The position numbers and the translations under genes are program-made. From Eubacteriales bacterium (GTDB taxonomy: Bacteria > Bacillota > Clostridia > Oscillospirales > CAG-272), in NCBI GenBank assembly GCA_045629765.1, contig JAZQRW010000159.1, positions 1 to 40,112 of the forward strand: a DNA stretch of 40,112 nt, written 5' to 3'. Each line of letters opens with the position of its first letter. The first letter of the stretch is position 1. This document shows, in pieces, positions 1 through 40,112 of this stretch. A model generated the notes under the pieces. It saw nothing but the letters and a program-made list of their open reading frames with translations, did no database searches and had not been told where the DNA came from.

Positions 1-1573
1 TCATACCCTCGTATACGGGAGTTGCAGGGCCGATAAAGAGTGGGCCTCTGTCCTGAGACTGATAAAGTCCATAGGTGGTAGAGATACCCTTCTCGGATGC
101 GACGAGAGAGGAGGTAAAGCGTGTCTTAATCTCACCTCTAAACTCCTCGTAGCCTGCGAAAATCGTCGAGATAAGTCCCTCACCGCGCGTGTCGGTAAGA
201 AGCTCGCTTCTGTAACCAAAAAGACATCTGGTAGGGATACTGTAAAACAGCTTCTGACGGGTGCCGTGGAGCTGCATATCAACGAGAGTACCCTTTCTCG
301 CGCCAAGCTTCTCCATTACAGAGCCTACGTACATCTCGGGCACGTCGACGATAACGTCCTCGATGGGCTCGTACTTAACGCCGTCAACATCCTTGTAAAG
401 CACGCGTGGGTTGGAGCAACAAAGCTCGTAGCCCTCACGACGCATATTTTCAATAAGAATGGAAAGATGCATCTCACCTCTGCCCGCAACGCGGAAGCTG
501 TCTGTGGTCTCACCGTCGGTAACTCGAAGCGAAACGTCCTTTAAAAGCTCCTTATAGAGTCTTGCACGGAGGTGACGGGAGGTTACGAACTTACCCTCCT
601 TACCTGCAAAGGGAGAATCGTTTACAGAGAATGTCATCTCCATAGTAGGCTCGCCGACCTTAACGAACTCCAGCGGTTCAACACAGCTGGGCGCACATAC
701 GGTGTCTCCGATAGAAATATCCTCACAGCCTGAGAAGCACACGATGTCACCGACCTTAGCCTCGGTAACGGGTATACGCTTCAATCCGTCAAACTGGTAT
801 ATGGAAACTATCTTAGCGGGGCGTGATTTTCCGTCGGGGTTGTGGAAATTGCAGATAGAAACGCCCTGCCCTTGCTTAATCGTACCTCTCTCAACTCTGC
901 CGATACCGATTCTGCCGACGAACTCGTTATAATCAATAGATGAAACAAGAAGCTGAAGAGGCTCATCCTCCTCGCCCTCGGGAGAGGGCATATAGTCAAG
1001 GATTGTATCAAGAAGCGGCTTCAAATCCGTGCCGGGCGTGTATGGATCAAACGACGCCGTGCCCGCTCTGCCCGAGCAGAAAAGAATAGGTGAATCAAGC
1101 TGCTCGTTAGTTGCGTCAAGCTCGATAAGAAGCTCCAAAACCTCGTCGGCAATCTCATCAAGACGCGCGTCGGGACGGTCAATCTTATTAACTACAACTA
1201 TAACTCTGTGATTAAGCGAAAGCGCCTTTTCAAGCACAAATCTGGTCTGCGGCATAGGTCCCTCTGCTGCATCAACGAGCAGAATAACACCGTTTACCAT
1301 CTTAAGAATACGCTCAACCTCGCCGCCAAAGTCAGCGTGGCCGGGGGTGTCGATTACGTTAATCTTAACGTCCTTATAGTGAATAGCCGTGTTCTTTGCT
1401 AAAATCGTGATGCCTCTTTCTCTTTCAAGGTCACCCGAGTCCATAACTCTGTCGGTGGTATCCTGATTCTCACGGTAGATACCGCCCTGACGAAGCATCT
1501 CGTCAACCAATGTAGTCTTACCGTGGTCAACGTGGGCAATGATAGCAATATTTCTAAGATCTGTACGCTTCAT
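1..1573 (-). CDS. typA: Translational GTPase TypA/BipA (C-terminal ~80 aa lie beyond the window edge)
   Basis: Not in the ORF track because it has no stop in the window. Manual translation from the ATG at 1573-1571 gives [27 protein letters not shown]...[18 protein letters not shown]...VVVNKIDRP (G1/G3/G4 motifs). The frame stays open for 524 codons to position 2, ending ...[13 protein letters not shown]. Confidence 0.93.
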
Positions 1574-1615
1574 TTTAAATCCTCATATTTTCACTAATTT
1601 ATTTACCAAAGAGTT

Positions 1616-1644
1616 ATTTTAGCATATTTGAGCAAAAAAAGCAA
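1616..1644 (-). promoter_or_regulatory. Putative sigma-A promoter of typA
   Basis: Minus strand reads TTGCTT (1644-1639), a 17-nt spacer, then TGcTAAAAT with the extended -10 hexamer at 1621-1616. It lies about 45 nt upstream of the typA ATG. Confidence 0.5.
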
Positions 1645-1674
1645 GTATGTTTTGTGTATTTGGTTCGGATTTTT

Positions 1675-1720
1675 GAAACAAAAAAGTTAGGGACTCGCCG
1701 AAAAACACGGAAAGTCCCTA
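1675..1720 (-). terminator. Rho-independent terminator closing the four-gene BNR array
   Basis: An 8-bp stem, TAGGGACT (1688-1695) with AGTCCCTA (1713-1720). On the minus strand it is followed by acTTTTTTgtttc. It sits 7 nt after the stop codon at 1727-1729. Confidence 0.7.
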
Positions 1721-1726
1721 TCACTA

Positions 1727-3148
1727 TCAAATCAAGGCTTTATAATCCTTAATCCTATGGAAAGTAATCATATTATTGTCGTGCTCGTCCTTGAGCTTGC
1801 CCCACGCGGTGCGCGAGACGAAGATAATGTCCTCACCGTCAAAGCAGAACGAGACGTAGCCCACACCGTGCTTATCTATTTCGGTACAGTCAAGCACCTC
1901 GGAAAGCTTGCGCCAATTTCTTAAATCCTCCGAGACGGAAAGGGTTACGAGCGAGCGACGGTTTGAAGGATTATTTGCCGTTCTCTCGTTTGAAAGCAGG
2001 AAATAGAGCCCTGTTGCATCATCCCTTTGAACGAAAAATTTACAGCGCATACCGACAGGTGCGTCAACTCGCCCCACAAGCTCAAGAGGCTCGTCAAAGC
2101 TCTTAAGCTTAAACAAAACGCATGCGTTATTAACACCGATTGAGCCCTCGCGCACCTCGTTTGTCATCGGGTCAAGTCGGAGCATATTATAGATTTGACC
2201 GTCGGGGCCTGCGACCGTGTTGCCCTCAATTGCGACAACGTAATCGGCGGTGCTGTTCTCATTAAGGAATTTATCCTGAGGTACGGTGCCAAAGGGAGTG
2301 TGCTCCCAGCTGTCGATATTAAGTAGGTCGGAGTCCACGCTCGCGGATAAAATCGAATGCTCAAAGCCGTGTTCACCGCGGCAACCCCAAGCGCCAATCT
2401 CAAATCCCGTGTATATTCTGCCGTTATGCTCGATTATCGGCATGGCTCCGCGGTGAAGCTCAGCCTCCTTAGGCTTCTTATCGGTGTACATAAGTGTTAC
2501 AGGCTCACTCCAGGTCTTGCCCTCGTCGTGCGACTCAGAAATAACGAAGTTACCGCTCTCGCCAAAGCAACCGAAAAGGTAAAGTCTACCCTTTACTACA
2601 AACGGTGTTGCCCAGTGCAAAGGATTTATCTCGGTCTGATAGTTCCACGTCTTACCGCCGTCGTGTGAAGCATAAACGAAGCCCATTCCCATTCCGCTAC
2701 CGAAGCCGAAAATGTCGTGCGTGGCAAGAAGAGTTCCCGACGGAAGCCTAACGATAGAGGGAGATGCGGGATATATACCCGCAAAGTCGAAGTAAGTCTC
2801 ATTTGGGTGCATATAGTTGATTACAACACCGGGAGGCGAGCAGGGATTGACAAGGCGCGTGTGACTCTTGGCACTCTTATCATCTCTTTCAATAAATATC
2901 TCGTAGTCCGTGTCGTTTCTAAGTCCGCTAACCGTCACAGTCCTATTGTTAAGTGAGTGTGCTGTATATTCTCCGTCCGACTCGTGCGGCTTACAATAGA
3001 GCGTATGTCCGCCGTTACTGCCGTTGTCAAACCACTCGAGAGTAAACTTCGAGTCGCCCGGGGCAAGACGGCAGATATGAGGGGCGTAATACCTCTCAGG
3101 ATTCTTTCTCGGAACGCAGGGCGAGCTTGCCCATTTTAGCTCTTTCAT
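1727..3148 (-). CDS. BNR/Asp-box repeat, sialidase-fold protein with N-terminal Fn3-like domain (paralog 1, most divergent); no signal peptide
   Basis: 473-aa ORF with RBS aGGTGa. Two canonical Asp-boxes, SHDGGKTW and SHDEGKTW, plus a degenerate SEDLRNW. The first-blade pattern VRLPSGTLLATHD resembles the sialidase RIP...LLAxxD motif. The N-terminus MKELKWASSPCVPRKNPERYY is hydrophilic. Confidence 0.85.
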   Translation of the reverse strand: MKELKWASSPCVPRKNPERYYAPHICRLAPGDSKFTLEWFDNGSNGGHTLYCKPHESDGEYTAHSLNNRTVTVSGLRNDTDYEIFIERDDKSAKSHTRLVNPCSPPGVVINYMHPNETYFDFAGIYPASPSIVRLPSGTLLATHDIFGFGSGMGMGFVYASHDGGKTWNYQTEINPLHWATPFVVKGRLYLFGCFGESGNFVISESHDEGKTWSEPVTLMYTDKKPKEAELHRGAMPIIEHNGRIYTGFEIGAWGCRGEHGFEHSILSASVDSDLLNIDSWEHTPFGTVPQDKFLNENSTADYVVAIEGNTVAGPDGQIYNMLRLDPMTNEVREGSIGVNNACVLFKLKSFDEPLELVGRVDAPVGMRCKFFVQRDDATGLYFLLSNERTANNPSNRRSLVTLSVSEDLRNWRKLSEVLDCTEIDKHGVGYVSFCFDGEDIIFVSRTAWGKLKDEHDNNMITFHRIKDYKALI

Positions 3149-3163
3149 GCTATTTCACCTCAA

Positions 3164-3188
3164 ATATGTAAATAATTGTTGTCAATTA
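3164..3188 (-). repeat. Conserved intercistronic junction motif, copy 1 (ATATGTAAATAATtGTTGTCAATTA on the plus strand)
   Basis: The same 22-25 nt block recurs at 4657-4681 and 6129-6150. Each copy ends on the stop codon (TTA on plus, TAA on minus) of the upstream paralog. Confidence 0.8.
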
Positions 3189-4631
3189 AAGCAAATTTCT
3201 GAAGTTTTTCTCCACGTGGAAGGTCATCATATTGTTATCGTGCTGATCCTTAATCTTACCCCACGCTGTTCTTGAAAGATAGCAAAGGTCATCACCGTCA
3301 AATAAGAATGCGGGCTGGCTGACACAATAACCGGGGGTGTCGGTGCAGTTGATAAGCTCCTTGAGCTTCGTCCAATTCTTCAAATCCTTGGACGCGGAAA
3401 GAGTATAAATGCAACGTCTGTTGCCGTTAGGCTTATCAATTCTGCTACCGTACTGACACTCGTTACCAAGCACGAAGTAGTAGCCACTTGCCTCATCGTA
3501 TCTTACGTAGAACATATTACGAAGTCCTACGCACACGTCAACCGTCTGCACGAACTCAAGCGGCTCGTCAAAGCTCTTGAACTTATAAAGCGCCGCCATA
3601 TTGTTAGGCACGGAGAAATCGGAAACAAGAATATTCTCAGCAATCATATGGTCCATACGAATCATATTATAGAGCTCGCCGTCAGGACCTGTTAGTGGGT
3701 TACCCTCAATAGATACGATATAATCGTACTTAACGCCAGGAATATGAATTTTCTCGGTGGGAACTCTGGTAAAGGGAACGTACTCCCAGCTGTTGATGTC
3801 AAAGAGGTCTGCATCAGCAGGTGCTGAAAGCATTGAGCTCTCAAATCCGCGATCGCTCTTTTCGCACCACGCGCCTGCCTCAAAGGACATAAATATTCTG
3901 CCGTTGTGCTCAATAACAGGGGTCTCGGAGAGCTGGAAGCCGGAGCGATTACATCTCTGATAATAATAGTCGCCTCTTAAAATTTCCTTTGGCTCACTCC
4001 AAGTCTTACCCTCATCGAGCGACTCGGAAATAACTATCATCTCAAGAGAAAATCTACCGATAATATAGAGTCTGCCGCGGTGAACGAATGGCTTACACTC
4101 GCAAATTGGGTGAAGCTCACACTGATACTCCCACGTAGCACCCTTATCTCTTGAGATAAATACGATAGAGAATCCGTACTCGCTCTTACCAAACACGTCG
4201 TGTGTCGCAAGATAGTGACCGGAGGGGAGCTTGATAATATTGGGTGTACCAAGGAAATTACCGGCAAAGTCGTAATAATTATCCTCCGGGTGAATGTAGT
4301 TAATTACTACACCGGGCGCGTCGCTTGTATTAACAAGACGCATACGGCTCTTACCGCTCTTATCATCTCTTTCAATGTACAATTCATAGTCAAGAAGATT
4401 GGTAAGACCTGTAACAGTTACGGTCTTTGCGGTAAGCGGAACTGCTGTCCACTCGTCCTCGCTGTCGCGAAGTCGGTAGTAAAGTGTATGTGCGCCGTCG
4501 TTGCCGTTATCAAGCCACTGCATAGTGAATGCACCGTCGGTGGGCGCAAGGCGGCAAATTGTAGGCTCATAATATCTTTCAGGGTGACGAAGTGGCGCAT
4601 GAGGTGCTGCGCACCAATCTAATGATTTCAT
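3186..4631 (-). CDS. BNR/Asp-box repeat, sialidase-fold protein with N-terminal Fn3-like domain (paralog 2); no signal peptide
   Basis: 481-aa ORF with RBS AGGAGGA. Asp-boxes SRDKGATW and SLDEGKTW, plus a degenerate SKDLKNW. It aligns end to end with its neighbours. Confidence 0.85.
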   Translation of the reverse strand: MKSLDWCAAPHAPLRHPERYYEPTICRLAPTDGAFTMQWLDNGNDGAHTLYYRLRDSEDEWTAVPLTAKTVTVTGLTNLLDYELYIERDDKSGKSRMRLVNTSDAPGVVINYIHPEDNYYDFAGNFLGTPNIIKLPSGHYLATHDVFGKSEYGFSIVFISRDKGATWEYQCELHPICECKPFVHRGRLYIIGRFSLEMIVISESLDEGKTWSEPKEILRGDYYYQRCNRSGFQLSETPVIEHNGRIFMSFEAGAWCEKSDRGFESSMLSAPADADLFDINSWEYVPFTRVPTEKIHIPGVKYDYIVSIEGNPLTGPDGELYNMIRMDHMIAENILVSDFSVPNNMAALYKFKSFDEPLEFVQTVDVCVGLRNMFYVRYDEASGYYFVLGNECQYGSRIDKPNGNRRCIYTLSASKDLKNWTKLKELINCTDTPGYCVSQPAFLFDGDDLCYLSRTAWGKIKDQHDNNMMTFHVEKNFRNLL

Positions 4632-4656
4632 ATCAATCCTCCTTATATTCGGTTTA

Positions 4657-4681
4657 ATATGTAAATAATAGTTGTCAATTA
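4657..4681 (-). repeat. Conserved intercistronic junction motif, copy 2 (ATATGTAAATAATaGTTGTCAATTA)
   Basis: Differs from copy 1 at one central position. Confidence 0.8.
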
Positions 4682-6103
4682 TACAAGATTTCTAAAGTTT
4701 TCTTCCTTATGGAACGTAACGAGATTATTGTCGTGCTGGTCCTTAATTCTTCCCCATGCAGTTCTCGAAGCATAGTAGAGGTCGTCGCCTTCAAAGAAGA
4801 ATGCAGGCTGGCTCACGCAATAGCCCGGGCGGTCGGTACAGTTGATAAGCTCCTTAACCTTACGCCAATTTTTAAGGTCGCGTGAGACGGATAGAGTGTA
4901 AATGCAGCGTCTGTTGCCGATACCTGCAATGCACTCGTTACCGAGGAGGAAATAGTAGCCTGTCTTCTCATCATACCTTACGAAGAACATATTACGAAGT
5001 CCTACGCATACGTCAACAGTCTGTACGAATTCGAGTGGCTCATCAAAGCTCTTGAATTTATAAAGCGCCGCCATATTATTGGGACTTGAGAAGTCGGAGT
5101 TGCAAATATCGTCGGCAATCATATGGTCCATACGAATAAGGTTATAAAGCTCACCGTCAGGAGCAACAAGGGGGTTGCCCTCTATTGACACGATATAGTC
5201 GTACCTGACGTTAGGAATATGGATTTTATCAAGCGCAACCTTAGTAAACGGAACGAACTCCCAGCTATCCTTATCAAGAAGATTCGAGTCAAGGGGGGCT
5301 GACATCATTGAGCTGACAAATGAGTTCTCGTTAGTAAGTGCCCACGCGCCAACCTCAAATGAGAAGAATATTCTATCTTTATATACGGTCGGCGCAGTTT
5401 CGGAAAGCTGTATCATAGAGCGCTGTACGCCGTCGTAATACATATCAGAGCGAATAAGCACTGTAGGCTGTGTCCAGGTCTTACCCTCGTCGAGTGACTC
5501 CATAATACCTATATCTCTGATGTAACCGCCAATCATATAGAGTCTGCCGTTATGTATAAACGGCTTACCCTCGCGGAATGGGTGAAGCTCACACTGGTAC
5601 TCCCAAGTTGCGCCCTTATCCCTTGAGATAAAGACGAATGAGAAGCCGAACTCACTCTTACCGAAAACGTCGCAGGTGGCAAGGAAGTTGCCCGATGGGA
5701 GATTAATGATGTTGGGCGTACCGAGGAAGTTACCCGCAAAATCGTAGTAGTTATCATCCGGGTGAATGTAGTTGATTACGACACCGGGAGCATCACACAG
5801 ATTTATCAGTCGTGTACGGCTCTTACCACTCTTGTCGTCTCTCTCAATATAAAGCTCGTAGTCAACGAGGTTCTCAAGTCCCTCGACCTTAACAGACCTT
5901 GCGTTAAGCGGAAGGCTCATCCACTCGTCCTCACTGCCGCGGAGTCTGTAATAAAGGGTGTGCGCGCCGTCACTGCCGTTGTCAAACCACTCTAAAGAGA
6001 ACGAGCAGTCAGCAGGCGCAAGTCGGCAAATATAAGGCTCATAATATCTTTCGGGGTGTCTTATCGGTGCGTGCGGTGTCGCACCCCATACGTTAGCTTT
6101 CAT
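4679..6103 (-). CDS. BNR/Asp-box repeat, sialidase-fold protein with N-terminal Fn3-like domain (paralog 3); no signal peptide
   Basis: 474-aa ORF with RBS tAGGAGa. Asp-boxes SRDKGATW and SLDEGKTW, plus a degenerate SRDLKNW. Confidence 0.85.
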   Translation of the reverse strand: MKANVWGATPHAPIRHPERYYEPYICRLAPADCSFSLEWFDNGSDGAHTLYYRLRGSEDEWMSLPLNARSVKVEGLENLVDYELYIERDDKSGKSRTRLINLCDAPGVVINYIHPDDNYYDFAGNFLGTPNIINLPSGNFLATCDVFGKSEFGFSFVFISRDKGATWEYQCELHPFREGKPFIHNGRLYMIGGYIRDIGIMESLDEGKTWTQPTVLIRSDMYYDGVQRSMIQLSETAPTVYKDRIFFSFEVGAWALTNENSFVSSMMSAPLDSNLLDKDSWEFVPFTKVALDKIHIPNVRYDYIVSIEGNPLVAPDGELYNLIRMDHMIADDICNSDFSSPNNMAALYKFKSFDEPLEFVQTVDVCVGLRNMFFVRYDEKTGYYFLLGNECIAGIGNRRCIYTLSVSRDLKNWRKVKELINCTDRPGYCVSQPAFFFEGDDLYYASRTAWGRIKDQHDNNLVTFHKEENFRNLV

Positions 6104-6128
6104 ATTTTTCTCCTAAAATACCAAGGTT

Positions 6129-6150
6129 TGTAAATAATCGTTGTCAATTA
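6129..6150 (-). repeat. Conserved intercistronic junction motif, copy 3 (TGTAAATAATcGTTGTCAATTA)
   Basis: 21 of 22 positions are shared by all three copies. The single variable base is the same position (t/a/c) in each copy. Confidence 0.8.
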
Positions 6151-7578
6151 GAGCAGGTTTCTAAAGTTCTTCTCCACGTGGAATGTCATCATATTGTTAT
6201 CGTGCTGATCCTTAACCTTACCCCACGCAGTTCTCGAAAGGTAGCAAAGGTCATCGCCGTCAATAGCAAAGGACGGCTGGCTCACGCAATAGCCGAGGCG
6301 GTCGGAGCAATTGATAAGCTCCTTAAGCTTGCGCCAATTTCTTAAATCGCTCGACACGGAGAGAGTATAGATGCAACGGCGCTTAGGGTCAGCCTCGTAC
6401 GACTCGTTGCCGAGAGTGAAGTAAAGCCCTGTTTTCTCATCACGCATAGTAAAGAACATCTTGCGGAGTCCGACCGGAATATCTACCGTCTGCACGAACT
6501 CAAGCGGCTCGTCAAAGCTCTTAAATCTGTAAAGTGAAGCCATATTATAAGGCACGGAATAATCGGAGTTACAAATATCCTCTGCAATCATATGGTTAAT
6601 TCTAATTAAATTGTAAAGCTCCCCGTCGGGGCCGGAAATCGGGTTGCCCTCGATCTCAAATACATAGTCGCACTTGATTTTATCAAGCTTTGGAAGTATC
6701 TTATCCTGAGGTGCTGTGGTAAGAGGTACGTACTCCCAGTTATCAGCATTGAGCAAGTCTGCATCAGCAGGTGCCGACATCATAGAGCTTTCAAAGCCCC
6801 AAGGCCCGATAAGCGCCCACGCGCCAATTTCAAATGAGAATACAATCCTGCCGTTATGCTCGATAACCGGAGTTTCCGAAAGCTGTACCATAGAGCGATG
6901 AACACCGTTAAAATAGCTGTCGGTGCGGAAGAGGGTGACGGGCTTGCTCCAAGTCTTGCCCTCGTCGAGTGACTCGGTAATACCTATATCCTTAGCAAGT
7001 CCGCCTATCATATACAATCTGCCGTTGTGCACGAATGGCTTACACTCACGGAATGGGTGAAGCTCGCACTGATATTCCCAAGTTGCACCCTTATCCCTTG
7101 AGATAAACACGATACCGAAGCCGTGCTCGCTCTTGCCGAATACGTCGTGAGTAGCAATATAATTGCCTGAGGGAAGTATAAAGATATTAGGCGTGCCAAG
7201 GAAATTACCCGCAAAATCGTAGTAATTATCCTCAGGGTGAATATAGTTTATAACAACGCCGGGGGCATCACATGGATTAACAAGACGTGTGCGACTCCTA
7301 CCGCTCTTATCATTTCTTTCAATATAAAATTCATAGTCAACGAGATTTTGAAGCCCCGTAACGGTCACAGTCCTTGCGATAAGTGGCATTGATGTCCACT
7401 CGTCCTCGCTGCCGCGTAGTCTATAATAAAGGGTGTGTGCGCCGTCATTACCGTTATCAAGCCACTCAAGAGTAAACGAACTGTCTGCAGGCGAAAGACG
7501 GCAGATGTACGGCTCGTAATATCTTTCGGGGTGACGAAGCGGCGCGTGTGGTGTTGCACACCAATTTTGTACTTTCAT
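6148..7578 (-). CDS. BNR/Asp-box repeat, sialidase-fold protein with N-terminal Fn3-like domain (paralog 4, promoter-proximal); no signal peptide
   Basis: 476-aa ORF with RBS GAGGAaa. Asp-boxes SRDKGATW and SLDEGKTW, plus a degenerate SSDLRNW. Confidence 0.85.
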   Translation of the reverse strand: MKVQNWCATPHAPLRHPERYYEPYICRLSPADSSFTLEWLDNGNDGAHTLYYRLRGSEDEWTSMPLIARTVTVTGLQNLVDYEFYIERNDKSGRSRTRLVNPCDAPGVVINYIHPEDNYYDFAGNFLGTPNIFILPSGNYIATHDVFGKSEHGFGIVFISRDKGATWEYQCELHPFRECKPFVHNGRLYMIGGLAKDIGITESLDEGKTWSKPVTLFRTDSYFNGVHRSMVQLSETPVIEHNGRIVFSFEIGAWALIGPWGFESSMMSAPADADLLNADNWEYVPLTTAPQDKILPKLDKIKCDYVFEIEGNPISGPDGELYNLIRINHMIAEDICNSDYSVPYNMASLYRFKSFDEPLEFVQTVDIPVGLRKMFFTMRDEKTGLYFTLGNESYEADPKRRCIYTLSVSSDLRNWRKLKELINCSDRLGYCVSQPSFAIDGDDLCYLSRTAWGKVKDQHDNNMMTFHVEKNFRNLL

Positions 7579-7628
7579 TTGTTTTTCCTCAAACTTTCAT
7601 TCAATTGCGAAGAATACTCGCCACCGCC

Positions 7629-7657
7629 ATAATAACATAACATTTATGTTATGTCAA
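7629..7657 (-). promoter_or_regulatory. Sigma-A promoter of the BNR array with an embedded palindromic operator candidate
   Basis: Minus strand reads TTGACA (7657-7652), a 17-nt spacer, then TATTAT (7634-7629). The spacer holds a perfect inverted repeat, ACATAACAT-tt-ATGTTATGT (7635-7654). The -10 element is about 50 nt upstream of the ATG at 7578. Confidence 0.65.
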
Positions 7658-7749
7658 GGAATTTTACAAAATATCCAAACATTTTTTTGAAGGAATTACA
7701 ATTACGAAGAACAACGCCCGAAAACTCAATATAAAGGGCAAATTATATA

Positions 7750-7812
7750 AAAAAGGACTCCTAACTTTGCAGTGAACTATTTGGGGTTCACTCCAAGCTT
7801 TAAGAGTCCTTT
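7750..7812 (-). terminator. Probable rho-independent terminator after serC
   Basis: Outer stem AAGGACTC (7753-7760) with GAGTCCTT (7804-7811) encloses an inner GTGAAC/GTTCAC hairpin. On the minus strand a T-run follows (plus-strand A-run about 7747-7754). The large loop lowers confidence. Confidence 0.45.
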
Positions 7813-7844
7813 ATTCTGTTACGTGGGGCAATAATTATCGTTTA

Positions 7845-8939
7845 TCAAAGCTTCATATTTTCTCTTGCAAAGCGCTTCATAAAGTCAACCAGCCTCTCTA
7901 CTCCATCGTAAGGCATAGAATTGTAAAGAGAAGCGCAAAGTCCACCAACCGAGGCGTGACCGGTAAGGTTTATCAGGCCCTCCTCTGCCGCCTGCTTGCA
8001 GAAGAGTCTATCAAGCTCGGCATCACCCGTAAAGAACAAAACGTTAGTCATTGAACGGCAGCTTCTGTCTACGGGTGCAGTATAGTATTTCTGAGAGTCA
8101 AGGTAATCGTATAAAAGGCTCGCCTTTCTCTCGTTTCTCCTCTTCATCTCGTCAAGTCCGCCCAATGATAAGAGCCACTCAAACATAAGCTTAGCAATGT
8201 AAATACTCCACACGGGTGGGGTGTTATACGTCGATTTACCGTCAACAAGCACCTTGTAGTTAAGCATATCCGGCGCGTCGGCACGGCATCCGCCTATTAT
8301 ATCCTCGCGAATGATTACAACCGTCAAGCCGGCTATTGAAATATTCTTCTGCGCAGAGGCATAAATAAGCGCAAACTTTGACACGTCAAATGGCTCGGAG
8401 AGAATACACGATGACATATCGGCTACAAGCGGAATACTGCCGGTGTCGGGTATTGAATTAAACTTCGTACCGTAAATTGTGTTGTTATAGCAGATATGCA
8501 CGTAGTCAGCGTCGGGCCTAAAATGACTGCTCTTGATCTCGGGAACTGTCGAGAACGTAGGACTCGCACCTGCAGACGATGCCGCAATGGCAATATCACC
8601 GTACTTCTTAGCCTCAAGATATGCGCGGCGTGAGTGCTGTCCCGAAATAATATAGTCGGCACATCTGTGCTCCGAGAGTAAATTCAAGGGAATAGTAGCA
8701 AACTGCGTAGTTGCTCCACCCTGTAAAAACAAAATTTTGTAATTGTCGGGAATTTGCATCAGCTCCTTTAAGCATGACTGCGCTCCCTCCAAAATCTCTT
8801 TAAATTCCGGGGAGTTGTGATTTATATCCATTAACGATATACCGCTATCGGAATACTCCACAAGTGCATTATTAAATTGTTGCATTACCTCATCGGGAAG
8901 CGACGAAGCAACGGCTGAAAAATTGTAAATCTTATTCAT
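7845..8939 (-). CDS. serC: 3-phosphoserine aminotransferase
   Basis: 364 aa. Has NHNSPEF, FLQGGATTQF and the PLP-lysine context SAQKNISIAGLTVVIIRED typical of SerC class V aminotransferases. Confidence 0.88.
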   Translation of the reverse strand: MNKIYNFSAVASSLPDEVMQQFNNALVEYSDSGISLMDINHNSPEFKEILEGAQSCLKELMQIPDNYKILFLQGGATTQFATIPLNLLSEHRCADYIISGQHSRRAYLEAKKYGDIAIAASSAGASPTFSTVPEIKSSHFRPDADYVHICYNNTIYGTKFNSIPDTGSIPLVADMSSCILSEPFDVSKFALIYASAQKNISIAGLTVVIIREDIIGGCRADAPDMLNYKVLVDGKSTYNTPPVWSIYIAKLMFEWLLSLGGLDEMKRRNERKASLLYDYLDSQKYYTAPVDRSCRSMTNVLFFTGDAELDRLFCKQAAEEGLINLTGHASVGGLCASLYNSMPYDGVERLVDFMKRFARENMKL

Positions 8940-8990
8940 AATTCAATCCTTTTCGGGACTTATAATCAGTCAAAATTTGAGTACGACTAT

Positions 8991-9019
8991 ATTTTATCAC
9001 AAATCGATAGAATGTGCAA
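8991..9019 (-). promoter_or_regulatory. Possible serC promoter
   Basis: Minus strand reads TTGCAC (9019-9014), a 17-nt spacer, then TGaTAAAAT with the hexamer at 8996-8991. The -35 element is weak. Confidence 0.35.
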
Positions 9020-9039
9020 GTCAATTTTAATAAAAGATA

Positions 9040-10374
9040 TTAGATGTGCTTTTTCGAGAAAATATTTTTCTTGCTCAACAGCAAAATTACAAACGCAAGA
9101 ATAGCAGTAAGGAGCATCGAAATCGGGTAATTCAACCACAATCCAGTCAATTCAAGAGATAGGAAAACCGGTATTAGCAAGAGTGGGAACACACACGCTG
9201 ATGCTACAGAGATTGCGGTAGCGCGTTTTGGCTTTTCCAGTGCCATAAAGAAGCACTGAATAGACATAACCAACCAACGTGAAAGGAAGGTCACAGAGCC
9301 AATCCGTATTGCAAAAACCGATAGCGGTAAAAGTGAAATGTCCTTAAGGTAAGGAATAGCAAGCGGCTCCGGTATAGCGAGCATGAGAACTCCGCCAACA
9401 GCGGAAATAGCAAGAGCCGTACCGAATACGTATTTCTCGAGTGCTACTACCCTATCATATCTGCCCGCACCGTAATTGTATCCTGCAGCAGGCTGAAGCG
9501 CGTCAACAACTCCGTACATCAATTGGTCGAAAATACTTATTACGGTCATGACGACAGTATAGACGGCAACGCCCTCCTCGCCACCAAAGCGAAGCAGGAA
9601 TACGTTCATCACTATAGAGAATATTCTGCCGGATATATTGGTAAGGAACGGTGAAAGTCCATTTTTAAGTATTTGACGCACCATACTCAATGAAATGTGC
9701 GGTTTTGTAAACTTAAGTTGCAATTTACCCGTAGAAAACCTGAGAGTGATAAATGCAATGCACAAAATCATCGCTATACTAGCCGCAAGCGCAGCGCCAA
9801 CCACGCCCCACTTAAATATAAGGATAAATATGGTTTCAAGCAAAATAGTGATACCGCTAAAGGCGATATTTACAATCATACTCGTCTTGGTTTTGCCGCT
9901 GATTCTAAGGTAATTGTCAAGCGAGAACATAAGCGGTGTAATAGGCGAGAATATAGCATAAGTTCTAAGATACCCTACACCGTATTCCAGCATCTCGCCC
10001 TCGGCTCCCATAAAGGACAAAAAATATGGAGAAAGCGTATAGATAAGCGCTCCGCTGAAAATGCCTGTGCCTATGGTAATCAAAATAGCGGACGTAAAAT
10101 AATTGTTCGCCTTATCGTTTTCGCCCTCACCAAGAAAAATAGCAATAGGCACGGAAGAGCCGACGCCAACAAGCTCGGCAAGTGCAAAATTCATAATCAA
10201 AACCGGGAATGCAAAGCCCAGTGCGGCAAATGCCGTAGTGCCTACGAACTTGCCAACGAAAATCGACTCGAATATCATAAATAAGGACGAGGCAAGCATA
10301 CTGATTGCACCGGGCACAGCGGCGCGGACGAAGAGTCGCGAGACCTTTGTGTTTAGAAACAATTTTTCACTCAT
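9040..10374 (-). CDS. MATE family multidrug/toxin efflux transporter
   Basis: 444 aa, about 12 predicted TM segments. The N-terminal pattern LFVRAAVPGAISMLASSLFMIFESIFVGKFVGTTAFAALG is typical of MATE/NorM-like proteins. It starts 19 nt downstream of xth and has its own GGAG RBS, so it is probably co-transcribed. Confidence 0.85.
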   Translation of the reverse strand: MSEKLFLNTKVSRLFVRAAVPGAISMLASSLFMIFESIFVGKFVGTTAFAALGFAFPVLIMNFALAELVGVGSSVPIAIFLGEGENDKANNYFTSAILITIGTGIFSGALIYTLSPYFLSFMGAEGEMLEYGVGYLRTYAIFSPITPLMFSLDNYLRISGKTKTSMIVNIAFSGITILLETIFILIFKWGVVGAALAASIAMILCIAFITLRFSTGKLQLKFTKPHISLSMVRQILKNGLSPFLTNISGRIFSIVMNVFLLRFGGEEGVAVYTVVMTVISIFDQLMYGVVDALQPAAGYNYGAGRYDRVVALEKYVFGTALAISAVGGVLMLAIPEPLAIPYLKDISLLPLSVFAIRIGSVTFLSRWLVMSIQCFFMALEKPKRATAISVASACVFPLLLIPVFLSLELTGLWLNYPISMLLTAILAFVILLLSKKNIFSKKHI

Positions 10375-10393
10375 TATCTACTCCAAAAAACAG

Positions 10394-11143
10394 TTAAAGC
10401 TCTATGCAAAGTTCAACAGGACAATGATCAGAGCCCATAATCTCGTTATGAATTTCAGCGCTCGTAATCTTATTCTTAAGGCTCTCCGATATAACGAAGT
10501 AGTCAATACGCCAGCCTGCGTTGTTCTCTCTTGCGCGGAACCTATAGCTCCACCAGGAGTATTTCACGCTATTGGGGTTCAAAAATCTATACGTATCGAT
10601 AAAGCCCGTGTTAAGTAATTCGGTAAATTTACCGCGTTCCTCATAGGAAAATCCTGCACAGCCGATGTTGCTCTTGGGATTCTTAAGGTCAATCTCATTA
10701 TGCGCTACGTTAAGGTCGCCGCAATAAATTACCCCCTTAACCGTGTCAAGCTTTTTTAGATATTTGCGCATATCGTCCTCAAACTCCATACGGTATTCAA
10801 TTCTTTTAAGTCCGTCCTGCGCATTAGGAACGTAAGCGCAAACGAGGTAAAAGTCGGAGTATTCAAGAGTTATTACTCTGCCCTCGTCAGTGTGCTTACC
10901 GTCCACGCCGTATGTGACGGATAGCGGCTCATGCTTTGTAAAAATTGCAGTGCCCGAGTAACCCTTCTTCTCAGCGCTGAACCAATACGAGTGGTATCCG
11001 TCGGGAGAAAAATCCGCCTGACCGGGTTGCATCTTGGTTTCCTGCAAGCAGAAAAAATCTGCGTCAAGTGAAGAGAAAATATCGGCAAAGCCCTTGCCAA
11101 GCACAGCACGGAAGCCGTTAACATTCCAAGAAATAAACTTCAT
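10394..11143 (-). CDS. xth: Exodeoxyribonuclease III (AP endonuclease)
   Basis: 249 aa. Contains SWNVNGFRA, FCLQETK, GDLNVAHNEIDL and SDHCPVEL, the ExoIII/APE1 family motifs. Confidence 0.93.
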   Translation of the reverse strand: MKFISWNVNGFRAVLGKGFADIFSSLDADFFCLQETKMQPGQADFSPDGYHSYWFSAEKKGYSGTAIFTKHEPLSVTYGVDGKHTDEGRVITLEYSDFYLVCAYVPNAQDGLKRIEYRMEFEDDMRKYLKKLDTVKGVIYCGDLNVAHNEIDLKNPKSNIGCAGFSYEERGKFTELLNTGFIDTYRFLNPNSVKYSWWSYRFRARENNAGWRIDYFVISESLKNKITSAEIHNEIMGSDHCPVELCIEL

Positions 11144-11172
11144 AATTAACCTCTAAAAATATATTACATGAT

Positions 11173-11201
11173 ATTATAACATATCTTATGCATTTTTTCA
11201 A
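11173..11201 (-). promoter_or_regulatory. Putative sigma-A promoter of xth (and the MATE gene)
   Basis: Minus strand reads TTGAAA (11201-11196), a 17-nt spacer, then TATAAT (11178-11173). Confidence 0.6.
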
Positions 11202-11208
11202 GTCAGTG

Positions 11209-11237
11209 TAGACATTTATAGTATTTTATGGTATAAT
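11209..11237 (+). promoter_or_regulatory. Putative sigma-A promoter of the membrane-protein/trmO unit
   Basis: TAGACA (11209-11214), a 17-nt spacer, then TGgTATAAT with the hexamer at 11232-11237. It is divergent from the xth promoter. Confidence 0.6.
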
Positions 11238-11266
11238 GGAGAAAAAGCGGCAAAGGAGTGGTGAAA

Positions 11267-12604
11267 GTGAATTTAGAAAATAAATACGAATACCCTGCGT
11301 ACGTTATCCTTTTAAGAGGCGTCACTATCTTTGCATTTTTCTTAATAATCAAATTCATGTGTCTTTTCGCTTGCGTTCTGGCAAATTACAGCAGCGGATT
11401 TCCAACCTGGGTTCAACTGCTCCCATGCCTTATTGCATTGCCATTCATTTTCAACTCAATTCTATACGTAACGACCGTATACAACAAACATGAGAGAGAG
11501 CTGTTCTTAAGCTCCGGAGCTTCAAAGCCAACATTAAAATCCGAGCTTAAAAGCATACTCACGGACAAAAATTTTTGGATAGAATACGCGGTTTTATCAA
11601 CTTTAGTTGTCATAACCTCGCTATTAGGCGGATTTTTCGAGTTCGGACTGATAATTTTCCCTGAAGCTGTACAGAGCTTTCTTATCAGAAATCTATTTCC
11701 TATCCCCGTATTACTTATCCTATTTTTACTTATCTCGTTACATCGCAGATATGACGCTAAGCTCTATTGGTATCAGCTTCGAGCACGAGGGGATCTTACA
11801 AGACTTGAGAACACGGTTTTACTAATACCGAGAATTTTAGCAATCATATTCGGCTATCCGCTTCTATTCCCATCGATACTATATGCACTACTCGGCATAT
11901 TCTCGTTTGTAAACATCGTATTAGCTTTAGTCAACGTTATGACACTGCTCGGATTTGTTTTAGTAATTATAAGCATTATACTTTTCACTATGCTTATCCT
12001 GGCGCTGAATTCCATAGTCCTCCGTCACAAGCTCATAAAAAAGCTTAAGGCGGTGGCAAAATCATCGGGCTACAAGCTCTCGGAAATAAAGCGTCCCTAC
12101 GCCTCGATGTTCAGACCGCGCGAGGAATGCAACTTCACACTAGAGTATCAAGGAAAAGTATTTTCATGCCGACTTATCGGCTCGTGGTGGCAGCGCGCAC
12201 CCTTACATTTTATCTCTAAAAAGCACGCCATTTATCTACACAAGGTAGGCACAAGGACACATTTCTTCTCTTACGAATGTCACTTCAACTACGGCTTTGA
12301 GGGTGAAGGAGATAAGCTCCTTATAGTATGCCCAATGCCGAGGTGGCTCTTTGCCTCAGTTGACAATACGGATAAAATTATAACCCCCCAGGACATGAGC
12401 ACGAGCGCTATGATGGCGTCTTACCGCTACGGCGGCTCAATACGTCAGCATTCTTCCTTTGACATCTCCAAGCGCACGTCGGAATACTCACGCGCTCTTG
12501 AAGCAGGTGACAAAATCTGGGGATACGCTATCTACAACACCACCTCGTTTATATCGGCAATTGACCGTAAGTGTCTTGGAAGATATAACGGATTGTTTGA
12601 GTAA
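11267..12604 (+). CDS. Hypothetical polytopic membrane protein with a C-terminal soluble domain of about 190 aa
   Basis: The track ORF starts at 11258. The AGGAG RBS (11254-11258) overlaps that GTG, so the GTG at 11267 (8-nt spacing) is the likelier start. The N-terminal ~260 aa contain about 6-8 hydrophobic helices. The Cys/His/Trp-rich C-terminal part has no motif I recognise. Confidence 0.75.
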   Translation: MNLENKYEYPAYVILLRGVTIFAFFLIIKFMCLFACVLANYSSGFPTWVQLLPCLIALPFIFNSILYVTTVYNKHERELFLSSGASKPTLKSELKSILTDKNFWIEYAVLSTLVVITSLLGGFFEFGLIIFPEAVQSFLIRNLFPIPVLLILFLLISLHRRYDAKLYWYQLRARGDLTRLENTVLLIPRILAIIFGYPLLFPSILYALLGIFSFVNIVLALVNVMTLLGFVLVIISIILFTMLILALNSIVLRHKLIKKLKAVAKSSGYKLSEIKRPYASMFRPREECNFTLEYQGKVFSCRLIGSWWQRAPLHFISKKHAIYLHKVGTRTHFFSYECHFNYGFEGEGDKLLIVCPMPRWLFASVDNTDKIITPQDMSTSAMMASYRYGGSIRQHSSFDISKRTSEYSRALEAGDKIWGYAIYNTTSFISAIDRKCLGRYNGLFE

Positions 12605-12633
12605 GAACCACGCAATTAACAAGGACACGGAAA

Positions 12634-13302
12634 ATGAAAATTATTGCAAGAATTCACACTTCGTTTAATGAAAAATTCGGAATACCGCGTCAGAGCGGAA
12701 TTGTCGAGGGTACGATAGGCGAGATTGTATTCGAGCCAGAGTACAGAAACGAGCAGGCTCTGCGCGGAATTGAGGGCTACTCACACCTATGGTTAATATG
12801 GAAGTTCTCCGAGGCTGAGCGCGATGAATGGTCGCCAACCGTGCGTCCGCCCCGTCTTGGCGGTAACAAGAGAATTGGCGTGTTCGCGACACGTTCCCCC
12901 TTTAGACCTAACCCGATAGGACTCTCATCAGTAAAGCTTCTCAGCGTCAATCGCACCAAGGACGGTGTGACTCTGACAGTCAGCGGAATTGATATGCTTG
13001 ACGGCACACCAATATATGACATCAAGCCATACCTCGCATTTACCGACTCGCATCCCGATGCTGTCTGCGGATTTTCTGACGAGGTCAAGGACTACAAGGT
13101 CAAGGTCGATTTTCCCGAGAAACTACTTAAAAAAATAGATAAGAGTGACCGCGGGGCAATACTCGAAATCCTCGCGCAAGACCCTCGCCCGTCATACAAA
13201 AACGGCAAGGATCAAGACAACGAATACGGTATGTCATACGGAAAATACGAGATCAAGTTCAAGGCGTCGAGTGACACGCTAACCGTTACTGAGGTAAACT
13301 AA
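12634..13302 (+). CDS. trmO: tRNA (N6-threonylcarbamoyladenosine(37)-N6)-methyltransferase TrmO (TsaA/YaeB family)
   Basis: 222 aa. Contains FGIPRQSG, GYSHLWLIW and GVFATRSPFRPNPIGLS, hallmarks of the YaeB/TsaA fold. Confidence 0.88.
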   Translation: MKIIARIHTSFNEKFGIPRQSGIVEGTIGEIVFEPEYRNEQALRGIEGYSHLWLIWKFSEAERDEWSPTVRPPRLGGNKRIGVFATRSPFRPNPIGLSSVKLLSVNRTKDGVTLTVSGIDMLDGTPIYDIKPYLAFTDSHPDAVCGFSDEVKDYKVKVDFPEKLLKKIDKSDRGAILEILAQDPRPSYKNGKDQDNEYGMSYGKYEIKFKASSDTLTVTEVN

Positions 13303-13317
13303 AATTTACAAAAATAA

Positions 13318-13380
13318 TAAAAGAGAGAAGAAATCACACAGTTTAACCCCTAGGGCGTGTGAAATATTCTCTCTTTTTTA
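13318..13380. terminator. Bidirectional rho-independent terminator between convergent trmO and the small membrane gene
   Basis: Long imperfect hairpin AAAAGAGAGAA...TCACAC / GTGTGA...TTCTCTCTTTT with the palindrome CCCTAGGG at its tip. An A-run precedes it and a T-run follows. Confidence 0.65.
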
Positions 13381-13393
13381 ATTGTGTTATGAG

Positions 13394-13690
13394 TTAATAG
13401 TATCTAACGAAGAATATTTGAAACAAGCAAAACATACCGAATCCAAATTCAATCAATGAGAACACCAAAAGATTGAAGCTTACAAATCCTAGACCTTCCT
13501 TTTTAACAACTATGCTATCCAAAACCAGCGCTACAAGACCACACAGCGGCATTGAAAATATGAGTGCCAAAAGTGCAAGAATTGTAAGTCCCCAATTAAA
13601 CGTTAAAAGTTGAGTAGATACATAGCAAATCGTTATAATGACAAACGGCACCAAAAGATTTATAAACGATGCAATTTTCAGTTTCTTCAT
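13394..13690 (-). CDS. Small hypothetical membrane protein (98 aa, about 3 TM segments)
   Basis: The ORF has a hydrophobic profile and starts 23 nt downstream of the asnS stop. Its AT content is lower-complexity than the neighbours. No recognisable motif. Confidence 0.6.
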   Translation of the reverse strand: MKKLKIASFINLLVPFVIITICYVSTQLLTFNWGLTILALLALIFSMPLCGLVALVLDSIVVKKEGLGFVSFNLLVFSLIEFGFGMFCLFQIFFVRYY

Positions 13691-13713
13691 GCAATTTTCC
13701 TCTGATTAGGTAA

Positions 13714-15108
13714 TCAATACTCCGCGTTACCAACCGTTCTGGGATAAGGAATAACGTCGCGTATGTTGGAAACACCTGTAATGTACATAATGATACGCTC
13801 AAAGCCGAGACCGTAGCCTGCGTGCTTAGTGCCGCCGTACTTACGGAGGTTGAGATACCACCAGTAGTCCTCTTCGGAGAGGTTAAGCTCCTTCATACGC
13901 GCGGTAAGAACGTCAATACGCTCCTCACGCTGTGAGCCGCCGATGATTTCACCAACGCCGGGAACGAGAAGGTCCATAGCGGCAACGGTCTTGCCGTCAT
14001 CGTTAAGTCGCATATAGAACGCCTTGATATCCTTAGGATAGTCGATGAGGAATATGGGCTTCTTATAAACCTGCTCGGTGAGGTATCTCTCATGCTCGGT
14101 CTGTAAATCAACGCCCCAATATACAGGGTACTTGAAGTCAGCACCCGACTTTAAGAGCACGTCAATAGCCTCGGTATAGGTAACCTTAGCGTAATCTGCC
14201 TCGCGAAGTGCGGTAAGTCTATCAAGAAGAGTCTTATCAACGAACTGATTAAAGAAGTTAAGCTCCTCACGGCAATGCTCGAAGCAGTGGTTGATAATAT
14301 ACTTAATCATATCCCACGCAAGCTGCATATTGTCGTTAAGGTCGGCAAATGCAATCTCGGGCTCAATCATCCAGAACTCAGCCGCGTGACGAGCGGTGTT
14401 GGAATTCTCAGCACGGAACGTAGGACCAAAGGTATAGATGTTACCAAACGCCATAGCGTAGGTCTCACCCTCAAGCTGTCCGGATACGGTAAGGTTTGCA
14501 CTCTTGCCGAAGAAGTCCTTGCTGTAGTCAATCTTGCCGTCCTCAGTAAGAGGAGGATTCTGCGCATCAAGAGTGGTTACTCTGAACATCTCGCCTGCGC
14601 CCTCTGCGTCAGAGCAGGTGATGATGGGAGTATGCACGTAAACGAAGCCGCGCTGATTGAAGAAGGAGTGGATAGCGTAAGCAACCTCACTTCTCACTCT
14701 GAATACAGCTGAGAACAAGTTTGTTCTGGGTCTTAAATAAGCCTGCTCACGAAGATACTCAACAGTGTGGCGCTTGGGCTGAAGAGGATAGTCGGGAGTA
14801 GATGCGCCCTCAACCTCAACCTTTGTAGCCTTAAGCTCGAAGGGCTGCTTAGCGCCGGGGGTAACAACGAGAGTTCCCGTCACGACAAGCGCCGCGCCTA
14901 CGTTCTGTGAAGCAATCTCGTCGTAATTATCTATAATACCTCTTTCAAATACTACCTGTACGCTCTTAAAGTATGAGCCGTCATTGAGGTCGATAAAGCC
15001 AAACGCCTTAGAGTCGCGAAGGTTCCTAACCCAGCCGCCGACAGTAACAGTCTTTCCGTCATACTTAGCCACGTCAGCATAAATTTCTCTTAATAAATCT
15101 CTTTTCAT
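13714..15108 (-). CDS. asnS: Asparagine--tRNA ligase
   Basis: The track ORF extends to 15177, but the promoter lies inside that extension. Starting at the ATG at 15108 gives 464 aa beginning [13 protein letters not shown]. Contains [21 protein letters not shown] and GYGLGFERI (class II motifs 2 and 3, AsnRS-specific context). Confidence 0.93.
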
Positions 15109-15148
15109 CTTAATTCCCTTTTCGAAAGTAAATTTATATATTAAAGTG

Positions 15149-15177
15149 ATTATAACATATAAAATACTCTTTTTCAA
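15149..15177 (-). promoter_or_regulatory. Putative sigma-A promoter of asnS
   Basis: Minus strand reads TTGAAA (15177-15172), a 17-nt spacer, then TATAAT (15154-15149). Confidence 0.6.
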
Positions 15178-15207
15178 TGGTTTTTTAAAAGTTTCTTAGT
15201 ATATTCC

Positions 15208-15236
15208 TTGACAAAGAGGCTCCAAGAGGGTAAAAT
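15208..15236 (+). promoter_or_regulatory. Putative sigma-A promoter of the membrane/membrane/M20 operon
   Basis: TTGACA (15208-15213), a 17-nt spacer, then TAAAAT (15231-15236). Confidence 0.6.
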
Positions 15237-15270
15237 AAACTTAACTTTAAAATAATTGGAGGAGAAAAGA

Positions 15271-16092
15271 ATGGAATTCAGCATAAATCATCCCATACTG
15301 TTCGTGCTGGTCGGTATTATTATCGCCATAGTCCTTGCTCAGTCGGTCTACTTTCTGATCAAGGCGTACAGACAGGCTAAGAAAATCGGTATGGATATGA
15401 CTAAAATCCATAAAACAATCAAGACCGCCGCAATTTTCACAATCGCACCCGCGGTATCAATCGTAATCACGGTTATCACATTATCGCAGTCGCTCGGTAT
15501 CGCTCTACCGTGGCTCAGGCTCTCGGTAGTTGGCTCACTCTCATACGAGGCGATTGCCGCCGCTAACGCCGCATCGGGCATGGGCACGACTCTTGCCGAG
15601 CTTGCAAAGTCAATGACGGCGTCACAGTACGTTACAATCGCTATCGTTATGACGATTTCGATAATGGTCGGCATCTGGCTCGTACCGGTTGTTTGCAAGA
15701 AGTATCAGAATGGCCTTGTAAGCTTTGAGAACAAGGACAAAAAATGGAGCGATATTCTTCAGAATTCACTCTTCGTCGGTATGATTTCCGCATTCGTCGG
15801 CTTCGTTTTCTGCGACGTATCAAGACTTTGGATGTCTGAGGGCGGAATATTTAAGGTCATAAGCCAAGACAATGTAACAGGCAAGGAAATTGTGACGAAG
15901 TACACATCAACCTCAGGTCTTGTGCCTGTATTCGTAATGCTCATCAGTGCTGTTGCTATGTGCGGCTGTGGAATTTTAATTAAGAAGCTTAAATGGAAGT
16001 GGGTAAACGACTACGCTCTTCCTATCTGTATGATTCTCGGAATGGTAATGGCTATTCCGCTCACCGCTTGGTTAGGAGGTGTAATTGAGTAA
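15271..16092 (+). CDS. Uncharacterised polytopic membrane protein (first gene of the M20 operon)
   Basis: The track start at 15256 is a TTG inside the GGAGGAG RBS (15258-15264). The ATG at 15271 gives MEFSINHPILFVLVGIIIAIV... There are about 6-7 hydrophobic helices. Its stop overlaps the next start in a TAATG. Confidence 0.8.
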   Translation: MEFSINHPILFVLVGIIIAIVLAQSVYFLIKAYRQAKKIGMDMTKIHKTIKTAAIFTIAPAVSIVITVITLSQSLGIALPWLRLSVVGSLSYEAIAAANAASGMGTTLAELAKSMTASQYVTIAIVMTISIMVGIWLVPVVCKKYQNGLVSFENKDKKWSDILQNSLFVGMISAFVGFVFCDVSRLWMSEGGIFKVISQDNVTGKEIVTKYTSTSGLVPVFVMLISAVAMCGCGILIKKLKWKWVNDYALPICMILGMVMAIPLTAWLGGVIE

Positions 16093-16760
16093 TGAAAGAT
16101 AAAAAACTAAGTTACATGGACAGCGTTCACAGGGACGGTAGAATATGGAATATTGGAGTTATGATAATTCTTCTGATGTTCCCCGTTGCAGTTGCGCTCA
16201 TATTCGGTGCTATGCCCGACTGGCTGGGCGTAGGCAAGGGTCTTATCGCCACAGCTCCTATGTATTGGGCAGTCGCAGTTGTTGAGGTAATCACCTTTAT
16301 CCCCATGCTCGGCGCAGGTGGCTCGTACCTCTCGTTCGTTACAGGAAATATCTCAAACCTTAAGCTCCCCTGCGCTATCAATGCGCTTGAGAATGCAGAG
16401 CTTGACCCCAAGAGTGAGGAGGGTGAGATTGTCTCGACAATCGCTATTGCAGTCTCCTCTATCGTAACAACGGTTATTATTGCCATTGGCGTGCTTCTTA
16501 TTATTCCGCTTGAGCCGATTTTATCAAACGAGGCGCTCACCCCCGCCTTTGACCAAATGCTCCCCGCCCTCTTCGGCGCACTCGGTGTAGCGCTCATCTC
16601 GAAGAACTGGAAGATTGCAATTGCGCCTATCGCTCTTATGCTCATACTCTTCGTATTTGTTCCCGCACTTAACGCAGGCACAGTAGGAATTATGGTTCCC
16701 GTAGGAGTTATCTTCACCATAGTAGTATCAAGAATTCTTTACAAGAAAGGAATGATATAA
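16092..16760 (+). CDS. Uncharacterised polytopic membrane protein (second gene of the M20 operon)
   Basis: 222 aa with about 6 hydrophobic helices. It has TAATG start/stop overlaps at both ends (16090-16094 and 16758-16762). Confidence 0.8.
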   Translation: MKDKKLSYMDSVHRDGRIWNIGVMIILLMFPVAVALIFGAMPDWLGVGKGLIATAPMYWAVAVVEVITFIPMLGAGGSYLSFVTGNISNLKLPCAINALENAELDPKSEEGEIVSTIAIAVSSIVTTVIIAIGVLLIIPLEPILSNEALTPAFDQMLPALFGALGVALISKNWKIAIAPIALMLILFVFVPALNAGTVGIMVPVGVIFTIVVSRILYKKGMI

Positions 16761-18208
16761 TGGGACCTATCGAAATCGCACTCCTTGTGCTCGCAGGCGC
16801 GCTCGCCGCGCTCATTCTCGTAGTGCTTGTAAGAACGCTTAGCTTTAAGCCAAAGGCTCAGTGTCAAATAGATACCGACACGGTTGAGTTTGACAAGGAA
16901 AAGGTAGTAAGCAACTTGCAAGACCTTGTAAGATGCAAGACCGTATCAAAGTATTCACACGATGATGAGGATAATTCAGAATTTGAAAAATTCCTTTCAA
17001 TTCTCCCCAAATTGTATCCTAATGTTTACAAAAACTGTGAGTTTAAGCAGTTTGATGACAGAGCGTTGCTCTATAAGTGGCAGGGAAAATCGCACGATAA
17101 CCCCTCCGTTCTTATGGCGCACTACGACGTAGTGCCTGTTGATGAGGGTGCGTGGGAGCGTGACCCATTCGGCGCAGAGGTTGTGGACGGCGTTATGTGG
17201 GGACGCGGAACGCTCGACACCAAGGTGACATTTGGCAGTGCGCTCTTCGCCACTGACAAGCTGATTGCAGACGGATTTGTGCCCGAAAATGACGTCTACC
17301 TTGCGTTCTCAGGCGGTGAAGAGGTGAACGGTAACGGCGCTGTGCATATCGTGGAGTATTTCAAGGAAAACGGCATTACTCCCGAGCTCGTGCTTGACGA
17401 GGGCGGCGCGGTAGTTGAAAACGTATTCCCCGGCGTAAAGGCTCCCTGCGGTCTTATCGGTATTGCCGAGAAGGGTATGCTCGACCTGGAATACAAGGTT
17501 AAGTCAAACGGCGGTCATGCTTCTGCTCCAAAGCCTCATACACCCGTAGGCGTGCTAAGCCAAGCGTGCTGTAAGGTTGAGGCTAATCCATTTAAACGAC
17601 ATCTTACCAAGCCCGTAGCCGAGATGTTTGACACACTCGGCAGACACTCCACCTTCCTTTACAGAATGATATTTGCAAATATGTGGCTATTCTCCGGAGT
17701 GCTCGATATGATATGCAAAAAGAGCGGTGGCGAGTTAAACGCGCTTATGCGTACAACCGTTGCATTTACGCAGATGAGCGGCAGTAACGCATCAAACGTT
17801 ATTCCGCCTGAAGCAACTATGGTTTCAAATATGCGTCTTAATCCTTGCGACACTATGGACTCTGCAATTGAGTATATAAAGAGCACGATTGATGACGAGT
17901 CTATCACCCTTACTGCTCTTCGAGGAATGAACCCAAGTAACATCTCACGCACAGACGTAACGGGCTATAAAAAGGTTGAGCGTGCAATTGCTTCAACCTG
18001 GCGCGGTACGATAGTTTCGCCGTACCTTATGGTTCAGTGCTCGGACAGCCGTCATTGGAGCAAGATTTCCGATAAGGTTTACCGCTTCTCTGCTATGGAT
18101 TTGACGAGCGATGAGAGAAAGACGATACACGGTCACAATGAGAGAATTAGACTCGAGTGTCTATACCACGCAACCGAGTTTTACTTAAGACTCATTAAGA
18201 ATTTGTAA
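16760..18208 (+). CDS. M20/M25/M40 family metallopeptidase with an N-terminal membrane anchor
   Basis: 482 aa. N-terminal helix IEIALLVLAGALAALILVVLV. Metal and catalytic motifs MAHYDVVPV, GRGTLDTK, FSGGEEVNG and HGHNERI. The overall layout resembles Gly-X carboxypeptidase (Cps1-like) M20A enzymes. Confidence 0.85.
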   Translation: MGPIEIALLVLAGALAALILVVLVRTLSFKPKAQCQIDTDTVEFDKEKVVSNLQDLVRCKTVSKYSHDDEDNSEFEKFLSILPKLYPNVYKNCEFKQFDDRALLYKWQGKSHDNPSVLMAHYDVVPVDEGAWERDPFGAEVVDGVMWGRGTLDTKVTFGSALFATDKLIADGFVPENDVYLAFSGGEEVNGNGAVHIVEYFKENGITPELVLDEGGAVVENVFPGVKAPCGLIGIAEKGMLDLEYKVKSNGGHASAPKPHTPVGVLSQACCKVEANPFKRHLTKPVAEMFDTLGRHSTFLYRMIFANMWLFSGVLDMICKKSGGELNALMRTTVAFTQMSGSNASNVIPPEATMVSNMRLNPCDTMDSAIEYIKSTIDDESITLTALRGMNPSNISRTDVTGYKKVERAIASTWRGTIVSPYLMVQCSDSRHWSKISDKVYRFSAMDLTSDERKTIHGHNERIRLECLYHATEFYLRLIKNL

Positions 18209-18233
18209 ACCTACATTTACAAAAAAACAACAT

Positions 18234-18290
18234 AAAAGGCTTGTAAACAGCAACCCGTGCTAAATTACAAGCCTTTTTTCTTTTTTTGTT
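18234..18290. terminator. Bidirectional rho-independent terminator between the M20 gene and topB
   Basis: Stem AAGGCTTGTAA (18236-18246) with TTACAAGCCTT (18265-18275). T-runs follow it on both strands. Confidence 0.75.
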
Positions 18291-18292
18291 TT

Positions 18293-20410
18293 TTAGTCAT
18301 CAAACGCAAATTTCACATCGGCACCATTCAAAACGAGCCTTGCGTTAAAGCGTTTGCCATTCTTTGAAATAAATCCGTTTAGCCGCTCGGTGCTGCCCTC
18401 ACGAAGCAAGCGTCTTGCCTCGCTAATAGGAATATCACGCTTCAAAATTGTAATACCCATTTTAAATTGACATCCCTCGGTATATCCCATACAGCCGTAG
18501 TTGTATTTACCTCTTACAACGTGGCGCGAGCATAAGGGGCATTCTCCCACTATCTCACCGTATTTACCCGTATCAACCTTGGGCATCTCAGGGTTTTCGT
18601 CACGGTTGCCAAAGATCGCGGCAATCTCACTCTCAGCAAGCTTAACGCTGTCCTCAACGCTCATCTGTCCGTGGTAAACCTGCTTTAGCGCCTTACCAAG
18701 CTCACTGGTCTTGTATTTATCCATAACGATGCCAAGCCGAGCGATAGATTCAATAAGATATTCTCCGCCCTCAAGTATTGAATATACGTCTTTTTTAAGG
18801 TCAATATATCCGCTCTTTTTAGCATTATCAATAATACCCGTCCTCGTCGCCTCAGTACCAAGCTCAAGTCCCTCGAAGATTGCCTTGTAGTCATCTGCAT
18901 CGTCAACCTCGCCGCTCTCCTCAAGCTCCTTGGCTCTCGCCTTATCGTCCTTGAATGGATTTTTGAGATACTTATTGAGTGTTTCAATTGTATAATGTCT
19001 TGGGGGGGTGGTCTGCTTTTCCTCAGGCTTAAAGTCGATGTTCACCGCTTCGCCGAGCTCAAGCTTGGGCAAAATCTTATCCTTTCCGGAATAGTCGTCG
19101 TACTTAGTCCAACCCGGCTCAAGTATAATAGTGCCCTTAAGACTGAACTCCTCAAGCTCACCGACCTTAATCTTAATCTCGCTCTTTTTCGCTACGCATT
19201 CCTCGGCACAGAATACCGCTACGAAACGGCGAAAAACGGTGGAATAAACCTGATTTTCCTTTTCACTAAGTTTTTCCTTTTTAGGAATTTTATAAGTCGG
19301 AGTAAGGGCAGAGTGTGACTCAATCTTAGAGTCATCAAATATATACTTAGAGTCCTTAAACTTTACGGGATAACCCAGCTTCGATATATTGGAAATAATC
19401 GAGCGCATCTTATCCTTTTCGGCAGTAGCAAGATACTCCGAGTTAGTTCTCGGGTAGGTAAGATAACCCTCCTCATAGAGCTTCTGTACTATTTTCAAGC
19501 TCTCTGCCATCGACATCTTGTACTTCTTGCCAAGCACGTTTTGAAGCGTTGACAAGGAATACAGCTTGCCCGGCAGAATCGAGTCATTTTTACTGCTTAT
19601 ATGTGAAACTACCGCTCCTGTCGAATTATAGAGGCTTGCAAGCTCCTCAGCGTTTGAAAGCTCACCAGATGCAAACTTTTGTTTGCTTTGTAGGTCTACA
19701 ACCTCACCATGCGTCTTTTCATTGGATGAAATTACGTAATAATTTTCCGGCTTAAAGTTGCGAATTTCCAAATCGCGCTCGTAAATCGCGCGTACAATCG
19801 GTACTATAACTCTACCGACTCTTAAGAGCCTACCGGTCTTAATGGTGGCATAGCGTGTTAAATTTACGCCGTATAACCAGTCAATATAGGTTCTTGCCAA
19901 GCCCTCGTTGGCAAGTGTATCGTAATGGCTCTCATCCTTCATCTCCGCGAGCGCCTTTTTAACCGTTTCGGGAGTCTGGTCGGGTAACCAGAGCCTTTTC
20001 TTCGCCTTCTCACTTTTAAGAGCGTTATCGATACAAAGTCTTACGATAACCTCACCCTCGCGGTCTGCGTCTCCCGCATTTACGATAGTATCAACGTCAC
20101 CTCGGTTGCAAAGAGTTTCAATAATCTTGAACTGCTTCTTAACACCGTAGTCAACGCTCTTTTTGTCGTCAGCCTTCTTAAGTTCAAATTTAAATTCCTT
20201 CGGGAAGCACGGCAAATTATCAAGTCGCCACTTCGTATCTGTCGGGTTGTCAGAATACGACTCTATATCACAAAGAGAAAACAGGTGGCCAAACGCCCAC
20301 GTTACGATATATGCGTCGTTTATGAAGTAGCCGTCTTTTTTATCCATCTTGCCAATGCCCGCAACTATATTTCTTGCTAGGCTCGGCTTCTCGGCGATAA
20401 TCAATACCAT
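18293..20410 (-). CDS. topB: DNA topoisomerase III (type IA) with C-terminal zinc-ribbon region
   Basis: The track ORF extends to 20440. The ATG at 20410, with RBS GAGGAGaaaacgt, gives MVLIIAEKPSLARN (Toprim Glu). Also has GDADREGE, the active-site tyrosine context GYLTYPRTNSEYL, and the Cys cluster CPLCSRH...YGCMGYTEGCQF. Confidence 0.9.
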   Translation of the reverse strand: MVLIIAEKPSLARNIVAGIGKMDKKDGYFINDAYIVTWAFGHLFSLCDIESYSDNPTDTKWRLDNLPCFPKEFKFELKKADDKKSVDYGVKKQFKIIETLCNRGDVDTIVNAGDADREGEVIVRLCIDNALKSEKAKKRLWLPDQTPETVKKALAEMKDESHYDTLANEGLARTYIDWLYGVNLTRYATIKTGRLLRVGRVIVPIVRAIYERDLEIRNFKPENYYVISSNEKTHGEVVDLQSKQKFASGELSNAEELASLYNSTGAVVSHISSKNDSILPGKLYSLSTLQNVLGKKYKMSMAESLKIVQKLYEEGYLTYPRTNSEYLATAEKDKMRSIISNISKLGYPVKFKDSKYIFDDSKIESHSALTPTYKIPKKEKLSEKENQVYSTVFRRFVAVFCAEECVAKKSEIKIKVGELEEFSLKGTIILEPGWTKYDDYSGKDKILPKLELGEAVNIDFKPEEKQTTPPRHYTIETLNKYLKNPFKDDKARAKELEESGEVDDADDYKAIFEGLELGTEATRTGIIDNAKKSGYIDLKKDVYSILEGGEYLIESIARLGIVMDKYKTSELGKALKQVYHGQMSVEDSVKLAESEIAAIFGNRDENPEMPKVDTGKYGEIVGECPLCSRHVVRGKYNYGCMGYTEGCQFKMGITILKRDIPISEARRLLREGSTERLNGFISKNGKRFNARLVLNGADVKFAFDD

Positions 20411-20467
20411 ACGTTTTCTCCTCTCATTTTTATGCAGCAATTGCGCTTATTTCAAGTCGCTTTTACT

Positions 20468-20496
20468 ATTTTAGCACACTTTTTCAAATTTTTCCA
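20468..20496 (-). promoter_or_regulatory. Putative promoter of topB
   Basis: Minus strand reads TGGAAA (20496-20491), a 17-nt spacer, then TGcTAAAAT with the hexamer at 20473-20468. Confidence 0.45.
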
Positions 20497-20576
20497 CCCT
20501 AAAGACAAATTTTCCCGAATTTTTTATTTTCTGACCAAAACGATGAATAAAATTGCAAGTTTTTTTACTATACCTC

Positions 20577-20605
20577 TTTATTTTTGTTCTATATTATGCT
20601 ATAAT
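20577..20605 (+). promoter_or_regulatory. Putative extended -10 promoter of the nucleoside operon
   Basis: TGcTATAAT, with TG at 20597-20598 and the hexamer at 20600-20605. The -35 (TTTATT, 20577-20582) is weak. It lies about 30 nt upstream of the tdk ATG. Confidence 0.5.
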
Positions 20606-20635
20606 GATTCTGTATCAACTCTTCAAGGAGGCAAA

Positions 20636-21211
20636 ATGGCAAAGCTTTATTTCAAGTACGGCGCTATGGGCTCGTCAAAGACGGCTCAGGTGTTGATCAC
20701 CAAATTTAACTATGAAGAACGCGGAATGAAGGTATGGCTCATCAAGCCTGCACTCGACAACCGTGATGGATCTGACATTCTGCGATCACGCATCGGTATC
20801 GAGGGCGTATGTGAGCCCATCGACAAAAATATTGACATTTACGCGCGTTTTAAGGAAATACAAGGCGACTACAACGTTATAATAGCTGATGAGTCGCAGT
20901 TCTTTACCGAGGAGCAGATTGACCAGATGCGCTCCATCGTAAACGACTATAATATTCCCGTATTATGCTTTGGTCTTAGAACCGACTTCCTTACGCACAT
21001 GTTTAGCGGCAGTAAAAGACTCTTTGAGGTTGCCGACTCTATTGCCGAAATAAAAACTATATGCAACTGCGGTTCTAAAGCTACAGTCAATGCAAGAATT
21101 GACGAACATAGCAATGTGGTGACAGAGGGATCGCAGGTAATGCTCGGCGGCAACGACACCTATATTGCGATGTGCCACAGATGCTGGAAAAAAGCACAGA
21201 ATATTAAATAA
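20636..21211 (+). CDS. tdk: Thymidine kinase
   Basis: The track ORF (from 20432) spans the promoter region. The ATG at 20636 follows the AAGGAGG RBS and gives MAKLYFKYGAMGSSKTAQ (P-loop). Also has IADESQFF and zinc cysteines CNCG...CHRCW. 191 aa. Confidence 0.92.
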   Translation: MAKLYFKYGAMGSSKTAQVLITKFNYEERGMKVWLIKPALDNRDGSDILRSRIGIEGVCEPIDKNIDIYARFKEIQGDYNVIIADESQFFTEEQIDQMRSIVNDYNIPVLCFGLRTDFLTHMFSGSKRLFEVADSIAEIKTICNCGSKATVNARIDEHSNVVTEGSQVMLGGNDTYIAMCHRCWKKAQNIK

Positions 21212-21238
21212 GTAATAATTTGAAATGGAGATATACTT

Positions 21239-21907
21239 ATGAACATCACAGAAATTTTATCAAAATGCGACCACACCTTACTTGACAGATGCGCCACTTG
21301 GGCAGACATCAAAACAATTCTTGATGATGCAATGCACTTCGGCTGTGCGTCAGCGTGCATTCCCCCGAGCTTCGTAAAGCAGGCTAAAGACTATGTAAAG
21401 GGAAACCTTAAGATTTGTACCGTAATCGGCTTCCCCAACGGTTACAACACTACTGCTGTTAAGGTTTATGAGACCGAGCAAGCACTTCTTGAAGGTGCGG
21501 ACGAGATTGATATGGTTATCAACGCAGGCAAGCTCAAGGAAGGACTTTACGACGAAATTCTCGATGAGCTTCGCGCTCTTAAGGCGTGCTGCGGTCCAAA
21601 GGTATTGAAGGTTATTATTGAAACATGTCTTCTTACAGACGAAGAAAAGGTTAAAATGTGTGAGCTCGTTACAGAGAGCGGCGCAGACTTTATCAAGACA
21701 TCTACCGGCTTTTCAAAGGCAGGCGCAACATTTGATGACGTTGCGCTTATGAAAAAGAACGTAGGTAAGTTCGTTAAGGTTAAGGCTGCAGGCGGAATCT
21801 CTTCGCTTGACGATGCCGAGAAGTTCGTTGAGCTTGGTGCCGACCGTCTTGGCACAAGCAAGGTTGTTAAGCTCGCAAAGGCTGAGGCTATAGGCGAGGG
21901 ATATTGA
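21239..21907 (+). CDS. deoC: Deoxyribose-phosphate aldolase
   Basis: 222 aa. Contains VIGFPNG, EIDMVIN and the Schiff-base lysine context DFIKTSTGF, followed by VKAAGGI. Confidence 0.93.
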
Positions 21908-21924
21908 TTTAAAGGAGAAACACA

Positions 21925-22650
21925 ATGAATAAGAACCATACACCGCATATAAATGCAAATCCCGAGGATTTTGCTAAAACCGTGCTTATGCCCGGTGACC
22001 CTCTGCGCTCTAAGTTTATTGCAGAGAACTTTTTAACAGATGCAAAGCTCGTTAACAACGTGCGCGGCATTCAGGGCTACACAGGCTACTACAACGGCAA
22101 GCGCGTATCCGTAATGGCAAGCGGTATGGGTATGCCATCTATCGGCATCTACTCCTACGAGCTCTTTAATTTCTTCGGCGTTGAAAACATTATCCGCATC
22201 GGCTCTGCCGGCGGTATCTCCGAGCAGGTAAAGATGCGTGATATTATCGTAGGTATGGGAGCTTGCACAACATCCAATTACGCAGTTCAGTACGGTCTTG
22301 AGGGAACTTACGCTCCTATTGCATCATACGAGCTTGTTAAGGCTGTAGTTGAAGAGGCGGAGAAGCTCGGTGCACCCTATGCAGTAGGTAATCTTCTCTC
22401 ATCCGACATCTTCTACAACGCAAATCCCGAGGCACGTGAAAAGTGGACGCGTATGGGCGTTCTCGGCGTAGAGATGGAGGCGGCGGCGCTCTACATGAAC
22501 GCGGCATACGCAGGCAAGCGCGCACTCGCAATCTGCACCGTTTCCGATCATCTCTTGACAGGTGAGGCTGTAGACGCCGAGGCAAGACAGAACTCTTTTA
22601 CAGAAATGATGAAGATTGCGCTTAACGTAGCAGCAAGATATGCTGATTAA
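21925..22650 (+). CDS. deoD: Purine nucleoside phosphorylase, DeoD type
   Basis: 241 aa. Contains TPHINA, VLMPGDPLR, SGMGMPSIGIYSYEL and VEMEAAALY. Confidence 0.92.
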   Translation: MNKNHTPHINANPEDFAKTVLMPGDPLRSKFIAENFLTDAKLVNNVRGIQGYTGYYNGKRVSVMASGMGMPSIGIYSYELFNFFGVENIIRIGSAGGISEQVKMRDIIVGMGACTTSNYAVQYGLEGTYAPIASYELVKAVVEEAEKLGAPYAVGNLLSSDIFYNANPEAREKWTRMGVLGVEMEAAALYMNAAYAGKRALAICTVSDHLLTGEAVDAEARQNSFTEMMKIALNVAARYAD

Positions 22651-22682
22651 CCAAATATGCCAACAAAGGTTTACAAAATAGT

Positions 22683-23828
22683 ATGAAAAAAGCAAAAAGA
22701 GTATTTTTAATCGTGCTTGACTCGGTTGGTATTGGCTACGAGCCGGATGCTCAATTATTCGGTGACGTCGGCGCAAATACCATGAAGAGCATATCAAGCT
22801 CGGCTAAATTTAATATACCGAACCTTATCTCTTTAGGTCTTTCTCACATCGACGGCGTGGACTATTTACCGAAGGTCGATAAGCCACTCGCCACCGTAGG
22901 CAGACTTCAAGAAGAGAGTATGGGTAAGGACACGACGATAGGACATTGGGAGATTTGCGGCATTGTTTCAAAAACACCTCTGCCAACGTATCCCGATGGC
23001 TTCCCAAAGGAGCTACTTGACGAATTTTCAAGAAGAGTCGGACGTGGGGTTCTTTGTAACAAGCCGTACTCTGGCACAGACGTTATCCGTGACTACGGTG
23101 ACGAGCATTTAAGAACGGGTGACTTAATCGTTTACACCTCTGCGGACAGCGTATTTCAGATTGCCGCACACGAGGATTTAATCCCACTTGAAAAGCTGTA
23201 TGATTACTGTAAAATTGCAAGAGAGCTTCTCGTAGGTGAGCACGGTGTCGGCAGAGTTATAGCACGCCCATTCACCACCAAGGACGGTGTTTACACAAGA
23301 ACCGCAAACAGACACGACTACTCACTGATACCCCCGAGAGCGACCGTGCTTAACGCTCTTAGGGATAACGGCAAGGACGTAATCGCTATAGGTAAAATCA
23401 CAGATATATTTGCAGGCTCGGGTATTACACAGACAATCTTTACCCACGGAAACGCCGAGGGTATAGAAAAGACGATAGAATGCACGAAGCGCGACTTTGA
23501 GGGCTTGTGCTTTACAAACCTTGTAGACTTTGATATGCTCTACGGTCATAGACAGGATAAGGACGGCTATGCCGAGGCACTATCTTACTTTGACAAAAAT
23601 CTTCCTCTCATTATGGAAAATCTTGGCGAGGACGATTGTCTGATTATCACCGCTGATCACGGCTGTGACCCTGCTGACAAGAGCACCGATCACACTCGTG
23701 AGTACATTCCCTTTATACTTTACAGAAAAGGTGAGAAGGTCGAAAATCTCGGTACAAAGCTCGGTTTTTACAACATTGCAACAACGGTTGCTGAACTTCT
23801 TGACGTGCCGTACACGGTAGAAAAATAG
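22683..23828 (+). CDS. deoB: Phosphopentomutase
   Basis: 381 aa. Contains IVLDSVGIG, KDTTIGHWE and ITADHGCDP, the metal-binding motifs of the alkaline-phosphatase superfamily DeoB. Confidence 0.92.
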   Translation: MKKAKRVFLIVLDSVGIGYEPDAQLFGDVGANTMKSISSSAKFNIPNLISLGLSHIDGVDYLPKVDKPLATVGRLQEESMGKDTTIGHWEICGIVSKTPLPTYPDGFPKELLDEFSRRVGRGVLCNKPYSGTDVIRDYGDEHLRTGDLIVYTSADSVFQIAAHEDLIPLEKLYDYCKIARELLVGEHGVGRVIARPFTTKDGVYTRTANRHDYSLIPPRATVLNALRDNGKDVIAIGKITDIFAGSGITQTIFTHGNAEGIEKTIECTKRDFEGLCFTNLVDFDMLYGHRQDKDGYAEALSYFDKNLPLIMENLGEDDCLIITADHGCDPADKSTDHTREYIPFILYRKGEKVENLGTKLGFYNIATTVAELLDVPYTVEK

Positions 23829-23865
23829 AATTTCGACAACCTAACTTTACATTTTAAGGTGTTTT

Positions 23866-24285
23866 ATGAAAAATATCAAATACACAAACGAGGAACTATG
23901 GGCTCTCGCCGACAAGGCCCGTGAGTCATCATACTGCCCCTATTCAAGCTATTCCGTAGGTGCGGCGCTCCTTACGGGGAGCGGCAAGGTGTACCTCGGT
24001 GCAAACATTGAGAACGCATCGTTCACACCAACAGTATGCGCTGAGCGAGTTGCATTCTTCAAGGCGATAAACGAGGGTGAAAGAGACTTCGTCGCTATCG
24101 CTATCGCAGGAGGTGAGGTTGGAAAGCCAGCCAAGCCGGACTTTCCGCCATGTGGTGTATGCCGTCAAGTTATGGGCGAATTTTGCTCTCCCGGTTTCAT
24201 CGTCATCTGGGGAAATAGCGAAAAAATCACCGTTAAAACCTTAGGAGAAATTCTTCCCTTCGGTTTCGATAAGAGCAGTTTATAA
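23866..24285 (+). CDS. cdd: Cytidine deaminase (small homotetrameric type)
   Basis: 139 aa. Contains the zinc motifs CAERVA and PCGVCRQVMGEF. Confidence 0.92.
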   Translation: MKNIKYTNEELWALADKARESSYCPYSSYSVGAALLTGSGKVYLGANIENASFTPTVCAERVAFFKAINEGERDFVAIAIAGGEVGKPAKPDFPPCGVCRQVMGEFCSPGFIVIWGNSEKITVKTLGEILPFGFDKSSL

Positions 24286-24313
24286 ACGACAATTAACGAA
24301 AAAGGAATAAGCT

Positions 24314-25087
24314 ATGCAGGATATAGGAACACAGTTTCACATCAGATGCAACGTAGGTGACGTAGGTCGCTACGTATTCCTCCCCGGTGACCCCGGCAGA
24401 TGCGAGGAGATTGCAAAGCATTTTGACAACCCTGTACACGTGGGTATGAACAGAGAATACAATATTTACACCGGCACATTGCTCGGCGAGAAGGTTTCGG
24501 TATGCTCTACCGGTATCGGCGGTCCATCCGCGTCTATCGCTATGGAGGAGCTTACGGCAATCGGTGCTGACACGTTTATACGTATCGGAACCTGCGGAGG
24601 TATTGACCTCGACGTACAACCGGGCGATATCGTTGTTGCTACGGGCGCTATCCGCTTCGAGCACACGTCCATGGAATATGCTCCAATCGAGTTCCCTGCA
24701 GTATCAGACTTTGGCATTGCGGCGGCACTCAAAGAGGCGAGCGAGAGTCTAGGCTATCGCACTCACACCGGCGTAGTACAATGCAAGGATGCGTTCTACG
24801 GACAGCACGCACCCGAGAAGTCGCCCGTATATTACGAGCTTCTTCAAAAGTGGGAGAGCTGGAAACGTCTCGGCGTTAAGGCGAGTGAGATGGAATCCGC
24901 CGCCCTCTTCGTAGTTGCGGCAGCCTTGCACGTTCGTTGCGGCAGCTGCTTCCACGCAGTATGGAATCAGGAAAGAGAAAAACTCGGTATGAGTATGCCT
25001 ATGAGTGAGGACACCACTGGCGCAATTCGAGTCGGTATTGAGGCGATGAAAAGCATTATTGCCGAGGATCTTAAGAGCAAGATCTAA
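24314..25087 (+). CDS. udp: Uridine phosphorylase (NP-I family)
   Basis: 257 aa. [36 protein letters not shown] and EMESAAL align closely by eye with E. coli Udp. Confidence 0.85.
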
Positions 25088-25144
25088 TAAATCGCCGGCG
25101 CTCTCACTTTTTCTTGGAAAGAAGCGTTCTTTAACTTACATTTT

Positions 25145-25190
25145 AACCGCAGGAGTGTGGCTTAGTGCTTACTCCTGCGGTTTCTTATTC
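25145..25190 (+). terminator. Rho-independent terminator of the nucleoside operon
   Basis: 12-bp stem AACCGCAGGAGT (25145-25156) with ACTCCTGCGGTT (25171-25182), followed by a T-rich tail. Confidence 0.8.
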
Positions 25191-25286
25191 CTTTATTTTT
25201 GTATAGATTGCCTAAGAGTAGTTGTATATGATTTCAAATTTTATCTTGATATCTCAAATTTGTGCTACAAAAACGCAAAAACGTTA

Positions 25287-25315
25287 TTGACGAATTTTCC
25301 ATTATAATATACAAT
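25287..25315 (+). promoter_or_regulatory. Possible promoter of the GH95-like gene pair
   Basis: TTGACG (25287-25292), a 17-nt spacer, then TACAAT (25310-25315). An alternative TATAAT at 25302-25307 has no usable -35. Confidence 0.4.
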
Positions 25316-25430
25316 GGCGTTAGGAATATTAAATATTTATTTACGCGCTTTAGCCCGCGTAAAATTTAAAGCTTACTTTGACAATCTTGCGCGGTAACAC
25401 CCGCAAAAAGACAATGTTACGGAGGAAAAA

Positions 25431-28232
25431 ATGACAAAAAAACGAAATTTCAGAGGACTGTATTTTACTAGAGAAGCGCCCTTCGCTCACGAGAACGATA
25501 TAAAGCATATTTCAAACGACGTCACGCACCTTGAGGACGGCTGGGAGCGCTGGTCATTGCCAATCGGCAACGGATACGCCGGCGCGGTTTTGCTCGGCAG
25601 AGTGAAGACAGACAGAATTCAACTTACCGAAAAGAGCTTTGGCAACTGCTATTACTGCGGTGTTGGCAGACAGAGCCTTGGCGGTGTACAGAATTTCTGC
25701 GACGTTTTCTTGGATTTCGGCCATTCGTTCGACGAGGTTACAGGCTACGAGCGCTACCTTGATATAACAAGCGGTGTGGCAACGCTTGAGTACACGTGTA
25801 AGGGTGTTAAGTACACTCGTGAGTATCTTATGTCATATCCCGACAAGGTGCTTGCAGTAAAGCTTTCTGCATCGGAAAAGGGCAAGATTTCATTCACTCT
25901 CCGACCTGAAATTCCATTTATCGGACACGTCTTTAACGAGTTTGAAGGTCAGTCGTATGACGATGAGGCAGAGCGTACCGGAAGCCTGCACGCAAGCACC
26001 GTAGATAATAATGGTGTGACGGAGGGATGCATCACACTTGACGGACATCTTCAGTGGTTTGACGTAACAGGTGCGGCAAGCATGCGGCTTATTCCTTATG
26101 GCGAGAATGCAAAAATTACGAGTGCAAATGCTGAATGTGACGTAGTGTGGGAAGCAGAAAATAAAATGTTCCACACGGTTGGCGGCTCTACGGTGACAGT
26201 TAATGATGCCGACGAGGTTGTCCTCCTTATCACGCTTGGTACGGATTACCAAATGCACGAGTCCATATTCAACGAACAGGCGCATGCGAAGAAGATATCA
26301 GCCCTAAAGAAAACAAACGCGTACGTACCCGCAAGGGAAAAGGTCGACGCCGATATGGCAAGGGCGAGCGCATATACATACGACGAAATAAAAGCACGGC
26401 ATATAGAGGACGCAGGAAAGATACTCAGCCGTGTAGACGTAACGCTTGGAGGCGAATGGGCGTCCACCACAGACGAGCTTGTAAGACAATATAACAAGCC
26501 TACAGGCGATGACGGACAGTACACTGTAAGTGACAAAAAGCGTGACCTCTACCTTGAGGAATTGCAGTTCTTGTACGGCCGTTATCTGCTCCTTGCTTCA
26601 TCAAGAAAGGGCACGCTACCTGCGAATTTGCAGGGTGCCTGGACACGCTATCAGCTCTCCCCCTGGGGTTGTGGTATGTGGCACAACATCAACGAGCAAC
26701 AAAACTACTGGCCCGCTTGCACGACTAATATGCCCGAGGTGTTCGAGGGCTATCTTGATTATTGGCAGGCATATTTGCCAGCGTCCAAAAATCTCACGTC
26801 TGAGCTCGTCAAGGAAAGATTGCCTAAGAAATACGGCAAGGACGGCTCAAACGGCTGGACTATCGGCACGGGTGCATTCCCTTGGATGATGAATGCATCG
26901 AGCGCACTCGGAAATATGGGTCTGACAATTCCTATGTTCTGGGACTACTACGATTTTTCCGGCGACCCCGAGAAGTTAAAGGCAGTCTTTACTGCGCTAT
27001 ACGAGGCGGCGGCGTTTATGACAAAATCGGTAGTTAAGCGCGGTGACAAATACTTGAGCATTCATGGTGACTCGGCAGAACAGCACGTAAACGGTGTATG
27101 GTACTTTACCGAGGGCACAACATACGACCAGGCAGGACTCTATTACGTCGGCTCAAAGCTGCTTTTAGCGGCAAAGATGCTCGGATACAAGGACTCTGAC
27201 TATCCGGTTCTTAAGACGGTTAAAAAGCAAATCAACCACTACGACCAATCACCCGTCGGATATTCAGGTCAGATAAAGGAATTCCGCGAGGAAAATTACT
27301 ACGGTGAGCTCGGTGAATACGAGCACAGACACATCTCGCAGCTCATCGGTCTATACCCCTGCGACAGCATAACCCCTGCGACACCCGCTTGGCTCGATGC
27401 GGCAGGTGTTGCGCTTCGTGAACGAGGCGGCTTGGGAATTAAGGTAGGCTCGCTTATGGGTGCGCACGGTATCGTACACCGTCTACCCGCTTGGGCAAGG
27501 CTTAAAAACGGTGAATACTCACATATCTTTGTACGTGAATTCTTATCACGCTATATCGGCACCAACCTCTGGAGCCTTGGCAATATGTTCCAGATAGACG
27601 GTGACCTCGGCTACACAGGCGCTATGGCGGAAATGCTCTTACAGAGCCACGAGGGCTATATTGACGTAATACCCGCTATACCAAAGGCGTGGGCAAGCGG
27701 AAACTTTAAGGGACTGTCTGCTCGCGGCGGATATTCGATCGATGCAAAATGGCAAAGCGGTAAGCTAAAGAAAATCTGCGTAAATGCAGGCGAGTTCTCA
27801 GATAAGTGCAAAATCAAGCTTGGCAACACCGAAGACGTTGTCGTTAAATGCGACGGCAAAAAGGTAAGATATACCGAGTGTGACGGCGTTATCGCCTTTA
27901 GCACAAAGCCCGGCAAGGCATACGTAATTACAGGAATGAAGCCGATTAAGCAGCCTAAAATTCCAAGCGGATTTGCTGTAAAATCAGTAAAGAAGGACTG
28001 TATCAAGCTCTCCTGGCGTAAATCAAAAGACGCTGTAAGCTACAACTTATATATAGCAAACGAGAGTGCGCCAAGCTACACACTCTACCTTGCTAATATA
28101 TGCGACACCTCGGCTGTCTATAAGATAAGCGACGAGGCCGAGCTCAAAATACGCAGAACGTACAGGCTGTGCGCCGTTGATGAGAACGGTATCGAAAGCC
28201 AGGGTGCGCTTTGCTACACTGTTCCGGTTTAG
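25431..28232 (+). CDS. GH95-like glycoside hydrolase (alpha-L-fucosidase/galactosidase-type fold) with C-terminal Fn3; no signal peptide
   Basis: 933 aa with a GGAGG RBS. GH95-type motifs: LPIGNGYAGAV...RIQLTE, NLQGAWT...WHNINEQQNYWP (Asn-x-Asn), GDSAEQH (acid Glu position) and FQIDGDLGYTGAMAEMLLQSHEG. The C-terminal ~90 aa form an Fn3-like domain (LSWRKSKDAVSYNLY...YRLCAVDENG). The N-terminus MTKKRNFRGLYFTRE is hydrophilic. Confidence 0.85.
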   Translation: MTKKRNFRGLYFTREAPFAHENDIKHISNDVTHLEDGWERWSLPIGNGYAGAVLLGRVKTDRIQLTEKSFGNCYYCGVGRQSLGGVQNFCDVFLDFGHSFDEVTGYERYLDITSGVATLEYTCKGVKYTREYLMSYPDKVLAVKLSASEKGKISFTLRPEIPFIGHVFNEFEGQSYDDEAERTGSLHASTVDNNGVTEGCITLDGHLQWFDVTGAASMRLIPYGENAKITSANAECDVVWEAENKMFHTVGGSTVTVNDADEVVLLITLGTDYQMHESIFNEQAHAKKISALKKTNAYVPAREKVDADMARASAYTYDEIKARHIEDAGKILSRVDVTLGGEWASTTDELVRQYNKPTGDDGQYTVSDKKRDLYLEELQFLYGRYLLLASSRKGTLPANLQGAWTRYQLSPWGCGMWHNINEQQNYWPACTTNMPEVFEGYLDYWQAYLPASKNLTSELVKERLPKKYGKDGSNGWTIGTGAFPWMMNASSALGNMGLTIPMFWDYYDFSGDPEKLKAVFTALYEAAAFMTKSVVKRGDKYLSIHGDSAEQHVNGVWYFTEGTTYDQAGLYYVGSKLLLAAKMLGYKDSDYPVLKTVKKQINHYDQSPVGYSGQIKEFREENYYGELGEYEHRHISQLIGLYPCDSITPATPAWLDAAGVALRERGGLGIKVGSLMGAHGIVHRLPAWARLKNGEYSHIFVREFLSRYIGTNLWSLGNMFQIDGDLGYTGAMAEMLLQSHEGYIDVIPAIPKAWASGNFKGLSARGGYSIDAKWQSGKLKKICVNAGEFSDKCKIKLGNTEDVVVKCDGKKVRYTECDGVIAFSTKPGKAYVITGMKPIKQPKIPSGFAVKSVKKDCIKLSWRKSKDAVSYNLYIANESAPSYTLYLANICDTSAVYKISDEAELKIRRTYRLCAVDENGIESQGALCYTVPV

Positions 28233-28269
28233 ATTCGGTATTAAAACAACTAACATAAAGAGGTAATTT

Positions 28270-28368
28270 ATGAAAGCATATTCAATAAGCAACAGAATAA
28301 CCTCATTGGCGATATGCCTTGCAATGCTTATTTCACTTGTAGCCTCTACGGGTCTTGTATCATTCGCT
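28270..28368 (+). other. Predicted Sec signal peptide of the giant protein
   Basis: MKAYSISNRITSLAICLAMLISLVASTGLVSFA|IDV: a basic n-region, a hydrophobic core of about 20 aa, then a small-residue site (SFA). Confidence 0.7.
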
Positions 28369-31300
28369 ATCGACGTAGCGCCAGAGGCGGAAAGCTATAA
28401 GCAGAAGGACTACCGTCTTCAATTTGACGTTGAGGCGCCATTTGGAAACGAGTACGACATAAGCTTCCTTACGAGCGTTGACCACACAAACGACGGTTGG
28501 GAGCGTTGGTCAATGCCTATAGGTAACGGCTACGGCGGAGCGGTAGTGTTTGGCAGAACCGAGACCGAAAGAGTTCAGCTCACAGAAAAAACCTACGGCA
28601 ACTGCTATTACCACTACTTTGAGGGTGTAGGCAACAAGAGCCTTGGCGGTATACAGAACTTTGCCGACCTATATCTTGACTTTGACCACCCGTTCGACGA
28701 GGTTACAGATTATTACAGATACCTTGACCTCAGCACCGGTGTTATAACCGTTGAATACGTATACGAGGGCGTTAAGTACACAAGAGAGTACTTTATGTCA
28801 TATCCCGACCAGGCAGTAGTTATCAAGCTTTCAGCGTCAGTTCCGGGCACACTAGACGTAACAGTACGCCCCGAAATTCCATACCTTGGGCACGTGTACA
28901 AGGAATTGAATGGTCAGCCTATTGATGACGGTGCTCTGCGTACCGGCGAGCTTAACGCTTACGTTGACGGCACAAACGGCGTTATCGACCTTGGCGGTCA
29001 TCTCCAGTACTACAACATTACCTGTGCAGGTCAGTTTAAGGTAATTCCCGAGGGTCAGTCCTCCTCAATTTCCGCATACAACGACCCCAACGCACAAACT
29101 GCGCCAAAGGACGACGAGGTATTCTACACAGGCAAGGGCTCGACCATTACCGTTAACGACGCCGACAGCGTAGTGCTCATGGTTACTATGACAACCGACT
29201 ACACCTTGGCTGAGGAAATCTTCACAACAGAGGACCACTCGCAGAAAATAGACGCGCTTAAGGCGGCAGGCAAGTACGTAAGTGCTGAGGATAAGCTCAC
29301 AGCAATCTTGAACGGTCTTGAGGGCAAGAGCTACGAGACACTCAAGGCAACTCACATTGCCGACCACGGTGAAATCTTTAACCGTGTGACCTTTGACCTC
29401 GGCGGTGAAAGCTCGCTTATGACAGACGAGCTTGTAAACACCTACGGCTACAGCACAGGCGCGAACGGTGAGTACACCGACTCAGACCATAAGCGTGACC
29501 TCTATCTTGAGGAAATTCTTTTTGCATACGGCAGATACTTACAGATTGCATCATCACGTGAAAATACACTTCCCTCCAACCTCCAAGGTACTTGGACAAG
29601 ATACCAGCTATCCCCCTGGGGCTGCGGAATGTGGCACAATATTAACGAGCAGCAAAACTATTGGGCGTCATTCACAACCAATATGTATGAAACCTTTGAG
29701 CCATACATAAACTACTGGTATGCATATCTTCCACAGGTCGAGAAGGCTACCTCCTCTATGGTTCAGAGCAAATTCCCCGATCAGTATGACCCAAATGGTG
29801 AGAACGGCTGGTCTATCGTAACAGGCGCATCGGCTTACTACGTAAACAGCCAGCAGTCACTCGGTAACCTCGGTCTTACCTTACCTATGTTCTGGGATTA
29901 CTACGAATATTCGGGCGATAGAGAGAAGTTACAGACAGCGTTTGAGGCTCTTTACGGCGCAGCTGCATTTATGACTAAGGCAGTTGTATACGTTGACGGC
30001 CTCTACCTCAGTGCAAACGGCGACTCCGCAGAGCAGTACGTTAACGGTCAGTGGTACTACACAGAGGGTACAACCTACGACCAGGCGGCTCTTTACTACG
30101 TAGGTAGTAAGGCTCTTGAGGCGGCAAAGCTCCTTGGATATACCGCCGAGGATTATCCTATACTTGCAACTATTGAGGAGCAGATTGATAAATACGATTA
30201 CTCACCCATAGGCTACTCGGGTCAGCTCAAGGAATTCCGTGAGGAAGATTACTACGGTGACCTTGGTGAATGGGACCACAGACATATTTCACAGCTCATC
30301 GGTCTTTACCCCGGTGACGTTATCAACTCAAATACTCCCGCTTGGCTCGACGCTGCTAAGTATTCTCTCGTTGAGAGAGACTGCTCGGGTCAGATGAAGG
30401 GTGCGCACGGCGTTGTACACCGTCTTCCCGCTTGGGCAAGAGTTAAAGACGGCGAGAATGCATACCTTATGGTTCAGGACTTCATCAACGTTTACGTTGC
30501 AACCAACCTTTGGAACTGCAGCGCAATGTGGCAGATTGACGGCAACCTCGGTTACACCGGCGGTCTTGTTGAGATGATTCTTCAGAGCCACGAGGGTTAT
30601 ATAGAGGTTATCCCAGCAATCCCCGATGCATGGAGCACAGGCTCATTCTCGGGTATGGTTGCAAGAGGCAACTTCGAGGTCAGTGCAAGCTGGGCTGACG
30701 GCCTTACAAGCCAGATTGAGATACTCTCAAATAACGGAGGTGAGGTAAGCCTCAAGCTCCAGAACTCCACGGGCGTTAAGGTTTGGTGTGACGGCAGAGC
30801 TGTAAGCTACACCGACAAGGGCAACGACATCATTTCCTTTAATACTGAAAAGGGTAAGTCGTACATTATCTCAAACTTCACACCCAAGAGCGAGTCTAAC
30901 GCTCCCTCAAGCTTTGAGGTAAAGGCACAGAACGGTCTTAACGTAACACTTGGCTGGACTGCGTCTAACACCGCAACATCGTATAATCTTTATAAGGCTG
31001 ACGGAAGCGACGCTACATATACTCTTATCGCAACCGTACCCGCAGGTACAACCTCATACACCTACACACTCGCAAATTCTAATGAATTTAACGAAAGACG
31101 CACATATCGTATAACTGCAGTTAATGCCGACGGTGTGGAAAGCGAGGCACTCCTTTGCTACACCGTTCCAACGATTGAAGCGATTACAGCTACTCTTCTT
31201 CCGAATGGAAAGGTAGAAATATCCGCTTATCCCGAGGAGGACTACAGCGTAATAGGCTACAGCTATTACGTTAAGAAGGTCGGCTCAAGCGAGTACACCC

Positions 31301-34300
31301 TCCTTGCAGATAGCGAATATCCCACATACTACGTAGATAACCACGAAAATGGAGATACGTACGGCGTAGTACTTCACTCACACCCAACAGAGCATAAGAA
31401 GACCGGTATTACCGTTGGTGACAGAGTAATCACCTCGCCGATTATGCCTGTAAGTCCTATTAGGGGTGCAAGCGGCAACGCTCTTGAAAATAAGCTTATG
31501 GGTCTTGAAAACGGCTTTGCATACCTCGGCGGAACAAAGGCTAACGTCAAGAGCCTGACCGACGGCAACAAGCAGACCAAGCTCACATCGTACGCTATAT
31601 CCGGTACTAACGCAATCTCGGGTAACGTAAGGTCAATGACGCTTTACGCAGACCTTGAGGGTATGTACTATTACAGCTACTTAAGAATTTACGATAAAGA
31701 GCTTGGTAGCGAGAGCCACCTTGAAAGCGTCAAGATAGAAACTTATTATCAGGGCGCGTGGACAACGGTCTGTACCTACAATCCGACCTCTGACGACAAA
31801 CTTTACTTTGACGTTGACCTGACCGGTGTTAAGGGAAGTAAGATTCGCCTTACCGTTACGGGTACAACCAATTCATTCGCACTTTACGAGATTGAGCTTA
31901 GTGCTTCACCACATAACGAGGCTCCAACCCCAACCAACGTTTACGAAAACAATCTGCTCCTTGGCAACAAGGCAGAGGTCGTAAGCGGAACGGCACACAG
32001 TGTATACACGGTTGAGGCGTTGACCGACGGTAACTTCCACGTTCACGGCGGACGCTTTACCTCTCTTACCAACTCGGTTTCAATCCTTATGGACCTTGGC
32101 GGTTACTGTAACCTTGATACGCTCACAATCCACGATTTCTATCAGAGCGCAACCACTATTGGCGAGTTCACAGTTGAGATATTTAACGGAATCGAATGGG
32201 TAACAGTTTACGACGCAAAGACGTTAGACGGCAAGATTGAGTCTAACGCAAGACGCGAGACCTCAATGAGCATGGATAACGTTACAGCGAGCCAGATTAA
32301 GATAACGTTCGTTGGTACAACTACTCCTTCACTCTACGAAATCGAATGCTCGGGCACACGCCTTGGCACCAGCGAATACGAGTACAGATATACCAAGGAA
32401 GAGGTGCTTAAGTTCCTAGGAGAGCTTGACGCAAAAGACCTCTCAGGATTTATCCCTGCTTACGTAGAGGCTGTTAAGACATACCGTGACAACGCTATAG
32501 CTGCTCTTAGCTCACAGACATCTACAGGTGACGACATTTCACTTGTCGCAAAGAACCTTAAGACCGCTATTCAGATGATAGAGGAAAATGCCTTTGACCT
32601 GCTTATCCCCGAGGATAATATCAACAACGGCTCCGCAATGATTAAGGACGTTATTTACAACGTCAGTGGCGGCGCATCAGAGCCTGACGTTGAAATTGCC
32701 ACCGGCGTTGGCGGCAAGAGCGAGAGCGACACGGTATATCATATCATCGATAAGGATTCTTACATCAACATTCCGGGCTCAAATATGCTCAGCGGCGCAT
32801 ACAACCTTGAGTATGAAATTCTGCTTGGTGATGCATCATCGAGCATGCTTACTCAAATGGGATGGTACGTTGATAAGGAAGTCAGCGCTATGCGTTACTT
32901 CACTATGATAAATGTCGGAAGTAACGGAGTTACCTTAACAGAAATAGGCGGTAACGGACTTGCAGAGATATTCGCTTCAATCGACGGCAATCCCGTTACA
33001 GAGGGTTACGTAGTTGACGGCTCTATCAAGGTTGGCGAATGGAACAGAATTGCAATAGTGGCTGTTACAGACAACGAAACCGGTTATATTGAGAGCTTTA
33101 AGCTCTACGTTAACGGCAACGAGCATACTATCGTATTTAAGGAGCAGTTCCAGTTCAAGTCCGCAAACGGTGACGGTACGTTCCCAGCCGACGCAGCTGC
33201 CGTACCGCACGACATTATCGGCATTGCAACCACACGTCTTTACTATGACAGAAATACCCAGGACGTACCAAACGTATATCTTGACAACGTTGTTATCAAG
33301 CTTACCGCAACGTCGGCATACAACCCAGCGCGTGACGCTAAGCCTACGCTCACAGTATACAATACTGACAACTGGTCGCTTGTCGGCAATACGCTTCTTA
33401 TGCTCACCTCATCAAGAACGGTAGCAGAGCTTCGCGCAGATTTGTCAAGAAACATCAGAGTTCTTAGAAACGGCGTTGAGCTTGAAGCACATCAGCTCGT
33501 CGAAAAGGGTGACGTAATAGTCGTATACACCACAAACGGCAGAGATTACGAGCGTGCTTACTCATACTACACAATAGACAAGAGAGTGGTTACGTTCGAC
33601 AACGTTAAAGACGGTACGGGCTCACTTGGCGTATACACTGACGAGGCTCTGTACGTAACAAGCGTTGGCGGTGTCGGCGGTAAGGCTGAGAATGACTACT
33701 CATACTTCATTAACGGCTTTAACACATCGGGCGCGTTTATCGCATTCGATCAGTTCGTAACCAAGGACGTATTCACCCTTGAGCATAACGTGCTGGTCGG
33801 CAACTCGACTACAATCTTCAGATACCAGTTCTCACTCTATAACGACAGCAATGCGACGTTCTTCCCATACATCTACTTCAAGGATAACGGCGTATATCTT
33901 GGCAACAGTACGGGAAGCACGGCGGACAACGCAGGCATCATTGAGAGCATTGACGGTGTTCCGTTTGCAGAATATAATTCAAGCTACAAGATTGCTGACA
34001 ATCTTAACGTCGGTCAGTGGTATAAGATTGCAATGGTAATCACGTCGGATAACGACGGCTACCTTGACACAATCAAGCTCTATATCAACGGCGAGGAGCA
34101 TATAATCAAGCTTGTATCCGGCATTTATACTCCCAGATACTTAAGACTCGTGTACGACCAGAGCAGCAATATCCAGCTCTATATTGACAACCTCTTTACA
34201 CGAGTAGAAAAGAGCTTTGCCTCCTACTCAAACAAGCAGGATATACCTGTTAATAAGGATGCTAACCTAGATACGCTCGTTCTTGAAGACGGTGGCGCAT

Positions 34301-36237
34301 ACGTTTACAGAAACGGTCTTAAGGTAAGCGAAATCAAGGCACTCCTTGGCGACGTTCGTGTTATAAGAAATAACGCTATTCTTGCAGACAGCGCAACCGT
34401 GGCAATAGGCGACGTTATAGTAGCGTATTCAAGGGGTGGCGCACCATTCGAGGTGACTTACACCTACTACACAGTATCAAGCTATGAGAACAGCTACCAC
34501 TTCAACGGTGCAAACGCACTTGATATCGTAAGCGGTACAGCTCCTGTAACTCCAGGTATTGCGGGTATTGCCGGTAAGGAAGAAAGCGACCTCGTTTACC
34601 ACGTAAACGGTGCGACAACGGAGGGCACGGGATATGCAAGACTCTTCCAGAACAGCTTCTCAGATAGCGCAAAGGGACTTTATCACAAGTACTCGATGAG
34701 CATTCTCTTTAACAACGCAGATTCAGGTGTACAGATAAGACTCGGTGTATTCATTAACGGAGGTGACTTTAAGGAAATCGTATTCCATATCAGAGGCAAC
34801 GGCGTGTACTTCTCTACCTCATTAGGTGCGACGGTAACGAAAGCAAACGGTACTGATTACTCAGGCGGCACGGTTAAGCTTGCAAACGCACTCTCGTTTG
34901 GTGAATGGCACGACATCGGCGCATATCTTATCGCAGGTGACAACGGCTACGTAACAAGCGCTGTACTCTCGGTTGACGGTGTCGAATACGAAATTACTAT
35001 CGCAGACGGCAGCGTACATTCAATCCGTCACGCAAGACTCTATTGGAATACGTCAAGCAACACAGACATCTACGTTGACAACGTTACATATTCTAAGAGC
35101 GCATCTTACATCTACTCGCCCGAAGAGCAGAAAGCGCCCGTTATCAACGTTCCTGCATCTGCCGGTACGTACGAGGGCGGTGTGCTCGAGCTTAGCAGCA
35201 AAACGATGACGGTTGGCGAGCTTAAGGCGATACTCGGCGAGAATATCAGAGTTTACCGCAATTACCACACATCAAGAGCTCTCCTTACAGACACCGATAC
35301 GCTTACAAACGGTGATATCATCGTAGCTTATGCATATAACGGCTCAGAGTTTGAAAGAGCTTATTCGTACGCTTGCGTTATGATTGCTAAGAAAGTTTTT
35401 GCTCCTCTTAGTCAGAATATAACTCTTCACTCCAAGTTCACTGTGAATATATATATTCCTACGTACGTTGATCTTACCGTCAATACGCTCTACGTAAACG
35501 GCGTTGCACTCACAGACAGCGAAATTGCCAAGATTATGTCAAAGACAACTATTGTTGACGGCACGCTATGCTACGTATACTCAATCAGCGTTTCTCCTGA
35601 ATGCGCCGCTGATGAATATAAGATAACGATGAAGTCCGGTGCAATCTCGATAAGCGGTGAGCAGCTATATTACAGCTGGATCACATCTATTCCAATGCAG
35701 GCATCTACTATCATTAACGGTGAATACTCAAATAGCACGAAGCAGCTTATGGTAGATACCATTGAATACATCAAGGCATTATATACCTACGTTGGTAAGC
35801 AAATACCTGACTCACTGAATATCAACTACGGCACACTCGCTCCTACGGCGAGCTTAGATATGACAGAGGAAATTTGTACTGTAGAAGAATTCGAAGGTAT
35901 CAAGGCGGCTTGCCTTAACCTTGCTACGATGCCAAAAATAAGATTCATATTCGAGCGCACGTTTCAAGCAAGCAGCGTAAAGATAAACGGTACTGAATGC
36001 GAGCTTATCGCAGGAATAAACGAAAACGGTGAGAATATTCTCTACGTTCAATTTGCAATACCTGCTCACACGCTTGCCCAAAACGTAACTCTTACCATCG
36101 ACGGCGTAAGCAAGTATTACAATCTGTCCGCATACTATAACGGTATCAAGGACACAAGTGCTAAGACACTCGTAGAGTGCATCTACAAGTATTCCCTCTC
36201 AGCAAAGGCGTACTATAATGAGCATGGAGATGCTTAA
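28270..36237 (+). CDS. Giant secreted multidomain GH95-like glycosidase (2655 aa)
   Basis: Uninterrupted 7968-nt ORF with RBS AAGAGG. It has an N-terminal signal peptide, a region paralogous to the upstream gene, an Fn3, two discoidin-like modules, three LamG-like repeat modules and an unknown C-terminus (see sub-features). Confidence 0.92.
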   Translation: MKAYSISNRITSLAICLAMLISLVASTGLVSFAIDVAPEAESYKQKDYRLQFDVEAPFGNEYDISFLTSVDHTNDGWERWSMPIGNGYGGAVVFGRTETERVQLTEKTYGNCYYHYFEGVGNKSLGGIQNFADLYLDFDHPFDEVTDYYRYLDLSTGVITVEYVYEGVKYTREYFMSYPDQAVVIKLSASVPGTLDVTVRPEIPYLGHVYKELNGQPIDDGALRTGELNAYVDGTNGVIDLGGHLQYYNITCAGQFKVIPEGQSSSISAYNDPNAQTAPKDDEVFYTGKGSTITVNDADSVVLMVTMTTDYTLAEEIFTTEDHSQKIDALKAAGKYVSAEDKLTAILNGLEGKSYETLKATHIADHGEIFNRVTFDLGGESSLMTDELVNTYGYSTGANGEYTDSDHKRDLYLEEILFAYGRYLQIASSRENTLPSNLQGTWTRYQLSPWGCGMWHNINEQQNYWASFTTNMYETFEPYINYWYAYLPQVEKATSSMVQSKFPDQYDPNGENGWSIVTGASAYYVNSQQSLGNLGLTLPMFWDYYEYSGDREKLQTAFEALYGAAAFMTKAVVYVDGLYLSANGDSAEQYVNGQWYYTEGTTYDQAALYYVGSKALEAAKLLGYTAEDYPILATIEEQIDKYDYSPIGYSGQLKEFREEDYYGDLGEWDHRHISQLIGLYPGDVINSNTPAWLDAAKYSLVERDCSGQMKGAHGVVHRLPAWARVKDGENAYLMVQDFINVYVATNLWNCSAMWQIDGNLGYTGGLVEMILQSHEGYIEVIPAIPDAWSTGSFSGMVARGNFEVSASWADGLTSQIEILSNNGGEVSLKLQNSTGVKVWCDGRAVSYTDKGNDIISFNTEKGKSYIISNFTPKSESNAPSSFEVKAQNGLNVTLGWTASNTATSYNLYKADGSDATYTLIATVPAGTTSYTYTLANSNEFNERRTYRITAVNADGVESEALLCYTVPTIEAITATLLPNGKVEISAYPEEDYSVIGYSYYVKKVGSSEYTLLADSEYPTYYVDNHENGDTYGVVLHSHPTEHKKTGITVGDRVITSPIMPVSPIRGASGNALENKLMGLENGFAYLGGTKANVKSLTDGNKQTKLTSYAISGTNAISGNVRSMTLYADLEGMYYYSYLRIYDKELGSESHLESVKIETYYQGAWTTVCTYNPTSDDKLYFDVDLTGVKGSKIRLTVTGTTNSFALYEIELSASPHNEAPTPTNVYENNLLLGNKAEVVSGTAHSVYTVEALTDGNFHVHGGRFTSLTNSVSILMDLGGYCNLDTLTIHDFYQSATTIGEFTVEIFNGIEWVTVYDAKTLDGKIESNARRETSMSMDNVTASQIKITFVGTTTPSLYEIECSGTRLGTSEYEYRYTKEEVLKFLGELDAKDLSGFIPAYVEAVKTYRDNAIAALSSQTSTGDDISLVAKNLKTAIQMIEENAFDLLIPEDNINNGSAMIKDVIYNVSGGASEPDVEIATGVGGKSESDTVYHIIDKDSYINIPGSNMLSGAYNLEYEILLGDASSSMLTQMGWYVDKEVSAMRYFTMINVGSNGVTLTEIGGNGLAEIFASIDGNPVTEGYVVDGSIKVGEWNRIAIVAVTDNETGYIESFKLYVNGNEHTIVFKEQFQFKSANGDGTFPADAAAVPHDIIGIATTRLYYDRNTQDVPNVYLDNVVIKLTATSAYNPARDAKPTLTVYNTDNWSLVGNTLLMLTSSRTVAELRADLSRNIRVLRNGVELEAHQLVEKGDVIVVYTTNGRDYERAYSYYTIDKRVVTFDNVKDGTGSLGVYTDEALYVTSVGGVGGKAENDYSYFINGFNTSGAFIAFDQFVTKDVFTLEHNVLVGNSTTIFRYQFSLYNDSNATFFPYIYFKDNGVYLGNSTGSTADNAGIIESIDGVPFAEYNSSYKIADNLNVGQWYKIAMVITSDNDGYLDTIKLYINGEEHIIKLVSGIYTPRYLRLVYDQSSNIQLYIDNLFTRVEKSFASYSNKQDIPVNKDANLDTLVLEDGGAYVYRNGLKVSEIKALLGDVRVIRNNAILADSATVAIGDVIVAYSRGGAPFEVTYTYYTVSSYENSYHFNGANALDIVSGTAPVTPGIAGIAGKEESDLVYHVNGATTEGTGYARLFQNSFSDSAKGLYHKYSMSILFNNADSGVQIRLGVFINGGDFKEIVFHIRGNGVYFSTSLGATVTKANGTDYSGGTVKLANALSFGEWHDIGAYLIAGDNGYVTSAVLSVDGVEYEITIADGSVHSIRHARLYWNTSSNTDIYVDNVTYSKSASYIYSPEEQKAPVINVPASAGTYEGGVLELSSKTMTVGELKAILGENIRVYRNYHTSRALLTDTDTLTNGDIIVAYAYNGSEFERAYSYACVMIAKKVFAPLSQNITLHSKFTVNIYIPTYVDLTVNTLYVNGVALTDSEIAKIMSKTTIVDGTLCYVYSISVSPECAADEYKITMKSGAISISGEQLYYSWITSIPMQASTIINGEYSNSTKQLMVDTIEYIKALYTYVGKQIPDSLNINYGTLAPTASLDMTEEICTVEEFEGIKAACLNLATMPKIRFIFERTFQASSVKINGTECELIAGINENGENILYVQFAIPAHTLAQNVTLTIDGVSKYYNLSAYYNGIKDTSAKTLVECIYKYSLSAKAYYNEHGDA
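28400..30890 (+). other. GH95-like catalytic region of the giant protein
   Basis: Collinear with the 25431-28232 product: MPIGNGYGGAV...RVQLTE, NLQGTWT...WHNINEQQNYW, GDSAEQY and WQIDGNLGYTGGLVEMILQSHEG. Confidence 0.8.
30901..31170 (+). other. Fn3-like domain
   Basis: APSSFEVKAQNGLNVTLGWTASNTATSYNLYKADG...YRITAVNADGVESEALLCYTVP; it parallels the C-terminus of the upstream paralog. Confidence 0.7.
31459..31905 (+). other. F5/8 type C (discoidin/CBM32-like) module 1
   Basis: ...VKSLTDGNKQTKLTSY...IRLTVTGTTNSFALYEIELSA, the typical discoidin start and end signatures. Confidence 0.6.
31906..32355 (+). other. F5/8 type C (discoidin/CBM32-like) module 2
   Basis: ...VEALTDGNFHVHGGRFTS...IKITFVGTTTPSLYEIECSG. 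Confidence 0.6.
32611..33576 (+). repeat. Protein-level repeat module R1 (LamG/concanavalin-like domain plus ~60-aa beta-rich domain)
   Basis: GVGGKSESDTVYHI...VGEWNRIAIVAVTDNETGYIESFKLYVNGNEH...VYLDNVVI...TVAELRADLSRNIRVLRNG...GDVIVVYTTNGRDYERAYSYYTI. Confidence 0.7.
33577..34476 (+). repeat. Protein-level repeat module R2
   Basis: GVGGKAENDYSYFI...VGQWYKIAMVITSDNDGYLDTIKLYINGEEH...LYIDNLFT...KVSEIKALLGDVRVIRNN...GDVIVAYSRGGAPFEVTYTYYTV. Confidence 0.7.
34477..35379 (+). repeat. Protein-level repeat module R3
   Basis: GIAGKEESDLVYHV...FGEWHDIGAYLIAGDNGYVTSAVLSVDGVEY...IYVDNVTY...TVGELKAILGENIRVYRNY...GDIIVAYAYNGSEFERAYSYACV. Confidence 0.7.
35380..36234 (+). other. C-terminal ~285-aa region of unknown type
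   Basis: No LPxTG, SLH, dockerin-like, choline-binding or C-terminal TM pattern is visible. Sequence includes ...FTVNIYIPTYVDLTVNTLYVNGVAL...KYSLSAKAYYNEHGDA. Confidence 0.5.
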
Positions 36238-36282
36238 AACGAAAAATGCGGGTTTTCCTTGAAAACTCGCTCAACAAAAACC

Positions 36283-36320
36283 GGGGTATTGTGCTAAGCG
36301 CAGTACCCCTTAATTTTTTT
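36283..36320 (+). terminator. Rho-independent terminator after the giant gene
   Basis: Stem GGGGTA (36283-36288) with TACCCC (36304-36309), internal partial pairing, then TTAATTTTTTT. Confidence 0.7.
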
Positions 36321-36331
36321 GCTTATTACTA

Positions 36332-36360
36332 TTGATTTTACTTTACGCGTGTGATAAAAT
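36332..36360 (+). promoter_or_regulatory. Putative sigma-A promoter of the atp operon
   Basis: TTGATT (36332-36337), a 17-nt spacer, then TGaTAAAAT with the hexamer at 36355-36360. Confidence 0.55.
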
Positions 36361-36416
36361 GTAAATATATTTTTTAAATGATGAATATACGTCTATATTA
36401 ACAAAAGAGGGAAAAA

Positions 36417-36749
36417 ATGAAAAACGAGCTGACAGAGGGAGTTAAGGTACTTAATATAGTATTACAAAGCTTTTTCTCGTTGATATTAGATATTTTCGTT
36501 TCTGTCGGACTTGGTTGGCTCTTGGTTGAGAAGCTCGGCGCTCCCGATTGGACGTACGCCGTGATAATTGTTATCGGCGTATTGATAGGGCTTTTGTCAA
36601 TGCTGAGATTCATTCTTACTGCTCTCGGTAATATGGAAAAAATCGAGAGGGATAGACAAAAAGAGCAACAGGAAAAGATAAATAAGGAAAAAAAGCAAAG
36701 AGAGCTACGCGACTTCTTTAAAAACGGTAATAAGGAAAGAGAGGAATAG
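36417..36749 (+). CDS. AtpZ/AtpR-like small membrane protein of the ATP synthase operon, with a Lys/Glu-rich tail
   Basis: 110 aa. Two hydrophobic helices are followed by EKIERDRQKEQQEKINKEKKQRELRDFF. Assignment rests on its position as first gene of the atp operon and is positional plus compositional. Confidence 0.6.
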   Translation: MKNELTEGVKVLNIVLQSFFSLILDIFVSVGLGWLLVEKLGAPDWTYAVIIVIGVLIGLLSMLRFILTALGNMEKIERDRQKEQQEKINKEKKQRELRDFFKNGNKEREE

Positions 36750-36751
36750 CA

Positions 36752-37225
36752 TTGGATAATAAACAGACAACGCTTAAGGCTAACTTCGAAGCCACAGGCA
36801 TAATGGCGATAGGTGAAGGCGTCGTATCGCTTATAACGGTAATCGTATACTTGATAATCGGTAAGTTTGACTATACCGTACTCCTTGGCGCATTACTCGG
36901 CGCTGTGGTTATGGTAGCAAATATGCTCTTCCTTTCAATATCGGTAAACAACGCAGTGAATAAATACCTTGCGCTCCGCGGTGACAAGGAGCTTAGCGAC
37001 GAGGAAGCAGAGGAATTTAACAGTAAGCACGGTATGATGGTACAGAATGCAGTTTCGTTCTCATACGTTGTAAGAACACTGAGCTTAATCGGCGCATTGG
37101 TCATAGCGTTCGCTCTTACCAATGTATTCAGCCCACTTCCCTGCGCAATCACACTGCTTGCATACAGACCGATTATATACGTTAGCGAGATTGTGCGCGC
37201 AAAGCTTAAGAAGGGAGAGGAATGA
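36752..37225 (+). CDS. atpI: ATP synthase protein I (AtpI-like)
   Basis: 157 aa from a TTG start with RBS GAGAGGAA. Four hydrophobic helices, immediately upstream of atpB. The start codon is uncertain. Confidence 0.6.
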   Translation: MDNKQTTLKANFEATGIMAIGEGVVSLITVIVYLIIGKFDYTVLLGALLGAVVMVANMLFLSISVNNAVNKYLALRGDKELSDEEAEEFNSKHGMMVQNAVSFSYVVRTLSLIGALVIAFALTNVFSPLPCAITLLAYRPIIYVSEIVRAKLKKGEE

Positions 37226-37226
37226 T

Positions 37227-37997
37227 ATGGATTTAAACGTAACGGGCCCTAAGATACTATTTAGTATTGAATTGCCCTTTATGACGCTTAATATTACGGA
37301 AACAACTCTGTCACTCCTAGTAGTAACCTTAGGAATTATGATAGCGGCATTCGTGCTGACAAGAAAAATTACCAAGCGTCCCTCTCGCTCACAAGTAATT
37401 GTGGAAAAGATTGTGGATATGCTCTATAACGTCGTTGGCGACACTATGGGTAGACACAATTTAAAGTTTGCGCCGTATATCGGCACTCTCTTCGTAACTC
37501 TTTTGTTCGGTACGCTTATCGGAACGACGCAGGTCTTCCGCTCAACGACTGCCGACCTCTCTGTTACAATGGCATTTGCGCTTATCACCACCGGTATGGT
37601 GTGGTATAACAGTATTAAGAACTTTGGATTTAAGGCGTGGCTTAAGGGCTTTACAGAGCCTATCGCGGTTATGACGCCTATGAATATCGTTAGCGAGATT
37701 GCAACACCCGTTTCACTCGCATTCCGTCACTTCGGTAACGTTGCGGGCGGCTCGGTATTGACAGCGCTTATCTATGGCGCTCTCTCCGCGCTCTCCTCTC
37801 TTATCTTCGGCTGGATACCGGGTATTATCGGACAGATTCCGTTTATGCAGGTCGGTATTCCCGCATTTCTCTCCATCTACTTTGACCTATTCTCAGGCTT
37901 CGTACAGGCGTTCGTATTCATTCTTCTTACAATGATTTACGTAGGCGCAGCGTGCCCTGACCCTGCAGAATTGGCAAAGGAAAATTCGGATAAATAA
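37227..37997 (+). CDS. atpB: F-type ATP synthase subunit a
   Basis: The track ORF starts at 37122, inside atpI. The ATG at 37227 follows RBS GGGAGAGG and gives [17 protein letters not shown]. Has the conserved stator arginine context [13 protein letters not shown]. Confidence 0.9.
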
Positions 37998-38044
37998 TTT
38001 TAGAAATAAAAATAAAAACACAAAATCTTAGGAGGATTTTAAAA

Positions 38045-38278
38045 ATGGATGCATTAGCAGCAAAATTACTTGGCGCAGGTCTTTGTATGGGTATCGGAGC
38101 TATCGGTCCCGCTATCGGTGAGGGTATCGCAGTTAGTAAGGCTCTTGAGGCTATGGCTCGTCAGCCCGAAATGGCAGGTACACTCAGAACTAATATGATT
38201 CTTGGTTGTGCAATCACCGAGACAACCGGTATTTACTCCCTCGTTATCTCACTCCTTCTTCTCTTTATGAATTTCTGA
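38045..38278 (+). CDS. atpE: F-type ATP synthase subunit c
   Basis: 77-aa hairpin proteolipid with the loop ARQPE and the carboxylate helix [14 protein letters not shown]. Confidence 0.93.
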
Positions 38279-38327
38279 TTAGTAAATCAACTAATAAAGC
38301 AAAAAGCATAAAAAGGAAAGGTTAACT

Positions 38328-38852
38328 ATGACACTTCAGTTTATTTTAGACGCAGAGCCATTCGTAGGCTTTAACGTCTTCACAATGATTTTTGCGTGGT
38401 GTAACCTTCTTATTCTCTATTTATTCTTAAAAAAGCTGCTCTTCAAGCCTATCAAGAATATGATAGACTCAAGGCAAAAGGAAATCGACGATATGTACGA
38501 CGATGCGGAGAGCTCCAAGAATGCCGCAGCCGAAATGAAGAATGAATATGAAGCAAGACTCAAGAATGCAAACGACGAGAGTGATGAGATTATAAAGAAT
38601 GCTATCAGAAAGGCTCAGCTTCGTGAGGAGGAAATTCTCAGTGAAGCAAGAGCAGAGGCAGACAAAACTCTCGAACGTGCTCATGCACAGATTGAGCTTG
38701 AGAAAAAGCACGCCATAAATCAGGTAAAGGAGCAGGTCTCAGGACTTGCTATCGACATTGCCGAGGCAATTATCGAAAGAGATATAAATGAAAGCGAGCA
38801 TAAGTCCTTAATCGATTCCTTCATCGACGAGGTGGGTGAGGATAATGAGTGA
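38328..38852 (+). CDS. atpF: F-type ATP synthase subunit b
   Basis: 174 aa. One N-terminal TM helix followed by a long charged coiled-coil (EYEARLKNANDESDEIIKNAIRKAQLREEE...). Confidence 0.88.
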   Translation: MTLQFILDAEPFVGFNVFTMIFAWCNLLILYLFLKKLLFKPIKNMIDSRQKEIDDMYDDAESSKNAAAEMKNEYEARLKNANDESDEIIKNAIRKAQLREEEILSEARAEADKTLERAHAQIELEKKHAINQVKEQVSGLAIDIAEAIIERDINESEHKSLIDSFIDEVGEDNE

Positions 38853-39378
38853 CATTAAGGATTATGGAAGAGCCCTATTTGAGCTCGCCAAGGAGAACGG
38901 CGACGTAGAGAAGGTTTACAGCGACGTAGGTGCCGTAATCGCTATCATTAAAAACAACCCCGAATATTGCCTTATCCTAAACTCCCCTACTCTTTCTAAG
39001 GAAGAGAAGCGAGGAATGATAAGCGAGGCATTCGGCTCTTTGGATGAGAACTTATGCAATCTTTTAAAATTACTCTCAGACAAGAGAATGGCACACACGT
39101 ATACCACCGCGCTCACAGGATATACGGACGAATATGACGTATATATGGGTATTTTGCGCGTTGACGCGGTGACGGTTAGCCCGTTAAGTGCTGAGCAGAA
39201 TGATAGGCTCGTTAAAAAGTTAGAGGCAAAGACAGGCAAAAAAATAGTTATAAACAACATAATTGACGCTAGTATATTGGGCGGAATTAAGCTGCGCTAC
39301 GACGGTATTCAGCTTGACGGCTCAATCAAGACCAGGCTCGATAAGCTTGCCCAGAGTCTTGGCAATATTGTAATGTAA
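38845..39378 (+). CDS. atpH: F-type ATP synthase subunit delta (OSCP)
   Basis: The ATG at 38845 overlaps the atpF end by 8 nt (the track starts at a GTG at 38836). About 177 aa, reading MSDIKDYGRALFELA...ILGGIKLRYDGIQLDGSIKTRL, typical of delta subunits. Confidence 0.88.
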   Translation: MSDIKDYGRALFELAKENGDVEKVYSDVGAVIAIIKNNPEYCLILNSPTLSKEEKRGMISEAFGSLDENLCNLLKLLSDKRMAHTYTTALTGYTDEYDVYMGILRVDAVTVSPLSAEQNDRLVKKLEAKTGKKIVINNIIDASILGGIKLRYDGIQLDGSIKTRLDKLAQSLGNIVM

Positions 39379-39402
39379 AACCTATATAAAGTTGGTGAAA
39401 AA

Positions 39403-40112
39403 ATGCAGTCAAGAATTGATGATATTACAAAAATCATAAAAGAACAAATAAAGAATTACCAAAAGCAGACCGTACAGGACGAGGTAGGATACGTTATCTC
39501 AGTCGGTGACGGTATCGCAAAGGTATACGGTATTGATAAGTGTCAGGCAAACGAGCTGCTTGAATTTACAGGCGGTGTGTTCGGTATGGCACTTAACCTC
39601 GAAGAGAGCTTTATCAGCTGCGTTCTTCTCGGTAACGACTCCGGCATCAGTGAGGGCAGTATCGTAAAGCGCACGGGTAAAATCGTATCCGTTCCCGTTG
39701 GCGAATGCCTTATCGGCAGAGTAGTAAACGCACTCGGTGTTGCCATCGACGGCAAGGGCGCAATCGAGAGTGATATATACAATCCCATTGAACGCCCTGC
39801 ATACGGTATTATCGAAAGAAAGAGCGTTTCAGTTCCTCTTCAGACCGGTATTAAGGCAATAGACTCTATGATTCCTATCGGCAGAGGTCAAAGAGAGCTT
39901 ATTATCGGCGACAGACAGACAGGTAAGACGGTTATCGCAACCGATACAATTATCAACCAGAGGGGCAAGGACGTAATCTGTATCTACGTAGCAATAGGAC
40001 AGAAGCAGTCTACAGTTGCCAAGGTGGTTGACACACTCGCCAAGGCGGGCGCTATGGACTACACTATCGTAGTATCCGCTACCGCCTCTGAGCCTGCACC
40101 TCTTCAGTACAT
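39403..40112 (+). CDS. atpA: F-type ATP synthase subunit alpha (N-terminal ~236 aa; runs off the window)
   Basis: Not in the ORF track. Manual translation gives [20 protein letters not shown]...[15 protein letters not shown]...[27 protein letters not shown] (Walker A)...[12 protein letters not shown]. Confidence 0.93.

Follow-up and report, generated by a model that had tools for sequence, protein, structure and literature searches.

Sialidase-fold enzymes are central to the harvest of acidic sugars by gut microbes, and the catalytic rules of sialidases (an Arg triad, the Tyr/Glu pair and an Asp) are regarded as settled. Other propeller enzymes to be compared here, those of family GH93, are fungal and secreted. 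The sialidase fold is also used to release non-sialic 2-keto-3-deoxy ulosonic acids by the GH33 Kdo hydrolase formed by the C-terminal domain of BT1013, which functions in RG-II degradation, and by the KDNases, all of which are secreted or periplasmic members of GH33 (PMC13501991). We compared with these systems an operon of four paralogous genes, hereafter called par1 to par4, that lies in a stretch of 40,112 nt from a Eubacteriales bacterium (contig JAZQRW010000159.1; the whole stretch is called the window below).

An earlier sequence-only reading of the window had described four consecutive minus-strand genes with one ribosome-binding site each, a single strong promoter ahead of the first gene and a terminator past the last, and all of these elements were recovered (table 1). 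The genes are separated by 44, 47 and 37 nt, with a GGAG-type ribosome-binding site at every start. The promoter is the top-scoring site of the region in a promoter scan and its spacer contains the palindrome AACATAAATGTT, a candidate operator; it is near-identical in the relative L002, even though the flanking genes show dS > 1.2. We consider this promoter to be strong and probably regulated. The terminator hairpin (-19.2 kcal/mol, z = -3.63) was not detected by a simple terminator scan because its loop is branched, and the fold of the 5' UTR was not significant (z = -0.33). Every internal spacer in the window and in L002 (7 of 7) carries a 19-nt element, of which 17-18 nt are invariant; RNA folding gave this element neither conserved nor significant structure, and Rfam had no match anywhere in the window. 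The element, TTGACAACnATTATTTACA, may mark a site of transcript processing or act as an internal promoter or operator.

Table 1. Features of the par operon, in window coordinates
Feature	Positions	Strand	Basis
Operon promoter: TTGACA, 17 nt, TG-TATTAT (extended -10)	7629..7657	minus	Scan, 11/12 positions equal to consensus
5' UTR: small GCGA/TCGC hairpin and RBS GAGGA	7579..7628	minus	Sequence; kept in comparison with L002
par4, first gene, 476 aa, variant S-Q subtype	6148..7578	minus	ORF, AF2, Foldseek, dN/dS
Intercistronic element TTGACAACGATTATTTACA, straight after stop codon	6129..6147	minus	Conserved in spacers
par3, 474 aa, variant S-Q subtype	4679..6103	minus	ORF, alignment
Intercistronic element TTGACAACTATTATTTACA	4660..4678	minus	Conserved in spacers
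par2, 481 aa, variant S-Q subtype	3186..4631	minus	ORF, alignment
Intercistronic element TTGACAACAATTATTTACA	3167..3185	minus	Conserved in spacers
par1, last gene, 473 aa, canonical-type	1727..3148	minus	Keeps W178, E196, K374, Y434 (par4 numbering)
Intrinsic terminator GGGACUUUCCG...CGGCGAGUCCC, then U-run	1675..1720	minus	Fold energy, sequence

All four proteins can be aligned end to end, and par2-4 are closer to each other (73-74% identity) than to par1, which shares 49-53% with the others. The bias towards synonymous differences that had been noticed by eye is evident in an identical peptide of 29 residues, for which 8 of 87 nt differ, all at third codon positions. With paralog dS of 1.3-3.0 and dN/dS of 0.10-0.19, the duplications are indeed old and kept by selection; no paralog pair has a dS below 1.3, and recent amplification was rejected as the source of the array for this reason. 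Strong purifying selection acts on all four genes, ortholog dN/dS being 0.034 for par4, 0.055 for par3, 0.099 for par2 and 0.129 for par1; the ortholog dS of par2 is unusually low (0.26). The nearest relatives occur in Acutalibacteraceae, Christensenellales and other Clostridia represented by gut MAGs.

The proposed architecture, an Fn3-like sandwich followed by a sialidase-type six-bladed propeller, was checked by structure prediction, and the AF2 models and Foldseek agree with it. The models (pLDDT 96.0 and pTM 0.94 for par4, pLDDT 93.8 for par1) show at least 24 strands and six four-stranded sheets, and the top Foldseek matches of both proteins are nearly all GH33 sialidases (E = 3e-13 to 3e-14; TM about 0.5-0.66), with at most 17% identity to any solved sialidase. 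The two canonical Asp-boxes lie at residues 160-167 (S160xDxGxTW) and 203-210 (S203xDxGKTW), and degenerate boxes are found at 268-281 and 409-415; the S, D, G and W of the boxes are invariant or nearly so among 105 relatives. In the N-terminal domain AF2 places seven strands at residues 24-100, the sandwich of par4 spanning approximately 20-100. This domain is Fn3-like, since the family profile matches Fn3 repeats of titin and fibronectin over positions 33-99 (E = 2e-10), but does not reach the curated Fn3 threshold (Pfam fn3, 12-16 bits versus a cutoff of 25). The window proteins also remain below the gathering threshold of Pfam BNR_2 (PF13088; 24.1, 27.1, 17.2 and 18.1 bits versus 31.4), and none of the four has a match in NCBIfam. 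The absence of an N-terminal hydrophobic stretch holds for each of them (maximal KD(9) <= 0.81, no signal peptide), and their sequences indicate that they are probably cytoplasmic. A signal-like N-terminus is absent in 67 of 70 Fn3-type representatives and present in 36 of 44 long multidomain forms.

The family to which these proteins belong comprises 1,123 clusters (50% identity) at E <= 1e-30, distributed in Clostridia, Paenibacillus and Bacteroidota. The suggestion of an undescribed enzyme family consequently needs qualification: no characterised relative was found, but with more than 1,100 clusters the family is neither small nor unseen. Pfam and NCBIfam hold no model dedicated to the clade, some relatives exceed the BNR_2 cutoff (P0013, P0023 and P0098 with 38.6, 36.2 and 35.3 bits), and our literature searches found neither a characterised member nor Kdo or ulosonic catabolic loci in Firmicutes. 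The family is defined by E310, R326, R401, R449 and Y434; the first four are essentially invariant, and 127 of 134 representatives (95%) have the Tyr. R244, H459 and N462 are further invariant residues. On this sequence evidence, the family would constitute a large, uncharacterised sister family of GH33 sialidases.

The active site retains part of the GH33 machinery. Alignment with NanI equates E310 with E539 and R326 with R555 of this enzyme, and hhalign against a complete GH33 (85% probability, 270 columns) aligns the Glu and the second and third triad arginines, which correspond to R326 and R401 and are both invariant. The first triad arginine, that of the FRIP motif, is absent family-wide. 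The R-(I/L)-P sequence previously taken as a hallmark of the first sialidase blade turned out to be a different element, for it lies six residues downstream of the position aligned with the GH33 Arg, and its Arg is present only in par1, par2-4 having K, N and I. NanI R266 and the RIP Arg of Fulvitalea both fall in column 128, where par2-4 have G and par1 has A; among the 134 representatives this column is G in 68, C in 30, A in 19, S in 9 and never R. The acid/base Asp loop is deleted too, the SSDLPNPVD of GH33 being nine extra residues that the family does not have; the family consensus at this site is P-Q-N, and par2-4 have S-E-(H/F/Y)-G. Y434, present in par1, is situated on strand A of blade VI; in the hhalign alignment the GH33 Tyr falls into a gap, and a profile restricted to blades V-VI, covering the R401/Y434/R449 register, gave no significant match against PDB sequences. 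A register of R326, R401 and the Tyr strand was obtained from the alignment of a BNR_2 protein neighbouring the family gene at locus L015, which was rejected as a bridge to GH33, being not a textbook sialidase and having no PDB relative. The 'exo-alpha-sialidase' of a Ligilactobacillus plasmid was likewise rejected as a bridge; it is C-terminally truncated and its alignment locked on the Asp-boxes out of register. We infer from propeller topology and spacing that R449, Y434 or Y430 and the new glutamates of par2-4 lie in the active site, where R449 probably supplies the third carboxylate-binding guanidinium.

The par2-4 proteins form part of a rare variant, the S-Q subtype, which carries Y434Q, W178E and K374M and has lost E196 (E178, K196, M374, S433 and Q434 in par4), while gaining E151, E178, E235 and a Tyr at 430. 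The residues E310, R326, R401, R449, R244, H459 and N462 stay invariant in these three copies. Across the subtype the positions of W178, E196, K374 and Y434 are variable, with no fixed new residues, and the idea that the subtype is one clade was rejected (0% bootstrap support). Given that conserved active-site residues are replaced in three copies, par2-4 probably do something new. Moreover, substitutions that are paralog-specific and conserved among orthologs are enriched in the loops of the predicted active-site (top) face (37% vs 16%, p = 0.004); in combination with purifying selection, this concentration leads us to read par2-4 as neofunctionalised. The same enrichment lends some support to the earlier idea of a specificity-diverged battery, but the genes are of two kinds, as the family site persists in par1, whereas par2-4 represent a rare derived subtype devoid of the 95%-conserved Tyr434.

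As already remarked in the sequence-only reading, no transporter, regulator or nan gene lies near the operon, its neighbours in the window being serC, MatE, an ExoIII-like nuclease, TrmO and bipA; neither a nan cluster (nanA, nanK, nanE and transporter) next to the operon nor a pyruvate aldolase near it was found in the window. The anti-phage defence or phage origin that we also considered was rejected, there being no PADLOC or PHROGs match at E <= 0.01. A locus search with a narrower alignment found 17 loci. Of 16 canonical-type loci outside the window, at least 11 have a pyruvate aldolase next to the family gene, and these aldolases come from three unrelated families. The aldolase is a DHDPS in L005, L011, L013, L015, L025, L028 and L030, an HpcH/HpaI protein in L009, L010 and L014 and an RraA-like protein in L029; the three loci examined last, which were picked blind to their neighbours, all have one. 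Frequent companions at canonical loci are ABC sugar importers, IclR/AraC regulators, FGGY/PfkB kinases and GDSL esterases. None of the DHDPS and HpcH neighbours corresponds to a characterised equivalog, the DHDPS scoring 29-44 bits, far under the NanA cutoffs of 281-382. This adjacency suggests that a 2-keto-3-deoxy acid sugar is released in the cytoplasm at canonical loci. No aldolase was seen in the seven variant-subtype loci (the window, L002, L001, L006, L007, L023 and L024), and the pathway inference may therefore not transfer to par2-4.

We give an even chance to the reading that the operon combines a canonical par1 with neofunctionalised par2-4, all of them cytoplasmic enzymes of the GH33 sister family whose canonical members release a ulosonic-type sugar. 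Canonical members would act inside the cell as exo-glycosidases on imported oligosaccharides, the released product would be a carboxylated 2-keto-3-deoxy sugar and the neighbouring pyruvate aldolase would split it. The par1 protein would retain this canonical machinery, and par2-4, co-expressed with it from the strong and probably regulated promoter, would have altered chemistry or substrate with carboxylate binding retained. It seems unlikely that par2-4 are instead non-catalytic 'pseudo-sialidases' with a carbohydrate-binding or regulatory role, serving as cytoplasmic binders, sensors or partners of an active par1. Such a role would accord with the change of the nearly universal Y434 to Gln and the disappearance of W178, E196 and K374, with the lack of fixation at the replaced positions and with the non-catabolic, housekeeping contexts of variant-type genes, and strong selection is also compatible with binding; yet the family's invariant Glu, arginines, His and Asn are all kept, selection on par2-4 orthologs (dN/dS 0.03-0.10) is stricter than on par1, the new acidic residues and Tyr430 lie on the same face, and the S-Q genes of L001 and L006 have a catabolic-looking set around them (AEC transporter, DUF4886/SGNH esterases, AraC and GalT).

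The substrate of the family invites two further alternatives. Affinity to GH93 or other clan GH-E glycosidases, with carboxylate catalysis directed at arabinofuranose or another neutral sugar, especially in par2-4, agrees with the rank of arabinanases close behind GH33 in the Foldseek results of par1 (3a71, E = 4e-11, TMt 0.65), their presence in the family profile search (E = 1e-7), the glutamates gained at 151, 178 and 235 and one relative that adjoins GH127 and a true ribulokinase; some contexts, with GH127 and ribulokinase, GH88 or GH29, would be compatible with neutral or uronic substrates as well. We nevertheless hold this alternative to be improbable, since four invariant arginines and a GH33-type Glu-Arg pair point to a carboxylate ligand and pyruvate aldolases, not a pentose pathway, dominate among the neighbours. 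That the proteins are ordinary intracellular GH33 exo-alpha-sialidases releasing Neu5Ac, like C. perfringens NanH or mammalian NEU2, appears very improbable despite the conservation of the Glu, R2 and R3, the best structural matches being sialidases and the automatic names of relatives ('sialidase family protein', 'exo-alpha-sialidase'): the FRIP column is never Arg, the acid/base loop is gone, BNR_2 scores are below cutoff with no NCBIfam match, identity to solved sialidases is low, and nanA, nanK and nanE are not nearby, the DHDPS of relatives falling far short of NanA. The automated 'exo-alpha-sialidase' labels on family proteins are probably wrong. Compared with the preferred reading of a canonical par1 with neofunctionalised partners, a bolder proposal, which we hold to be unlikely, is that a new catalytic class has arisen on the sialidase propeller in par2-4 and their relatives from Acutalibacteraceae, in which the carboxylate-binding arginines are kept and the Tyr nucleophile is replaced by new glutamates or a relocated Tyr430. 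The cytoplasmic target of these proteins would be a small acidic metabolite, not a glycan, and they would have expanded to 4-5 specialised copies in an operon whose promoter is strong and probably regulated and whose spacers carry a conserved 19-nt control element. The parent family, with E-R-R-R-Y but lacking the FRIP Arg, would itself deserve to become a new GH family for cytoplasmic catabolism of ulosonic-acid glycosides.

The family departs from two of the sialidase catalytic rules throughout its members, and its genomic tie to three unrelated aldolase folds suggests that 2-keto-3-deoxy acid sugars follow a so far unrecognised route in the cytoplasm; examples would be Kdo, KDN or Dha, derived from the RG-II of plants, from LPS or from capsules. 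The par operon may be viewed as a natural experiment, with one canonical and three remodelled copies, all under strong purifying selection, offering a direct test of the extent to which the sialidase scaffold can be re-tooled.

Among known systems, the GH33 sialidases with an N-terminal beta-sandwich (P. gingivalis PG_0352, B. thetaiotaomicron BTSA and T. forsythia NanH) have in common with the family the sandwich and the six-bladed Asp-box propeller, the nucleophile-activating Glu and the second and third arginines in register with E310, R326 and R401, and, as it seems, a conserved Tyr in the opening strand of blade VI; the small NanH of C. perfringens, which is cytoplasmic, provides a precedent for the signal-less form. 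In contrast with GH33 sialidases, the family lacks the FRIP Arg and the acid/base Asp loop, has the extra invariant residues R449, R244, H459 and N462 and is devoid of sialic-acid catabolic neighbours, while three of the four copies here lack Tyr434. The GH93 exo-alpha-L-1,5-arabinanases (Arb93A, Abnx) share the clan GH-E propeller, with comparable Foldseek results for par1, and like the family do not possess the full Arg triad, but they use a Glu/Glu mechanism with no conserved arginines, whereas the family keeps four invariant ones. Finally, the genes for aldolases, kinases and isomerases next to canonical members suggest the substrate class on which the Kdo hydrolase and KDNases act, a likeness that would be one of function only.

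The four minus-strand propeller genes par1 to par4 lie exactly where the sequence-only reading had placed them (see table), with intergenic gaps of 44, 47 and 37 nt and a GGAG-type ribosome-binding site before every start codon. The promoter upstream of par4 (TTGACA-17 nt-TG-TATTAT) shows 11 of 12 matches with an extended -10 box and is the top promoter-like site within the first 9.2 kb of the window, while a hairpin followed by a U-run (-19.2 kcal/mol, z = -3.6) is found 3' of par1. Since the serC-like gene upstream ends in a terminator of its own and a bipA/typA gene starts downstream, the four genes form a self-contained unit, and the four-gene operon originally described is upheld. The promoter and the ~50-nt 5'UTR are near-identical in L002, the corresponding locus in a relative of a different species. 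The palindrome lying between the -35 and -10 boxes, AACATAAATGTT in the window and ACATATCTAATATGT in L002, suggests a putative repressor site; no regulator gene adjoins it.

A nearly invariant 19-nt element, TTGACAACnATTATTTACA, opens all seven internal spacers across the window and L002 and is not present after the last gene of the array. The TAA stop codon and the element jointly make up a palindrome, TAATTG-ACAA-CAATTA. The element is kept between two species whose flanking genes have saturated synonymous sites; the spacer sequence beyond it varies. It has no properly spaced -10 box and RNA folding gave no conserved fold. The element may be an operator, a processing site or a promoter remnant.

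Coordinates of the propeller operon, its signals and associated features in the window and in the loci of relatives
Feature	Locus	Position	Strand	Remarks
par1	window	1727-3148	minus	473 aa
par2	window	3186-4631	minus	481 aa
par3	window	4679-6103	minus	474 aa
par4	window	6148-7578	minus	476 aa, first gene of operon
Propeller array	window	1727-7578	minus	four copies
Propeller array	L002	7055-14396		five copies
par4 promoter	window	7657-7629	minus
Promoter and 5'UTR	window	7579-7660	minus
Promoter and 5'UTR	L002	6960-7054
19-nt element	window	6129-6147, 4660-4678, 3167-3185	minus	directly 3' of TAA stop
19-nt element	L002	8486-8504, 9955-9973, 11447-11465, 12938-12956
448-aa ORF	window	11258-12604	plus	several hydrophobic segments; no Pfam match
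Nucleoside-salvage operon	window	20432-25087	plus	compact
Tandem GH95 genes	window	25431-28232, 28270-36237	plus	alpha-L-fucosidase/galactosidase-type
DHDPS family beside propeller gene	L005, L011, L013, L015, L025, L028, L030
HpcH/HpaI family beside propeller gene	L009, L010, L014
RraA-like beside propeller gene	L029
Unannotated protein after single-copy S-Q gene	L007	11461-12300
	L023	9462-10274
	L024	2524-3351
Second, shorter BNR-type propeller, canonical locus	L015	7833-8939
	L016	188-1243
	L025	6741-7988
	L029	10574-11590

Curated profiles miss all four proteins, as Pfam BNR_2 scores are 17-27 bits (cutoff 31.4), fn3 scores are 12-16 (cutoff 25) and NCBIfam gives no match. AlphaFold2 models built with a 105-sequence alignment (pLDDT 96.0 and pTM 0.94 for par4; 93.8 and 0.93 for par1) have a seven-strand beta-sandwich at residues 24-100, then six four-stranded blades. 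Foldseek matches in the PDB are almost exclusively GH33 sialidases for both proteins: the best for par4 is P. gingivalis 8t1z (E = 3e-13; C. perfringens NanH 8ub5, TMt 0.60) and the best for par1 is 8t24 (E = 3e-14; NanH 8um0, TMt 0.66), with GH93 arabinanases ranking just below for par1 (3a71, E = 4e-11). Every match has 10-17% identity, and no close solved relative was found in the PDB. On these predicted models, the assignment of an Fn3-like domain plus a sialidase propeller is correct. An N-terminal hydrophobic segment is absent from all four proteins, in agreement with their proposed cytoplasmic location.

When 1.84 billion representatives were searched exhaustively with a profile, the wider family of these GH33-like proteins came to 1,123 clusters at E <= 1e-30. 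Of the 134 best full-length matches, 70 have the Fn3-plus-propeller architecture, 67 of them without a signal-like N-terminus, and 44 are long multidomain proteins, 36 of them with one. Relatives are labelled only as 'hypothetical', 'sialidase family protein' or 'exo-alpha-sialidase', and a literature search found no characterised member, consistent with the uncharacterised status previously assumed. Multi-copy arrays recur: L002 has its five copies in the identical serC-array-bipA slot, one Acutalibacteraceae MAG (loci L006 and L007) has three clustered copies and a fourth elsewhere, and in L025 two family members are accompanied by a further BNR protein. The additional L002 copy, 71-74% identical to par2-4, sits between the par2 and par1 orthologs, and AcnX genes are inserted between MatE and serC in this locus.

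The par proteins can be aligned end to end, with 73-74% identity within par2-4 and 49-53% between par1 and the other three. Paralog dS is saturated (1.3-3.0) with dN/dS of 0.10-0.19, and in a 29-residue identical peptide the eight differences in 87 nt all fall at third codon positions, as the synonymous pattern first noticed had implied; the duplications are thus old and the genes maintained by selection. Every copy is under purifying selection, ortholog dN/dS against L002 being 0.034 for par4, 0.055 for par3, 0.099 for par2 and 0.129 for par1. Substitutions specific to par2, par3 or par4 and conserved in their orthologs are enriched in top-face loops, which propeller strand order assigns to the predicted active-site face (37% of sites there vs. 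16% for loops of the bottom face; p = 0.004, Fisher test). This supports specialisation.

The flanking genes of L002 are 73-90% identical to those of the window, with dS of 1.2-3.1 (serC 1.22, ExoIII-like gene 2.4, MatE 3.1). The synonymous divergence of the propeller genes is below this range, namely 0.26 for par2 and 0.92-1.04 for par3, par4 and par1. Such low values could reflect either codon-usage selection through high expression or recent exchange between species; for par2 especially, recent exchange or gene conversion is possible.

The operon also contains two subtypes. Par1 matches the family consensus at W178, E196, K374 and Y434 (par4 numbering), hereafter called canonical, whereas par2-4 have all four residues replaced (E178; K, R or L at 196; M374; S433-Q434), the S-Q subtype. 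Par2-4 have further diverged at 128, 152-153, 230-235 and 402, and have gained E151, E178, E235 and a Tyr at 430, four residues before 434 on the same strand face. Q434 is rare (2 of 134 representatives), and the S-Q state recurs in six Acutalibacteraceae-type relatives (P0014, P0016 and P0019-22). Judged by these residues, a single canonical, predicted enzyme shares the operon with three members of a rare and remodelled subtype. Neighbour-joining trees cluster par1 with par2-4 (97-100% bootstrap) and never recover the S-Q proteins as monophyletic. It thus seems that either the identical S433-Q434 arose twice, Y434 having been lost twice, or par1 held the canonical, ancestral state within a co-evolving array.

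The window neighbours (serC, a MATE exporter, an ExoIII-like nuclease, TrmO, a tRNA synthetase, a topoisomerase, the nucleoside-salvage operon, two GH95 genes and ATP synthase) give no clue to propeller function. In canonical-type loci of relatives, a pyruvate aldolase or lyase adjoins the propeller gene or is co-operonic with it in at least 11 of the 16 loci with usable flanks, including every one of the three loci that were queried last to test the pattern independently. That aldolases of three unrelated folds occupy the same place (see table) suggests non-orthologous displacement of a single required step, which would be the splitting of a 4-hydroxy-2-oxo (2-keto-3-deoxy) acid; none of these aldolases matches a characterised equivalog such as NanA, DapA, KdgD, HpaI or GarL. 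Genes that also recur in these loci encode SBP-type ABC sugar importers, regulators of the IclR or AraC type, kinases of the FGGY or PfkB families (among them one true ribulokinase), a fucose-isomerase-like protein or a SIS isomerase, GDSL esterases and extra BNR propellers. The best reading of this gene context is that canonical members would perform cytoplasmic exo-hydrolysis of imported oligosaccharides that bear an ulosonic acid. The neighbouring genes for a pentose kinase and isomerase would be consistent with Kdo, because Kdo aldolase produces D-arabinose and pyruvate; KDN, Dha or others are possible substrates.

The second propellers often present in canonical-type loci have 338-415 aa and lack Fn3. 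Those of L015, L016 and L029 (the latter from a precomputed record) pass the BNR_2 threshold, and that of L025 falls under both cutoffs (BNR 25.8, BNR_2 19.6 bits); this suggests that canonical loci encode multi-propeller pathways. Aldolases occur in none of the seven S-Q loci (window, L001, L002, L006, L007, L023 and L024). L001 and L006 contain an AEC/Mem_trans transporter, DUF4886 (SGNH) proteins and AraC or GalT, while in L007, L023 and L024 the surroundings are of housekeeping type and the S-Q gene precedes an unannotated protein of 270-279 aa and a small exporter. The latter pair, the exporter belonging to the 'small multidrug export' family, always lies 3' of these single-copy genes, a micro-synteny that is thus conserved; a CinA-sortase fusion lies 5' in L007 and L023, and the upstream gene of L024, cut by the contig end, has no Pfam record.

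Regarding other features of the window, the two tandem GH95 genes show that the host evidently degrades glycans; the second GH95 protein (2,655 aa) combines a galactose-binding domain of NedA-like type with a long C-terminal part that has no annotation. The salvage operon encodes thymidine kinase, DeoC aldolase, two PNP/UDP-family phosphorylases, a phosphopentomutase-like metalloenzyme and cytidine deaminase. The 448-aa ORF is kept beside TrmO in L002 (438 aa, likewise without Pfam match).

We rate the par family as having a sialidase fold with a modified catalytic constellation and a derived Tyr434-less subtype, its function being proposed from gene context. The sequence-only reading stands as regards the fold, the location in the cytoplasm, the age and selective maintenance of the paralogs and their uncharacterised status, but it missed the mixed subtypes and the absence of two GH33 features, and mis-assigned the sialidase hallmark R-(I/L)-P. 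Alignment of the family profile with C. perfringens NanI equates invariant E310 and R326 with E539 and R555, and hhalign with the complete textbook GH33 of Fulvitalea (WP_338395378; 270 columns, 85% probability) equates E310, R326 and R401 with the Glu, Arg2 and Arg3. In both alignments the FRIP arginine falls on family column 128, which is G in par2-4, A in par1 and Arg in 0 of 134 representatives. The supposed R-L-P site, R or K across the family, lies six residues downstream and its first position is I in par4, N in par3 and K in par2; hence it is an out-of-register look-alike and was rejected as the FRIP motif. The acid/base Asp loop of GH33 is a nine-residue insertion that is missing from the family, which thus lacks both features. 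Family-specific invariant residues are R244, R449, H459 and N462. A Tyr on strand one of blade VI, Y434, is shared by 127 of the 134 representatives; hhalign places the GH33 Tyr in a gap. R449 follows Y434 by 15 residues in a cross-strand position, and we infer that it may supply the missing guanidinium; relative to Y434, it is placed as the Glu holding Arg1 is in GH33.
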